Source: Dimorphilus gyrociliatus
Taxonomy: Eukaryota > Animalia > Annelida
Direction of reading: 5' to 3'
Length of the DNA stretch: 64,000 bases
NCBI GenBank assembly: GCA_904063045.1
Contig: CAJFCJ010000019.1
Location: forward strand, 1,813,700-1,877,699
Shown: one piece after another, positions 1 to 64,000 of the stretch
How the letters are laid out: each line of letters begins with the position of its first letter
How positions within the stretch are numbered: the stretch's first letter is position 1
The notes under the pieces: model-generated
What the model saw: the letters and a program-made list of their open reading frames with translations, nothing else
Database searches by the model: none
What the model was told of the DNA's origin: nothing
Position numbers and translations under genes: made by a program

Positions 1-60
1 AGAGTAAGAGTTTTATCAATGATTAATTTAATTCTTTTATGTAATAAATAATATTAATAG

Positions 61-1287
61 GGGAATTAAGGAAAAGAATTTTTTTCTTCATTATGAAGTA
101 AGATACTCTTTGAATATTTTATTTCTTTGAAATTTATTCTCAATCTCTCTCTCTATATATATATATAGTTTCCTCCATATGCTACGAACGAGGTTGGAAG
201 GTTAAATTGGGGAAGGAGAGAAATTGGACATGGCGCTTTAGCAGAAAGAGCGTTGAGACCGCTCATTCCGTCAAATTTTCCTTTCACCTTAAGATTATCT
301 GCAGAAGTACTTGAATCTAATGGATCCTCCTCTATGGCTTCGGTTTGCGCTGGAAGTCTTGCATTGTATGATGCTGGAGTCCCTATCGACGAAGCAGCAG
401 CAGGAGTTGCTATTGGACTTATGACAAAGGATGATGATTATAGAGTTCTAACAGATTTATTGGTTGGCTCAGAATATTTTTTTTTAATATCAAATTTGAC
501 GAATTCTGAATTCAACTTTCAAACAAACAGGGTATTGAAGATTACATGGGTGATATGGACTTTAAATTAGCTGGCACAAAGCAGGGTGTTACGGCAATAC
601 AAGCCGATATTAAAATTCCAGGAGTGCCTTTGAAAATTATGATGGAAGCCATCCAAAAAGGAATGCAGGCAAAGAAGAAAATTTTAGATAAAATGAATGC
701 TGTATTACCAAATCCAAGCGAACCAAAATCAAATAGACCAGTCGTAGAAGAAATCGAAGTTCCACTCCAAAAAAGAGCGAAATTTCTTGGAGCTGGAGGC
801 TTTAATCTTAAAAGGATATTACTTGATACAGGAGTTTCAATCACGCAAATCGACGATACTAAATTTAATATATTCGCTCCAAATTCTGATAGTTTCAATG
901 AAGCTAGAGAAAAAATTGATGAATTGTTGCAAGATGAGGTTAATACTTTTTTTTATTAGTTGATTGATTTATTGCTCATAGCTATTATAATCTATTTAAC
1001 AGAAAGAGATTACACTAGAGTTCGGAGCAATTTATGACGCTTCTATTGTTGAAATAAGAGATTACGGCGTTATGGTTAAATTATACGAAACTATGCAACC
1101 ATCTTTAATACATGTATCGCAATTGGATCAAAAAAGAGTTCAGCATCCATCGGCTCTCGGTCTAGAAGTTGGACAAGAGATTAAAGTTAAATATTTCGGA
1201 AGAGATCCAGCCGATGGCAAAATGCGTTTATCCCGTAAAGTTTTACAAACGACAAATCCAGTTGCTAGATCAACTTTAAAAAAATAA
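61..1287 (+). CDS. PNPT1: Polyribonucleotide nucleotidyltransferase 1 (mitochondrial PNPase), 3' part; gene starts left of the window
   Basis: Exons encode KNFFLHYE|[38 protein letters not shown] and GDMDFKLAG (RNase PH domain 2), then KH (IIGAGG-like FLGAGG) and S1 ([18 protein letters not shown]) domains; short GT-AG introns. Confidence 0.95.
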
Positions 1288-1586
1288 TTTAGGCCTAAAA
1301 CTCTATTTGTTAAATATTTTGTATTTAAAAAATGACGGTTAATATTAATTTTAAATAAAAACATAAAAAAGGTAAGAGAGCCTAAGCACAGCAAAAAAAC
1401 GAATGATCTATAATTTTCCATCAGAAATTAGTTAATAAATTAATAAAGTAAAATAACCTATTAAAAAACGTTAGATATTTTTGATTGTTTAAAAGCGTCG
1501 ATTTGAACCTAAAACACAAAAAAGACCTAAAAAAAAACAGAAAAACAATACAATAAAGGAAAAAGAAGAAAGAATCACTAAAAAGC

Positions 1587-2782
1587 ATGAGAAGAACAAT
1601 GGGAACTATGAATGAAAATGATAGAAATAATAACAATAACAGAAGATCTAGAAGTATTAATAAGAAAAAACATAGTACTACAAATAGTATAAAGAATTTT
1701 GATAAATATATTATTAATCCTTCACCTGTAATCTCTGATTGGACAATTCCGCATATACATTTAATCAAGTTAACAGCCACAATTGAAGAAAAACCAACTA
1801 AAATTGATACCAAATCACCAGCCGTCCTTAAATATCGAACGCCTCATTTTGAGTAAAAAATATCTCCCTTTTCTTGGGTCATTTAAAATTCTAATTACTT
1901 TTTAATATATTTTTTTTTCTTTAAAAAAAAAAGAGCTAGGGCTACAGTTCAAATTCCTTGTATCGAAAGTGAGGTTGCCGTTCAAATCGGTTGGATTCAG
2001 ACGTGTACTGATATGATATTTTTAAACACCTACGATAATATTGGAGTGTCTGTATTTATAAATTTTTAACGATATATTTGTATATCTATAATAGAAAAGT
2101 TGTTTAATATAGGACAAGTTGGGAATTTCCGGAATTAGATACAGAGATGCGTCGAATTTCGGCTAGAAAAGGTCGATCGATAGCAATGATATCGGATTCT
2201 GATGGTAAACATTATCCATGGTATGGTGCAAAGACAGAAATGAAAACTATTCGTGGTCCAACTACAAAGCCAACAGAAGTTACTGTGGTAATGGACGATA
2301 ATTTTTTCCCCAATGTTACTTGGTATATACCTGAGCATACTTGGGGTAAACAACCTAGATTACAGCATATCTATAGAAAGCAGCATTTCCTAACTTCTTT
2401 GGCTTTGAGGATTAATTCTAAAATTCACGTTATCAAAACAATAGCTTGGCATATGGAAATTGAAATTGACGTTAATCCCGAAAAGAGGCAAGCATCGTTA
2501 GTTGGACCATATTATCAAGATCAGCCAGAACTATTAAAAGAAGCGGTAAAAATTTCACGTTCAGCTTTAAATCCACCAAATGCGAATAATTGTCAAACTT
2601 TAATATGGAGACCTTTCAAACCAGAATTAGGTTCACCAACAATAATTGTACCTCCAAAAGATTTTAAAATACCAATTGATCAATATCTAAGCGAAACTAA
2701 GGATAAAATTCGTCATTTTCACAATTATCTACCACTTCACCACGTAATACACAATTATGTCGAACCAGCGGAAGAAGATTAA
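1587..2782 (+). CDS. FAM78: FAM78 family protein (3 coding exons; start codon uncertain)
   Basis: Motifs LKYRTPHF, IGWIQTC, SWEFP, ISDSDGKHYPWYG, MDDNFFPNVTW, PNANNCQTLIWRP match FAM78A/B as I recall them. Confidence 0.85.
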
Positions 2783-3322
2783 AAAACGAAACAATAAGGA
2801 AAAAGAACCAATCATATTGTCTATTTCCTCTATCTTTCTTCCTTTAATAATTGTTTTTCTTTTTTTTTTCAATTGATAAAATTTTCATCACCTTGTTTCC
2901 ATCTTTTCAAGGTAACAAAGTACTCAGCCACATTTCAATTTTACCATTTAGTATTATAGTAGACTAAGGAAATAGTCGATTTTTTTTCTTATATATATCT
3001 ATATATAAATCTGACACAAACAAGATAAAAGCTGTTGCAGAGACTCTTTTCTTAAAGGAATAATCATTATGATGATAATCTTATTTTAAGATAAATAGAC
3101 TTTTCCAATGATATCAATATTAAATGTATATTTATTTTCGTTAAAGCACACTAAAATTGACCTTGACGTATCTTAATGAGTATCGCGGTCGTTGTACAAA
3201 ATACACGGCGTAGTTTTCTACGGTGAGTTACACATGTTAAAGCGTAACATGCAAATGAGGTTGATTTGCAGATATTTCCTTTTTTTTCATATATACGTAA
3301 TTGATTCATAAAATCGTATTTT

Positions 3323-3460
3323 AACCGTCTTTGTCTTGGGGTGAGCGCCTTTTCGATGAGGTTTACTGAGAGGAGGCCTGCTGACACCGAGATTAAAAAT
3401 TTACCCCTACCGTTTGCCTTTGTTGGTGAATAGGTAGAATTTTTAGAGCCCGAAAAGGCA
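3323..3460 (+). ncRNA. RNU4ATAC: U4atac minor-spliceosome snRNA
   Basis: 5' AACCGUCUUUGUCUUGGGGU resembles the U4atac 5' end that pairs with U6atac; stem GCCUUUUC/GAGGAGGC with K-turn GAU-GA..UGA; stem-I segment CUGCUGAC; Sm site AAUUUUUAG at 3438-3446 followed by terminal hairpin GCC-CGAAAA-GGC; ~138 nt. Confidence 0.85.
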
Positions 3461-3719
3461 TATAATCATTTATTGAACTTATTAATAATATACGAGAATT
3501 TGACACGATTACTTGTTCTCACGTATTGAAGGTTTATAAGATAAAAAAAATCTGACACATTTTTTCAATTCTGTTTTAATCATATGAAAGTCATATGCCT
3601 GAATTTACTATACTGCACTTCTGACAGTTAACTAAAGAAATACTTAATTCTCATAAACAATAACCTACAAGGAATAAACATTACAACAATATTCAAAAAT
3701 AAGTCTAGTAATTTCTTCT

Positions 3720-6290
<2,571 letters not shown>

Positions 6291-6987
6291 AGATAGAGCA
6301 ACAGTTCCAAGACGAGGAGAACCAAGGAGAGAAGCTGTATGGCAGGTATTCTTTGAAAAGAACGAAGCTAACATTAACAAAATGGCTATCAATATTATTT
6401 AAAGTAGTTCCGTTGGCGTATTACTTGATTCTACTACGACTCTTATTGGTGATTTTATTACGTCTTAAATATAATATTATTAACGATCTTATAGATATTT
6501 TAGTCGGTATTGATAGTTAATATCTTAAGCTATTTAGTGATTTAATTTAACTTATAAGACGTGAAATGAGAATAACCTGTCGAACTAAATTAGTTGCATT
6601 TTTTTCCGCGGTTCATTTCAAATGTATGGTCTATTTAAAATGTTACAAGTAATGAATAATAATCAAACATTACATGAAAGGAATGCTAGGCGAGTTAAAT
6701 ACTTAAATTAAAAGGAAGAAATACAATTCTATTGTTTTATTATTTAAAAGGAACATTCGATATTTCGCATGTTAATTGAAATACTAAATTTTTAAATAAA
6801 AAGAAAGATCGAAACGATATTAAGTAAATGTAAAATAAATGAATTTCACTAGCAAATGTTTACTTGTATAATTTTATTTAAAAAAGTTATTATTGATTTA
6901 AATTACAAAAGGCAATATATGAAGAAAAAAAAAATCTCTTGTGTATGCATAATTTGTTTGATCAATATGTACATGCTTATTTATAAT

Positions 6988-7194
6988 TCAATTACGATTG
7001 AGATTTTGATTGCTAATCTCCCTATCTTTCCATGTGTTTTCTTGTTCGATCACTTGGTCAGGTTCGTTGTCTTGATCGTTGTATATATAATCTTCTCTAG
7101 GTATATTTATGTCCTCCGACGGTAAAACATCTTTTCGCCAGTCATCGTCAATAATGTCAATAAGATAACCATCATTTAAAGCTTTTGTGTCCAT
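6988..7194 (-). CDS. ANAPC13: Anaphase-promoting complex subunit 13
   Basis: 68 aa: DGYLIDIIDDDWRKDVLPSEDINIP...EQENTWKD matches the Apc13 pattern (D.IDD.W..D.LP.ED..IP; EQE..W.D). Confidence 0.85.
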   Translation of the reverse strand: MDTKALNDGYLIDIIDDDWRKDVLPSEDINIPREDYIYNDQDNEPDQVIEQENTWKDREISNQNLNRN

Positions 7195-8632
7195 TGCGAA
7201 ATATCATCAATTGTATGCGCAATTATAGTTTTAAAGGCGCAATCGATAACGTTTCCAATTCGTTAAACAACAGAAAAGAATTCAAACAGTCCAGCCAAAG
7301 TAATGTAGTATCCCTATTCTACTAAGGCGAAATATTCTTAATTTATGAATAAACCGGTAAGACACCGGTTGTAAGGTATTAGAAAAAAGCGGAACCGGTG
7401 TCTTTGTTATAAATGATACAAAGAACTCCCACAAATATTTTCAATAATACTTTTCTTTTTTCTTTTTTTTTAGAAATACTCATTGTTATAGAATTTGAAC
7501 TATGTCGGTTATTTTAACTTGTTTAAAATGTGTTTGAACTAGTTGGCCGTCTATTTCTCATAAAATATTTCCACAATAGAACATAATAGTTACAAAGCCA
7601 TTATTAAACTATCATAATTTACTAATTAATATTGGTGAAAAGAAATAATATTGTTCACAAGTTGTAAAGATATATAAATAGTAAAATATATGCTCGGAAA
7701 ATCGCTAATACTATAATTCGTTATTCACTTAAATAGAAAATTATAGAAAGGTAAAGAAGGAAGAAAACGATGGGGAAAGAGATTTTGTGGTAAAAGTTAA
7801 CAATTAATAAAATTGGGTTAATATTTACTTAAAAAAGTATAATTTTATTAAAAAACATATCATACACATCGTAGGTGTTGCTCTTTAGCTATTAGCATTG
7901 CTTTACTAGCTTAGTCAAAGCGAAAAAGGTCAATCGAAAATTGCTTAATTCAATATATGGTATTATTGAATTTTAGATGAGGTCTACAGTTTTTTCCCTT
8001 TTTTTTTACAAATAGATTTAAATTTGTTATTTTTTCTCTATAAGAAACATTAATATATATAAATTTATATATAAAAGAGTATATAGAGTATATACTGTAT
8101 ATATACTAATATATATATAATCATATAGAAAGATGGAAGAAGAAAGAACCAGAGAAAATTTATTATTTTGTACTTTATGAAGGAGAAAATAAGTTAGAAT
8201 TCATAATACTAATAAACCTGACATAAACTATAAAAAAACTAGGTTATAATAGTTAAAAATAAAAACAAATAGTAGTTGCTTTTAGCTTGGGATAGGCTGT
8301 TCATGTTTTTTTAGTGACACTCTAAAATATATTTAACTGAGTGATAGGCTTACAAAATATATTTTAATGTTTTATTGTCAATATTCCGGGCCTAAATAGC
8401 TTTTTTTGTTTTTTCGAATGATATAGGGACAAACAAATACAAACAATATATAAATAAAAACTAAAGTGCAAAGAGAAATTAGGGAGTAAAACTTATCATT
8501 TTTCCTTTTAAAGATAGATAATAAGTAAAAAGGTAATAGGGTTTTAGGTTTTGTTTTCCTGTATTTTTTTTGATTGTCGATGTTGCAATAAAGAAAATTG
8601 AAAGGAAAATAATAAATAAAAGATTCAATTCA

Positions 8633-9799
8633 TCACTTTCCTTTTTGAATGCGTCCTGATCCCTTTGATTGATAATATATTCTTCTTTTATCATTTCTTA
8701 TCATAGTTTGAAGGAATCTTCTTAATGAATTTTCATCCACTTCCTCGTTATTGGTATTTACTGAGGAAAGTGACAGCAGCAGATAAAAAAAGGTTACTAT
8801 GGGATTAGATTATGAAGAAATGTATTATTACCTTGTCTTTTTTCCATTATTTGATCTATTAAAATGAATAAACAATGAAAAGTAAGTTTAATTCGATGGA
8901 AAAAAATTAAATAGTTTTATTTTTAGTTCAAGTTCTAACCTTTAATAAGAAAATCTTTTAGAAAAGATCTGAAGAGTGGTCCTCCTATGGAAAAAGATTA
9001 TTAATTATTGAACAGTCATAAATGCGTATCCAGATAAAAAAAGAGAATGACCTTTAATAGATAATGAAATAGCTATTTATTGAAATGTCTCGCTAATTAC
9101 TGAAAGAGCTTATTTTAAAACTTACTCAATAACTCGATCGCCTCACCATTTGCTCCGTTCTTCTCCATATCTAAAAGCATTAAAAATGTAAAAATAACTA
9201 GTAAAATTGAACGGTAACTTGAACCTGAAAAGGGTTTATTTGTTCACTTTACTAGATAATTGAAAATTTGCGTGATTGAGTTATTTGTACAGAAAGCTTT
9301 ATTAATGGAATAGAAATTATAAATAACTGAAAAAGTTTATTTTTTTTTGTTTTATCGATACAAACTATATTTTTTTTATAAAAAGAAAGTAAAAACTTTT
9401 TAATTAATACTTTTTTCATTTTTTTATCTATAATATCAATAAAAATAACCTTTTTTTTTAGAGTATTCTAAGCAATTTAATGAATGAATGTAAACTTTAT
9501 AAATGGTAAGTGTAGGGCGTCTAATTTTTTATTTTTAATGCGTAGAAAATATTTATACGAGTATATATTTAATATATACTATAAATATATACTATATATA
9601 ATGTATATATACTGTATATACTCCTTTTTTTTTTAGTTAAAGAATATCATTCACTTATATTACGAACGTTTACACGCAAACATACCGTCTCTCTCATTCA
9701 CTTACTCACACATACACACTCTCTTCTCTACTTACCCTGATATTGTAAAGAATGGATTGAAAATAAACAAGTTAAGAAAAGTACTAAAATCTTTTTCAT
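8633..9799 (-). CDS. Putative neuropeptide/prohormone precursor (~100 aa, 5 exons)
   Basis: Exons 9799-9736, 9170-9126, 8984-8940, 8855-8832, 8760-8633, all joined by phase-1 GT-AG introns: MKKILVLFLTCLFSIHSLQYQDMEKNGANGEAIELLRGPLFRSFLKDFLIKDQIMEKRQVNTNNEEVDENSLRRFLQTMIRNDKRRIYYQSKGSGRIQKGK*. Signal peptide, KR and KRR sites, C-terminal GK amidation signal. Confidence 0.75.
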
Positions 9800-9834
9800 C
9801 TCTATGAATTGTTCCAATCAACATTCAACGCTAA

Positions 9835-9880
9835 AATGAAGTGACGTCTAAAGCTAATGTGGATTTTATAAGCCCCGCCC
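9835..9880 (-). promoter_or_regulatory. Core promoter of the neuropeptide-like gene (GC box, TATA, Inr)
   Basis: Minus strand reads GGGCGGGGC-TTATAAAA (TATA 9870-9864), with an Inr-like TCATT ~33 nt downstream and TGACGTC (CRE-like) at 9842-9848. Confidence 0.55.
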
Positions 9881-10137
9881 AGATATGATAATAATTTTTT
9901 ATAGTTCTTGTACTTATAGTTCTTTTTAAAGTTCATCGGCTTATTTTTTAACTTTATAAGAATAAAAAAATCAATAAGTTCCCGTCTGACTATTTTATTT
10001 TAGACTATCGATTACTATTTAACACTTTTGAGTATACATAACCTATCTTTCCATATCGTTTTCTATTTAAAAGCAATTATCCAATATTGCTAATAAATAT
10101 TGCAGGTTTAGGAGAAAAGGCTATTTTTTATATCTAA

Positions 10138-10199
10138 TTAATTTTCGTAGGAATATAGATTCCATATGCGATATCTATATATATATATATATATGGATG

Positions 10200-10230
<31 letters not shown>

Positions 10231-10653
10231 TTAACATATATATATATATATATAGATGAAATGCAAACATACAGATTTTGATTGTAATGTATTGGAAATA
10301 ATAGTACAATAACATTGACGAGGTTTAAATACAAGTGACGGCTTTTTTTGAATCCAAAAGTCCTTGTTAGTAAAGCTGTTTTAGGTACACTAACAAAAAA
10401 TATGCAGTTCGTTAATACACCTTCAATGCAATTGACGCTATTCAAATCATTTTGATCAAGTTCTATTGGCTGCTTTATAGATTTTATTCTCCACCCTTGC
10501 CCTTCCTTTTCAATATCTCCCACATATGAATAACTATAGGAAATTTAAACAGGTAGCCGATTCCTTTCTTCTTCGGTCTATTCCGAGATTATATGTTCTT
10601 AATAGTTGAAGAGACCTTACTTTTGACAACGCCCCCGTATTGAAATCACTCAT
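10138..10653 (-). CDS. Possible small hypothetical protein (~100-115 aa)
   Basis: Open exon 10533-10270 (GDIEKEGQGWRIKS...FPIHYNQNL) with acceptor cctatag, donor gtatgt, a (TA)n intron and terminal exon YRIWNLYSYEN*; first exon and start uncertain; no family recognised. Confidence 0.3.
10160..10255. repeat. (TA)n microsatellite cluster
   Basis: Interrupted TA runs seen directly. Confidence 0.9.
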
Positions 10654-10671
10654 TTATCAGTTATAGCGAAA

Positions 10672-11541
10672 ATGTGTACGAAGGGTGTCGTTTCCTCTCC
10701 TATCATTGTGAAGGCATTATTGTTTTTAATTCTTCCCATCAATGTTATTTGTAGCTTATTTTCTTTTGTCGCACCATTTTGGTTGTTGAGAAAGATTACG
10801 ATGAAAGCTACAAGTCCTACTAGAGATGTAACACGCATAATTATGAAAGGACTTTGGATGACTTGTCAGGATGGAGGTGTTGACTTTGCAGGAAAAGAGG
10901 AAACCGGTACCACCTGTTCCAAGTACGATGATGATACCGTTTTAGGTGAGTTGATCGTTATTTTTATTCACTTACAGAACGTTCTTTTCACAAAATTGTA
11001 TTTTATTGAAGACTACTTTAACGTCTCAAGAATTTTTATGACTGTGGGAACATTTTGCACATGCGTTTGTCTTGTTGGAGTAATCTTTTTCGTTATTCGG
11101 CTAAAAGGTTTAAGAATCATCGCCTTTTGTAACGTTCTCTCAGCTGTTGCAGGTTAGATTTTGGGAGGGGTCATACTTTAAATTTTAGGCCTATTTAAAA
11201 TGAAAAAAATTTTTTGTTTAGCTGTGTCGAAGACAGTTTGTGTTACTATTCAAGGAATTGATTATAGAATAGTCCAGAAGGCCACAGGGTTTGACTTACA
11301 TGCATCTTTTTATATTGGCTGTATAAGTTCACTGTTATCATTACTTTCGGTTTTCTTCATTTCGCTATTGCTGATTAACTACTACTCCGGAAAATACGAA
11401 GAGGAAAGCGTCGATGACAATTACATTTCGAGACCAAGATACGGAGGTAATTATAAAGGACCACCAATTGGAAGACAAATGAGACCACAGTCGTTCGAAT
11501 ACGGCCGAATTCACTCTCAAATGCCTGGAGTTCGTTATTAA
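10672..11541 (+). CDS. Claudin/PMP22-superfamily tetraspan membrane protein
   Basis: Four hydrophobic segments; first loop with W...GLWMTC...C signature; introns after 10946 and 11153. Confidence 0.8.
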
Positions 11542-12281
11542 TCAAGATGACTTTAATTCCTTTCCATAGAAATTTCATAATTTAACAAGTGAGCATAACC
11601 CATGCAATAGTGATCAATCGTTCTACCTATGACTTCCTTTTATGCATGAAAAGATGAAAACGTTTATATTTTTCTACTTTTAGATATATGTATAAATACT
11701 TTTTAAAAAATACAAAGAATCGATTTTGGTTCATTTATATCATTAAAGAAATTGTTCAATACTATGAATTTTATATTAAAGAAATATCTTGTAAAAATGC
11801 GAATATGTCAAATTTTTTTCAATTAAAAAAATAAACTCCCTGTTACCCTTTCTCCCCTTTCCCTTACTGTGTAATCAATGAAGATATATTTATAGAATTA
11901 TATACTAGTGTATATTTATTTATAACTCTACAGTATATAAACAATAAATACTAGTTTTTTTTTAGATTAATGCCCTCGGTTGTAAAGAATTCGCAAGCCT
12001 GTATTCCTTATTTTTTTCCACGAATATTTGCACACCGTCAAGTAAAACGACAACGCAACTATACGAAAAAAAATGACAATATTTAAAAAATATGGCAATA
12101 TACGCGCGTATATTATAACAACTGGAACAATTCTAAACCGAATAGCTTAACCAACTACATGTTTTCGATAGCACCAAAAATTGTTTATAAATGACATTAA
12201 ATGTGGCACGAACTTGACTAGATATAGCAGTTGTTTTTTTTTTGTTTACCTTAATTATACAGGCAGGATTGTTACTTAATT

Positions 12282-12338
12282 GTATATATATATACAGTAT
12301 ATATATATATATATATGTGTATGTGTATGTGTGTGTGT
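12282..12338. repeat. (TA)n/(TG)n microsatellite
   Basis: Seen directly. Confidence 0.85.
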
Positions 12339-15300
12339 TTATATTGTTCTTTTTTTTAATATTTTTTGTTTCTTTTCGCTTCCTTTAGCAAGCTTGGCAA
12401 GAAATTGTCCTTTTTTTCTCTTTTTTTTTCGTAAAGTTTCATTTACTTGGATGCCTCTGATGAAATGGCTTTATATTGTAAGTTTTTGGCGGTAATTGGG
12501 GCGTTCCATTGGGGACGTCGCGAGATGAGTGACGCCTATTTGGTAGGCTGTGGAACTCTTCCGCATTAGTTGGGGGAGGAGATGGAGGGGCCGAGTTAAC
12601 TCTGCTGTAAAGTTTCATATTTAATTTCTTTTTTCGAATAAAGATATGTTTGGATAATAGTTTTTACCTTGTCTGTATTCTCGGAGGTAATGGGGGGGCC
12701 GCTGGTCTCGTTCTTGGAGGAATTACAGGTTTACTTTTATACGTCCTAGGTGGTACATTAGGAGGTGTGTCAGTGGCAGGACTGGAAGAAACTAATGCCG
12801 AATGTGGAGTTCCAGGAGGAGTGGATGAGCAAGATGATGCTCTTGAATCGTAACTTTCTTCAACTGGAGATGCTGCTGAAATTTTACTTGGCGTAGATGG
12901 TATAGCATCACTAGTCGACTGAATGGGCGTCTTTGTTGTTAATATTGAATACTTCGTACCAGGAGATCGTAATTGATACTGGCGTTTCTTTTCAAACTTA
13001 GGTAAAGATTGTCGAGGACAGTTTCTAGGTTCTATTTGCATGCTTCGTTCATAAAAATATGTCTCCAACTCATGAGATGATTTATCTTCGTGAGGGTTTA
13101 AGCTTTCCAAAAAATTTCGAATTTTCATTTCAACATGCAGGCAGTAAGGTAAATTCTGATTTTGCTGAATCTCGTTTGTAATATCTGCTATTTTCCGACA
13201 TTTGCCGAAATTTATTAGATTCGGATTCTTTTGTAAAAAGTCGGCGTTGCCGACTTCCGTTAAAAGAAGGTGATTTAGAGATGCTCCTAAAAATAAGAAA
13301 AATTGAATATTGTATTGATATATTATGATAAATGAAAAGTAAGAATATGGTTACAAACCTAAAAATGGAACGCACGGCGGATTGATATTTCGTAATCTCT
13401 CAAAATATTTTCGATTATGATTATGACAAAATTCTTCGGCTTCCTCAAGAGTTTTTAGGAATTTAGCCCGATTTTGAATACCCTATAGGATTGAATAGTA
13501 TTATTCGTGCTAAACATATCACTAATATAGAAAGAGATAGTATTACCTCTAATTGCCTCGTATGAGTTAATCGATGAACAGAAGCTGATGTAAGGGCAGA
13601 GGCAACTTCAATCACTCCCGAAAAGTTGTTCAAATCGTAAAAACTTATATATAATTCAAGAACTCTATGAAGAACTTGCGTTCTCTCTTCAATATTCCCT
13701 GTTTCGACAATAGTCTTAACAAGCCAATAAGTAAAGCGGGTAGAAAAGTCAATTGCTTTTAAAATATTTGGTGATGTTTCATATTTATCCGCTTTTGTCC
13801 ATAATGATCCAACCATTTCGGAAGATTTGATAGCCTTAAATAAATCAAATTCTAGAAGAGTGACTTGTCTTGCTAACTCCACGGGATGTAGCTAAAAATA
13901 GATAGGATAGAGAATACATGAAATTAATATTTCTCTTAATAGGATTAATTAATTGTTATAAAAATACAAGATAAACTAATAAAATTTCCAAATTAATACT
14001 TACAGACATCAAATCGTATTCGACTGTATTGTCTTTTGTAGCAATATGCCATAGTATAGGAGGTGGTTCGGAGCTATAGCAATAATCAATTTTTACCTCC
14101 CTTTGTTCTCTCTATGAAAGACGATAAGTGACTTTGGTAAAGCGATAATGAAATCTAAAATTACCTTGCGTTGAAGGACTTTTTTTACATTTTCTAACCA
14201 CTTGCTCATGCTTTTGTCTTTTGAACTACCTAGGAAGTTTTCGAGTTTCTTCAAAAGTTCCTGATTCATTTCAAAGTCATACCAATGTTGATCTACCCAA
14301 TGCTTTAAAACATTCAGTGTCCTAATGAAGTAAAGGAAACAAAGGATTATTTTAATAGTAATAGCAATTTCTAATCCTCTTTCTAATTAGTATTAATTAA
14401 AGAAAATTAATGAAACCTCATCTGAATCGGCTTGACGTATTCCTTTCTATAACGTTTACTTGGACAAACGGAAGTTTCTAAATCCAAATAGAGAGGAATG
14501 TCGTAACGTTCTATCAAGAGATCTAGTAGTTGTTCTGGTTGACAAAACGTCCGATATGTGGTCAAGAATGTCCTAATGAAGCTCGGATTGAACGAAGAAG
14601 GTGGTGTGAGCTTTTCGACTAGTTTTAATAAGGTAGCTCCGCGTATCGATTCGCATTCTGCCTCGCTGCTGCAATTTTCGTCATACTCAATATTTGATTT
14701 GCTATCTTCTTCTGTGAATTTATATTCAGCAGACGGAATTTTAGGTAACGGCTGATTTCTTTCCTCTTCAGTTATTTTCATATCAAGCAACTTATCTAAA
14801 GTACTTCTGACGAGTATATGGACAATAGCTGCCATCCAATTATTCTTTTCCTGCGCCGATTTGCATACAAAGATAGAGGCATGTTCATCCGTTACCAATT
14901 TAAAAGCATTCTCTGAAACACCCTTATCATCCTTAAGGTCTTGAAGATCCATGCCTTTCTTTGGATAGAATTTCTCTTTAAATCTATACTCCAGCTGTTC
15001 ACCAGAGGGAATTACATTCAACTTTTTAATTTGTTGCTTGGCAACAATAAGTACACCGTCGAATAAGAAAAGATATCGTTCTTTCACTCTCTGTTTTCCG
15101 AACCATTTGTTGAGTCGTCCTTCTATAAAAGTTTAATTGAGGGGAAGAGGAAAAAAAAACAAATTAAAAAGGAAGCTTGATGAATGGGTATTGTATTATC
15201 TTTTCTTTATTAAAAGAAGAGATAGCAAGACAAAGAGAGAATATAAGAAACTTGTAATAATAGAATAAAGGGATGACAAACCCATGACAAATTGTTCGCA

Positions 15301-17298
15301 AATTTGTTCCATTTCACGCTTGTCAATTTTACTTTCAATACTTTCGACATTCTTTTGAACTTCCTCAATTTTCTTAAGACAAAATGAACGACCTTCGTTT
15401 GCAGTGAAATGCATATGTAGAGTCGATTCACTAATAGAATGAATGTAAATACGTAATTAATAAGAGATAATCGGCATTGTTTGTGTTTTGTTATTATACT
15501 ATTCTATTTCATAATTATCCTCCTCCTCCTCCACCACCACCAACCCACTTACATCCCATCTTAGCAGCTAGCTGGTTATATATTATGATATATTTAGAAA
15601 GTAGAACACCGAAAGGGGGCGCTAATAAAACTCAATTTGATATGTATATATATATACTGTATAAATTTATATATACTAAATACATAGTATTTATAATTTG
15701 TAAGATAAAAACACAAACTTTTTGAGGCTGACTCCATTCTGTTGCATGAAATTTTCAATGTTGATTTTAATACTTTTAACAATACACGATGACTGCTCTA
15801 ATGAGAATTTGTCTTCTGCATCGATAGATAACTCCAACAGTTGATCTAAATGTTCATTATAGGTGAAGAAGTGATAGACTGGCATAAAAAGCATTTTCGG
15901 CAGGCAATAAATGAGAGCATCGAACACATAGTTGCCGTATTTCTGCAAATAAGAAAAGACGCCAAAAATAAACGCTGCCAAACAACAGTCTTAAACATCC
16001 AGGCACGCGACTGCACGCATTCCCAGGGTATTCGAGGCAAGCGCCGTATCGGCCTATTAGTTTATAATTATCGGCCCGGAATTTTACTAATCCACTATAG
16101 GAAATGGAAATAATGAGGGGAAATGCAAAAGATGCATTTAAAAGCGATTAAAAAATATATAAGTATTGCCAGATTCCGGTTATATAAATATAGACAAAGT
16201 TGAAAGGAGGCGATCGACTCGGTGCATATCCAGGCACGTCGTCAATGACCTACAAATTAGGCGCAAAAGCAAAGAGTTTAGACATACCTTGAATTCTGTC
16301 GCGACTTCAGGGTAGTCCCTTAGTAACTTATCCAATTCACTTTGTATATTAAGTTCAGGATTGAGAACAGCTTCTGCATATCGCTGATAGATGTAGTATT
16401 CTTCCCCTTCTATCATTTCCATAAAACAATTGCCTATTAAAGGCTTCCCATCGTCTACAGAAAAACCGTCTTCTAAATAATCGTATAGCGTCATAGTTGC
16501 ATCGAGAACATCGTCTATTTCACTAAAGATTTTTTCAACTTGATCTCCAGGAACTTCAAATTTGACTATTGGCTCTTTAAAAACTTTACAAATCATTTTT
16601 AATTCTCTTAAATACTGCGATTCCTTAAGAACAATATCACGAGCCAGTTTGTCATAATTATCATAGGCTGCAGGCTTCGTATACTTGATATCACTGTCGC
16701 ATAGTGAAATCTCGCTTCCCGATTGTCTGATTAGGTGACTTAAATGTTCGTCAGCTCTGATCGCCACGATTATATTTTCCTTCGATATCATATTATTCGG
16801 TTTACTTAGAAGACTCACGAAATTCCCAGCTAACGTTAATATATCTCTAGCGATACATTCTAAAATAGAGACGAAGTAGACAGTGATCTGGTTGTTGAAT
16901 CTATAATCAAAAATGTCTTTGAGCAGTAGCTGATGGATTTTATCTAACGGAAAGATGGATGATGAAGCTTTTGAGCTTCGTTTGCTCTTTTGGTTCATGA
17001 GGTCTAGATTTTCATGAGCTGTCTTTAGGACGGTTACATTTAGGGGTGGCACAAAAAATTTATTGATGAATTTGTCAACATCGTCGCATGTTCTCGGTTG
17101 ATTGGAGCAAAGGCTTTCTAAGACCTTAATTAAAACACTCTGTATATAATCCACGGCATCGCCTTTGATAACTAGACATTCATGTTTGTCTTTATGGATC
17201 TTCTCTATTCCTGGGTATAATAACGAATTCCATTTCTTACAGGTCTCTTTGTTAAATTTTTGACCGCTTATCGAACATTCCCTAGTGAAAGTCTGCAT
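12339..17298 (-). CDS. SOS: Son of sevenless Ras/Rac GEF (histone fold-DH-PH-REM-CDC25-proline-rich tail); last exon end approximate
   Basis: Histone-fold N-terminus (KWNSLL..DAVDYIQ), DH, PH (KERYLFLFDGVLI), REM (IRGATLLKLVEKLT, FLTTYRTF), CDC25 (ELARQVTLLEFDLF, NPPCVPFLG), PPLPPR and LPPKTY motifs. Confidence 0.95.
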
Positions 17299-17963
17299 TC
17301 CCGTCAGTTAATCATGCCTGCAATAAAAAGCGCTCACATTCAAATGAAATACTTCCCTACCGTAACTCGCGCGCCTGCTTGCTGTGAGTCATGCACCTTG
17401 CTTACTGTGCAGCATTCCTTTTGCCTACTACAGCACGTATAAATTTACATTTATTTCCAATGCTCGAAGTAAATGACCGTTTATAGGCCTATACGATTAG
17501 GATCGACCTCGGACAAAAGCTGCACCAACCAGACATTTTTCATTACACGTCGTCCGATCGGTAGGTTTTTCGACGATCTCTTTTGACCGGTCGATCAATG
17601 GGGGCTTTAGGATACTTCCTAAATTATATTAAAGCTTTACCTGTGTAATTATAGCGAAAATCTTGATATGTTACATCCACTGATTGGTGACTGGCACTGA
17701 CTTGTGATACATTGGAAAAACTGGTAAATGTAGCTCGGTTTGAGAAAGCCTGGTACAGGATTCGGCCGCCTGCTTTTATCTCTGTTCGATTTCTTCTAGA
17801 AGTTTCGTACTGTAGCCACATTAAATCTGTGATCTTTTGGAACGGAAGGGTCGGAAGATAAATTATCACGTTTTTGATGAAATTCACTAACACTCTCTGA
17901 TTTTAATTTATAACTTTACTCAAAGGAGAAATTTTCTGGATCCTCAATTGTTTTACTTTTCAC

Positions 17964-18952
17964 ATGTTACGTTTATCTGTAAGAATTGTTTATATATTAT
18001 CGCTCAGTAACTCGTTTTTTTAAAAATTTTATATCAAATTTTAAAAACAGAAGGCTATCTTAAGGACAAATTGTCCATTAAACAGAAAAATTTGGTTAGT
18101 ATTCTTAATTTGTATATTATGACTATCTAGTGTAATTTTCCTGTAACAGCACTTCTACTATTAGTCGAGGGGTTTGGGAACCGGATTATATAAACCAGCC
18201 ACCAGAAATACCTGAATATCAACCTTTAAATATTCAGTTAAGAGGCTACGATTATGTTACATTGGAATCGTTTGCAAGATATGCGCACAGATTATCTGAC
18301 AGATTAGGACTAGACGTTGAAGTGTAAGAACAACAACTTTTTCCCACTTCTAATTAACGAACTACTAATGGACTTGTTTTATCTTATTTTGCAGTTATCC
18401 TGTTCCACCAAGAACAAATTCTGTCAATGTCTTTAAACCGAATTCAACGAAAGTGGCAGATACTTACAAACTATCTAATTATGAAAGAATAATTCGTGTA
18501 AGTATTTATCTATAGTACTAGAGACACCTGGTGGATATTAACTTTATTAAAACTATATTTTTCTTCGTAAAAACGTTCACTTAAATTGACTTTTACTATC
18601 TAAATCAATTTGGATGTTTATAGATCTAACTTTATTTCTTATTTCATTGAAAAGTTAATATTTTAAAAGTAATTCTTGGCTGTGTCTTTAGCTTCTGAAA
18701 ATGCCGTCTAATGTAGCACCAATATTGCTTGACACTCTCCAGTGTAATATGCCGGAAGGAGTCTCGATGACCGTAAAAGAGGTCAGCAATAATTTTATTT
18801 GAATTCCAAAAGTATTTATATATTTCTTATTTGAATATCAGCCGCAAGAGGATGAAGATGAGTTTCGTTATGTTCCTGATCTTATGTTACAAGATTTGTT
18901 TCAACAAGTTGCAGAAATTGACAAAACAAGGGAAGATAGGAAGAAAAAATAG
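17964..18952 (+). CDS. MRPL48: Mitochondrial ribosomal protein L48 (6 exons, not in ORF track)
   Basis: Spliced exons give NIQLRGYDYVTLESFARYAH...YPVPPRT...YKLSNYERIIR...PILLDTLQCNMPEGV...FRYVPDLMLQDL (S10-like fold typical of mL48). Confidence 0.85.
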
Positions 18953-21900
18953 TTGTATTATAAAAATGTATTAATAAAAACACTCTTTGGAATTACAAAG
19001 TAAATCTTTATACTCCTTCTGTCAATTTATTCTCTTTTCTCGTAATTCTTCTTTCATGTAGCTTAAGTAGTGTCACCAAGGCAGTAAAGTTATTTATAGA
19101 TACACAGTTTGTGTTATTAACACATTTGTATTAAATACATTGAACATGCTTATGATTTTAGCTTTAAGAAAAGAAGGTAGATATTACAAGCAAATCTAGA
19201 AAGCAGTCTACATTCTCATACTGTAGACATATGGAAAGTTCGAAGGATAACTCTTTCTAATAATTAATTCTATCTTTAAATTACTTACTTATCAATTTTT
19301 ATCGACCTTAGCTTAGTTAGCTATGTCTCTGAAATTAATTTCTTAGATGTAAGATAGTCTATGAAGAAGAAAATTAGCAAATAAATTGATGAGTATAGGT
19401 GAAGAAAGTATTAAAAAACAATCTGTGTCTCTAAGAGAAAGAATCAATAATAAATATGGTTAGATTAATTTAATTGCTTCATTGATATTCATTAAAAAAT
19501 GGATAATAATTGATAATTCAGAAAGATGTTAAAGCTCTTCATATCTTTTTTTTATGAGGAACAGATTATATTTTCATTTAATGTAAAAAATAACTGAAAC
19601 TTGATTTTCTCTATTTTCTTACTGTTTAAAAATTACTAAATGTTTTGTGGGCAGTTTGTTGATCGATTAATAATTAATTTGCTAGGCTAGTTATCCAATT
19701 ATTATTATTTTATAGTACCAATTTACAGATAGATGTTGAAGAGTGCTTATCTGTTGAGAGTTTATAAGCAGCTGAAAGGCCTGAAGGTTTTCCTTAAATA
19801 GGATTTCCTTTTTATTTTGTAGTCTTGTGGTTTATTAGAGGTATTTAGATTCGACTGTTTTATTTGCTGCTTAGTAACAATATGTACAGAGAAGATATTG
19901 CTCTTTCATTCTTTCATATCGTAAAATCCATCTGTAAAAATTTCATAAAAGAGATATTGAATAATAATAAATCACTAAGTAATAGATAAAAAATGGATTT
20001 TCAAGAAGAAATTAATGAGGAATGCCAAGTTGGAAAGATAAAAAAATGCATAACAAAAGAATGAATGATGTCAAATCAATCCATAATTAATTATGGAACA
20101 AATTTGTTTCATTTTACAGTTATCAATTAGCTTTTAACAATTTTTATCATTCTTTTGAACTTTCTGTAAGTTCTCTAAAGCACATTAATATATTTCCTTC
20201 ATTAGTAGTAAAATGTAAGAAAGTAATTGACTCACTGTTAGTAAGATAAGTAGATAATTCCTGTATGAAATAATCAAATACACTATATATACAGATAAAA
20301 GAATACGTTGTTTGGACATAACTTTTATGCGAACACATTGTAAGCCTGTTATGATTAACTATAGGGAAACAAATTGTTAAATATTAAATCCATTGTGTTT
20401 CATACGCTTTTCGATATTTCTAATAATGTACGATGTTTGTTTGAATGAGTTCCATGGTTTCCTTTGATGGAATTATAATATGATCAAGGTATTTATTGCA
20501 CGTGACTAAGTGATACGTAGAAAATATAAAGTATTTTAGGAAGGCAATAAATAAGAGTTAAGTATGTAGCCTCCATAAGCGTATAATCAGCGGTAATTTA
20601 TAATCAGTAAGTTTGAAATTCCAACTCTTTAGATCTTATGATAATAGTAATTTAGTGGTACAGCATTTGTGATAAAAGTAGTATGGTATCTCATTAAGCC
20701 AAAATTCCTTAGCTCAAAATTTTACCTTAAAAGTTGGTTAATCTTCAAACTCTTGCTTACTTCATTATTAATATTTATATTTAATGGGTTCTTTTAAATA
20801 TTACTTATGAATATATTATTCATCGCCTTGTGTTATATCTTTGTAACAAGCTCCCAAAATATAGTTTTTATCTGTTTTATAACAATTATTTAACAAAACT
20901 AGCAACTCGACTTTAGCTAATTATCCTTAGTTAATTTTATGAATAACTGGATAGTTAAGTCTGAGATATTTATTAGAGCTTTTCTTTTTTATATTTGTTT
21001 ATATTATGTATTTATGATAAAATTATCATTTAAATTAAATGCAAGAAGATTGAATATATTATTTAACAAAGCTGCTTTTCCACTCAAGTGTTATACTCGC
21101 ATTAATGAAAAATCTCAAGGATATTTTATTCATTATATTGTTAAAGAACGTGCAGAAGGAAGGGAATATAGTAGTGCTAATGCGGAATTTAACGTTAAGG
21201 TTAACCGGATTTTAATAAGAAATAATGAAAACTGAAATACCGCTTCCATATTTGCGGTTTAACATTTGGGAAGATTAGGGCTAATTAACTCTTGATTTAG
21301 GAATATGATTTCAAAGGGTAATGGAAACAGGAAACTAACAGATTATTTAACTAGTCGTGTCTTAACATTAGTTCATGTTTAGCGATATGTAAATTTTTAT
21401 GTATGGAAAAGAAAGAGAGTAAGAGAGTGAAAGAACAAGGGAGGGGTGAAGAATTAAAAAGCCTGTAGCAATGTATCAAGATACACTTAATTATAATTCA
21501 ATACTTGGAAATGTGCTATTAGTTATGATCGTTTTGCAGACGAAATCAAATAAAGAAAGTATATTGGATTTTTTCAAATTAAAAGTACTTTTCTATTATT
21601 ATAGTTAATTTTTTATAAAATTTCCAATTGACATTACTCTGAATTCTTGTAAAATAGCTACTTAACCAGATGAGAATAAAGTTTTTAATATCTTTTAATA
21701 TTTAGTTGTTAATATGTAATTAACTGAATGTATAAGAATTAACAGATAAAAAGTATATATAGTATATGAAATTATTTTATATCTTGAAATATTAAGAGAG
21801 TAATATAATTATTTAATAAGTGATGTTGCGAAAGCTCTGGAAAATTTCTGTCAAATAAGAGACATTTCTTTTAACTTAGTTTAATGCATATTTGATTCAT

Positions 21901-21995
21901 TCACAGCAGTTGCAGGCCGGCGACATCTATGTGTGATAATTTATACCTAGGGGAAGGTTGCAAGGCAGAAAGAGGGAGGAGATTAGAGAGAGCTG

Positions 21996-22003
21996 TATAA
22001 AAG
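21996..22003 (+). promoter_or_regulatory. TATA box of opsin gene
   Basis: TATAAAAG 65 bp upstream of the ATG at 22061. Confidence 0.5.
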
Positions 22004-22060
22004 GTAGAAAATGCTTTATTTCTATCTCTGAGCTACGTTGAAGTAGTATTTGTATAAATA

Positions 22061-23361
22061 ATGAATAAATCGGTGTGGAAAGCCGAAGAGTGGAGTCATC
22101 TTGGCTATAATTTAACAGCAACGTGGCTATTTTCCTGTTTCATTTTGGGAACGACTTTAAATATCATTTGTTTGGTTATTCTTTTTAAGATAAAAAGCAT
22201 TTCAACAAATATGAATCCTTTTTTTATAAGTTTGAGTGGGGCAGATTTAGCTGTGTCAGTCTTGGCAACTCCATTCTCATTTATATCAACTGTTTCCAGG
22301 GAGTGGTTGTTCGGTGAAAGTGGATGTACATGGTATGGCTTTATATCGTATTTTGCAGGTAATAGTCCCTAATAGATACACGAAGCAAAAATCTGTAACC
22401 TTCGTTTGCTTAACAGGTCTTACTCAAATAACTACAATAGCTGGAATTTCTTTCGAAAGATATTTAACTGTTGTTAAACCCTTCAACATAGCTACGTCAA
22501 ACTCTAGACGCACAGGAGTTATCATAGGTAGTTGATGAACTGTTTTATCTGTTTGTATTTACAAACCTTTTTGCTTCTAGGTTTTTGCTGGCTGTATTCT
22601 CTAATTATGTCATTACTACCAGTTTTAGGATGGAATAGGTATGTTCCAGAGGCTACGAAGACTTGGTGTTCCATAGACTTTCTAACTAACAATAAAACTG
22701 CTAAATCGTATATTATTTTTATGTTTACTTCAACTTTAATACTGCCGTTTACTATTATTATATTTTCATATTTTTGCCTCTTAAGAAGAGTACGAAAAGT
22801 GAGATTTCTATATTTTACTGTAAGAGTATCTGTCCTGAGTTTCACCGTCGATTTTTCTAATAGCAAGCCCGCCAAACTAGTGCAACATTAGGCAAAGGAA
22901 CTACGGCCGTTTTGGAAAAACGTTTAATTTTAATGATTTCGACTATGGTGATTTGTTTTGTCGCAGCATGGACACCCTATGCAGTAGTCGTCTTAATGGG
23001 AACATTCAAATATAGACATCTTATTGAAGGAAATATAACAGCTCAGACTCTACCATCACTCTTTGCTAAACTATCAAATTGCTACAATCCGTTAATTTAT
23101 CTCGGACTGAACAAACAGGTAAGAATATGAAAGATTTTACACTGGGAGATGAGCTGCAACTAACTTTGTTTGTATGAACAGTTTCAAGAAGCATTAATAA
23201 ACCTATTTAGGATACCAGAAACATCAAGTTTTCTGAGTAGATTAGGAACACCTAGCAGAAGAGAACAAGGAAAATCATCTCGAGCTGGAGATGAGTCTAT
23301 GGAATTACGGAGTAAAAGAGACGATCCAAGCACTTCACATCATCTCCAGCCTTCTAAATGA
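22061..23361 (+). CDS. Ciliary-type opsin (c-opsin), 5 exons
   Basis: 7TM GPCR with ERY, C110/C187 equivalents, E181, retinal Lys in FAKLSNCYNPLIY and NKQ|F motif; introns 22359-22416, 22528-22580, 22799-22863, 23119-23181, three at rhodopsin positions 121/232/312. Confidence 0.9.
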
Positions 23362-24644
23362 AAAGATTCATTCTGTTGACATATACTCTTTTTAACCAAC
23401 TCCTAAAAACAGGTATCATTAGTTAATTGATAATTTAAATTTCCTGGCTACAATATTTGTTTTCTTCTTTAGCACTAGACTATACAGGACTGACAATCAT
23501 CTAAAGTAACTATTTTTAATAGTTTTTAATTAATCTTTTAACTATGTAGTATATCTTGTAAACAACTATAGCTTTTCAGTTCATGTTATTTCTAAATGAT
23601 TTCATCATGCACCTTTATTTAATACACGTTATTTTTTATTTGCTGTGTTTATTTAAAAAAATATATGATTTTCTTACCAAAAGAAGAAGAGGAAATAATT
23701 ATCAATGAATTACATCACGATATCTTATTTTTTGGCATGCAAAATCTCAAATTGTATGTATCATATAACTTCATAAAAAAATTTAGAATAATATTAAATG
23801 CCAATTGGCAGGCAATTTGTAAAATATATAACCTAAAAATCTCTTTGTGCCATTGTTTCAGTTGCACTACTCTTTCATCAATAAATATTTATAATAATAC
23901 ACTCTTTCTTTTAAGCTTATTAAGGTAATAAGGGAACTTTCATGATTCAGCATTATGTCATAGGTAATGTTTTCTTTTCTTTTGTATTAAAGTAAATTCT
24001 TATATGATTATATAACTATTGTAATAAGATAGATTTCTATCTATTGCAGAATGTCAATACGAAATTTTTTAATTCGCTATCTTGATAAGTGAATTTTACA
24101 ATATTCTTAGAACAAACAAGGAGAAAAAAATAGGGATTAGAGTCAATATTCTGTTCTGTTCTACTTTATATTAGTCATATTTATGTAGCTACTTTCCAGA
24201 GACAAACATGGATTTTTATCATCAATCTCCAATTGTAAAGACTCTTCCGCAACAATCGTTAATGTATCGGAAGTAAGCTTATAATTCCGCCTAATTAAGA
24301 TTATATTTCATAAAATGAAATCATTTTCTACAAATGTGAAAGTCAAAAATTTTTATTTTCACTTAAAACTTTCATCTTTCATTTGAAAAGTAAAAAAAAA
24401 TGCTTGCCATAAACAATTATAGCAAAAAAAATCGTATCCTTTTTATTAATAATATACTAGTGTTGCATAAATACTAAACACTATAGTCTACAAAAAAAGC
24501 TAGTATAAATCATAATGATTTCCGAGTGCAAAAACAAAAATATAAAAAGACTATAAAAGAATGACTTTAGTAAATTTTTCCTTTTCTTTTCTTCAAGAGG
24601 CTATCTTAAAAGCTTTTTTTAAACGTTTAAATGTCTTGTATAAA

Positions 24645-27600
24645 TTATTTAATACAAATGCTTCCTTTTGGACGATAACCGGGACAGCATTCAGAGCATC
24701 TTCTATAAAAGTTTAAAACAATTAAGTGTAAAACAGGTATAAAACAATGATAAAAGTAATGCATGCCTCATGTAAAGACGTCCAGCGTAATAGGGGCACT
24801 TGTCCTTATCAGTACATCTTCTCTTTCCACATCCTTCGACTTGAGAATCCCCACAGCTTTGAAAAAAAAAGTTTACAATAAGATGATGCTTAATTGTGAA
24901 AATAAATACATTACTTGTAATATTTTCCATCCTGTGATATGCATTGCCGATAACGCATTTTTATTCCACAGCCACCGCACTCCTTTGAGCAATTAGACCA
25001 GGCAGACCACTCTTCAAATTGGTGAAAAAATAAAGAAAAATTGTAAATTATCACATAATTGAGTTATAAATAGTGTATAATTTATTTCTAACATATATTC
25101 AATTAAACTTACTAGAACTAGAACCAGATGGCTTTGTTGGGGCTACGGTGGTTGTTGCAGGTTTTATTCTATTCTTTCTTCTCTCTATAGACATAATATA
25201 AATATGATAGAATATTAAGTGACAGATCATATATAGCTTTATATTACTTGCTGATTCACATATCTTTTCGGCTATTGATTCAATAATATTATCTAAATGC
25301 TTATAAGAATCAAGGTGAAAAGCGTAAGTGTTATCTGGGTAAGTTATAGAATCTATTTCAGATTTATTTACTCCGGGACCAATACCAATTGTAATTAAAT
25401 CGATATTATCATTCTGGCACCTACGAGCCTCTGGTACAGTTAGTTCTATATCCTTATTGCTAGGGCCATCAGTTATTAAAACGCCTATATTTGCTACATC
25501 CTTTCTATCCGAATGTTGAAAAAGCTCAGTTCTCATTTTATACAATGCTCCAGACGTGTTCGTATATTGATTTTTCCATCTTAAATTTTTCAAGGTAGTT
25601 TTTATGTCAGTAGGATTTTTTGGTACGTTTTTTAGAAAGTTGTATGCAGATGCTTGGTTTCCAAAGGAAACTACACCGTAATTGACGACAGGATATGGTA
25701 GAGAGTCTATAACAAACCAGGTAAAATTTGTCGCGGCATACCAATTAATTTGTCCTACACTGCCTGAAGAGTCTAATAAGAAAGTAACATCGGCCTTTAA
25801 GCAGGAAACTTTTGCTGAATTACCGTTTCTTGGTAAATTTTCAGGTGAGGGAGTTGTTTTAGGGGGATTAGCTGGTAAACTTGAATTTATAGCATGACAG
25901 ATCAATTTTTCTATGCTAGAATATTTGATATCTAGATATTTGTAACCGCTGAATTTTAGAAAGTAATCCTTTTCACCAGGACTATAAATGGAAGACATCT
26001 GTCTGGAATTTACCCATCCAGAGAGTCCAATTACGATGATCTTAGCATCCGAACTTCTTATATCCTGTGCTAAAGAGCTCGCAATATTATCATTTGAACT
26101 ATGACCTCCATCCGTTAAAACGACAACGACTCTTGTAGCCTTAGAGCGACTCTGCAGAATGTTGTAAGTTATTTGTTCAAAAGCTTTAGATATATCTGTA
26201 ACACTTCCGTCGTTCCTCTTTAATTTGCCTATTTCCGAACTCAACCAATTCCAATCATGTTGAGATCGAAAGTTAATTTCAACACTTGCCACCCTGCTGT
26301 AGACTATTACAGCAAATTTTTGCTGCTTTTTATCCTTTGTATATCTCTTTAGAAATTCTTTAACCTTTATCCAGTCTTCTTTTGATACTGTTGAAGAAGA
26401 GTCTATTAAGAATATTATCTCAGCAGAATGACGACAGTATGAAGAAGTCTCATCAAGTTGGCAAATTTCCTTGAAAAAACGGTCTGTATTTGACCTTAGA
26501 TAATCAAAGCCGGGAACTTTAACAATATTATTATCATTCGTAGCTATAGTTTTCATTTCTTCTTCATTAACGAATGGTCCTATGCCTATAACAGATGTCA
26601 TAATATTCTCTTTTCTGAGTAGCTCGGCTTCTCGACTTAGAAGATACTTATCAACATTAGATTCCCCGTCTGTAAATAATAGTATAACACTATTTCTAGA
26701 ATAAAACGATTTAAACATTTCTCGGGCTTGTCTTAAAGCTCCAGAAGTGTTTGTCATCTCATCTTTGAAAGGTAAAGCGGATATAGTCCTTAATAAGGTG
26801 TTGATATTTTGCTCCATGTTAAACTTGTATTTAATAGAAGCCGAGTTACCGAATGTTATAATCGCAATACGAGAACCAGCTCCCATAGGTAATCTTGAAG
26901 CAAAACTAGCTATGAAATTCAATAGCTTATACCAGTTATTATATCCAACTGAACTACTCGAATCCAAGAGAATTATAGCATCCATAAGATTACAATTTAT
27001 GCCATTTGAATTTCCATTCAAGTTGGGTGTATTAGGTATAGGCGGTTCAATAGGAGCGTTTGGAGAGGTTGTATTTAAGCGTTCTATAATAAATTGGAAA
27101 AAGTGATTAAGTTTTTATTTGTGAACCAAAAGCATAAATTATAAACGAATATTAGTTTAGTCTTCCTTAAATATTAACTTAATAAGGAAACGTAAAAGTA
27201 TCGATTTATTTAAAATGCTTGTATATCGTGTTTTATATATTTGTACATTTATAATAATATAGTTTAACATGCCTTTCAGAGAATGAGGACATTGTAAATA
27301 ACAAAAGTAAAAACGTTATATTCTAGGTGAAAGTAAGAATCGTTTCTCACCTGAGAAGATTTCCATTTTAAAACCGGTTCGTCTAAAATTACGTCCAGCG
27401 TTGAATTTACTACGAAATAAAATTAATATTTGATTCCCTGTCGATTCTAATGTTAGGGAAGGTGTATCATAGCCACAAAATCTAGGGCCCAATGCAGCCA
27501 AGTTAGATTTATATCTAACTTCAACCCAGTGTAAACAGGTTGTTGTATCATCGCTATAAACCCTAAACGAGCCAACGAATTGAACTAATAACCTATAACC

Positions 27601-29260
27601 AATTGGTGCTTGAATAAGCCAAGTGCATTCGCTAAAATCCGTATATGATTGACCTGAATCATAGTTTGGTGAAAATATTGTCTCCATGACTTTTAGGTTT
27701 AAAGAGACTTTTCGTCCGCACGACCCTTATTAAAATTAAGTAAATTAATAGAAAATTAATATAGAATTTCAACTAATATACCGTAAATGACGCTTTCGCA
27801 AAAATCTCCTCCAAATCCATCAGGACAAATACATTTATGGCAGTTTTTTGGATCTTGATAGCCAGAGTTAAAACAGTTTCTTGCTAATTGTCTTCCAACG
27901 CATTTCTTATCACAGTATAGTTTGTTTGCTAACTTTGCGTCAAGAAACGATAACTCTGCTCGTTGACCAATTGTTTGTTGATATAATGAGTCTTTAGTTT
28001 CAATTGTAGGTCCATTATTACTGGTATATGCCTTAGAGCTATAATGTAGAACTGAACTATAATCATAATTGATGATATTGTCCGTATCGGTCATTGTCTT
28101 CAACTGAGTTAGATAACTACTGGACATATAGGCATTTTCCTGTCGCACCCTGACATAGTCGTTCCTATCTGAACGTTGGTGTTCATGCCAATAACCAAGA
28201 GCATGACCAATCTCATGAATAGCAATACCAACTTTTCGCAGACATTGAGGAGCTAAATCGATTTGTTGGTAAACGAGTGAGGAAATTCTTCCCACGTACG
28301 ATCCACATGTATAATATTTAGTAAAGTAAAGATGAGTATCTTGACGGTAAGATGAAGGAACCTCTTGAAATGTAATACATGTTTTGGATTCCCAGACCTT
28401 AATTGCTTGTCTTATTACTGCTTTTTGTTCGTGATCTAATAATCGGAAATGACAGAAATTATGATAAAAATTTCTTAGATTGAACGTGTACTTATGCTCG
28501 TTATATATAAACATAGATATAACAATTGTATATAAAGAATACATATAAATTTTATACTGTATATATATATATAAGTATATTTACTGTGTGCTCCATTGAA
28601 CTGATATTTTATAGGTAAAGTCCATTTTAGCACGCCATTTCTGATACCTTTGTCTGCTTTGCGCTTCTTTCTCCGATTTTTCTTAGTGAAAAGTTTCTCC
28701 AACATATCCCTTGTAAAAAATATTTCATCATTTTCTGCTTTATTGAAAACTTCATCGCTGGAGAAACTAGCCCCCTCACGCAATGAGTCAAGATGTTTTG
28801 CATCACCCTCAGCCTCCTTTCTTAATTGTTCCAATTTAGATTTGACTTCATTACACTCCACCTCTGGCAATCCATGGCACGTACGCAAATCTCCTTTGAT
28901 GTGTTGAACGCTTTCTTCTACCTAAGAAATTCACTTAATAAACTTATGATCATGCATATTTATTGAATAATTAGCTTATTATCTATTAATGGTTCATTAA
29001 TGTTTTTAGATTTATACCGGAATGGGAAGGAAAATAAGTGAACTTGATATAGTCCTGAAGAAAGAACATTTAAAAATCCATTTAGTCACGACACGATTAT
29101 ACTGTATTACAGTATTTATTATGACTGTAAAAACCCACAATTCTATTAACGTAAAAAAATAATCGTTACGTTTGAGACTACTCAGTCGGGTAAGAAGAGA
29201 GCAGCAGGAAATGATTAATATAAGGATATGACATATTACTATTATTATTGAAACTTTATC
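24645..29260 (-). CDS. Astacin metalloprotease: prodomain-astacin-EGF-CUB-3xVWA-TSP1-Cys tail (first exon uncertain)
   Basis: HEIGHALGYWHEHQRSDR zinc motif; EGF (CFNSGYQDPKNCHKCICPDGFGGDFC); CUB; three VWA with LDSSSS/IDSSST/LDSSGS and TDG motifs; TSP1 WSAWSNCSKECGGCG; stop at 24645. Confidence 0.9.
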
Positions 29261-31739
29261 TTCCTTTTCCCTTTCAACTGTCCCCTTAAACCATTTGACT
29301 ACGGTAAAATATTCTACCAAAGCAAAATGTAATAAAAAAAAAAGACTATTGCAGATTAATTGATATAATCCACTGATTAATAAGCCTACTTGAATGATAA
29401 TATAATATTATATATATACATATATACTGTATATATATATAAATTATGAAGTAGGATATAAAGAAACAAAAAAAATAAAAAAATAAATACATAACACATG
29501 GGAAAAAATTTTATTTTTCTACAAAAAGATTGATTGAATATCGATTTCATCTACAGCATTTCGCACGTGCTCTTTGCACGAAACTTTTTTTTTTTCAACT
29601 TGCTCATTTTTTATTCCTTTTTTTTTAATAAAAATTAGACTTTGATATGATTGTTTACACTCATTGAAAATTGATGGATTCGGGTCTATGTTTAATTATT
29701 ATATTAGTTTATATATCGGACATTTTATTTATCCTCCATCTTTAATTATTAGAAATGACATGTGTTTCTTGTATTCGTGATAAAAAACTACGGATTAGAA
29801 AAAAGTATATTCATCAAAGTACCCTTAATCGTCACACTCTGGTTCTTCTACCTCATTTTCTATCTTTTCTATCTTCCTTCTTCCTAATATATGTAATACC
29901 GGTTGTCAGTTTCTTAGTAGTTTCCTTTCATCTACCCATTTTTACTTTATTTATACTTTTGGGATAATTTATAATATTTATCTACAGTTAGATTACATTT
30001 CGTCTTTTGTAGATGATTTAAGAGGTGGAAGAAGTTAGTTAAACTAATTAGGTAATACGAATGTTTCATGCTATGCAACCCACTTCCCGTATATCTCATT
30101 TTATCGTGTTGAAACGTGTATTGAGCCAGGTGTTGTCGAAGGGAGAACAAAGAGGTAGAAGTGAATATTGATAAAAATATTACATAAGAGACATTGAAAA
30201 AATAGGTCATCTTAATAGTTATCATTATATCTACCTATAAAAAGAGACTCAGACAGAGTCACTCTTCTTGCAAGAAAAGAAAAAGCTATTGAACTTCACC
30301 TAAAAGATTTCAGGTAACAACAATACTAGTATAAGTACATATAAAAACACCTGGAAAAAATCTAACGTAAATAAAGAGAAGGGATTAACGTACCTTTAGT
30401 AATTTCAAATACAGCAGAACAACAGAAGCTATAAGAAGCAGTATAAAGAATACCGCAAGAGCTGCAAAAGTCGTCCGACACCGGTTAAAAATTTTCGACT
30501 TTTTAACCTTTGTCTCGACAATTGGAGAGACAACTGAATCAAATTTCATCTTTTAAAATTTGATGTCCTTTTTTAGAAATTTCCATAACTCTGTAGGCCT
30601 ATTATATAGTTTTGAACACTGAACACTATTCAATTATATTTGACTGGCTGCATTTCAAGCAAGGAATTTGCGCATGCGTATTCAGAGATTCTTTGTTTAC
30701 AAGTTACCATAGGATTCTAGGAGGGTACAACGAAACTTCCATAATCTGAGAGAATCATAATTGATTTCAATTGAAAATGTGATGAAAGCGTTGATTATTC
30801 CGCAAAGATTAATCATTTAATTATTATTCACCTTCTGGAATTTTTTTTATTCACTTCATTTATTGTTAATTGAAAAAAACAAAAATTAAATAAATTGGAA
30901 TTGTTTTTTATTTTTTTTTTTAAAAAAAAAAATATTAATGCATACAAAGAATATTTTAAAATTTGCTGATAGGCATGTTTAGATAATTATTTGATTGAAA
31001 ATTAATGTACAAATTAAATGATTAAAGGTTGAACACATTCATTTACCTATTGTAATTAACGTATATTATTAAATAAACGTCAATATTTAAATCTATTGGC
31101 CTAGTTGTATACATATTGTATATATATATGTATATATATATATAAAACATATTGAATATATATCATACACAGTTTATGTAATATATTGTATATAAAATAC
31201 AAATATTGTCTTTTTTACGATACACGACAAAAAGTTTTTAGCAGTGATAGAATTGAATGGAATTGTTAGTCTAGAAGCTGATATTGTTTATTCGCGAAAA
31301 CGTCCTAACTATATTCGTCCTACTTCTTCCTTTTATCAATCATACTCGTAAAAAAAAAGGCCTGACTTAGCTAAATTTTCTATACAAAGACAGTAATTTG
31401 TAGAGGAAGGGGAAAAAACTTTTGCACTAGATCCTTAAAGTCATACTGAACTTTTGAAGGAATAACCCTTACCGAAAGCATTTTTTTAATATCGTAATAG
31501 GTCTATTTTAAGAAGTTTCAATATTAATATTTAACGGAATATGGGGGAATCTCTTAACGAATTTATAGGCATGAATCACCCAGTCGGTTTTCTTTTGTAT
31601 AACAACAAAATTTTGCTTTTCGTGCGTTAATGTCACGAATCATGTTTATAAATTGAGAGAAATCTTGAGTAAAATTTCATTAGTTATACCTAATTCTGTG
31701 GAAGAGCGACACCAGACGATTTATTCTAATAGTGCAACG

Positions 31740-34530
31740 ATGATTTTTATTATACATCTTCTCCTCTTCAACTATGCCATAGGAGTAGATATTAGAATGC
31801 CTCAGGGTTTGACTTATGAAGAATTTCTAAGGTGCAGAGGTCTGCCATGCGAGGACTTTCAGAAGAAACAAGCCGCAATATCTCAAATAAACAATTTATT
31901 AAAAGTAATATCTTATTTTTAAACAAATATTACACTCTGAAATATATGCTGACACTTTCTTAATATAATAAATAGGATACAAACTATGAGGAAAGATCAA
32001 CTGTCAGGTTCAATTATACTTCAGAAGTTTTAGACGGCTGTGTCAGATTGAACGCAAGGCAAACTCAGAATTTAGTAATTCATTTAAGAGAATTGCAAGA
32101 AAATCAACAAACTAGAAGGAAAAGGCATACAATTAATTTTGATAAATATGGAAATAGAAAATGGCGAGTGACTCGAATTCAGTATAAAATTGAAGAAGAT
32201 TACAGTAAGGAACATTCTTTTCCTTAAATAAAATACAACAAAATTTTTCTCTTAATCATTAAAGATTTGTTCATACTTGTGGTTTATTAGTTTATTGTGA
32301 ATTTTCTTTCCTTTGAAATAGCTCAAGAGTACATTACGAAGCTTGAACAATCCCTGAGACATATTGAAGATAAAACTTGCTTCACTTTTGAACGTGTTGC
32401 CAACGATGGTATCGTCAACGATGACCATATTATATTCTCTAACGAGGAAAAAGCGTAAGTATAACCAGTTTCAATCTCAGGCGGGTTGACTAATTGGCTT
32501 AGAAAAAATATAAATTTTGAATCAGCTCTGCCTTTAGCACGACGTAGCTAAAGACAATCTTTTTCTTTGTGTTATTTAGGTGTTGGGCTTATATTGGTAG
32601 GGTAGCTGCAGGCTCTTATCCTCAACTGATTAACCTACATGAAAGATGTATTGATTTTGTAAGTGCTTGGAGTTTTAATTCAATTACTTTTCATGAATTT
32701 TTTCCTTCTTCCTGCCTGTCTTTTCTTTGTATGAATGAAAATGAATCACTTCCATGTTTATATTTGTCTTTTCTCTTAGTTCGGCATTCCCGTTCACGAA
32801 GTTATTCATTCGTTAGGATTTTGGCATCAACATCAAAGACCGGACAGAGAGAATTATATTAAATTAAACTGCGATCTAATTAACGGTGGATGTGAACACG
32901 ATCAGATGAAGATACCTAATGACGTAAAAGAGCCTAGTATACCTTATGATTACAATTCTGTGATGCATTATTCAGGATTTTCAAATGCTCGGGATAGAAG
33001 TAGGCTGCACGAATTGACAATTAAAGCATTAGATAAAGGACATCAAAAAGCCTTTGGTCAAAGGGTGGAAATGTCCTTTTTAGATGCGAAATTAATTCAT
33101 AACGAATATTGCCAAGCAAAATGCAACAGCAATCCCCCTAATTGTCAAAATGGGGGATTTCCTAATTCGAAAAATTGCGCTAAATGTATATGTGCTGATG
33201 GCTTTGGTGGCAGTCTATGCCAGGATGTCGCTCCTAGTACAACAGGATGTTTTAATAGAGGCGATATTGTATTGGGAATAGGAGAGGAGAGAGTTATAAA
33301 CACTCCAAATTACGGGACCGGCTACAAATCTGGAGACAAGTGCAACTGGAGGATAAGCGCTCCACCTGGTTATCAGGTCAAAATAACATTTGATTCGAAT
33401 TTTCGAATTTATTGCTATAAAGCTCGCGATGATTCTGGATTATATATAAGGGCGTGTCTTTATCATTGGGTTGAAGTAAAGTATGACTACGACTTGTCCA
33501 AAAATGGTTACCGGCTATGTTGCGAAAGTCAACCAAAACCAATAACATCCAAGGGAAGAATTATGGTAGTCGCTTTTCGAAGTTTAGAGGAGAGGCGAGG
33601 CCATTACGTTGGATTTAGAGCTCGTCTTTCTACAGGTAGATTGTTTGTTTATCATGTGAAAGGTTCCCTACTATTTAAAGTATTTTCATAAAATTTAGTT
33701 AGAGCTGACGGTCAGCCTGTCGAACCAACGAAAGAGCCAACAATCGCCCCCACAACTAAAACAACTACAACGACTACTTTGCCTACTACCACAAAACTTC
33801 CCTCAACAACACCTGACAATGGTGTCCGCTGGTCTGAGTGGAGCGATTGCTCATTCAGATCGTGTCAATGTGGTGGCTGCGACTTTCAGTTTCGATTTCA
33901 CATTTGCCGTAATCAGTATGACCAATACGAAGCGTAAGATAATCATACCTCGATTCTCTCTTATTCTTCTCTTTCCTTCTTATTTTAATATCGGTTTATT
34001 TGTAATTTAATTAATTTCGATTTTCTTACTTTAAACAATATCATTCAATTACTAATTTAAATTATCCTGACAGATGCTATGGTGAAAGATTTGGACTAGA
34101 GATGAAGAAATGTAATGATGAAGAGAGAATGTGTGGATCTTCAGACAAATATCCTATTTTTATTGGAAAGCTCTATTATCAGTAAGTAGTAATATATTTA
34201 CAAAAAAACCCCACTAGGGTAAATTTACAGAATGAATTATTTAAATTAACCTTTTATCTATCAAGACAATGCTCAAGATGCTGTGTAGAGTTTAAGGAAG
34301 TGGCGGGCCGTTGCGTGAAAAGACAGAATGTTAATTCTCTGACGCAAATAAATAATAGAACTGACATCCCAGAGGAAGCTAAATTTAATGTTGACAAAGC
34401 AATTCTCGAGTATAATAAGAAGGGCATTAAAGTTACACCAAATAATGCTAAAACTTTAAACTTTCATTCTTTTTCATTGATTTCATCAATTGGTTTTGTA
34501 TTATTAAGCTTTTTGCTAATTAGTAATTAA
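31740..34530 (+). CDS. Astacin metalloprotease: signal-prodomain-astacin-EGF-CUB-Thr-rich linker-TSP1-Cys tail-hydrophobic (GPI-like) C-terminus
   Basis: Signal MIFIIHLLLFNYAIG; furin site RRKR; HEVIHSLGFWHQHQRPDR; Met-turn SVMHY; EGF, CUB, TSP1 WSEWSDCS..CGGC; ends ISSIGFVLLSFLLISN*. Confidence 0.9.
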
Positions 34531-35012
34531 AATTCATTAAATATTCGTTTCTAGTCGAAAGATGATCTATCTATATTCTAGATAACTTATACATTTTTGT
34601 AGTAGATTTTTTGTTACTCAGAGATTGTATTTTTTATGTTTTTATGTCTTTTTTTATGAAAATAAAATAGAAGAGAGTTACTTAAACTAGAAACAAATGA
34701 CCTTAAAGTGTAATTTCATAAAAGAATAATGCATTATGATCCGTCTTTTAATCAGATGAAAAGTGAGAACAGTAAAATTTGAAATGAAAAACAATTTGCC
34801 ATTAAATGGTCAGATATCATTATATTTTTTCTTTGAAAGAGGGATAATATTTCTTTTCCTTGTTCCCTTTTCTCATCTTTTAATATTTCATTTCTTTATT
34901 CTTTCTTTAGATAGTTTAATTATATAACTGTCAAATAGAAAAAGTAAACTTAAAAAAAAAAAAAGACTTTAGGCCTTCTCAACTAGAGATAGGAAAACAA
35001 AATATTTGATTG

Positions 35013-35020
35013 TGACGTCA
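35013..35020. promoter_or_regulatory. CRE palindrome upstream of PARP gene A
   Basis: TGACGTCA ~390 bp upstream of ATG 35407. Confidence 0.3.
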
Positions 35021-35277
35021 AATGTTCTTTTTTGCATGAAAAGAGATTATTATGGAAAGTAAAAATGGAATAAATAAATAACAATATATGCATTATATAT
35101 GAAATTGATTACCTTCAAAATTATATACATTATTCGTGAAATTCATTGTCGTCAACTACTGCACAAGCTATTCTTTTCGAAACTATATTAGTTCAAATTA
35201 GTGACATCTCTATTTCATATCAGAAACTATAAACTAATTAGTGTGGTGCCTTGGTCCGTGATAACGAAACTAGAACA

Positions 35278-35287
35278 GGAAATTCCC
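35278..35287. promoter_or_regulatory. NF-kB (kappaB) consensus site upstream of PARP gene A
   Basis: GGAAATTCCC (reverse complement GGGAATTTCC) ~120 bp upstream of ATG 35407. Confidence 0.4.
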
Positions 35288-35406
35288 GCTGATATATTAT
35301 ATATGTATCTTTCCTGCTAATCGAAGCTAATCTAAACCCTCATTCAATAACTAAGCAGCGTAATAATCAGTTCCTTATATCAAAGACCTGATTTAGTTAT
35401 TCTCCA

Positions 35407-38400
35407 ATGGCGAAGAGACCTTCTATTTGGATTGATAAAATACAGATAGAGGTAAGAATTTATCCACGAAAACAAAATAAACTAACATTTCGATTATAAT
35501 TTTTTTCAGAATGTCAGCAATTTCGATAAATTTGAAATAAAATTAAAACACTACTTAAATGAACAACTTCGTGACGGAAACGTACGTTCTTTAAAAAAAG
35601 AAAACGATTATGTAATCGCAACATTTGACAGGAAAATTGGTAATTGTATATGTTTTTCGTATTTATCTTATTGTTTCTAAATAGTATACTATTCTTATAT
35701 AAACGATCTATTCATTATTCAATAGATTATAGTATTCTCTTGACGTCTGTTAGAGCAAATAACGCTCCAGAGGAGATTGTTGTGAGGTCCAGGAAAAATC
35801 TATTTATTCAACCTTACAGAAAAAAATCCGAAGATGAATATTGCAACAGCGATTCAGATATGTCAACAACTTCTACATCAAGTAGTAAAACACGGAAAAA
35901 TTTTAAGAACAAAAACCGTAATTCTCCTAGAAACGAGAATTTGTCAATAGATTTGAGTTTATCACCGCATCGGTTACAGTTAGCAAAACAGTTGCACGCT
36001 GATAAGATAGAAGGTGATAAAATAATAATAAATGGACAAAACGCTTCTACGATGAAGATGGATTTATTGGACGCATTATCAAAAATTGTAAAAATACCAG
36101 CAAATATACCAGATGATTTAGAATTATCAAATGAAGGTTTACACGGATTACTTCGAAAAACCACCGAAATTTCTTATATTGACACTGTTATGATCGACAT
36201 ACACAATAATATAATTGCTTGGAATATGGAAGATGTCAGAAAATTTCAAGATTATATTAAGGAGAATATCACAAGTGAAAAATCAGAAATATCCGTTGAT
36301 CATTGGGAGAATAATGATAAACTTGATGCAAAAATAGCTTATTTAAGAGAAAAGTATAAAGTATGCTTTTCAAAACTTGATAAATTCATCTACGTTCACG
36401 GATTAAATGATTCACCAAAAATTGTAAGAAACGAGTTGGAGGAATATTGGAAACAAAATGCTAAAGTTCAGATAATCTACAAAGTTGAAAACGATTTAAA
36501 TTATACAGTTTTAAAGAGATATTTCAAAGATGATATTGGAGGTATATGTGAAAACTCTCCAATAAAATATGTTGATAATCTTAATGAAATCCAAATCAAT
36601 GGAATCGGTTTGAATGAAAAACAAATAAAAAGTCAATTAAAGCAATTTTCTTCCAACCTAGCTGAAGAGAAACTAGAAAAGAGTTTCTATGGTTTGTACT
36701 TTTACATTAGATCAACAAGAAACAATATATAGTATGTTATAGGTTTGAAAAACTATCTCGGCTCCGAAAAATTCAAAGCAAATTTAACTTTAATTGAAAA
36801 TAATAACTGTTGTGTCATTGATACGGCTTCTGGTAATTCGACTAGGGAGATACCATCAACATCTGACAATAGTGAACACCAATGTGACGATTCGGATGGC
36901 AGTGATAGCGATGAAGATGATAGTGATGATGAAAGTAATACTCCTACCGAAAATCCTAATAGAAAACAAATTGAAATTATTGCCGAAAAAGGAAATATCG
37001 TCAAATATAAGGGAAAGGTAACTATCTTTTTTACCGCCATTCAATAAAATTCATTCGTAATATTCATTTTATTTACTAAGGTTGAATTGTTGATTAATAA
37101 CATTGCAAGTAAAGATAAGAATATTCTTAAGGGTGGGAAACTAAGCGAAACTTTTGTTGCGGAATTCCCTGAATTAAAAGCTGTACCAATGGTTGATCAC
37201 GATGATTATATTGCTTCATCAAAGATTAACGAAATTACAATCTGTCATGCAAATATCACTAAAATAGACAAAAGAGATGCAAAAGCGGTAATTTTCTATT
37301 TTTTTACTAATGAATATTTATAAACGGATTACTAATGAATAGATTATATTTTTAGAGCATTCGTTATTTGGGTAATACTATTAAAAGTATTCTAGAATTT
37401 GCCAATAAAATTGGAGCACAAACAATAGCCCTTCCTCCTATTGGCACTGGGAAAATATGTGGCTTTAGGGAAAGTGTAGTTGGTAATACTATACGTAAGG
37501 CAATAAAATATTATAATCGAAAAAATTCAAACACAACCATCAAGGTTCAGTTTATTTATTCTCTTGTTTTAACAATGGCTATTAACTTCTTTCATTATCA
37601 AACTTTAGAAAGTAATAGTTGTATCGTATAGCGATGATCTCCACCAAAAAATGATGGAAAAGCTTGTAAGGAAAAAAAGAACTTTCAGGTCGAAGACCAA
37701 TATCACAAAAACTTCTTATAATCGACCTACTATAGTATTTAATATAGTTGGTAGGGGAAAGGAATCAACCTCAAATGCAAAATCACAATTACAACTCTAT
37801 TTGTCAAGAATTTGTTATACGGAAACTTTAGAAGAGTTCAAAGAAGTTCAATGGACTGATCTTAAGGAAATTGAAGATAATTATGTGAAAGCAAAGCTAG
37901 ATAGTAATCGTGGTGTTTTAGTTATAAGTGGAATTGAAAACTATGTTGAAAGAGCTTCAATGAAAGCTCAAAAAATCCTCATGAAAGTTAAACAGAAAAT
38001 ATCTAATGAAGCTTCTTCCTGGGATGAAGCAGCGAAGATAAAGGATAAAGATAAACGTTTAAAGGTAAACTTGGCTTAACTTTTTCTTGAGAAAGCAAAA
38101 ATATAAATTTATATTGACTTTTCTTGAAGAGATATGTTGAGCTAAAAGATTGCATACCAAGCAATTGGAAGAATTTTAAAAGTAACTCAGGCATCTCATC
38201 ATTGTTGTCAAGCGATTATTATAAAGTGAATATAGAAAAGGAAGATCCAGCCCACTTTAAGTAAATGCTAGTTTATTTATAAATACAGTTTAAAAGATTA
38301 TTGTTTTCTTCTTCTAGAAATATGAAAGCGTTCGTTGAAAGTTTATGGCAATCAAATTTATACGGCCATGGAAACGATGCTAGATCCAATTCAAAGAGAA

Positions 38401-39056
38401 AAGCTGAGATGAAAATAATGAAAATTCATAGAATTGAAAACAAAAAAGTCTATGAAAAAGTACGATTTTGTTGTTTTTAAATGTTTTCCTGTATTATCAC
38501 AAATTTTTTTAACAAAAAATAGTTCACGGTCCATCGTTCTAGTATTATTCAAGATGCTATTTCTGGACGAATAACGGAATACAAACCAAATCCTGAGATT
38601 CAAACTCGAAAAAGAACGGTAAATGATTTAATTCCGGAAATTAATGAATGTCTCTTGTTTCACGGGGCACAAAAAACAGTCATAGATAAAATAATTAAGG
38701 AAGGTTTTGACTCGAGATGTTCAACCAATAAAGGGTTATATGGAGATGGGTTATATTTTGCTGAGGACCCAACGAAAGCTGATCAATATGTGGGGGATGA
38801 CAGTAAAGGAAACATCCTCTTATGCAGAGTTGTGATGGGGAATGTGTTTACCGCTAAAAAATCAATGAGCAATTCCAAACGTGGTCCTTGTTTGACATGT
38901 CAGCACGAGGGAACTTGCTTGAAACATGAAGGCTTCTATGATAGTGTCGTTGGTTCTGTTAAAGATGGGGGAGTCTCTCTTCTTTTCAGAGAGTTTGTCA
39001 TTTACGAAAGTCATCTAGCCTATCCCGAATATGTTATATCGTATGATAAACCATGA
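35407..39056 (+). CDS. Macrodomain-PARP gene A (PARP14/15-like architecture: RRM/KH-like N-terminus, macro, ART domain with H-Y-E)
   Basis: Macro motifs LINNIA..GGKLS and IALPPIGTGKICG; ART motifs FHG, GDGLYFAEDPTKADQY, FREFVIY..AYPEYVISY; multi-exon. Confidence 0.85.
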
Positions 39057-39223
39057 TATCTTTGTATATTTTAAAATACAATCTTGAAGCGTAAATTATT
39101 GTTCTGTTTTCTATGATTACTATGACTACCATGTATGAATTATATAACCAGCAATGGTTATAATACAATAGCAAATAGATACTATTGAATGTTGGAATTT
39201 TGCTGAGGTTGAAGGACTGTAAA

Positions 39224-42200
39224 ATGATTATAAAATGTTTTAAACCCGAAAGTCCTATTAAAGATCTATCGGAAACTAGTAATAAATCATTGAGCATAAA
39301 AAATAATTATCCAGGTTAGATGCAAATACATAATACAGTATAACGTTAAAAACTGAATTGTCTTAGGTTTAGGCGAATATTTTTGCAGTGATCGAATTGA
39401 AACTGTATTAAAAGGTGTTGCCAACGATTTTAACTGTGAAATAAACGTTAAACTTGATCTGGAAGAATGTAACTGGGAATTAGACATTCTTTTTGCAAGC
39501 TTAAAATCCTCTATACGAAAAGTTTGTATGATATTAATAATTTGCTATATAATTCTATTTATATATTCCATTTCCGCAAAACGAATAGGCCAATGTCATC
39601 ATTGGAATTTTAGACAATGGAACAATAAGTGAATCAATAATAAACTGCTTTCCTAACCGCTTTGAACATGAAATATTTGACTCGGAAGATAATTGTTACT
39701 ATGCTGATAAGACATCAATACATTTCATTGACATAACATCTATCGAAGAATCTTTTTTAAACTCCCATTTTCAAGTCTGTTTATATGCTTAAATAGTAAT
39801 TTTTAAGAGTAAGTATATTCAACATACAGAAATCAATGATAAGGATTCTTGAGAAGGTAAAGATGGAAACGCAGAGAGTTCTATTTCTTATATCTGACTT
39901 TGAAGAAAAATTCGATTGTTTGACACTTGCGAAAAGTTGGAAGAAAATAACGATAGATTTTCGTAGAAAATTTCCAGAGTCTCCATTAAATGTCAGTATG
40001 TTATATTTCTTTGACAAACTACTTATTTGAATTATTTTACATAGATGTTCTACTTTCTGTGCGAAAAGTTAAGTACTTTTGAGACTGTAATGAAAACTCA
40101 GGGATTTGGTATTGAAATTAATTGCAATGTACCTGAAAAAAAGCTTCCTCTTCTCGACAACAAACTAAATTCATTAATAGAAGATAATACTGCGGGCGTC
40201 GTATTTGATTGTAACGAGAGTGAACTTGACAAACTGAAAGAGTTGGAAAATGAATTTATTCGATTCAAGCATAGTTATCATTCTACTGAAAGTATAAAGC
40301 TAGGATATTAATAGTTCTTTTCTTTATTTAGGTCACGAAAAACAAACACAAGCATTTATGGAAACTTCCAAAGTATTACTAATAGGAGTTACTAAGTATG
40401 TTCAAGAAGCTTTAGAAAAATTACAGAATGTGATTGAAGCAGATTTACCAATTAATAAATATAGTTTGAAAAAATACTTTATAGAGTTAAAAGATAAGAA
40501 TCTTTTTGATTTTCTTAAAGATCATTATAAAGATGAATTGGACAGCTTTTTTTATGATACAACATATCAATTTAACGAGAATACTCTACAAATTGAATAT
40601 ATGGGTAGTGAAATTATGAAAAAATCATTCCTTATTCAACTTGAAATATGGAAACAAAACTTGTACGACACTACTTTAAGCTATAGACTTTATAGTTTGT
40701 AGTTTACTATTGATTAGCCAATTTAGGAATTAATTGAATTTTTATCAATAGATCTATTCGGATATTTAGGAAGCGCTGAAGGAAGTCAGCATCTTAAAAA
40801 TGTTGAGACAAAATATGGTTGCCTAATCAAAGTTGATCATTTTAATTATTCAAATAATTTTTCCATTAAAGTCTATAATAAAGATATCACAAGTTTTTAC
40901 CGAAAAGGTTCATCTCTAATATATTTCTTACTTGTTATTTTGTTAATAAACAATGTAATTTTTAAACTTTTAGTGCGATGCTCTAATAAATAATGTGGCC
41001 TTGAAAGAAAAGCCATTAAGGTCATGTGGAAAATTATCAAAAACATTTTGTACAGTTTTTACAGAGTTTCAAGAAAAATATAACAAAGCTGAAGATTATG
41101 ATTTCTTTAGACTGTGCCAAATTTCAAAATGTCTTATATTTAATACAAAAATATATCATCATCGATCGGAGGAGGACTTTAATGTAAATAAATGGCTTAT
41201 ATAATAATTCTTTTCAATATAATTTACATAGTTTTCTCTTTCAATCTACTACAGACTTTTAGACAGACATTTCGGGAAGTTTTTGAATATTGTCACAAAA
41301 AGGGCATAAGATCTATTGGCATACCACCAATAGGCTGTGGAAATTTGGATTATGGATTAGAACGTGTAACAGATATTTTTTATGAAGAAATGATTCAATT
41401 TATGAAAAAGTATCCAAATTCAAGATTAAAGGTTAAAAAATCTTATTTTTGAATTGTTTAAATAGTTGTATTAAAGATTAGTATACTATTATTAGAAATT
41501 CGTATATACATCATTAACGAATCGTCCACGTTTTTTTGAACATTTTCACAATTTGATGGAAAAAGAAACAATGATAAAAATTTCTGCAAAATCTAAAGAA
41601 ACTCTAGATAAGATTGTAGGCGTGCTTAAATCCTTTATAAATGAACTCTACCATGTTGAATATATCTGTCTGAATGAAGAAAGTGATTTAAATTCGTTTG
41701 CTAATTTGGGAAATCTATACGTTAAAGTAACACCTTGGCAAAATGGTAATAAAGTCCTTTATTAAACGTTAACGTATTATATTTAATGGGTTTAAAAAAA
41801 AGGTTCGAATAATTTGAAGATTTTAACGATTGCTGGAATCAAAAATTTCGTTATGCAAGTATCAAAAACAGCAACAGCTATAGTTTATAAAGATGTGCAG
41901 CTGAAAGGAGGAGTGTTGTGGGAACATTTAAAAACTGAAAAAGATGCTAGAAAACGAATAAAGGTAAGTAGTTTCTTCTCCGTAGGTAATCGATATACTC
42001 CTAAAATCTGAAATATATCTCAATAAGCTTCGAATGATGTTAAATGATCATACACCGCCAAATTGGACAATACTTACTGGATCTCTTAATAATATAACAG
42101 GAGACGAATATAAACTAATAGATCTCTCTAATGACAACCCTAATATGTTTAAGTAATGTCTATTCCGTGGCTAATAATTTCTTTATTTTTGAAATTCTCA

Positions 42201-44038
42201 TAATTTCAGCATAATAAAAGACTTTATGAATTCTATTTGGAATGATCCTTCTCCTTTCCAGATAATAAGTTTTACTATAGATGTTACTGCAATTTATCAA
42301 ATTGAAAATCCTCAACTAATTAAATTGTATGGAACAAAGCATAAAAACTATTGCATGAAAATTCTGTCAAATCATCATATTTCGTATATCGAAACAAAAA
42401 GTGACAAATACCTGCCGAACGAATTGAAATCGTTACTAACCAAAGAAATCAATGAGCATTATCTTTTCCATGGTACCGACATTACAGCAGCAAATTCCAT
42501 TTCCGAAAATGGTTTCAATCATAGTATTGCTAAAACTGGTCTGTTAAATACACATATAACTTTCGCTCAAGATCCAAAAAAATCAGATATCTCTACATCC
42601 GATAATGTCAGATATATTTTAATATCCAGAGTAATACTTGGTGATGCTTTTAAAACTGACGAAAGTTTTGAAAGTGTATCAAGCCCACCTTGTAAAGTAT
42701 GCTCAAAAGCACTCTGTACGGTGCACAACGAAATGTACGATAGCATATTTGCTACGCACATGGAGATCGCTCACTCAGACCACATTGTTTATGATAAGGA
42801 TTTATGTTATCCAGAATTTATTATATCATATAAACCAAAAAATGAAAATCAAATTTCATTGAAAGATGCTATAGAAAAACCAATTACTTGGAAGGATTTT
42901 GATGAAGCAGCCGATCCAGAAGAGATCGGTATCAAACAGTTTGTTGATAGAAGTTTTGATTTAACTAAAGAGTTTTTAGAAAATGCTAAAGAAAAACCAA
43001 TTACTTGGAAGGATTTCGATGAAGAAACCGATCCAGAAGAGAGACTTGAGGTAAACAAAATTATCAGGCGAATTTGCTCTTATAAAGTATTAATGTAATA
43101 ATATTTAGATGAGAATTAAACTTTTCAATAATTATCCAAAAAATTGGACAAAATATTCTGGTAAAATAAATTCAAGTAAACCGAAACATAGAATTGATTT
43201 AAAAAAACATGATCTTAATACATACAAGTAGGTCATACAGTTTCATTTTGTGAATTAACTATAATTAACAATTCTTTTCTATTAAAGTCTAATTGAAAAG
43301 TTTATGAAAGATACTTGGAGAGATAATGAGAATGCTATAGCATCTTTAGATGATATAGAAATCTTGGGGATTGAACGGTCAGAGAATCCTAGATTATATC
43401 AACCTTATTCCTTTGAACATAAGAAATTTTGCGAGAGTTTGAGCTCTGATAAATTTCCTATGTTGAGCACCAAAACTAGTAAACATTGTCCAGTTGAATT
43501 GTCATCTCTTCTAGCGCCCGAAATCAATGAATTTTACTTTTTCCATGGAACGGATGCCGCATGTAAAAATAACATTCTAGAACAGGGATTTGGAATCAAT
43601 GAATTTTACTTTTTCCATGGAACGAATTATCCATCTAAACATGAGATTTTCCACCAGGGATTTGATTTTCGACTTGATGGAGTAGGTTACTATGGTATGG
43701 GTGCATATTTTGCTGAAGATCCCAAGAAATCTGATGGTTATACCTTCGGCCGTGGTACGACTATACAAGAGAAATATGATTTAAAAAGACATATCATCAT
43801 AGGAAGAGTAATACTTGGAAATTCAACTGTCGTCTCTCGAGATTTGAACCTCAAACGACCTCCCTGTAAAACCTGCAAGGCAAATGTATGTATGGACCAT
43901 AATGAATATTTCGATTCTGTTCGTGGAAATGAAGGCCTTGAAAATACTTTTTGGGAATACATTGTTTACAGTCTAACACAATGTTATCCCGAATATCTTG
44001 TAACTTACAAGCTGAAACAGAAAGAGAATTCTCCATAG
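39224..44038 (+). CDS. Macrodomain-PARP gene B with two tandem ART domains (degenerate B1, then H-Y-E B2); start uncertain
   Basis: Macro (DALINNV..GKLS; IGIPPIGCGNLDY); B1 42226-42840 has FHG but HITF and SDHIVY; no stop before donor gtaaac 43051; linker exon 43109-; B2 43304-44038 GAYFAEDPKKSDGY, WEYIVY. Confidence 0.75.
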
Positions 44039-45254
44039 ATAGTGAACTATCAAAAAATGGTAATTTATATATATTTTAACAATATGATGGGATGTTTACT
44101 TTATTCAATACTCGTCTTCTTTCTGGAGCTCGTTATTTTGTTTTGATTTCAAGTGAGTCGTGTTTATTTAGTGACGGATGATGTTTATTCGAAAAAAGAA
44201 ACAACAACATTCTGTTACTAAAATTCGTAAAGAAAATCTACAAAAATATTCAACACAAACGTTATGAATTCTAATTAACCCACTAGTATTATTGTTTGTC
44301 TTGGTTTATCGTAAACAGAAGATATTCAAAACCAAATACAAAGCGTTTATTCATTCTTTGTCGAATTTATAGATTTCTTCATCATTGACAAACTCGTATT
44401 CTTACCATTTTTCAACATCCATTTTGAAATTCAGTATGATACCTTCATCGCAATTCTCACCAGCTCAATACGTTCGTTCTTCCAAGCAATATACAAATTC
44501 CACTTATGATAAAGACTACTATTCATCTTTTCAACAACTTCGTTTATAATCTCGTCGCTGTTTAATTTGTCCGCTTCGTTGCCGACAATAAAGAAACTTT
44601 CCACTTTCAACAAGTTCGTCTTTAAATGGAATAGTGAAAGAGTATCGATATATTTAATAGGTTCCATATCTCTTAAAACATTTCTAGAATGCTGAACATA
44701 GCGAGGTTTCGACCCGAATCTTTTTCTCAAGATGTCTAATGCATAAAAATAGCCATCTTCGCCCAAAATATAACAATATTTTATGGAATCGTAAGCCAGA
44801 CCTTTGCAGTGTCTGCATAGATGACGTAACTTTTCGCTGTTAGTCAACCCTTTGTTATCGACATCCAACTTGTGTTTTACCAAAAACTTCTCAACGCGTT
44901 CAGCATCATGACAATCATCGTCAAGTTCGTAGCTATTCTCGTCTTCTAGGTCGTTTCCAATGCCGTTAAACTTTTCAATAGACTCGTTACTGCAGGACGA
45001 ACATTCAGAGCTCTGACTTGACAATTTCTTTTTCGAAGTGGATGGTGAATTCTTCATAATCACCATTATCTTATCAAGTTTATCGCCCAATCCGTCCATT
45101 TTTCTATCCAAGTTGGTATAAACCTCTTCAAGTTTCCTTTCCGCTTGAATTGAATAATCTCTAGCTCGTTTGATAGTATCTTGGCTTACATATGAACATG
45201 CTCCATTGCTTGTAGAATACAACTTGGTGTAATCATTATTATCATCAAAGATCT
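42926..45254. repeat. Segmental duplication copy 1 (PARP 3' exons plus gag), paralogous to 53363-55900
   Basis: Near-identical sequence from tcggtatcaaacag onward, including introns and intergenic DNA; differs by a 72-bp insertion, a ~205-bp deletion and indels after the PARP stop. Confidence 0.95.
44431..45254 (-). pseudogene. Truncated copy of the BEL/Pao-type gag ORF
   Basis: Central ~590 bp identical to 55232-55829; lacks the N-terminal ~100 codons; a ~205-bp frameshifting deletion removes both zinc knuckles. Confidence 0.8.
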
Positions 45255-45994
45255 GTTTATTACTGCTAGAAAATCATCAATTTTGCTGAGAGCTATAATT
45301 TTTATGGCTTTAGAAAATTTGTTTATCAGGCCATTTTTTAAGCCTACGAGAGAGGACAGCGTAGGAATTTTCTAAAAATTCTATTTACTTTTTCTTTTTT
45401 AGCCCTACAAACTTATAGTGAATCATTTAAATCTGCTACAAATGAACCATGTATTTTTGTTTTGTACCTCATTCTGCTTCAATAATTTGATATTAAATGA
45501 TTGTACACTGCGAAACGTCTAAAGAGGACAAAAGCTATAAGTAATATTTTTCCGTACGTAATTAGATTTAGAGTTTTAAACACTTGTTTTGAAAAATTTT
45601 CTATCTAAAGGAAGTTCTAAGTTTAGATATTCATCAGATTTCGTAAGATTTCGACACATGAACGGCCAAAAAAATAGATATAAAAGTTAAAACCAACAAA
45701 TAGATAGCATCAAATGCAAGATAAACGTTCGTCAAAAGAAAAAATTGCTTCTTTAACAAAAACTGTAAGTGATGTATTATAATAAATATTTATGATGTAA
45801 TGAAATAATGTTCTACCACCTAGTTTAATAATTGGAAAAAAGGTAATCTATTTGAATAATAACAGTCTCTTAGCTCACTGTAATCCTTCCTGAAAGAAAT
45901 GCAAATTATTCATAAATAGCTCATTTGTATAATATAGTATATATACTGTAATATATATATATATTACATATATTCTTTATATACTTACTATTTA

Positions 45995-48274
45995 GGAAGA
46001 AATGCGTTATGTACGACACAAATTATTGCGAAAAGAATCAAGAAAATTTTCCAATGGGCTCCTTTGATAGAAGAAAATTCACTCAAAACAAATTAGAAGA
46101 AGGCCTAGTAAGTTTAATAAAAACATTTAGAAATACTGTATGTATTTTTGTATATACTATATTAATTTTTTTTAAAAAAACAAAATAATATTAAAATAGA
46201 ATTATGAAATTGATGATTCTGCCAAAAACGACAAGAAGAAAGTACAGCATGGTGCTGGTGGTAGTAAGTATATAGTTTTCTTTTATACTCTGAATATAAT
46301 GCGTATCGTATGTTTTATTTTATTTAGGAGTTTATAATTTTTTAAGATCAATTAAGGGAAAGATATTCCTAAATGAATTAATGAATGAATATGATTGTCA
46401 AATTAAGGAGAAAACCATTAATTTTAAAAAAACTATTAATATAAATGTAGTAATGGAAAGTATGAGTAAAATGAAAGAAAAGGTAAGAAGGTATTAACTT
46501 TTTAATCTGGATTAGTAATTGGAAAGACATTTCAGTGCGAAGCTTTAATATACTACGAGAAAATGAGTGAATCATTATGTATTCGTTATGAAAATTTTGA
46601 TAAATTTAAGAATGTTAAAAATCCCCAAATACTTCGATTCAATATATCGAAACGACAGAATAAACAGGTAGAAAAATTGATTCAGTATATGAAGGCCTAT
46701 GTAGATTATGAATCATTTTTTGCCAGTGTTTAAATGAAGTTTTAAAAAAGATTTTAAAATGGTGCCATAGTAACAGTATAGAAAGTATTGGAATATCTCA
46801 AATGGGCTGTGAACAATGTTTTGGCCTTAGATCTGATCGACTTGCTCATATATTTTATCAGGAAATCACCAACTTTAATTTCTACGTAAAGAGTACATCA
46901 ATACACGTAAAAATTGATATATGAATATTTCAAATTGATAAATATTTAGCCTATTCCGTTCATTCAGGAAATTTTTATCGTCTGCAATACTGGAGATTAT
47001 GCGAAATACAATAAACTTAGAGAAATTGACAGGAGATGTACAATTTTTACTATTACGGCTAAAAGTCAAGAAAGAGTTGATAATGTAGTAAACGAATTAA
47101 AGCAATTGAGAGAGTCAACTATCATAGAAGAAATGATTATTCCTGAATATTGTGAATTAGATTCACTTGAAGAATTTGAAAATGAGAATACGAGAGTTAA
47201 GATTATGGGATTTAAATCGAAAAGGAAGATCGTTTTGGTAGGAATGGGAGATGAGGCTAAAAAAACTTGGCAGTTATTGACTCTATTCATTCAAAATACT
47301 CTAAAGGATTTAAGATCAAGTTTTACTCATAAAAGCCTAACTTCCGTTTCTAATCTTCAAGATAGATTGAGCGTTTGTGTTATGCTAGCTTAATTATAAT
47401 TATTTCTTAATACTTTCCTTGCTCTATATTTCCTGATTAGATCAGACTGGAATTAAACGAAAGGGTACCGCATAATTGGACAAAGTTTAAAGGAAATCTT
47501 AAAGATATTTTCAGTATAGAACCATACATCGTTGATCTATATGAAAAAGATAAGAGACAATTCGAGTAAGCAACTGTTTTTGAATATAAAATATTAATCA
47601 TATCACAATTAGTTAACTGGTAGTCTTTCTCTTGATCAAACAGCGAAATAAAGAACTTTTTCTTAAAAGCATGGAAATATAGCGATGGATTAAATAGTAA
47701 AATTCATATCTTAAGTATTAAAATGAATGAAAATCCCTGTTTATTTGAAAGGTATGCTTTAAAACATAAACAAATAATCAAAAGTTTAGCCAACAATACT
47801 AGCAAAATAATAAATAGCCATAGCACTGCACTTGATGAATACTTAACTATTGATATGGAATCGCATTTAACTCAAGAATTAAATGAGCATTATCTCTTTC
47901 ATGGAACCTCCGAAATTTCGGCTAAATATATACTTCACCAGGGATTTGATTATAGATTAGCAAATAGGGGAAATTTTGGTAAAGGAATTTATTTTGCTGA
48001 AAATCCAAAAAAATCGCATGCCTTTACTGAATGTTCAGAAAAAAAAACTATGTTAATATCAAGAGTATTATTAGGTAATAGTATATATTTGAAGACAAGT
48101 GAAAGAGATTTAGAGAGACCTCCTTGTGCAGTGTGTAAAGCAAGCTTATGCGAATATCATAATCAAATTTATGATAGTGTCATAGGATTATTTAAAGATA
48201 AAGAGATGGTAATTTATGACCCATTTCAATGTTATCCAGAATATTTACTCACCTATAAGATAGTCTGGATATGA
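45995..48274 (+). CDS. Macrodomain-PARP gene C (divergent macro, ART with H-Y-E); 5' end uncertain
   Basis: Macro C-terminal part SIESIGISQMGC at ~46760-46880; linker exon RVPHNWTKF; ART FHGT, GKGIYFAENPKKS, KEMVIY..CYPEYLLTY. Confidence 0.75.
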
Positions 48275-48859
48275 GTTGAAACGATAAAACAGTAAGAAAC
48301 AAAGTATTTGTCTTTCGAAGATAATCCTAGTCTTTTTAATAAAATATTAGATATTTGTATATATGAAGAGATAACTTTGTTTTATATTTTCTTATTAAAA
48401 CCGTACTTTCTGTTTTTGTTTATCAATGTCTTTTTCTTGAATAAACAATAAGCATAAAGACTAATTATTTTATAATTTCTTTCGTTGAAACAAAATGCAT
48501 GTCATTAGCAAGTATCAAAAATTAAAAGCACGTTGCTAGGTAAAATAACTTCAATCCAGCCCCATAAATTCAATTTTTGCAATAATGAGAGTATAGAGCT
48601 ATGTTTATATTTTTTATTGTTCTATACTTATAGGGATTGACCTACTTTGGTTTTCCCCTATAAAATCTTTTTCAATCAGTCCGAATATCTTGAAAGGTGA
48701 TTTGTGGAATTATAATCAAAAGAGAAAGTACAAAGGAAGATTACATGATCAACAACTTCTTACTTTCAGTTTCATTTTGCTCATATCTAGTTATGCAGTC
48801 GTTAAAAGTTTAGCAAGACAAAATGGATATTATCATAGGAAAATTGTATAAGCCAAATG

Positions 48860-51800
48860 GGAATGTATATGATATAGATATTGAAGAGAAATTTGAACAA
48901 AATGAAAGATATTTTTCAGTAAAAAAGAAACATTATGGTAGGTTATTCATTGTATTCATTGATATTTCTTTTATAGATTTATATATAATATGTTAGGCTT
49001 ATGCGAATTTCTGAAAAGTCATACAATTGCTGAAAATATATTACAAGATATAGCAAACGATTTAAAATGTTGCCTTCGATTGAAATACGAAATTCATCCT
49101 CAAAGAATTGAATTCGAACTATCTCGCAAACGTATGGAAAATTTAATTTCCGAGGTAAGCACTAAGTATACGGTGTCAACAGATTGACATTTAACAACTG
49201 CCTCTGTACCCTAATATGAGTTTGCTTTATTATTTATAACAACAATAATTTAAAGAGTCTTATCATATTGGTCTATTTGAATAGCTTCATATATCCTAAA
49301 TAGATACCTTCCTAAGCTCTCTCCTATTATGTTCATCTACTAGTAATTTCCTTCAAATACGCAAATTCTTCACTTGAAATCTTTGTTTTCATCATAAATA
49401 GAATAAGATAGATTGCTACATAATTTATAACAAATGAAAATTCTATATAAATTTATATTTATGTTTGAAAAATAGGATTAAATTTTTGTCAGGTTGATGC
49501 GCTGATCTGCATTTATGATTGTTACATTCCGAAAAAGATTGATCTTAACTTTCCAACAATTTCAAGAAAAATAAGCACCTCCATAGAACAACAAGTATAT
49601 CAGAACAAAACTATGATATACTTTTTGGATATTAGAAATTTTACACATAGTAAAGGAAAACATCTATTTAAAACCAAACTGTTAGAAATTCTCAAGAAGA
49701 TTGCATTCAAATATACATCAGTACTATTTCCTATTATGAATAGGACTAGTTTTATAAATTATTACAAAATTGCTAATATAATTCAAGAGTGTTTAATAGT
49801 ATTGGAAAAGAACTATCGTAATTTAAAGATCAAGGTAATTACTTTAATATTTTAATGACGATTAATAGCAGTAATCTATAAATAATAGAAACTCATTGTT
49901 TGGTGCGAATCTGCAAAAGTTTACGAACATGTAAAAAGGATTAAGGAAAGAGATGTAGAAATAGAATGTACCGTTTTTCAAACCAAAAATTTACCAATTG
50001 CTAAAGAACGTTTAAACTATTTTATTGAATCGAGTTGTGTTAGCCTTATTTATCAATTCTTCTCTCTCATCGACATTCCACATTTATACTCTTTGAATAA
50101 TGAACTAGTAAGATTAGACTCCTGTAAGATATGATCCCTTTTTATCTGTATTCTGTTATCATTAAGCTATTTACTATGTTTGAATAGATGAGATAATTAA
50201 AAAAGATACAAATCCCAGCTTTCAAGGGTGTCATAGAGTTACTTATGAAATAAAAATCACTGGAATTTCTGGTGCTTCCTTTGCTGTATTAAAGACTCTC
50301 AAAGAAATGATTTATGGAAAATATGTAGCAGCTATAGAAAAAGTAAGCGAAAAATATATTTTCTTTACTTTTTTTTTTAAAAAGAAAGTATATTCTTTCA
50401 TTGTTGAAGGATGAAAAAAATCTATCTTCAAATAAATTCACCGATTTAGGATCTAAAATTCTATTACAAGAACTAGAAGAAGAGGATATAAATATTGTAT
50501 TTACTGTTAAACCAACTGCGGTTTATGTGTTAAAAACAGTTGTTTTACAATCGATTGTAAATAATTTGAAAACATCCAAATGTAAAATTGATATTACTGG
50601 GAATAACGTTACTCTTACTGGCAAAGCTGGCAGTGTTAGATTTATTAGGAATATTATCTTTGATAAAATTAGTAATGCTCATAGCATTCATTTGGATCTG
50701 TTTGAACATCATGAATCGGTTTATAAAGTATTAGAAGCAGCCATTCAAGCAAGCGATTATTCAAAAAACGTTTCGATTGATTTCAATAAGAGTTGTCTTA
50801 TAAGTCTAAGCAAAGAAACTCTTAGAGATTGTTACGATTTCCTGAAAAATTCGATTGAAATAGAACAATACGACTATAATCATAATTTAATCGATCAAAT
50901 TGAAAAGTTTAATAGTCAAAACCATGGCCAAAATCAAGTTGCTGTGACGGTAATTGGTAACAATCGGATAACTGTTACCGGATGTTTCGAGTCGCCATTC
51001 TGGAAATTGTTTAATTCTGCAACCATATCGTCAACCTTAAAGAACAGAAAGACAGATTTTTGTTTCGTAAAAGTATGAAATTCTTTATTATTGTTACTTT
51101 AAACAAATTTTCCCATTTGTAGAGTAAAAAGAAACAAACTAAAGAGATGTGGATTGAAATTAAAAGACTTTTCGAAAAAGCAGTTGCAAATTCGATAAAG
51201 GTTATATCTATAACAGAAATCAGCAAATCAGCATCAGTTTTCCATTTCAACACAAAAATAAGTTCAGGTAAGATGAATTGAATAAAATTCGTTAATGAAG
51301 ACTAATTTTACTTGTTTTGTATATTTTTATAGCCGACATTGAAACGTTAGATTCTATCAATAGTTCTTTGAATGTTGAATTCTATAGGCGAAAGCTAGAT
51401 AATTCTTCAGATACTTATGATAAAAAGAGAATGATATTTCTTTCACTTGTCGAAAATAGTAGACATCTACTAGCCGATACGCAATATCTCGATTATATAA
51501 GGAAAAGTAGCGACTGCGATATAAAATACTTTAACGAAGAGACTAAAGATGAACTATTGCTTATTGGTCAAATTGATACAGTCATTGGAGAAAGAGATGA
51601 AATATCAAGGAAGATTAACTTATATCAAAAATCCGATTTGTCGTTTAAATGTAACGATGAAGACTATAAAAAATTTATTAGAAAGATTTTAGCATCGGAG
51701 GAAAAAGACTGGACCGAGTTTGTAACTGTATTGCCAGGGAATCGTTTGATTGGTTGGGATAAATCCAATAATATCAAGCAACAAAATTCAGCTGAAGAAG

Positions 51801-54436
51801 CTAAAAGCTATTTTGAAGCATGTACAAAAATTGAAGAAATCCCCGATAACGAGGGTGATTTTAATACGATAATGGAATGGAATAAATCACAAAATTTGAA
51901 AGATAAACTCTTCTTTGAAAAATCCAATAGTAAATTTAGAATTTTAGGTTGGAATTCTTCAAAAGGGTGGAAAGATCATGAAAGTATCTTTATCGGTTAT
52001 CGAATTAAACCTTTGTGTTTTCGTATATCGAAGACGTTTTATAAACTTTTAAAGAATAAATTCCAAAACCAAATTAAGCAGTTCTTTAATAATATACAAC
52101 CTTTTTTTGATGACAAAACTTGTGAAATTAAAATTGACTGTTATCAAAAATTAAAGGAACCTTTTGTAAAGCTGTTGAATAAATGGGAAGCAAGTATGAA
52201 GAAACGTGTTTTGTCTCATCATCATTTCGGTTCGAGGACTATTTTTAATTATAAATAGCTTTTAAGATATTTTTTATTATCAATTTTCTAGGTCTATTAA
52301 GTCATTTGCAAACGAAAGAAGGTGAAGAACATGTAAACTCAATAGAAAAGACATGGAATTCTTCTATCAACTTCGAAGTTGATGATGAATCATCAAACTT
52401 GAACATTATATTCGTTGAGAATGAAATTACATCAATGAATGATAAAGTAAGCATTTAATATCATATTCTTAAATTACAATAATGATGTTTTTCTACTAGA
52501 CTATACAGTGTGACGCTCTGGTAAATAATATAGCCGTAATGACCGACGATTTATCACAGGGAGGTTCAATTTCAAAGGCATTTTTGAAAAAATTTCCAAG
52601 AATTGCAACACTGGAAATGAAATCATATCGAAATATAAAAATTACGGAATTAGAGCAATTTAAAATAATACATACAAGAGTGCAACACCATAATGATATC
52701 ACTAAAGAAAAGGTAAGTATCCCTTTTTCCCTAGCCAGATATTTTGTTAATTTAAATAATTTGGTTTTTCTTATCTAAAGGATCTTATCTCGTCTTTGCA
52801 AAATGTACTTTCTTACGCTATTGAAAATAAATTAACCAGTATAGCACTTCCGCCAATAGGATGCGGCTATAGTCAGTATGATCCAAGGATTGTAGCTCAT
52901 TATATGTATCATAGTATAACAGATTTAAAGTATAAGTACACAGATATATCGCTAAAGGTATTTATTAATTATTCTCAATTCTAACAAATTGATATACAAT
53001 ATATATTTCTTCAAATAGAAAGTTTTTATAGTATGCCTGAGTGGAGCTGGTCACGTTTTGACAGAACCATTTAAAGCTATTGAGGAGAGATCAATAAAAG
53101 TATGTATATATGCCGAAAAGGATGAGAATATTGAACGTACAACAAAAGCTATACAATCCTATATTAAAGAGCAAGCAATTGTGAAAAAGATTAATCTAGA
53201 AAAGAACATTAGATTGAATTCTGTGGAGAATTTAGAGAATAAATATGTAAAAATTAAACAGCTAAGAATGAGTATATATAAATACTTGTATACTTTATAG
53301 TATTTTCTATGTTAATTTATATCTATTTTCAGTTAAAACTAATGAACAATTCATGGAAATTGTCGGTATCAAACAGTTTGTTGATAGAAGTTTTGATTTA
53401 ACTAAAGAGCTTTTAGAAAATGCTAAAGAAAAACCAATTACTTGGAAGGATTTCGATGAAGAAACCGATCCAGAAGAGAGACTTGAGGTAAACAAATTTA
53501 TCAGGCGAATTTGCTCTTATAAAGTATTAATGTAATAATATTTAGATGAGAATTAAACTTTTCAATAATTATCCAAAAAATTGGACAAAATATTCTGGTA
53601 AAATAAATTCAAGTAAACCGAAACATAGACTTGATTTAAAAAAACATGATCTTAATACATACAAGTAGGTCATACAGTTTCATTTTGTAAATTAACTATA
53701 ATTAACAATTCTTTTCTATTAAAGTCTAATTGAAAAGTTTATGAAAGATACTTGGAGAGATAATGAGAATGCTGTAGCATCTTCCGATGATATAGAAATC
53801 TTGGGGATTGAACGGTCAGAGAATCCTAGATTATATCAAGCTTATTCCACTGAACATAAGAAATTTTGCGAGAGTTTGAGCTCTGATAAATTTCCTATGT
53901 TGAGCACCAAAACTAGTAAACATTGTCCAGTTGAATTGTCATCTCTTCTAGCGCCCGAAATCAATGAATTTTACTTTTTCCATGGAACGAATTCTGCATC
54001 TAAAGATAAGATTCTCCACCAGGGATTTGATTTTCGACTTGGTGAAGTAGGTTACTATGGTAAGGGTGCATATTTTGCTGAAGATCCCAAGAAATCTGAT
54101 GGTTATACCTTCGGCCGTGGTAAGACTATACAAGAGAAATATGATATAAAAAGACATATCATCATAGGAAGAGTAATACTTGGAAATTCAACTGTCGTCT
54201 CTCGAGATTCGAACCTCAAACGACCTCCCTGTAAAACCTGCAAGGCAAATGTATGTAAGGACCATAATGAATATTTCGATTCTGTTCGTGGAAATGGAGG
54301 CCTTGAAAATATTTTTTGGGAATACATTGTTTACAGTCTAACACAATGTTATCCCGAATATCTTGTAACTTACAAGCTGAAACAGAAAGAGAATTCTTCA
54401 GGCACGAAAATTGAAAGGAAAAATAGTTTACCATAA
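48860..54436 (+). CDS. Macrodomain-PARP gene D (long PARP14-like: degenerate macro, KH-like repeats, macro, ART with H-Y-E); 5' end uncertain
   Basis: Macro CDALVNNIA..GGSIS and IALPPIGCG at ~52500-52950; linker exon YPKNWTKY; ART FHGT, GKGAYFAEDPKKSDGY, WEYIVY. Confidence 0.8.
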
Positions 54437-55900
54437 ATTTATAGTGATCTATCAAGAAGCGGTAGATTCTTTATCAAAAGAGACCTATTATACTTAGGTA
54501 TCTATATGTATTTTAACAATATGATGGGATGTTTACTTTATTCAATACTCGTCTTCTTTCTGGAGCTCGTTATTTTGTTTTGATTTCAAGTGAGTCGTGT
54601 TTATTTAGTGACGGATGATGTTTATTCGAAAAAAGAAACAACAACATTCTGTTACTAAAATTCGTAAAGAAAATCTACAAAAATATTCAACACAAACGTT
54701 ATGAATTCTAATTAACCCACTAGTATTATTGTTTGTCTTGGTTTATCGTAAACAAACAGAAGATATTCAAAACCAAATACAAAGCGTTTATTCATTCTTT
54801 GTCGAATTTATAGATTTCTTCATCATTGACAAACTCGTATTCTTGCCATTTTTCAACATCCATTTTGAAATTCGGTATGATACCTTTATCGCAATTCTCA
54901 CCGGCGTGTCCTTGTTCGTAGCATATATTGCACGTTTGGTGAGTTTGTATGAAATTATTCTGCTTAGTTGGGCTCAATCGTCTAAATTTCGTACAAGTAT
55001 TGATTTCATGCTCCTCGGACATGCAAAATATACAATGAACTTGCGATCGTTCCTTAAGATTCTTCAATTCGTAGTTAAGAAATTCAATTAGAGACTTGAA
55101 AACAACCCGCTCGTTACGTTCGTTCTTCCAAGCAATATACAAATTCCACTTATGATAAAGACTACTATTCATCTTTTCAATCACTTCATTTATAATCTCG
55201 TCGCTGTTTAATTTGTCCGCTTCGTTGCCGGCAATAAAGAAACTTTCCACTTTCAACAAGTTCGTCTTTAAATGGAATAGTGAAAGAGTATCGATATATT
55301 TAATAGGTTCCATATCTCTTAAAACATTTCTAGAATGCTGAACATAGCGAGGTTTCGACCCGAATCTTTTTCTCAAGATGTCTAATGCATAAAAATAGCC
55401 ATCTTCGCCCAAAATATAACAATATTTTATGGAATCGTAAGCCAGACCTTTGCAGTGTCTGCATAGATGACGTAACTTTTCGCTGTTAGTCAACCCTTTG
55501 TTATCGACATCCAACTTGTGTTTTACCAAAAACTTCTCAACGCGTTCAGCATCATGACAATCATCGTCAAGTTCGTAGCTATTCTCGTCTTCTAGGTCGT
55601 TTCCAATGCCGTTAAACTTTTCAATAGACTCGTTACTGCAGGACGAACATTCAGAGCTCTGACTTGACAATTTCTTTTTCGAAGTGGATGGTGAATTCTT
55701 CATAATCACCATTATCTTATCAAGTTTATCGCCCAATCCGTCCATTTTTCTATCCAAGTTGGTATAAACCTCTTCAAGTTTCCTTTCCGCTTGAATTGAA
55801 TAATCTCTAGCTCGTTTGATAGTATCTTGACTAACATATGAACATGCTCCATTGCTTGTAGAATACAACTTGGTATAATCAATATTATCATCGAAGATCT
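53363..55900. repeat. Segmental duplication copy 2, paralogous to 42926-45254
   Basis: Direct sequence comparison. Confidence 0.95.
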
Positions 55901-56198
55901 CTTCATCATTACTAGAAAAACTTTCATCGAGCAAATATTCAGGATAGTCATCAATTTTTTTGGAATTAGGACTTTTAGCGGTCAACTGCACTTCTCCCAA
56001 ATCTGCCAAATCGTTAAGTTCAATTTCACTGGACATTTTCTTGACCTTATCAATTTCTTCCAGTAAAACTTCTTCCTTAATCACGTCCAATCCGTTTAGA
56101 TTACGCGTACGAAATGCTCCGTCGATAGAAGCCACTGCTTCTTGAATTGCGTCTCTCTTTCTCGCTAAATCTTTAAAATCTAAACTTTTCTTAGACAT
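54792..56198 (-). mobile_element. Stand-alone BEL/Pao-type retrotransposon gag-like ORF (intact, ~468 aa from ATG 56198), no pol or LTR seen
   Basis: DUF1759-like segment EKLRHLCRHCKGLAYDSI...ALDILRKRFG and two CX2CX4HX4C knuckles (CIFCMSEEHEINTC, CNICYEQGHAGENC); stop without downstream protease/RT. Confidence 0.75.
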
Positions 56199-56757
56199 GT
56201 TCTCGGAGTCTTTCAACGTTAACGGGATTGTGTTCTGTCTAGACAGTTGAACTTTATATTCAAATCTGAGAGTGTGGCTACTATATATATCTTTACTGAG
56301 TACTAATCAACTTTTTATTACATATTAAACAATTTTTAAGAAATACCAGTTTTCTGGAAATATATAGTTATATATTAGGAAAAAGTATCCTCATGGCAAA
56401 CAATTGTCATAAAAAAAATTATGTAGCATATGACAACTGGAGAAAAAATTTGAAACGTTTCATTTGCATAAAAGTAATTTTCTAAGCGCCATTTTGATTT
56501 GAATTTTTGGAAGCAATTCTTCTTATCCAGTGATGCTTTATATATATCTAGATTCTAAATTTTCTTAAAAGCCAACCAGATTTGTCATTCAAGTTGTTTA
56601 TAAAGTATTTCAACAAAAATGTAAAAATTTTTAAAAAGTCGCGATATTGTGTTCACTAGAAGTTCTTTTTTTTTAAAATAAAACTATATCTCTACAATTT
56701 TATCACAGCAAACTATATTTTATGATTAAAGCATGAAACAAACAATGACAAACTTTA

Positions 56758-57405
56758 CTAAATGTTATAACTTTTTAATTTTTTAAAAGTTTTAAATCCA
56801 ATATTTAATATGGTTTTGAAATCCCTTAGGAATTTAACAATAAATACATTCTTTCCTTCACTTCTCAGGCTTCTCATCATTTTTTTCTTTGATACATGTA
56901 TATGAGTAGTATGATAATAATGTTTTTCAAGAGGAATTTGATAGATGAATCTGCATGTACCGTAAATCTTGTTAATCTGCAGCTTATCACTATTTATTAT
57001 AGATCTTCCATCGTGTGTTCGAAAGATATCTTCAAGCTTTCCAATATCTAAATAATTGTTCATTGTTTCTAAAAGTTCCAACAAAGCTAAGCGATCTTTT
57101 GGATTTCCTAAACTTCCTATTGTTTGATGACATAAGTTTCTATTTTTAGTAAAATGAAGATTACAATCATGAGATTTTAAGTCAATAGCTTTAAACAAGA
57201 CGGATATGTAGAAATTAGAAGTTAAGTCTTCAATAATGTTTTTACTTAATTCTCTGAATCTCTTGAAGTTACTTCTTCTCTCGGGAAAAGACATTTCGTA
57301 AGTAGAATCATCGTGTAGGATAGTCCTCTCACACTTCTTGAACTGAATTGAAAAACTAGTTTGAGAGTAGCTGAAAAAGTATAAAAGTAGTATCTTGAAC
57401 AACAT
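56758..57405 (-). CDS. Intronless secreted orphan protein, paralog 1 (215 aa)
   Basis: Signal peptide MLFKILLLYFFSYSQT; four Cys and motifs shared with 58201-58851. Confidence 0.8.
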   Translation of the reverse strand: MLFKILLLYFFSYSQTSFSIQFKKCERTILHDDSTYEMSFPERRSNFKRFRELSKNIIEDLTSNFYISVLFKAIDLKSHDCNLHFTKNRNLCHQTIGSLGNPKDRLALLELLETMNNYLDIGKLEDIFRTHDGRSIINSDKLQINKIYGTCRFIYQIPLEKHYYHTTHIHVSKKKMMRSLRSEGKNVFIVKFLRDFKTILNIGFKTFKKLKSYNI

Positions 57406-58200
57406 CTCGGAAATAATTATTATAATTAAAATTTGCGCCCCTTTTTAAGCGTTTTTTTTTATTAACCATAATTTTATGAGTTTCTAGAAAGGATTTTACT
57501 TATATAATATTGATTGTCTGACAATGTAAGCTTTAGAAGTATAGAAATAGAGACAAGGTAAATTCCACTGGTTTCATCGATTTATTATGTGACGCTTTTT
57601 CCTGAGCTATTTATGTATGAATTGAAAGATTCATGTATACTACAGATTGATTTTTTCTTTTAAAACATTTTTCTACGTAATCTTACTATAAGACAAATTT
57701 AAGTTTATTTTTTATGAAAAGGAACTTGTGTACTCTAATTAAGCAATGTACAACAGTCATTTTTCCTCTATTTCATAGTGGAAAGCTTTGGCATTGGGAA
57801 AAATTATGAATTATCATTTTTCTATTGTCTCTGAAAATTGAATGTATATAACAAATGTTTTTGTTAGGTTGAGGAAGATCCATCTATATATTAGGTAATT
57901 AATAGGAAATTTTAAGCAGTTTCTACCTCTAGATCAAGATATTAATTATGAAAGATACTGGAAACCACGATGAATAATAGTGCAGTATTACAGTTATTGA
58001 ACAATTTGTGTTATGAAGAAGCTTGTATTCGTCATATTCTAATCGCGTTTATTACATAATGACTTACGACTTTGAAGTAACAGTTTATCGCTATAAATAA
58101 ATATCAGATATATTAATAGAGAAATATTTTTTATCGTTTGTTTTTATTAAAAACAATAAATAGTAAAATCAAATATGAAACAAAAAGTTAACTCGTTTAT

Positions 58201-58851
58201 TTACAGTTGACTCAGACTTCTCATTAATTTATTTCCCTTTTTTAGTAAAGTGATTATATCTTCAAAAAATTGTAATAAAAACTGCTGTTTTCCTTCATGC
58301 TTTAGAGTTTCTCTAATTCTTTTTCTGGATACATATACCTTATTATAACCCAAGTATTTCTTCTCCACTGGAATATATGTAAAGAATTGACATAGACCGT
58401 AAACCTTATTGAACAGTATATCTGTCTTATTAATAAGACGTTTTATTAGTGGTCGAAAGAGAGATGAGTGAGCTGCAATATCTAAAAAATTCTGCAATGT
58501 TTGAAAGAATTCAAACATAATATGACGATTTTTTTGAATTTTCAAGTTAATAATTTTAAAAGGGCAAAGTTTCTTGGAGTTTTTAGCAAAATGAAGCTTA
58601 CATTTCCGATGTTTAATAGTTTTCAAACCAGTTCTGTAAAGTAATGTACCATAGGCAGTGGAAGTCATTTCAGTATATATCATATTCTCCATCATTCTAT
58701 ACGTATAGTAATACTTAATTTTCTCAGCCAAATTTACCGTAAATCTAGTATTGGAAGTGAATATAGTTTTAGGACAATGTGATTTCTTAATTAAATGAAA
58801 ACTTCGACATCGAATAAAGCCAATAAATAATATCCATATAAAGTACCACAT
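58201..58851 (-). CDS. Intronless secreted orphan protein, paralog 2 (216 aa)
   Basis: Signal peptide MWYFIWILFIGFIRC; shares C.LHF.KN..LC, NK.YG.C.F..IP.EK.Y, VS.K, EGK..F...F..D with paralog 1. Confidence 0.8.
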   Translation of the reverse strand: MWYFIWILFIGFIRCRSFHLIKKSHCPKTIFTSNTRFTVNLAEKIKYYYTYRMMENMIYTEMTSTAYGTLLYRTGLKTIKHRKCKLHFAKNSKKLCPFKIINLKIQKNRHIMFEFFQTLQNFLDIAAHSSLFRPLIKRLINKTDILFNKVYGLCQFFTYIPVEKKYLGYNKVYVSRKRIRETLKHEGKQQFLLQFFEDIITLLKKGNKLMRSLSQL

Positions 58852-59315
58852 CTACTTAGATTGGTGTATGAGCTATCCAGCTGCTCAAGGTAAGCTTTAT
58901 ATACCCATGTCTTACGGAAATTTACTGTTAATTGGACAATAATCTTAGCAAGGAATCTAAAAATAGCTTCAGCTAATCGAGCCCATTAATACTTGGACAC
59001 AATTGTATGTTTAGTTAAGAGAGATTATTCAGTTAGCTACAATATCGAAAATTTTAAAATAACTATTAATGAAGCAGTAGTACGTATATAATACAGTCGA
59101 TCCCATTGATTGAATTTTCTTCACATTATGCAGAATCAGGAAATTATCTGTTTGCGTAATATATGATTTATATTAACCCAATTCTTAAATAGCCCTATAC
59201 ATTCTAAAAATTAAATTTTCTCCTACAGTATGAATTGAAGAATAAAAAAATTGAATTTTATTGATTCAAACTTGAGATGAAGAACTGGAAAACCATTAGA
59301 AATTGTCACTTACAG

Positions 59316-59317
<2 letters not shown>

Positions 59318-59346
<29 letters not shown>
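59318..59346. repeat. (TA)n microsatellite
   Basis: Seen directly. Confidence 0.9.
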
Positions 59347-59351
<5 letters not shown>

Positions 59352-60365
59352 ATTTACTAATATAAAGTCTGAAGGTGACGGTAATATTAATCAAAACAAT
59401 AAACACTACTTCCGTAAGTGTAACTTGAACGGAGATAACAACTATTTTATAATTGAGCAATAGCTAAATATTATCTTGCAATATGAAATAATTGATATAT
59501 CGATCAATCGACTTGCGGTAAGGTCAAGGATAGCTTAGGAGAAATAGTATTTGGAAGCTATGATTATTGTCAATGAAATATAGTACTAAATCTGATATAC
59601 AAATAATCTTATTCATAATATATAAATATGAAAATATTATTATAGGGCTATAGCCTAATAACGCTGAGTTTTCATAATAATTACAAGTAAGCAAGTTTGC
59701 AAGATAGGCCTGTTTGAAAAGTATTTTTTAATAAAACAAAATCATAGCTAGGTAAGGAAAATTTCTACCTTAACAATAAGTTGCTTAAAACGGGCTTACC
59801 GCAGTGAATTTATGTCTTTTGACTATTCGAGTATTGAAAATAAAAATTTTTGCATACTAAACAATAAACTTAATAGGAAATTAGACGAGTTAATTAATTA
59901 AGAGAAAATAGGCTGAAAAATTGCTTTAAATATAGTTTATATGAAAGAAATTTTTATGATTTACATATTTACTGGAAAAAAGAGCTACTGACGAATTTAC
60001 AATAAATCTGAATTATTTAACTACTACTTTTTTTTATTAATACTTTAAATAAGGAAATCTAGGTCAAAACCCTCCTATTATCTAATGTAAATAGCAACTA
60101 TCATTTAGAATATTTAATTAGTGTCTGTTTTTTATCATCATGAAAGATACAACAGTAGTTCTAAAGTAAGGTCAGTACTCTGTAAGAGTACCTAAGTATC
60201 TTATTATCAATTTATACAACGACATTTCGCAGTCTATATGGACAAGTTAAAGAAATAAAGGTAAATTACTATGTTTCTAGGTAGATTTAACATGTATTCT
60301 CCTAAGTTATTTCATTACTTATTTGCACAATTTATCTTCAATATCATTGGTTTTTATTTAATAGG

Positions 60366-63300
60366 ATGCAAGCCAAAGAAAAACTATCATTTTTCTATTA
60401 TACAAGAGACTTATGGAGGATTTTCAAGGACACAAACACATTTGAACATTTATGCTTAATACTCCTTTCGTCGGGATCTTTAAACGATGCCAGAAGGGAG
60501 GAACTAGTACATCAGCATAGGAAATCTTGCTCTCAAGGAATTGCTATTGAATCACTGATTAATCTTTTAAATAATCAATCTCTATACTATACAGTAGATT
60601 CGCTTAATCGACTGAATGAACATCAATCATTAAGAATTTCAAAAAACTTGAGTAATGTAGACGGCGTTTGGAAAAAGGTAATAGAGGATGTAAAAAATGA
60701 GAGAAAGAAAGACTCATCTCATATACCTCCTCTTCCATTTGGCAATAGTAGGCATGTTAGGTTATCGGATATTGTAACATCTATCGAAGTATCCGAAGTC
60801 GTTAACTCAGATCTGCTCGATACAAATTTGGAATCAACAAACATCGAATACAATAACTTTCATAAGATATTTGAGAAGCCGTTTAACAAAATTCTTGTAC
60901 AAGGTGAACCTGGAATGGGTAAAAGTGTTCAGGTTAGAAATCTCATTCATCTGTGGTCTTTTGACCAATGGCAGACCAGCAAAAATAAATTAGTCATTGT
61001 TATTATTTTAAGAGATGTATTATCGGACGATGACATTTTCGAAACTATAATGAAGCAAAATTTTAAAACAGTCTCATCTATAAGTAAAGATATCATTAGA
61101 CTACTCTTTGAAGAAAAAAGTCAAGAAGTCTTACTGTTTGTGGACGGCGCTGATGAATTCCATTTGAATGACCATCCACTAAATCATATAATAGATAAAC
61201 CAAATTGTCCAGTACCTACTGTAATATGGACTAGAAAATGGAAGGCAAAAGATATCCGAACGACATGTGACATAACTTTTGAGCTTACAGGATTAAATGA
61301 TGAACAGCTGATATCTTTCTTCTCAAAATGTTTTTACGATGATCCTTTCGCAACGATTTTCCTTAATAGTCTTAACGGAAAAAACAAAAGTGTTAGGAAT
61401 CTTTGTAGAGTTCCACTATTAGCGATGATTGTATTTTATGTTTGGAAGGAAAAAGGAGATTTCTTTAGCAAAACCCTATATGAAATCTATGAAAATCTAG
61501 TGAAAATAGTCCAAGAGAAAACGGAAGTGAGAAGATCTAATCTAAAAGATAGAATGAAGGTAATACATAAAATATGCTTTACCAATCTGGCAAAGAGTAA
61601 GATATTACTTTCAACGAACTCTAGTGAAGAGAGAGATATAAAAGAATGTATTAGCGGTCTAGTTCAAATAATACCTCAGAGACATGCAAATTCTGGATTA
61701 ACTGAAATTCAATTCCATCATTTATCAATTCAAGAGTTTTTTGCAGCAAAATATCTTATTGATGAATATCAAAGAGTATTTAGCATAAATCTTTTATTCA
61801 AACCTCTAGACGAACAATTAAATAAACTTAACAATACAAATATCTACAATGTTATGGAGTTTATTAAGCAATGCTCTACAAAGATTTTTAATAAAATACT
61901 ATTAAACTCAAGGAAAATTCAAGCAATGTATAAATGTAGCGATAAACTAAAAGGCTTACTGGAGCAAGGATTGGGCAATGAAAAAACTTTATTATTTGAA
62001 AATGAAAAAGTAAATGACCTAGTTCTATCAATCTTATTTGAGAAAATTGGGATTAATATTGAGGAAGTGACTCTGCAGAAAACTGAAATAGATATAGCGT
62101 TGTTATTGAAAACATTGTCTTCGAGTAGTCCCAATCTTAAGAATATTTATATTAAAGATAGAACTTTGTTAACTTGTTTGTATAAAGATGGCATTCTCTT
62201 AGATAGTTTATTAACTCTACTTAGATTGACCAAACTCTCAAATTTCCATATGGGAAAGACGTGTTTTCAAATAATTAGACACTGCAACAAATCTTCTACA
62301 TCCGCAAAACGAAAGGTGAAAGATTTAGAAATTTCCCATTCTCGCAATAATGGAATAATTATTATTCGAGCTACTTTTGGTTCAGTCTATATGGCAAGCC
62401 TTACTGATAATTGCTCCAATTTTTCATCTTATATAAACTGGGACGTCATTAAGTTTATAAAAAAATGTCCTTATATGAAAACATTAACGTTTAAGAATAA
62501 AATTCTCAGAGAACGCTTTTGTCCTCAATTGTTTGAAGTTCTACAAAATAAAATAAAAATGGAGGTTTTAAGAACAGTTTGTCTAGTAAATACTATAATA
62601 GAGACGCCAAATGAGGAATTTCTGAGCAATTGTTATAGGTATCTTAGACCACCGAAGTATGAGATGAATGAACAGAAACGCAATAAAGAATCTTCTCAAT
62701 TGAATAGTTTTGATGTAACAGTTATGAGGAATGATGAGCTACTATTTGTATTAAATATAGATCAGGATTGCCGGAAAGGTATAAATATTCCTACATGGAA
62801 ATACAATAAGGTGGAGAATATGAGTCATGTTGTAAATGGATGGAGGAGAGATATGATAAAAATGAGAAATTTCAATTTGAAATCATATACAAAGATAAAG
62901 AATATTTCATTTAGTTTGGACGATGATCTCGTATGTTCATTGTTTCAGGATATTCAATCGCTTAACCTAGCTGACTGTTTCATTAATGAGAAAACTGTTC
63001 AATCTCATATATTAGAAAAACTTCCAAAGATTTCAAACTTAATATCTTTAGATCTAAGCACACTGAATTGGTCTCATAGTCTAACAAAACTCATTGTTCA
63101 AGTCTTAAGTAATTCCCCATTTCTTACATCCCTTAAATTAAACGACTGTGGACTAATAGAACGTAAAGCCACACTCTTGGGAGAAAGCTTGGTTCATTGT
63201 TCAAACTTAGAATTACTATCTCTTCAATATAACAATGAGATGAACTGCGGATTAGAGAAAATATTTAAAGGGCTAGAAAATCACACAGACCGTATGAAGC

Positions 63301-64000
63301 ATCTTAATCTAGGAGCTTGTGACTTATCTAGGGATCTAACATCTTTATTAGGTGAATTTATGCAAAAGTGTTGCAATTGTGAATCAATATCCATCGAAGG
63401 AAATCAAACTACAGGAAGTGGATTTCATGATTTATGTAATGGATTAATATATTGCAAGAATATAAAAAGCCTTAATTTCAGTAAATGCTCTCTAAACAAT
63501 GCGCAAGCAATAAGCTTGGGAAAATGCTTAAAAAATCTATCTAATATTGAGAATTTATGTCTTTCCGAAAATAAAAACATGGAATCGGGATTTGGTGATA
63601 TTTGTAATGGTTTAGAAACATCGTCAAATTGTCTAAAACATCTTAATCTCGACTGGTGTAATTTGAGCAGCACTAAAGCCGAAAAATTAGGAAAGAGTTT
63701 AGAGCACTGCTGCTTCTTGGAAACCTTATCTCTTCGTGAAAGCGAAAATATGGGTGATGGATTTACTGAAATTTGTCTTGGGTTGACCAAATCTTCTGAA
63801 TGTCTTAAGAGTATCGATTTAAGTTGGTGTAATTTAAGTGAAAATCAGGCAAAGAAATTAGCTAAATGTTTACAAAAATGCTCACGTTTTGAATCGCTAT
63901 TGGCTGAGGGGAATTCCAAAATGGATTTACAACTTTATGCCGTATTCTCTAGTTTAAAAACATCTTCTGAATCTTTTAAATATCTAAATCTCAACTGGTG
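60366..64000 (+). CDS. NLR (putative death-fold, NACHT, RI-like LRR), partial; no stop inside the window so absent from the ORF track
   Basis: One frame read open from ATG 60366 wherever checked: Walker A GEPGMGKS (~60903), Walker B LLFVDGADE, sensor IWTR, CRVPLL, WH FHHLSIQEFFAAKYL, alternating 28/29-aa LRRs (HLNLDWCNL). Confidence 0.92.
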   Translation, partial: MQAKEKLSFFYYTRDLWRIFKDTNTFEHLCLILLSSGSLNDARREELVHQHRKSCSQGIAIESLINLLNNQSLYYTVDSLNRLNEHQSLRISKNLSNVDGVWKKVIEDVKNERKKDSSHIPPLPFGNSRHVRLSDIVTSIEVSEVVNSDLLDTNLESTNIEYNNFHKIFEKPFNKILVQGEPGMGKSVQVRNLIHLWSFDQWQTSKNKLVIVIILRDVLSDDDIFETIMKQNFKTVSSISKDIIRLLFEEKSQEVLLFVDGADEFHLNDHPLNHIIDKPNCPVPTVIWTRKWKAKDIRTTCDITFELTGLNDEQLISFFSKCFYDDPFATIFLNSLNGKNKSVRNLCRVPLLAMIVFYVWKEKGDFFSKTLYEIYENLVKIVQEKTEVRRSNLKDRMKVIHKICFTNLAKSKILLSTNSSEERDIKECISGLVQIIPQRHANSGLTEIQFHHLSIQEFFAAKYLIDEYQRVFSINLLFKPLDEQLNKLNNTNIYNVMEFIKQCSTKIFNKILLNSRKIQAMYKCSDKLKGLLEQGLGNEKTLLFENEKVNDLVLSILFEKIGINIEEVTLQKTEIDIALLLKTLSSSSPNLKNIYIKDRTLLTCLYKDGILLDSLLTLLRLTKLSNFHMGKTCFQIIRHCNKSSTSAKRKVKDLEISHSRNNGIIIIRATFGSVYMASLTDNCSNFSSYINWDVIKFIKKCPYMKTLTFKNKILRERFCPQLFEVLQNKIKMEVLRTVCLVNTIIETPNEEFLSNCYRYLRPPKYEMNEQKRNKESSQLNSFDVTVMRNDELLFVLNIDQDCRKGINIPTWKYNKVENMSHVVNGWRRDMIKMRNFNLKSYTKIKNISFSLDDDLVCSLFQDIQSLNLADCFINEKTVQSHILEKLPKISNLISLDLSTLNWSHSLTKLIVQVLSNSPFLTSLKLNDCGLIERKATLLGESLVHCSNLELLSLQYNNEMNCGLEKIFKGLENHTDRMKHLNLGACDLSRDLTSLLGEFMQKCCNCESISIEGNQTTGSGFHDLCNGLIYCKNIKSLNFSKCSLNNAQAISLGKCLKNLSNIENLCLSENKNMESGFGDICNGLETSSNCLKHLNLDWCNLSSTKAEKLGKSLEHCCFLETLSLRESENMGDGFTEICLGLTKSSECLKSIDLSWCNLSENQAKKLAKCLQKCSRFESLLAEGNSKMDLQLYAVFSSLKTSSESFKYLNLNW

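Follow-up and report, generated by a model that had tools for sequence, protein, structure and literature searches.

Among described ADP-ribosyltransferases, the systems closest to the locus discussed here are vertebrate PARP14 with PARP15 and PARP9 (clade 3), the tankyrases TNKS1 and TNKS2 (clade 4), and the CCCH zinc-finger PARPs, PARP12 and ZAP (clade 3E). Macrodomains of the PARP14 macro2/3 type are readers of mono-ADP-ribose, and in vitro the ends of RNA or DNA can serve several PARPs as substrates. PARP14-like genes characteristically duplicate in tandem (PMC4245714), and genes annotated as PARP14 are among the antiviral response genes of the oyster (PMC12803857). The catalytic triad H-Y-E is necessary for chain formation, but not sufficient: PARP3 and PARP4 have it and yet produce mono-ADP-ribose, and loop shape also counts (PMC6486540).

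In the tiny annelid Dimorphilus gyrociliatus, four annotated genes with five PARP catalytic domains lie on the forward strand at positions 35407-54436 of the window (the 64,000 nucleotides analysed), from the ATG of gene A to the stop codon of gene D (54434-54436). We read them, with a probability of about 0.7, as four tandem paralogous macrodomain-PARPs of a spiralian family that joins a PARP14-type scaffold to an H-Y-E catalytic domain of another subfamily. Four genes with five such domains had been predicted from the DNA alone, and this is borne out: exon chains with only GT-AG introns rebuild the database proteins of DgyrCDS11737-11740 exactly (Table 1), in a six-frame HMM scan the whole window yields five catalytic-domain ORFs and four macrodomain exons and no more, and all five catalytic domains exceed the gathering threshold of Pfam PARP (PF00644). 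All four genes have open reading frames over 9 to 13 exons each, with canonical splice sites. That macrodomain and catalytic domain share a gene is supported by the annotation and by single proteins of Lingula and molluscs that are homologous and collinear (for gene A, Lingula P0016, E 8e-35). A common exon plan is seen in the intron phases, which agree between genes at the pair of macrodomain exons and at the P.NW and W-motif exons; the order differs from the one proposed, running from P.NW through the W motif to the catalytic core, and only A and, in its annotated model, C give the W motif an exon of its own, while in B1, B2 and D a single exon holds both it and the catalytic core. The P.NW exon is not a linker, as had been thought, since it and the W-motif exon encode the beginning of the catalytic domain. 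In alignments the catalytic domain of PARP15, as crystallised, starts with the element LPxxW, which rules out a WWE domain in these exons. The second macrodomain exon of gene A probably runs to 37544 and resumes at 37609; this alternative 64-nt intron (37545-37608) preserves the frame and restores the C-terminal macrodomain strand that is present in D. At a distance of 6 kb downstream there is a NACHT gene.

Table 1. Features of the Dimorphilus array, in window positions
Feature	Position	Strand	Details and evidence
Gene A (DgyrCDS11737, P0005), 961 aa as annotated	35407..39056	+	Exact exon chain; N-terminal region without recognised domains, acidic linker, macrodomain, KH8-like region, H-Y-E catalytic domain
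Gene A macrodomain	37081..37544	+	Exons 37081-37287, 37356-37494 as annotated; weak Pfam Macro, macro HMM
Gene A catalytic domain	38130..39053	+	Exons P.NW 38130-38260, W-motif 38318-38459, catalytic 38523-39053
Gene A triad H-Y-E	His 38661-63, Tyr 38754-56, Glu 38991-93		
Gene A Cys3-His loop	38889-38927	+	
Gene B (DgyrCDS11738, P0001), 1090 aa	39863..44038	+	Exact exon chain; macrodomain and two catalytic domains
Gene B macrodomain	40974..41431	+	Exons 40974-41183, 41255-41431; Pfam Macro 2.4e-4, macro HMM 1e-16
B1 catalytic domain	42028..42840	+	P.NW exon 42028-42152, then 42210 onward; Pfam PARP 5.7e-8
B1 degenerate triad H-T-D	His 42469-71, Thr 42559-61, Asp 42778-80		
B2 catalytic domain	42926..44035	+	PITW segment to 43050, then exon 43301-44035
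B2 72-nt internal repeat	43523-43594, 43595-43666		Doubles the His strand and next helix
B2 triad H-Y-E	His 43616-18, Tyr 43706-08, Glu 43955-57		
Truncated gag-like copy, downstream of B	44431-45273		
Gene C (DgyrCDS11739, P0004), 573 aa	46009..48274	+	Exact exon chain
Gene C degenerate macrodomain	46536-46667, 46727-46885	+	Exons; macro HMM
Gene C catalytic domain	47441-47565, 47644-48271	+	P.NW exon, then second segment; Pfam PARP
Gene C triad H-Y-E	His 47900-02, Tyr 47990-92, Glu 48203-05		
Gene D (DgyrCDS11740, P0002), 1173 aa	48823..54436	+	Exact exon chain; long N-terminal region, macrodomain, KH-like region, H-Y-E catalytic domain
Gene D macrodomain	52500..53271	+	Exons 52500-52712, 52781-52957, start of 53019-53271; Pfam, AlphaFold2
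Gene D catalytic domain	53333..54433	+	PITW exon 53333-53487, exon 53738-54433
Gene D triad H-Y-E	His 53981-83, Tyr 54071-73, Glu 54320-22		
Gene D Cys3-His loop	54230-54265	+	
Segmental duplication, source-side copy	53363..55919	.	Partner 42926-45273, ~97% identity; blastn of window against itself
gag-like ORF with CCHC knuckles, downstream of D, 504 aa stop-to-stop	54795..56306	-	

The family macrodomain profile best matches PARP14 macro2 (128 bits) and macro3 (110 bits), and relatives carry RRM_PARP14_3, KH_PARP14_2 and KH_PARP14_8; on these grounds the scaffold is homologous to that of PARP14. The original prediction saw a parallel to the vertebrate PARP9/14/15 cluster, which is too simple a description, only the catalytic domain being of another subfamily. 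The Dimorphilus macrodomains are divergent, with A and B under the Pfam threshold. Gene A matches PARP (7.9e-19) with Macro and KH_PARP14_8 below threshold, the B protein matches PARP in two stretches and Macro weakly, and gene D matches both (Macro 1.1e-11, PARP 3.3e-13); the KH8 match is below threshold in the Dimorphilus genes. The B macrodomain contains a CDALINN motif, and in that of C the diphosphate loop is missing its second Gly. No WWE domain was found in the four genes, and no PARP14-type RRM was detectable in A or D. For the D macrodomain, an AlphaFold2 model (pLDDT 83) has macroH2A1.1, PARP15 macro2 and PARP14 macro2/3 as best Foldseek matches, all of the binder type. The family scaffold consists of a KH8-like module and one to three non-hydrolytic macrodomains that resemble macro2/3 or macroH2A, and more conservative relatives carry PARP14-type RRM and KH domains in addition.

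Among the 150 nearest protein clusters, which hold 188 catalytic domains, H-Y-E is found in 159 of the domains; macrodomains occur in 61 clusters, 58 of them H-Y-E. Judged by sequence, the array is a member of a large, so far uncharacterised spiralian family and no local oddity. In the family tree the H-Y-E domains form a clade (SH-aLRT 98); A is placed near Owenia, which also has tandem pairs, and Lingula, and B1, C, D and B2 group with P0007 (SH-aLRT 97). The predicted lineage expansion holds for B1, C, D and B2, a Dimorphilus-specific clade, and B, C and D are a local expansion, but H-Y-E macro-PARPs as such are widespread, with named members in molluscs, a brachiopod and annelids.

The triad is H-Y-E in A, B2, C and D, where the predicted motifs FHG, GxYF and E-x-V-I-Y or E-Y-I-V-Y are all present, and H-T-D in B1. 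The Glu aligns with that of tankyrase AEYVIY and with the Ile of PARP12, and its surroundings match PARP1 EYIVY; with a tankyrase as best structural match, the claim of a true triad with Glu at the E988-type position stands. At the PARP1 Lys903 position A, B2, C and D have Lys, as do 154 of the 159 H-Y-E domains; this Lys accompanies the Glu, and H-Y-V and H-Y-M domains have Tyr there. Against PDB sequences, the family profile scores 104 bits for TNKS2, 102 for PARP12, 92 for PARP15, 77 for PARP14 and 58 for PARP1, the best single match of the gene A domain being PARP12; an AlphaFold2 model of the D catalytic domain (pLDDT 88.9) has TNKS2 and TNKS1 as top Foldseek matches (TM about 0.75), followed by PARP12. 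As a control, the H-Y-M catalytic domain of a WWE-bearing PARP14-like mollusc protein scores 161 bits for PARP15, 146 for PARP14 and 45 for TNKS, and two catalytic subfamilies therefore coexist. By profile scores and structure matches, the catalytic domain appears to belong to a subfamily other than vertebrate PARP14/15, at much the same distance from tankyrase as from PARP12. It also has a family-specific Cys3-His loop between the RVxLG and FDSV strands, which may bind zinc.

It is possible, though doubtful, that domain shuffling moved this domain out of a tankyrase-like gene and onto a scaffold like that of PARP14, instead of its being an old clade-3 domain that retained its Glu. Tankyrases top both sequence and structure matches, the same catalytic type exists without macrodomains in dinoflagellates and, with ankyrin repeats and a kinase domain, in P0107, and the mollusc has kept a separate PARP14/15-type domain. 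However, PARP12 nearly equals tankyrase in score, the tankyrase zinc site is missing at its position in the alignment, and the domain begins with LPxxW as PARP15 crystal constructs do.

As for function, A, C, D and perhaps B2 are most likely active glutamate-dependent ADP-ribosyltransferases. The macrodomain may dock on ADP-ribose of the enzyme itself or of its targets, and writing would therefore be linked to reading. Products would be mono- or short oligo-ADP-ribose sooner than long polymers. True poly(ADP-ribose) polymerases, with a macrodomain that reads the polymer in a self-reinforcing reader-writer system, are rather unlikely. Several features would suit polymerases: the position of the Glu, in the E-Y-I-V-Y shared with PARP1, the Lys, the nearest structure (tankyrase) and, among the 159 H-Y-E domains, an aromatic residue at the Tyr986 position (121 domains) and Met at the Met890 position (95 domains). 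But the copies in the window have Leu (A), Tyr (B2, D) or Asn (C) instead of that Met, macro2/3-type macrodomains are known to read mono-ADP-ribose, and the precedent of PARP3 and PARP4 and the part played by loop shape count against chains as well.

B2 derives from a segmental copy, ~97% identical, of the 3' end of D; the duplicated segment runs from the PITW exon across a 250-nt intron and the catalytic exon into the 3' flank and a portion of the gag-like ORF, which has no Pfam match. When B2 is compared with D, 18 codons differ nonsynonymously and none in a purely synonymous way; in the co-duplicated gag piece the counts are 9 and 8. This could mean relaxed constraint, and one might see in the array mostly decay, with several copies non-functional duplicates that are open by chance in a young, fast-turnover cluster: in B1 the Tyr and the Glu are gone, as is the Gly-x-Gly ahead of the Tyr position, the internal repeat puts a 24-residue duplication inside the NAD-binding core of B2, C is short at its N-terminus and its macrodomain is degenerate, and transposon fragments lie within the array. 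Such decay is nevertheless improbable, as the four frames are open throughout, A, B2, C and D all preserve triad, Lys and Cys3-His loop even though C and D are only 43-50% identical, even B1 retains all four Cys/His positions of the loop, and the B2/D excess goes beyond the prediction of relaxation alone (p about 0.01).

For the enzymes read as active, the setting would probably be stress or innate-immune signalling as in vertebrate macro-PARPs, an analogy to which the neighbourhood adds; the B2/D excess, the nearby NACHT gene and the oyster antiviral genes are weak conflict-like signals. That the main substrates are nucleic acids and not proteins, with the Cys3-His loop and KH-like modules steering the enzyme to RNA or DNA ends, is very improbable, for while KH-type modules adjoin the catalytic domain, the zinc-knuckle-like loop within it is conserved and other PARPs act on such ends, the sequence bears no specific sign of it and the loop may be purely structural.

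Of the known systems, PARP12 ties with tankyrase by profile score, but its triad is H-Y-I and Tyr occupies the Lys903 position; for its N-terminal CCCH fingers and its WWE domains no counterpart was found in the genes here. The tankyrases are the best sequence and structure matches of the catalytic domain and share with it H-Y-E, the donor motif G-x-G-x-Y-F-A-E...K-S...Y and the strand E-Y-V-I-Y...YPEYL. They differ in their ankyrin repeat clusters and SAM domain, absent here, and in their zinc site, in place of which a different Cys3-His loop is found further along; identity is only 24-25%. PARP14 differs in being H-Y-L with Tyr at the Lys903 position, in having a WWE domain, and three macrodomains (one per gene here, none a macro1-type hydrolase), and in its catalytic domain, which has no Cys3-His loop; the domains here reach 25-34 bits against PARP14/15, while the mollusc WWE-type protein reaches 146-161. 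What they have in common with PARP14 is the overall plan, with macrodomains of the macro2 and macro3 kind N-terminal to a C-terminal catalytic domain, a KH8-like module between the two, and PARP14-type RRM and KH domains in relatives, and oyster members of the family are already labelled 'PARP14' or 'PARP14-like' in the databases.

In a search of 1.84 billion representative proteins with a profile of the five catalytic-domain open reading frames (ORFs), four of the five best matches fall on the window by tblastn. These are DgyrCDS11737-11740 of Dimorphilus gyrociliatus (genes A to D), each called only 'Poly [ADP-ribose] polymerase' in the database. Rebuilt exon chains give the exact translation of all four proteins, and 39 of their 39 introns are GT-AG, mostly 51-92 nt long, in a window that is AT-rich (G+C about 30%) and gene-dense, with short introns. 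The interval of the original prediction starts at the ATG of gene A and ends at the stop codon of gene D, and its count of five ADP-ribosyltransferase (ART) domains in four genes agrees with a six-frame HMM scan of the whole 64 kb, which gives five catalytic-domain ORFs, four macrodomain exons and no more of either. Intron positions and phases match in the four genes (two macrodomain exons, the P.NW exon and the W-motif segment), which fits tandem duplicates. The predicted common exon plan is therefore right except in its order, which is P.NW, W motif, core. The P.NW exon had also been taken for a linker, but the P.NW and W segments are neither linker nor WWE exons: in the alignment, the crystallised PARP15 catalytic domain begins with LPxxW. 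Pfam finds no WWE domain (PF02825) in the four proteins.

Some details of the gene models deserve mention. In gene A, the annotated intron at 37495-37747 is 253 nt long, four times the usual length, and with it the macrodomain loses its C-terminal strand and helix. With a 64-nt GT-AG intron at 37545-37608 instead, the frame is kept, and the 1024-residue product has a macrodomain end like that of D. Extra 5' exons for gene B were dropped, as their resemblance to the N-terminus of D was seen only by eye and BLASTP gave no alignment, and a supposed macrodomain remnant in the 734-nt intron of D (49469-49852) matched neither Pfam nor the family HMM.

Features of the array and its surroundings (window positions)
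Feature	Position	Strand	Remark
Gene A, coding chain	35407-39053	+	rebuilt exons = P0005 (database protein)
Gene B, coding chain	39863-44035	+	rebuilt exons = P0001 (database protein)
Gene C, coding chain	46009-48271	+	rebuilt exons = P0004 (database protein)
Gene D, coding chain	48823-54433	+	rebuilt exons = P0002 (database protein)
Cys3-His loops of the five catalytic domains	38889-38927, 42691-42726, 43865-43900, 48125-48160, 54230-54265		
Gag-like ORF with two CCHC knuckles; truncated copy	54795-56306; 44431-45273	-	no Pfam match for either
Two paralogous ORFs between array and NACHT gene	56761-57444, 58204-58851	-	32% identity, E 6e-32; no Pfam match
NLR-like gene, intron-less open frame to window end	60306-63998	+	at least 1231 residues; NACHT, Pfam 1.8e-12
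Upstream neighbours: protein with three von Willebrand A domains, two astacin-type metalloprotease genes	25102-28921, 32780-33934	-, +	

All five catalytic domains match the Pfam PARP family (PF00644) at 32.9-66.6 bits, with a cut-off of 26.7. As predicted, A, B2, C and D carry the motifs FHG, G-x-Y-F-A-E and E-x-V-I-Y or E-Y-I-V-Y, and are thus H-Y-E at the triad positions (PARP1 862/896/988); an intact NAD-site signature is seen in four domains. In B1 the triad is H-T-D, with Thr replacing Tyr and Asp replacing Glu, and the Gly-x-Gly ahead of the Tyr position is gone. In HMMER alignments with solved structures, F-W-E-Y-I-V-Y of D aligns with Y-A-E-Y-V-I-Y of tankyrase-1, and F-R-E-F-V-I-Y of A with L-A-E-Y-V-I-Y of tankyrase-2, and the triad Glu takes the position of the Ile in the H-Y-I of PARP12. 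PARP1, too, has E-Y-I-V-Y around its Glu988 (PMC6486540). An AlphaFold2 model of the D catalytic domain (pLDDT 88.9, from a 40-sequence alignment) has the ADP-ribosyltransferase fold, and in Foldseek it comes closest to tankyrase-2 and tankyrase-1 (E about 1e-14, TM about 0.75, 24-25% identity; 6e-15 and 0.77 for TNKS2), with PARP12 next. The sequence alignments to tankyrase, together with tankyrase as the top structural match, put the Glu at the Glu988 position and not elsewhere.

The acceptor-site positions that go with an elongation-competent active site in PARP1/2 and tankyrase give a more mixed picture. At the Lys903 position, seven residues past the triad Tyr, all five domains have Lys, as does tankyrase, while PARP12 has Tyr. 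The Met890 position is L in A, Y in B2 and D, and N in C. A, B2 and D have Phe at the Tyr986 position, where C has Asp. All five domains, including the degenerate B1, and most members of the family contain a loop of the form C-x2-C-x4/5-C-x2-H, which is modelled with high confidence. This Cys3-His loop is a candidate for a new zinc-loop element in the PARP fold.

The array had been described as a lineage-expanded class, but H-Y-E macro-PARPs are not peculiar to Dimorphilus, and named bivalves, gastropods, a brachiopod and the annelid Owenia have them as well. The bivalve members come from Magallana gigas ('Poly [ADP-ribose] polymerase 14', K1PDC3), Saccostrea, Pecten, Ylistrum, Pinctada, Sinanodonta, Mya and Argopecten, the gastropod members from Aplysia, Biomphalaria and Bulinus, and the brachiopod member from Lingula; Owenia, the annelid besides Dimorphilus, has tandem pairs of family genes. 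Among the 150 nearest representative clusters, which contain 188 catalytic domains, the triad is H-Y-E in 159. Most of these 159 also have Lys at the Lys903 position (154) and Phe or Tyr at the Tyr986 position (121), 95 have Met at the Met890 position, and in 92 there are three aligned Cys, often followed by His, in a loop between the RVxLG and FDSV strands. Glu thus pairs with Lys; the H-Y-V and H-Y-M domains that were recovered have Tyr there, as in human mono-ADP-ribosyltransferases. One to three macrodomains are found in 61 of the 150 nearest proteins, and 58 of these 61 are H-Y-E. Word-index protein searches returned P0001 and P0002 only (the products of genes B and D) with the D catalytic region, 19 short proteins with the catalytic-domain alignment A2, and 15 proteins, the named ones all molluscan, with an oyster member that has two macrodomains.

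A few relatives fall outside this pattern. Dinoflagellates (Symbiodinium, Effrenium, Biecheleria) have the H-Y-E plus Lys type without macrodomains, often in two copies per protein (P0113, P0131, P0055 and cluster members), an odd distribution beside spiralian animals. A metagenome protein (P0003) has five catalytic domains of a related H-Y-V type in tandem and one from Ptychodera flava (P0006) has three, with nothing else recognisable in either. A second Dimorphilus locus (L002, contig CAJFCJ010000005.1, 1-216 and 10001-11280) contains a PARP-only paralogue, P0007, and a 1548-residue macro/PARP gene 10 kb apart. P0007 is H-Y-E, yet has Phe at the Lys903 position, and the 1548-residue gene is absent from the nearest H-Y-E matches.

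The rule that macro-PARPs are mono-ADP-ribosyltransferases without the catalytic Glu stems from vertebrates and from surveys (PMC2964712, PMC4245714). A broad evolutionary survey reports that almost none of the clade 3 PARPs (PARP7 and 10-15) keep the Glu (PMC2964712), and tandem duplications are frequent among PARP14-like genes (PMC4245714). A search of those two surveys for molluscs and annelids found no mention, nor were Lottia or Capitella found in the second. A 2023 study recorded spiralian macro-PARPs and analysed their macrodomains alone (PMC10221186). In the library searched, no description of H-Y-E macro-PARPs was found. The genes themselves are already public under generic names, and, judged from sequence, the H-Y-E macro-PARP family is real and widespread. 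In this invertebrate family, PARP14-type reader domains are combined with a catalytic domain that has kept the Glu as well as a Lys at the PARP1 Lys903 position, which offers a natural test of what besides the Glu sets mono- versus poly-ADP-ribosylation. For invertebrate genes automatically labelled 'PARP14-like', PARP14-like action should not be assumed.

The history of the array was followed in an IQ-TREE tree of 73 rows, with SH-aLRT support only and with the long-branched Littorina sequence as display root. The H-Y-E sequences form a clade (98), inside which a 43-row clade (91) has only spiralians among its named members. Nested in it is a Dimorphilus-only clade (97) of B1, C, D, B2 and the unlinked P0007, while gene A groups with the relative P0008, near Owenia and Lingula. 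On this tree, A is the conservative copy, and B, C and D are a local expansion. P0003 lies inside the Dimorphilus neighbourhood in FastTree and outside the H-Y-E clade in IQ-TREE, which was followed here.

One step of this expansion is visible in the DNA. When the window is compared with itself by blastn, 42926-45273 is a copy of 53363-55919, approximately 97% identical, which covers the PITW exon of D, a 250-nt intron, the catalytic exon, the 3' flank and a piece of the gag-like ORF. The gag ORF is longer on the D side (504 residues versus the truncated copy), which suggests copying from D to B. The reading frame of the B1 exon continues through the copied PITW segment, which is then spliced to B2, giving the annotated two-domain protein. 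A recent segmental duplication of the last two D exons behind B1 would thus have made the two-catalytic-domain gene B. The gag-like ORFs probably belong to an unclassified retroelement. In B2, a 72-nt internal repeat (43523-43594 and 43595-43666, 24 residues) doubles the His strand together with the helix after it. Its two copies agree fully over their first 30 nt and have diverged beyond, so this is not a simple fresh tandem duplication. Reading one copy as an intron fails, as the shared 30 nt contain no GT (by eye) and no canonical in-frame intron removes one copy.

Between the catalytic exons of B2 (43301-44035) and D (53738-54433) there are 18 nonsynonymous codon differences and no purely synonymous ones (Nei-Gojobori pN 0.037, pS 0.011), while the co-duplicated gag piece has 9 nonsynonymous versus 8 synonymous (pN 0.014, pS 0.053). 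Based on few changes, this difference reaches nominal significance (Fisher p 0.001-0.02, depending on the way of counting codons). The pattern suggests diversifying selection or relaxed constraint, within the reach of such small numbers.

The NLR-like gene lies 6 kb downstream of the array, and putative leucine-rich repeats after its NACHT domain are seen by eye only, with no Pfam match. Of the astacin-type genes upstream, CUB is confirmed by Pfam in the downstream one only; the astacin match is under threshold, and an EGF-like part and a thrombospondin-like tail were seen by eye. Farther upstream, ORFs resembling a DEAD-box helicase, a Son-of-sevenless-like exchange factor, polynucleotide phosphorylase and a G-protein-coupled receptor were also noted by eye.

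With regard to function, the array proteins are predicted to be active ADP-ribosyltransferases that depend on the glutamate and dock on ADP-ribose through their macrodomain. Synthesis of long poly(ADP-ribose) chains, which the original prediction had allowed in view of the Glu, is possible though rather unlikely, and less likely than mono- or oligo-ADP-ribosylation: H-Y-E alone does not predict polymers, as PARP3 and PARP4 make mono-ADP-ribose, and the donor and acceptor loops also count for the type of product (PMC6486540). We put at roughly one in five the chance of a bolder reading, in which the whole spiralian macro-PARP family really makes poly(ADP-ribose) and has a built-in zinc-bound loop, and the Dimorphilus array is a fast-diversifying immune branch. 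If this were true, the coupling of a polymer writer to a reader would be either the starting point of the macrodomain-plus-PARP design or a state that it reached repeatedly, and mono-ADP-ribosylation as in vertebrate PARP14/15 would be one outcome among others. An immune or stress role is hinted at by weak signals, namely the kinship with PARP14, PARP12 and ZAP, the tandem expansion, the B2/D substitutions, the NACHT gene and the oyster 'PARP14'. The last is included among oyster antiviral effector or response genes, its type not stated (PMC12803857), and some other oyster antiviral transcriptome studies do not mention PARPs. The Dimorphilus genes are small and their introns short, which makes them handy for cloning.

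Compared with known systems, the array genes resemble PARP14 in their scaffold. The family macrodomain profile scores best with PARP14 macro2 (128 bits) and macro3 (110 bits), followed by the macrodomains of PARP15 and PARP9 and by macroH2A, and a model of the D macrodomain (pLDDT 83) matches macroH2A1.1, PARP15 macro2 and PARP14 macro2/3. As modelled, the D macrodomain is of the ADP-ribose-binding, non-hydrolytic kind. It lies in the same protein as the catalytic domain, N-terminal to it (Pfam Macro 1.1e-11 in D); those of A and B are under the Pfam threshold and backed by the family HMM, and that of C is degenerate. Gene A is collinear with the Lingula protein P0016 over a KH8-like region, LPxxW and the catalytic core (E 8e-35), and gene D with a single Lingula protein over the macrodomain. 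RRM_PARP14_3, KH_PARP14_2 and KH_PARP14_8 are clear in Lingula and bivalve relatives by Pfam; KH_PARP14_8 in gene A is under threshold (E 1.6e-4 to 1.3e-3), and hhalign detected no PARP14-type RRM in A or D (probability <1%). PARP14 has three macrodomains in tandem (macro1-2-3), whereas the array genes have one each, macro2/3-like, and some mollusc relatives two or three. Macro-PARPs of the PARP14 type have a WWE domain ahead of the catalytic domain, which the array genes lack.

Tankyrases, in contrast, have ankyrin repeat clusters and a SAM domain, for which the A-D proteins give no Pfam match (E up to 0.01), and a zinc motif whose aligned stretch in D is without Cys/His ligands, the Cys3-His loop of the array being elsewhere. 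The family catalytic profile gives TNKS2 104 bits, PARP12 102, TNKS1 99, PARP15 92, PARP14 77 and PARP1 58. A WWE-bearing PARP14-like protein of Littorina (H-Y-M, Tyr at the Lys position) scores 161 bits with PARP15, 146 with PARP14, 125 with PARP10 and 45 with tankyrase, so that at least one mollusc has both catalytic kinds. The PARP14/15 catalytic domain is H-Y-L/M with Tyr at the Lys903 position, whereas that of the array is H-Y-E with Lys and scores weakly with PARP14/15. The array genes thus appear to combine a scaffold like that of PARP14 with an H-Y-E catalytic domain of a subfamily distinct from that of PARP14/15.

Follow-up and report, generated by a model that had tools for sequence, protein, structure and literature searches.

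A replacement-biased PARP catalytic module in the annelid Dimorphilus gyrociliatus hints at adaptive divergence after partial duplication

Vertebrate macro-PARPs evolve and turn over rapidly, a hallmark of antiviral defense, and almost nothing is known of such processes in invertebrates. PARP15 originated as a partial duplicate of PARP14, and positive selection has been found on the catalytic domains of both PARP14 and PARP13, in research that also made use of dN/dS between recent paralogues (Daugherty et al. 2014, PMC4038475). The locus described here resembles PARP14/PARP15 in its combination of macro and PARP catalytic domains and in gene turnover by tandem and partial duplication (PMC4038475). 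It differs in belonging to an annelid represented by a single genome with no orthologue series, in a catalytic domain that retains H-Y-E and lies nearer to tankyrase than to PARP14/15, and in a partial copy that was added in frame to another paralogue and did not become a gene of its own like PARP15. Additionally, selection on vertebrate macro-PARPs is strongest in the macrodomains, whereas the worm macrodomains are not duplicated. The likeness to PARP13/ZAP lies in a putative immune gene whose PARP-fold domain changes rapidly in amino-acid sequence (PMC4038475), although the PARP13 domain is catalytically dead, while both worm copies keep the triad and the dead-looking domain is the resident one of DgyrCDS11738.

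Other known systems offer further points of comparison. Tankyrases (TNKS1/2; PDB 4krs, 4tkg, and others) share the H-Y-E triad with the worm domain, and their adenosine subsite is made up of the helix after HG[ST] and the D-loop, where eight of the changes reported below map. Unlike tankyrases, the worm proteins lack ankyrin and SAM domains and have a macro plus PARP architecture. Primate L/M opsins and RHD/RHCE are duplicates homogenized by gene conversion in which selected differences have been retained. As in these pairs, introns and silent sites of the worm copies are nearly identical, amino-acid differences persist, and identity forms a mosaic along the block; unlike them, about 21 codons differ rather than a handful of tuning sites, and any conversion tracts would be putative.

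The DNA studied is a window of 64,000 nucleotides from contig CAJFCJ010000019.1 of the Dimorphilus gyrociliatus assembly GCA_904063045.1, identical to the deposited GenBank record, and positions are counted from its first letter. Self-BLAST and alignment revealed that about 2.4 kb from the end of the macro-PARP gene DgyrCDS11740, comprising its last three exons (X, Y, and Z), the 3' flank, and part of a gag-like ORF, is also present 10.4 kb upstream. Copy B (53363 to about 55969) is the stretch at DgyrCDS11740, and copy A (42926 to about 45313) extends the paralogue DgyrCDS11738 in frame at its end; the two are 97-98% identical, with an identity that falls off gradually at the right edge. The duplication is real and ran from B to A, because B has the full gag ORF and the native exon context, while A is truncated and carries indels. 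Directly left of the junction lies R' (42870-42925, forward strand), an older or diverged copy of an exon X motif (EKPITWKDFDE...) seen in the sequence and its translation, which is more diverged than the block itself. Near the end of exon Z, a hyper-diverged island (44036-44062) is flanked on each side by a deletion in A, which lacks the counterparts of B 54400-54436 and 54465-54499 and thereby has a shortened C-terminal tail. Hyper-diverged islands adjoin every indel, namely 44036-44062, the gag edges, R', and the fading right edge.

The resident catalytic-domain exon of DgyrCDS11738 (42226-42925, forward strand; ORF 42226-43098; protein P0001) matches the Pfam PARP profile at 33 bits, and its open reading continues without a stop into the duplicated block. 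In the profile alignment it has lost the family-invariant Gly, Gly, Tyr, and Glu (G>N, G>H, Y>T, E>D), and this degenerate domain looks catalytically dead. Exon Z of both copies encodes a PARP catalytic domain on the forward strand, at 43288-44038 in A and 53725-54436 in B, scoring 53.9 and 55.9 bits, respectively, against PF00644 (curated cut-off 26.7). The AF2 models reach a pLDDT of 85 for A and 89 for B (pTM 0.85), and Foldseek matches the ART fold of B to tankyrase-2 with E = 1.8e-14 and a TM of 0.64-0.75. The triad H81, Y111, and E194 is invariant in the family alignment and intact in A and B, both of which thus bear the sequence hallmark of active H-Y-E ARTD enzymes. The macro-PARP architecture is evident in P0002, which combines a Macro match of 45.2 bits with PARP, and the macro match of DgyrCDS11738 is borderline (21.5 bits against a cut-off of 22). 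The closest proteins to the PARP domain are uncharacterized invertebrate PARPs, and the best PDB match by both sequence and fold is tankyrase, closer than PARP14/15. Orthology to PARP14/15 is not supported by the E-values against PDB chains (tankyrases 6e-12, PARP12 3e-9, PARP15 1e-7, PARP14 4e-7). The worm family also carries a specific PPC-x2-C-x4-C motif, whose location differs from that of the tankyrase zinc motif.

The differences between the copies were compared in exon Z over A 43304-44038 and B 53741-54436. A first-pass annotation of the window had counted 18 differing codons, all of them replacements, over a slightly shorter stretch; with the last shared codon, at 44033, the count becomes 19 with no silent-only difference, a result that holds only in one alignment register. 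In this register, exon Z has 21 nucleotide differences (NG86 Sd 0.5, Nd 20.5). Eight replacements do fall, as had been proposed, between the catalytic His81 and G-x-Y111-F: S85Y, A86P, D89H, K90E, L92F, G101D, E102G, and K108M (43629-43698, forward strand). Exon X (A 42926-43050, B 53363-53487) and exon Y (A 43109-43227, B 53546-53664), both on the forward strand, add the two expected replacements at 42973 (F/L) and 43193 (I/L), and the two introns (58 and 60 nt) indeed differ at two sites, 43060 and 43252. Over all PARP coding sequence (915 nt) there are 23 differences with a distribution of 11/11/1 over codon positions, the third position being hit once. Between the two copies of the block, four adjacent double substitutions occur. 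The ORF, the splice sites of both introns, and all invariant residues remain intact in copy A. The changes had been placed directly in the catalytic cleft; by tankyrase homology, the changed residues map to the helix and D-loop bordering the NAD+ donor site, and none of the catalytic residues H, G, Y, and E is altered. Of the five helix changes, four are on the variable face of helix 85-94 of the AF2 model. The site names follow those used for tankyrase structures.

The register matters because exon Z of copy A (43304-44030) contains an in-frame tandem duplication of 72 nt (24 codons) that includes the catalytic His motif and is absent from the first-pass annotation. The first unit, u1 (43523-43594, forward strand), equals B in its first 30 nt and differs at 11 of its last 42 nt (26%), five of these sites being third positions and silent changes being present. 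The second unit, u2 (43595-43666, forward strand; B 53960-54031), is closer to B, with 5/42 differences, all replacements. The replacement-only counts result from skipping u1 and aligning u2 to B. The alignment of u1 reveals a non-standard mutational or recombinational process at work inside exon Z, 35 nt from the main cluster. The inserted 24 residues fall within the NAD+-binding core, and the AF2 model of A loops out 20 residues at a pLDDT below 50, so the activity of copy A is uncertain.

The comparison rests on two sequences from one genome at a locus picked post hoc, and its P values are nominal with respect to that choice. In the u2 register, given the observed mutation spectrum, the probability of no silent change is 0.003 and of at most one is 0.023; the third-position deficit has P = 0.004 (at most one), and the proposed dN/dS check bears this out, with a GY94 F3x4 likelihood-ratio test rejecting omega = 1 at p = 0.008. 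P rises to 0.14 if u1 is taken as the counterpart of B and to 0.07 if the two units are both included, and it is about 0.03-0.05 once the cluster of eight changes is taken out. Nonsynonymous sites differ at 23/734 against 4/590 for silent, intron, and flank sites combined (OR 4.7, p = 0.0014), a comparison that presumes one mutation process over the whole block, which the clustering of differences casts into doubt; when every non-PARP site serves as the reference, p = 0.026. The data support more amino-acid change than is seen at neutral sites nearby. The signature of positive selection had been called strong, and the replacement excess does stand; the adjective overstates it, since significance depends on leaving out the hyper-diverged u1 and the test is a post hoc one on two sequences. 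Comparable synonymous changes, which would speak against selection, are missing in the u2 register as far as silent-only codons go, and u1 does carry silent changes. The replacement-only differences thus hint at adaptive evolution but fall short of proof, given just two sequences and their untidy history of rearrangement.

The co-duplicated gag-like ORF had been offered as a built-in control with six silent and three replacement codons. Six silent changes are present, and replacements number 3-4 in the firm part and seven with the fading edge, three more lying beyond a 205-nt deletion, one of them a stop. The contrast between replacement-only PARP and gag is real, the suggested Fisher test giving p = 0.0001-0.003. 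Gag nevertheless fails as a control: it has been under purifying selection (omega 0.14, p = 0.0035), it has a different history, its A copy is a broken fragment, and its differences occur only at indel and junction edges. In copy B, the intact ORF of 474 aa (54792-56216, reverse strand) is unannotated and encodes two CCHC knuckles (C-x2-C-x4-H-x4-C). In copy A, a 5'-truncated fragment (44354-45313, reverse strand) has lost these knuckles and its frame through the internal 205-nt deletion (B about 54903-55107), with one in-frame stop in the C-terminal piece. The silent divergence of gag, 4.7%, is about seven times that of PARP silent sites, introns, and flank (p = 0.002). Within the 3' flank and gag, all 19 differences are at most 125 nt from an indel or junction (19/650 near vs 0/550 far, p = 1.5e-5), and a tract of 598 nt (44586-45183) without any difference, with dense differences on either side, is a sign of gene conversion or of very recent origin.

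The direction of change could be read at informative outgroup positions (D89, L92, K108, G186, I191, G101, T37), where B is ancestral and copy A derived. The arms race suggested at first, taken as a symmetric process, does not agree with this polarity, as the polarizable changes are all on copy A. Across 79 homologues, the changed sites fall in high-entropy columns (Mann-Whitney p = 0.002) and none falls in a column conserved at 90% or more, indicating that copy A is not simply decaying. No A-specific residue is shared with any in-window paralogue, and the annotation contains no closer paralogue.

Adaptive divergence of a newly acquired catalytic module is the best reading of these data, with about an even chance of being correct. 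A partial segmental duplication copied the 3' catalytic module X/Y/Z of DgyrCDS11740, together with the 3' flank and part of the gag-like ORF, and the copy landed in frame at the 3' end of the adjacent DgyrCDS11738, whose resident domain has neither the invariant Tyr nor the invariant Glu any longer. Copy A, the acquired module, has kept the H-Y-E triad and every conserved core residue. Replacements have built up in it several times faster than changes at local neutral sites; they are at naturally variable positions, mostly in the helix after the His and in the D-loop, which together line the NAD+ donor site on its outer side. Selection for divergence would most likely explain this and may have acted through accelerated fixation after duplication or in opposition to homogenization by gene conversion, with neofunctionalization of a young duplicate as the outcome. 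This reading presumes that selection rather than mutation made the pattern and that copy A would be expressed and folded; any link to pathogens would likewise be presumed, a virus-driven cause being extrapolated from vertebrates (PMC4038475). A bolder version is doubtful: DgyrCDS11738, with its degenerate PARP, would have captured the neighbor's H-Y-E module, now adaptively re-tuned at the donor-site wall partly via the 24-residue extension, a tandem unit of His-strand and helix of which one unit has diversified beyond recognition.

Several alternatives bear on the same evidence. An unlikely one, though with a real chance of being right, is a mutational or recombinational origin without selection, either by error-prone template-switching replication or by conversion from an unsampled donor, with substitution clusters and short duplications and deletions close to breakpoints and a chance lack of silent changes in u2. 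The islands beside every indel, the concentration of differences near breakpoints, the adjacent double substitutions, and the random codon positions of the differences in u1, whose first 30 nt nevertheless match B, all speak for it, and treating u1, u2, and the D-loop as a single patch gives third positions a share of 5/19, near random. Such a burst should ignore codon position and conservation, yet third positions and conserved columns are both avoided, and the bias in gag is significantly opposite. Conversion from a diverged functional paralogue would carry silent differences, and searches of the window and of 153 relatives turned up no donor. Copy A might instead be a dead-on-arrival or decaying partial duplicate under relaxed constraint, the 23:0 count being a chance extreme from a scan; this is quite unlikely. 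The insertion in the fold core, the shortened tail, the broken gag, the placement of nearly all polarized changes on A, and the small counts, with their weaker P once u1 is included, agree with decay, but the intact reading frame, splice sites, and invariant residues and the sparing of conserved columns argue against it, and relaxation alone cannot raise replacements above the local neutral rate, which they exceed about 4.7-fold.

It is less probable still that an old duplication has been held about 98% identical by recurrent gene conversion, with divergence surviving beside conversion-blocking indels and PARP replacements protected because two specificities are maintained. This would still be selection, since only selection-protected replacements survive, albeit as maintenance rather than recent acceleration. 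The 598-nt tract with edges diverged by 5-10%, the elevated silent divergence of gag, gag-edge differences that lean silent as old divergence under constraint would, and the greater divergence of R' and the gradual right edge are consistent with it; linked silent sites, however, should also have escaped, and none did even in the 24-codon cluster with eight replacements; some 21 codons would need separate protection. An assembly artefact through consensus or polishing errors or an uncollapsed haplotype is highly improbable. The assembly was built with PacBio PBcR, Quiver, Pilon, and HaploMerger2 from pooled animals, and cross-polishing between paralogues could make some of the long identical tracts; the copies nonetheless belong to different genes and have different flanks, no more than 2.4 kb of their 10.4-kb spacing is shared, the deposited record is identical, and substitution errors at 3% density that spare third positions would be an unexpected error mode.

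If adaptive divergence is correct, with an intact module placed on a paralogue whose own domain is degenerate and with nothing but amino acids then changing around the donor site, this partial duplicate of very recent origin would offer a tractable natural experiment that could show how ADP-ribosyltransferase specificity evolves, and it would point to a part for spiralian PARP clusters in genetic conflicts. Module capture with re-tuning would provide an invertebrate example of cassette-like modular innovation in an immune-type ADP-ribosyltransferase. Error-prone rearrangement, in turn, would make the locus a cautionary case in which indel-associated mutation clusters mimic positive selection in paralogue comparisons.

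The name gag-like denotes a resemblance, judged from translation, to BEL/Pao-type retroelement Gag rather than membership: the DUF1759 match of the B ORF is sub-threshold (E = 0.15; 12.5 bits against a cut-off of 25.4), no homologues of this ORF were detected, and TE-like predictions were removed from the deposited annotation. Exon Y corresponds by homology to the paralogues' PxNW region and is skipped by the deposited gene models, and the new exons might serve, by splicing, as an alternative 3' catalytic cassette.

The plus strand of the window carries a head-to-tail array of four macro-PARP paralogues (DgyrCDS11737 to 11740) at about 35.6-54.4 kb (35600-54436). The window has a GC content of about 30% and is identical base for base to the deposited record over a 9.6-kb test stretch. 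PARP catalytic domains are encoded on this strand at 38628-39056, 42226-42860 (PARP#1, the resident domain of DgyrCDS11738), 43304-44038 (copy A), 47702-48274 and 53741-54436 (copy B, in DgyrCDS11740). Copies A and B are the sole close pair, every other pair being 33-42% identical. The cluster is an old local expansion within a very compact genome, and PARPs go unmentioned in the D. gyrociliatus genome paper. The neighbours are ordinary genes, namely a DEAD-box helicase, SOS-like PH/RasGEF-N and RhoGEF exons, a triple-VWA protein, and two astacin metalloprotease exons, one with a CUB domain, in segments at 4648-5868, 14407-17298, 25099-27021 and 27756-28544 on the minus strand and 32906-33691 on the plus strand.

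Self-comparison of the window delimits a single duplicated block (A 42926 to about 45313, B 53363 to about 55969) with 97-98% identity. It comprises the 3' part of linker exon X, exon Y and the catalytic exon Z, separated by introns of 58 and 60 nt respectively, followed by the 3' flank and most of a gag-like ORF on the minus strand. In this exon model the frame is open throughout, and the introns are bounded by GT and AG and are of a size typical for the species, in which the median intron is 66 bp (PMC7854359). Exon Y (A 43109-43227, B 53546-53664) is in frame and corresponds by homology to the PxNW region that directly precedes the catalytic domain in the paralogues; it is skipped in both deposited models, P0001 and P0002, where ERLE is joined directly to FMKD, probably as an annotation miss. 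Copy B occupies a native context with its own upstream exons, a macro domain, and the full 474-aa gag-like ORF. Copy A is cut short at both ends: its gag fragment is without the first ~104 codons and has a 205-nt deletion that shifts the frame and takes out the CCHC knuckles, and its 3' flank has deletions of 37 and 35 nt, plus one of 4 nt. Copy A is therefore the derived copy. Uncollapsed haplotypes are ruled out, since the flanks and gene contexts of A and B differ, and extended old homology beyond the block is ruled out by identity that decays within only about 50-70 nt on the right and is lacking on the left. The R' motif (EKPITWKDFDE...), 51-65 nt in length, occurs twice in the gene of copy A (42870-42925 and 42991-43041) and once in that of copy B; the extra motif, exactly at the left junction, has 3-4 mismatches in 51 nt, is more diverged than the block, and is either a scar left at the junction or a repeat of greater age.

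The last exon of DgyrCDS11738 runs in frame into copy A, and the deposited protein P0001 therefore has two catalytic domains. Compared with 80 family members, PARP#1 is substituted at invariant sites (G107>N, G109>H, Y111>T and E194>D), which from the sequence is probably a catalytically dead domain, and copy A retains every invariant residue lost by it. The setting is that of a young partial duplicate, in which a degenerate resident domain is followed by an acquired intact domain with an internal tandem duplication. Predicted proteins with two to five tandem PARP catalytic domains are also found elsewhere, e.g., in Ptychodera flava (P0003, P0005, P0062, P0126). The two-domain architecture of DgyrCDS11738 is not unique, unless these multi-PARP proteins are fused gene models.

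The internal duplication of copy A is an in-frame tandem repeat of 72 nt (u1 43523-43594, u2 43595-43666) covering the strand with the catalytic His plus the next helix. The first 30 nt of each unit are identical to B, while in the last 42 nt u1 differs from B at 11 sites, five of them at third codon positions (about 2.5 silent), and u2 at five sites, all replacements. As 15 sites separate u1 from u2, each unit has diverged independently from a B-like unit. Ordinary substitution cannot yield the 26% divergence of u1 over 42 nt in a block that otherwise diverges by 0-3%. Neither the window nor a set of 153 related proteins yielded a donor of u1 or of the residues specific to A; u1 agrees with PARP#1 at 4 of 11 sites, as many as chance would give. 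Conversion from the in-window paralogues is ruled out, as these are 35-41% identical and have no A-specific residue in common.

Differences between the copies were counted from the joined codon-register pieces of exons X, Y and Z with u1 skipped and u2 aligned to B. In exon Z, 19 codons differ, all by replacement, through 21 nucleotide differences (NG86: S=136, N=524, Sd=0.5, Nd=20.5), eight of the changes lying between His81 and Tyr111. One further replacement is in exon X, F/L (42973), and another in exon Y, I/L (43193), and the PARP introns of the block differ at two sites (43060 and 43252). The PARP coding total is 23 differences in 915 nt, distributed 11/11/1 over the codon positions. The first-pass annotation, which proposed strong positive selection between the duplicated domains, is reproduced by this recount in its figures for PARP exons, introns and gag, with the qualification that the replacement-only pattern emerges only when u1 is skipped, a duplication which that annotation did not report.

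Under the observed spectrum, 4.9 silent changes are expected; the probability of none is 0.003, that of at most one is 0.023, and that of at most one third-position change is 0.004, all p values here being nominal for a locus chosen post hoc. In pairwise GY94/F3x4 comparisons against omega=1, omega is unbounded for PARP (2dlnL = 7.06, p = 0.008) and 0.14 for gag (p = 0.0035), the latter pointing to purifying selection, and the silent-to-replacement contrast between PARP and gag gives p = 0.0001-0.003 (Fisher). Differences are more frequent at nonsynonymous sites than at silent, intron and flank sites combined (23/734 vs 4/590, OR 4.7, p = 0.0014), and more frequent at PARP nonsynonymous sites than at all non-PARP sites (p = 0.026). 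AT-rich mutation bias was rejected as the source of the third-position deficit (GC3 0.26, GC1 0.43), since the observed spectrum predicts 6.6 third-position hits and one is seen. The signature described as strong is thus a real and nominally significant pattern, with omega=1 rejected and a significant contrast to gag, but a fragile one: P becomes 0.14 with u1 as the counterpart of B, 0.07 with both units counted, and about 0.03-0.05 with the eight-change cluster taken out.

The gag-like ORF (54792-56216, minus strand) is intact, 474 aa long, with two CCHC knuckles, unannotated and with no pol nearby; it and the PARP gene converge, their stops lying ~350 nt apart, and it may represent a gag-like gene that was domesticated or is an orphan. 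Between A and B it differs by six silent codons and, according to where the fading edge is taken to end, by 3-7 replacements, and the piece beyond the deletion adds three further replacements, one of them a stop. Its use as a built-in control does not hold up cleanly. At 7/149, silent divergence in gag is sevenfold that at the remaining sites presumed neutral (4/590, p = 0.002), and in the 3' flank and gag none of the 19 differences is more than 125 nt away from an indel or junction (19/650 vs 0/550, p = 1.5e-5), with A and B identical throughout a 598-nt tract at 44586-45183 (p about 4e-4 under uniformity). Additionally, four adjacent double substitutions among the 44 A/B differences (43347-8, 43412-3, 44467-8 and 44535-6) exceed the expectation from independent hits; multi-nucleotide events raise dN/dS tests falsely. 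Owing to the silent excess, the indel-linked differences, the identical tract and the adjacent doubles, the block is regarded as a mosaic, possibly derived from recurrent gene conversion with indels as barriers or from error-prone copying with template switching. Either source is compatible with the R' motif, with the loss of identity along the right edge and with a hyper-diverged island (44036-44062). As for conversion from a transposable element family, no gag homologue was found among 5.8 billion proteins, and the Pfam matches were all sub-threshold.

Several observations indicate that constraint on copy A persists. Changed positions are the naturally variable ones, with a mean column entropy of 2.89 bits as against 1.99 bits at unchanged positions (Mann-Whitney p = 0.002), and none of the 38 columns conserved at >=90% is changed in A. 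At the sites for which distant homologues are informative (D89, L92, K108, G186, I191, G101, T37), B agrees with the prevailing residue and the residue in A is novel. The polarisation rests on such homologues because an exhaustive HMMER search returned no relative above ~50% identity besides A and B; a full-protein search by region likewise found only the two copies themselves, and exact-sequence look-ups in other assemblies gave no independent copies or alleles of the three ORFs. In the AF2 model of B (pLDDT 89), residues 85-94 form a helix after the His strand, with changes at 85, 86, 89 and 90 on its variable face and the conserved I91 and G95 retained. Alignment to tankyrase places this helix and the D-loop after it at the wall of the adenosine subsite of the donor site. 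The eight changes previously assigned to the donor-loop region lie in this helix/D-loop segment, between His81 and Tyr111, and they avoid conserved residues. In the AF2 model of A (pLDDT 85), u1 is in the core and residues 95-114, most of u2, are looped out at pLDDT < 50, so that the insertion would effectively be a 24-residue extension where the D-loop starts; the choice of u1 as the core unit follows its MSA placement and does not decide the structural unit.

The best single explanation, to which we give roughly an even chance, is that the acquired module has been selected for divergence at the amino-acid level, since neither a mutational burst nor simple decay fits. A mutational origin of the pattern is unlikely, as a single burst cannot give opposite biases in adjoining parts, namely replacement at variable PARP residues and silent change in gag. 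Relaxed constraint combined with chance is rather improbable, because simple decay cannot push replacement above the neutral rate or spare the conserved residues, and gene conversion with protected sites appears the least probable of the three. All three nevertheless stay alive owing to the non-standard mutation in u1, the clustering at indels and the small sample.

The virus-driven arms race proposed by the first-pass annotation is an analogy to vertebrate macro-PARPs. In vertebrates, PARP15 arose via partial duplication of PARP14, and the catalytic domains of PARP14 and PARP13 are positively selected (PMC4038475). The D. gyrociliatus domain resembles tankyrase more than it does PARP14/15. 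Selection for divergence of the acquired module would add this pattern to a known phenomenon, that of rapidly evolving duplicated macro-PARPs.

Two features are common to both copies. At position 193, adjoining the catalytic Glu, both A (43952-43954) and B (54317-54319) have Trp where Arg is nearly invariant in the family. Within the catalytic domain, a PPC-x2-C-x4-C motif (54227-54262; B residues 163-174), in which C164, C167 and C172 are conserved at >=90% across this family of invertebrate PARPs, is followed by His in A and B; by its sequence the motif may bind metal, at a position presumably different from that of the tankyrase zinc motif.

Follow-up and report, generated by a model that had tools for sequence, protein, structure and literature searches.

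Helical cytokines are central to vertebrate immunity and endocrinology; elsewhere, beyond the Unpaired (Upd) proteins of insects, their ligands are essentially unknown. IL-6 and G-CSF have small disulfide loops, and the vertebrate genes of the IL-6 family contain introns. Type I interferons are known from vertebrates only; they belong to the class II cytokines and adopt a five-helix arrangement. IL-11 (strongly) and IFN-beta are basic, and human IL-26 is a cationic helical cytokine that is directly bactericidal. Upd proteins are secreted, basic, predicted to be helical and not seen by sequence outside their lineage; they are glycosylated and about twice as long as the proteins described below. 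Secreted immune ligands in general often evolve fast.

Upd1-3 are the only well-established invertebrate ligands of the class I-type receptor/JAK/STAT axis (PMC13203501). JAK and STAT are reported back to Porifera and IL6R-like receptors from Mollusca onward only, in sponges and molluscs without known ligands, and the IL-6 family itself has been detected in vertebrates only (PMC13203501). By structure-guided searches, IL-1 cytokines have recently been traced far back among invertebrates (PMC13736523); the literature yielded nothing of this kind for four-helix cytokines.

The locus compared here with these systems lies in a window of 64 kb, which is the whole stretch of DNA that was analysed. 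Two tandem genes, A and B, are located on its minus strand between a retrotransposon-like ORF and an NLR gene, as follows:

54792 to 56216, minus strand: retrotransposon Gag-like ORF, between the PARP cluster and gene A.
56758 to 57405, minus strand: gene A, a single-exon CDS of 215 aa with the stop codon within the coordinates (ORF; paralogy to B).
57352 to 57405, minus strand: predicted signal peptide of A, about residues 1-18, cleavage site approximate (hydrophobic N-terminus).
57406 to 58200, minus strand: spacer of 795 bp from B to A, which includes the presumed promoter of A, with a TATA-like box at -101 (motif scan).
58201 to 58851, minus strand: gene B, a single-exon CDS of 216 aa with the stop codon within the coordinates (ORF; paralogy to A).
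58795 to 58851, minus strand: predicted signal peptide of B, about residues 1-19, cleavage site approximate (hydrophobic N-terminus).
58852 to 60365: divergent intergenic region of 1.5 kb, from the start of B (minus) to the start of the NLR (plus).
60366 to 63998, plus strand: NACHT-LRR NLR, single-exon, at least 1211 aa, running off the window end (stop-free ORF).

A and B are real, intact genes; their coding regions consist of a single exon each and evolve under purifying selection. The initial annotation had described two tandem single-exon genes of 215/216 aa, and intact ORFs of these lengths lie on the minus strand exactly where it placed them. It had also assigned them signal peptides, four aligned Cys and a basic composition, which hydropathy, alignment and isoelectric points of 9.68 (A) and 10.14 (B) bear out, and the segments it quoted, LLELLETMNNYLDI / MFEFFQTLQNFLDI and FIVKFLRDFKTIL / FLLQFFEDIITLL, are present in the A/B translations. 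The two proteins are paralogues with 32% identity over 189 aa (E 5e-32), and its description of a diverged pair of the same length is correct at 215 versus 216 aa. Mature A has about 197 aa, 23.5 kDa, a pI of 9.7 and four Cys, and mature B has about 197 aa, 23.7 kDa, a pI of 10.1 and four conserved Cys. The aligned Cys are residues 25/81/92/151 in A and 26/84/96/154 in B, and the fifth Cys of B falls within its signal peptide. The four Cys most likely form two stabilising disulfide bonds.

The signal peptides were called by a hydropathy heuristic. The N-terminal hydrophobic stretch comprises 10-13 residues in both proteins, with a mean Kyte-Doolittle value of 1.2-1.8 (residues 2-15: 1.18 in A and 1.76 in B), and that of A is too short for a membrane anchor. 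Downstream of the N-terminus, hydropathy revealed no membrane-spanning hydrophobic segment in A or B. At this composition, about 8e-5 stop-free runs of at least 215 codons are expected by chance per 64 kb; this figure, together with two further intact homologues in another genome, excludes chance ORFs. A and B each align with the other three members of their family from the signal peptide to the C-terminus, and the term intronless therefore holds for the coding regions, while introns in the 5'-UTRs of both genes are possible. The HMM scores are E 2e-93 for A and E 1.9e-98 for B, and an HMM scan that covered every stop-free segment in the window and in the related contig described below found no further or degraded copies. 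Gene B also has a TATA-like box at -52 and an AATAAA overlapping its stop codon, and an (AT)15 microsatellite lies at 59318-59347, between B and the NLR.

Among 1.84 billion protein representatives, a profile search picked up one relative, which led to an 8.2-kb contig (L001) from a more AT-rich genome. This contig carries an NLR, 43% identical to the window NLR over its full length, followed by two family members, C and D, of 219 and 223 aa. With A and B, this brings the known family to four members from two diverged genomes, arranged as two tandem pairs, each of which adjoins the same kind of NLR. The members are 215-223 aa long, share four invariant Cys, and have the N-terminal hydrophobic segment of 10-13 residues without any other membrane-type segment by the same heuristic. 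All four mature proteins are basic, with a pI of 9.2-10.1 and a net charge of about +9 to +27. The hydrophobic positions conserved in all four follow a helical i+3/i+4 spacing. Values of dN/dS range from 0.23 to 0.45, with 0.23 for C/D. Between species, the family is 22-24% identical versus 43% for its NLR neighbour; it evolves faster, which fits secreted immune ligands. A and B are best explained as belonging to a small family that evolves fast, is taxonomically restricted and has undergone a duplication in each lineage.

Neither A nor B had a match at E <=0.01 in word-index protein searches, and an exact look-up of A, B and the Gag-like ORF in a collection of 15 billion proteins found none of them. 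The four-member profile recovered C and D alone from the word-indexed protein set. Back-translated pattern scans with the family profile revealed no relatives in viral, prokaryotic-genome and metagenome collections, and neither did another scan of metagenomes for which the NLR pair served as bait. None of the four members matched a cytokine family in Pfam at E up to 10, and searches of PDB sequences with single sequences and with the profile gave chance-level matches only. The sub-threshold Pfam matches DUF3599, IpaB_EvcA, Peptidase_A17 and UL11 are unrelated, none is common to two members, and they were dismissed as noise. A and B are missing from public protein sets even though the source genome is annotated.

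The wider neighbourhood contains five ORFs with a PARP catalytic domain on the plus strand, from 38655 to 54436, and one ORF matches the PARP14-type KH domain weakly, under Pfam's cut-off. The window NLR matches Pfam NACHT (1.8e-12), the NLRC4 NACHT (E 2e-12) and ribonuclease-inhibitor LRRs (E 1e-15). The initial annotation gave this context rightly, as a position between PARP14-like genes and an NLR, and omitted the Gag-like ORF, which is 540 bp from gene A. For the multi-exon genes nearby (PARP, SOS-like, astacin/VWA), the scan covered individual ORFs. The adjoining NLR and the PARP14-like genes nearby suggest a function of A and B in host defence. However, the two genomes differ in how the pair is oriented towards the NLR, and the adjacency may thus be residual synteny and not functional coupling. 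Upstream of all four genes, NF-kB, STAT, ISRE/IRF, AP-1 and CRE motifs did not occur above the shuffled expectation. The window has no receptor with a cytokine-receptor homology module.

The genome context is AT-rich and compact, with an expanded-type single-exon NLR, and is not vertebrate-like. The window NLR resembles an expanded clade of sponge NLRs in that its RNI-type LRRs are barely detected by Pfam and it has no recognisable N-terminal domain; in the sponge clade, RNI-type LRRs are likewise poorly seen by Pfam and a recognisable N-terminal domain is absent (PMC3879445). Most arthropods lack a NACHT-LRR NLR, which is present here (PMC3879445).

AlphaFold2 with the alignment of the four mature members gave a model of D, and not of A or B, with a mean pLDDT of 73 (73.4) and a pTM of 0.78; four of its five models reached 70-73 and one only 56. 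The model of D has four long helices at residues 22-44, 85-104, 113-138 and 158-205, joined by loops of 40 aa (helices A-B), 8 aa (B-C) and 19 aa (C-D). Cytokine bundles with up-up-down-down connectivity typically show this pattern of a long A-B, a short B-C and an intermediate C-D loop. An independent low-confidence run on protein A placed the helices at matching positions. That run, based on a two-sequence alignment, was unusable as a structure (pLDDT 35), in Foldseek it matched helical proteins at random (TM <0.33), and it served only as a negative control for Foldseek. This control, an unfolded-looking model, drew no cytokines, and so a list of cytokine matches is not automatic for any helical model. 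A four-helix bundle with a cytokine-like loop pattern is predicted for the family at medium confidence.

No Foldseek match to the D model was significant, with E 0.6 or higher throughout. Among the matches with a meaningful TM-score, almost every one was a long-chain helical cytokine of class I or class II. IL-11 (4mhl) superposed with TM 0.52/0.62, an rmsd of 4.8 A and a probability of 0.77, at a non-significant E. Prolactin (1rw5) matched with a probability of 0.72 and TM 0.44/0.46, and 1f6f with a probability of 0.66; the TM-scores of the prolactin/GH/placental lactogen group were 0.44-0.48. IL-27p28 (TM 0.42/0.51) and IFN-beta (1au1, TM 0.43/0.51) were also matched, as were G-CSF, IL-6, leptin and GH. 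The alignments to IL-11, prolactin, IL-27p28, G-CSF and IL-6 run sequentially (E >=0.6, four-sequence alignment). In contrast, helical proteins that are not cytokines (SMC, BAR and de novo bundles) reached TM 0.12-0.26 only. In BFVD, the matches with TM >=0.3 were viral IL-10 homologues only, apart from one unnamed entry. The combination of AlphaFold and Foldseek, which had been proposed as a check, returned a predicted helical bundle and no match to an enzyme family.

Several explanations can account for a secreted, basic and helical family of this kind. A and B may be cationic antimicrobial or membrane-active effectors, whose basic amphipathic helices would bind to microbial membranes and make them leaky, or would bind nucleic acids; pathogen pressure would have diversified the family. 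The net charge of +9 to +27 fits such an effector equally well, and the fast divergence, the duplication within each lineage and the NLR and PARP neighbourhood are in keeping with it. The predicted signal peptides, the strongly cationic character and the helices with conserved hydrophobic faces are necessary for this role but not sufficient. Moreover, the size of ~24 kDa, the conserved hydrophobic core pattern and the four invariant Cys point to a stably folded globular bundle, unlike typical small peptides, and charge alone is not diagnostic because IL-11 and IFN-beta are basic too. The initial annotation had called a toxin or antimicrobial role equally possible; the uniformly basic charge keeps it live, but an antimicrobial function is rated here as rather unlikely and is placed below a cytokine-type ligand. 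In view of the IL-26 precedent, the two could both hold. The proteins may also be secreted helical bundles with some other extracellular role, such as a toxin or venom, gamete recognition of the abalone-lysin type, or carriage of lipids or other ligands. Abalone lysin is basic, helical and fast-evolving, secretion, basic charge, rapid divergence and taxonomic restriction are common to such classes, and four-helix bundles serve many functions. Nevertheless, none of these classes is found among the structural matches with real TM-scores, which are cytokines, and the conserved NLR adjacency does not suggest reproduction or venom; a role of this kind is accordingly considered unlikely.

The model itself can be questioned, as the cytokine-like fold may be an artefact of the four-sequence alignment, and the proteins would then be helical with a different or new tertiary fold. 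The Foldseek E of at least 0.6, the pLDDT of 35 and random matches of the two-sequence A model, and the single model at 56 are compatible with such an error. On the contrary, the pTM of 0.78, the four concordant models at 70-73 and the secondary-structure boundaries reproduced in two runs argue for the fold, the loop-length pattern and core spacing suit the topology, and IL-11 is matched with a TM-score above 0.5 by either normalisation, all of which make an artefact improbable. It is hardly credible that A and B are non-functional ORFs, decaying pseudogenes or retroelement cargo. Their absence from public protein sets, the Gag-like ORF close to A and a weak match of B to the Pao peptidase model (Peptidase_A17, E 0.09) could be read in that way, but the Pao match is far under the family cut-off and is not common to A, C or D. 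No LTRs and no terminal or direct repeats were found around the locus, there is no Gag on the related contig, and the idea of BEL/Pao transposon cargo was rejected because no LTR/TIR flanks the genes. In addition, four intact ORFs in two genomes have kept their length, Cys and core residues at a dN/dS of 0.23-0.45.

The preferred, though still tentative, explanation is that A and B are secreted, basic, long-chain four-alpha-helix bundles of ~24 kDa with class I cytokine connectivity, acting as extracellular ligands. After cleavage of its signal peptide, each protein would be secreted, and the bundle, as a ligand, would use its helix faces to engage a receptor on the cell surface. The tandem copies may represent diversified ligands, as in interferons or IL-6-family genes, and the NLR and PARP14-like neighbours would be in line with a function in host defence. 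For the putative helical cytokine family suggested in the initial annotation, the fold is supported at the level of a prediction by the four-helix model of D and by its best TM-scores, which are to cytokines. Against it, no Foldseek match to the predicted model is significant (best E 0.6) and only four sequences lie behind that model; the proteins have no sequence similarity to cytokines, and NF-kB, STAT and ISRE motifs are not enriched upstream.

A more far-reaching proposal, which we regard as doubtful, is that A and B are true helical cytokines from an animal outside the vertebrates, possibly an early-branching one. They would then be the missing ligands of an ancient JAK/STAT-type pathway, genetically linked to, and perhaps co-regulated with, an NLR sensor. 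If this is true, the helical-cytokine fold long predates vertebrates and is invisible to sequence searches. On the strength of the predicted fold, A and B are testable candidates for ancient signalling ligands. The locus offers a clonable candidate family: two species contribute four intact genes, the predicted model is cytokine-like at medium confidence, and the NLR neighbour is conserved. It makes the question of ancestral ligands experimentally tractable. The absence of the genes from the protein sets of an annotated genome also shows how such ligands get overlooked.

Compared with known systems, the prolactin/GH/placental lactogen group ranks first in Foldseek by E and probability, and its members are disulfide-stabilised bundles of 183-199 aa, a length near that of the family. 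In contrast, prolactin and GH have no sequence relation to the family, have a different disulfide pattern, and are multi-exon vertebrate endocrine hormones. Type I interferons share with the family an intronless CDS, tandem paralogues, secreted helical proteins of ~190 aa, four Cys, fast evolution and a location near immune genes. However, they are class II, five-helix vertebrate proteins without sequence similarity to A/B; none of the four members matches the type I interferon family PF00143 in Pfam, and ISRE/IRF motifs are not enriched upstream. IFN-beta is only one among many cytokines matched by the model of D. Intronless tandem pairs do occur in both genomes, but this feature is not specific to interferons, and the parallel drawn in the initial annotation stands as an analogy only. 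IL-26 resembles the family, as predicted by the model, in combining a helical cytokine fold with a very high positive charge, and differs from it as a class II vertebrate protein of the IL-10 family with no sequence link. Drosophila Unpaired (Upd1-3, the ligands of Domeless) gives a precedent for lineage-restricted helical cytokines, and protein searches found no similarity between Upd and the A/B family. IL-6, IL-11, G-CSF and IL-27p28 are secreted proteins of ~160-200 aa in mature form, with four long helices and the loop pattern that is predicted for the family, and the model of D superposes best on them. The IL-6 family differs in showing no sequence similarity (Pfam, PDB profile) and in having vertebrate genes with introns, whereas A and B are single-exon. 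Two Cys of the family, placed 11-12 residues apart in the predicted A-B loop, recall the small disulfide loops of IL-6 and G-CSF.

The two genes under study were recovered on the minus strand of the window exactly where the initial annotation had placed them:

56758-57405, minus strand, gene A, ORF of 215 aa
58201-58851, minus strand, gene B, ORF of 216 aa

Their translations contain the peptide segments quoted there, and their proposed paralogy is supported by BLASTP (32% identity over 189 residues, E 5e-32). Four cysteines are aligned at positions 25/81/92/151 of A and 26/84/96/154 of B, and the pI values are 9.68 and 10.14, respectively. Both N-termini have a short hydrophobic stretch predicted to be a cleavable signal peptide, and a hydrophobicity scan detected no later membrane-spanning segment. 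Each gene starts at the first ATG of its stop-free segment, and since only ~8e-5 stop-free runs of such length are expected by chance per whole window (28% GC and 8.4% stop codons locally), the two ORFs are not chance products. TATA-like boxes are located at -52 of gene B and at -101 of gene A, and the stop codon of B is overlapped by an AATAAA; such elements are weak evidence in AT-rich DNA. A motif scan of the upstream regions found no excess of NF-kB, STAT or ISRE motifs.

The genome is public and annotated, because a 211-aa neighbour ORF (2147-2782, plus strand) is present in NCBI/UniRef on a 3.79-Mb record. The exact sequences of A and B are absent from a collection of 15 billion proteins, and neither exact look-up nor HMMER profile search found them in public protein sets. 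Both genes appear to be unannotated and to have been missed by the genome annotation.

Neither A nor B retrieved a match in word-index protein searches. Since a lack of relatives is central to the claim, an A+B profile was run against all 1.84 billion protein representatives, and it gave one match, P0001 (E 2.4e-11). This protein is encoded on four genomic contigs that are 100% identical and come from four sequencing runs of one very AT-rich genome (24% GC). The longest of them, L001 (8.2 kb), has three genes on one strand, of which C and D belong to the family, the length of D being counted from its signal-peptide-bearing start:

1066-5106, plus strand, NACHT gene, 1346 aa
5785-6444, same strand as the NACHT gene, gene C, 219 aa, 678 bp downstream of the NACHT gene
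7405-8076, same strand as the NACHT gene and C, gene D, 223 aa, 960 bp beyond C

Three independent assemblies from different runs, L001 (8076-8218 after D), L002 and L004, stop at the same base, ~140 bp past D and just beyond a short run of AT dinucleotides; the sequence that follows directly is probably a repeat or one that breaks assembly. A four-member profile retrieved nothing further from the word-indexed protein set, PDB sequences or Pfam, and was blank in viral, prokaryotic and metagenome contigs, as was a metagenome scan baited with the NLR (NACHT-LRR) gene. Neither the window nor L001 contains extra or decayed family copies.

All four genes share their length, signal peptide, four cysteines and 22 invariant positions. 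BLASTP puts the identity of C and D at 55% (58% in the alignment), while A and B share 22-24% with them in the alignment. The C/D pair has a dN/dS of 0.23 and the A/B pair one of 0.45; synonymous sites are close to saturated. Judged from these comparisons, the family is real and under constraint. The evolutionary rate of the proteins is roughly double that of the NLR neighbour, which is 43% identical over its full length between the window and L001. Each copy resembles its partner in the same genome more than it resembles any copy of the other genome, and thus the tandem duplication is lineage-specific or the copies were homogenised by gene conversion. Adjacency to an NLR of the same kind is common to both loci. 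However, the pair in L001 lies downstream of the NLR and is co-oriented with it, whereas in the window it lies upstream and divergent; hence co-transcription is not a conserved feature. The linkage, compared in two genomes, could be functional or residual synteny.

AlphaFold2 with A as the query and a two-sequence alignment gave a pLDDT of 35. The second model, based on the mature regions of all four members with D as the query, has a mean pLDDT of 73.4 and a pTM of 0.78; of the five models, four are at 70-73. It consists of four long helices at 22-44, 85-104, 113-138 and 158-205 (mature D numbering), connected by A-B, B-C and C-D loops of 40, 8 and 19 residues. Two cysteines lie inside the A-B loop, 12 residues apart in D, and the others immediately ahead of helix A and within helix C. 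The helix boundaries agree with those of the pLDDT-35 model, and the hydrophobic positions that all four proteins conserve have a spacing of 3-4. Up-up-down-down cytokine bundles require a long A-B, a short B-C and an intermediate C-D loop, and the pattern predicted for D at medium confidence would fit such a bundle.

Foldseek found no significant match for the D model in the PDB (best E 0.6), but the ranking of the matches is nevertheless informative. All PDB matches with a probability of at least 0.2 are helical cytokines. IL-11 gave TM 0.52/0.62, an rmsd of 4.8 A over 185 columns and a probability of 0.77, with E not significant; prolactin gave a probability of 0.72 and IFN-beta TM 0.43/0.51. 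Placental lactogen, IL-27p28, IL-6, G-CSF, leptin, GH and IL-22 are also among these matches. Non-cytokine helical proteins (SMC, Smc5/6 arms, BAR domains and de novo bundles) gave TM 0.12-0.26 with an rmsd of 14-43 A. Among predicted viral structures, only viral IL-10 homologues and one unnamed entry gave a TM of at least 0.3. The pLDDT-35 model of A matched only random helical proteins, and the cytokine list is therefore not automatic for any helical model; the cytokine-like fold rests on the D model. The proposal of a helical cytokine family is tentatively supported as a likeness of predicted fold; no membership of any cytokine sequence family was found.

In the reading that we tentatively favour, the family is lineage-restricted and its members are secreted, probably stabilised by disulfides, share a cytokine-like long-chain four-helix fold and most likely act as extracellular ligands. 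The ligand role is one that we infer from the fold. The main rival, a direct cationic antimicrobial role, agrees with the strongly basic character of all four mature proteins and is less probable than ligand activity. IL-26 combines cytokine and antimicrobial roles, and both readings can coexist. Other extracellular roles are a little less plausible again, and a mispredicted fold is improbable. Non-function or transposon cargo is very hard to credit; neither LTRs nor terminal repeats were found around the pair.

What is new is the sequence family and its genomic association, the predicted fold being known. IL-6-family ligands are reported only from vertebrates and Upd from insects; IL6R-like receptors are reported from molluscs onward, and JAK and STAT back to Porifera (PMC13203501). 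CRLF3-type receptors date to early eumetazoans (PMC6797617). IL-1 cytokines were recently traced deep into invertebrates by structure-guided work (PMC13736523); no literature report extending four-helix cytokines likewise was found.

The window belongs to a compact, AT-rich animal genome (~30% GC), and nothing in it resembled human sequence. Multi-exon neighbours were examined one ORF at a time, by reference, and the coordinates are those of single ORFs with exons unjoined:

3324-3450, plus strand, U4atac snRNA gene (Rfam RF00618, 63.9 bits, E 1.7e-08, full-length match)
4648-5868, minus strand, eIF4A-like DEAD-box helicase ORF, 406 aa (DEAD 1.5e-53, Helicase_C 2.9e-19)
25099-28544, minus strand, adjoining astacin metalloprotease and triple-VWA ORFs, same strand
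32906-33691, plus strand, second astacin-CUB ORF, opposite to the first astacin
37651-38079, PARP14-type KH domain in one ORF, weak sub-threshold match
38655-39056, 42226-43098, 43304-44038, 47723-48274 and 53741-54436, plus strand, five PARP catalytic-domain ORFs
51317-52255, Death domain in the PARP region, weak match (E 0.016)
54792-56216, minus strand, intact Gag-like ORF, 474 aa, two CCHC zinc knuckles, weak DUF1759 (BEL/Pao Gag) similarity
60366 to the window end (63998), plus strand, NLR, one ORF right of B

The location of the pair between PARP genes and an NLR was correctly described in the initial annotation. The ORFs at 38655-54436 look like a tandem array of PARP14-like genes, and the two secreted astacin-type protease genes lie directly upstream of it. 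The Gag-like ORF lies between the PARP cluster and A; no protease, RT or integrase adjoins it and no LTRs were found, and it is a solo gag, possibly domesticated, or else what is left of an inserted retroelement. The window also carries an SOS-like gene with RhoGEF/PH/RasGEF. The eIF4A-like ORF, whose exact sequence is absent from the public protein collection, could represent a retrogene or a gene without introns. The U4atac gene implies that the source organism keeps the U12-type minor spliceosome.

The ORF at 60366-63998 is divergent from B across a 1.5-kb spacer. It matches Pfam NACHT and the NLRC4 NACHT (E 2e-12); the repeats at its C-terminus resemble ribonuclease inhibitor (E 1e-15). 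By these domain matches it is a genuine NLR. Both NLRs are single-exon; no domain, whether Death, CARD or another, was recognised in the ~170 residues N-terminal of NACHT, and a middle region of ~450 residues lacks family matches. Their RNI-type LRRs are seen via ribonuclease inhibitor structures, but Pfam LRR models hardly register them. Genuine NLRs with NACHT and LRRs reportedly do not occur in Hydra, Trichoplax, Mnemiopsis, Oikopleura and most arthropods, and the sponge Amphimedon has a vastly enlarged set (PMC3879445). At most a hint at the taxon comes from the large sponge AqNLR clade A, which has RNI-type LRRs overlooked by Pfam LRR models and often no N-terminal domain (PMC3879445), and which thus resembles the window and L001 NLRs in both the LRR type and the lack of a recognisable N-terminal domain.
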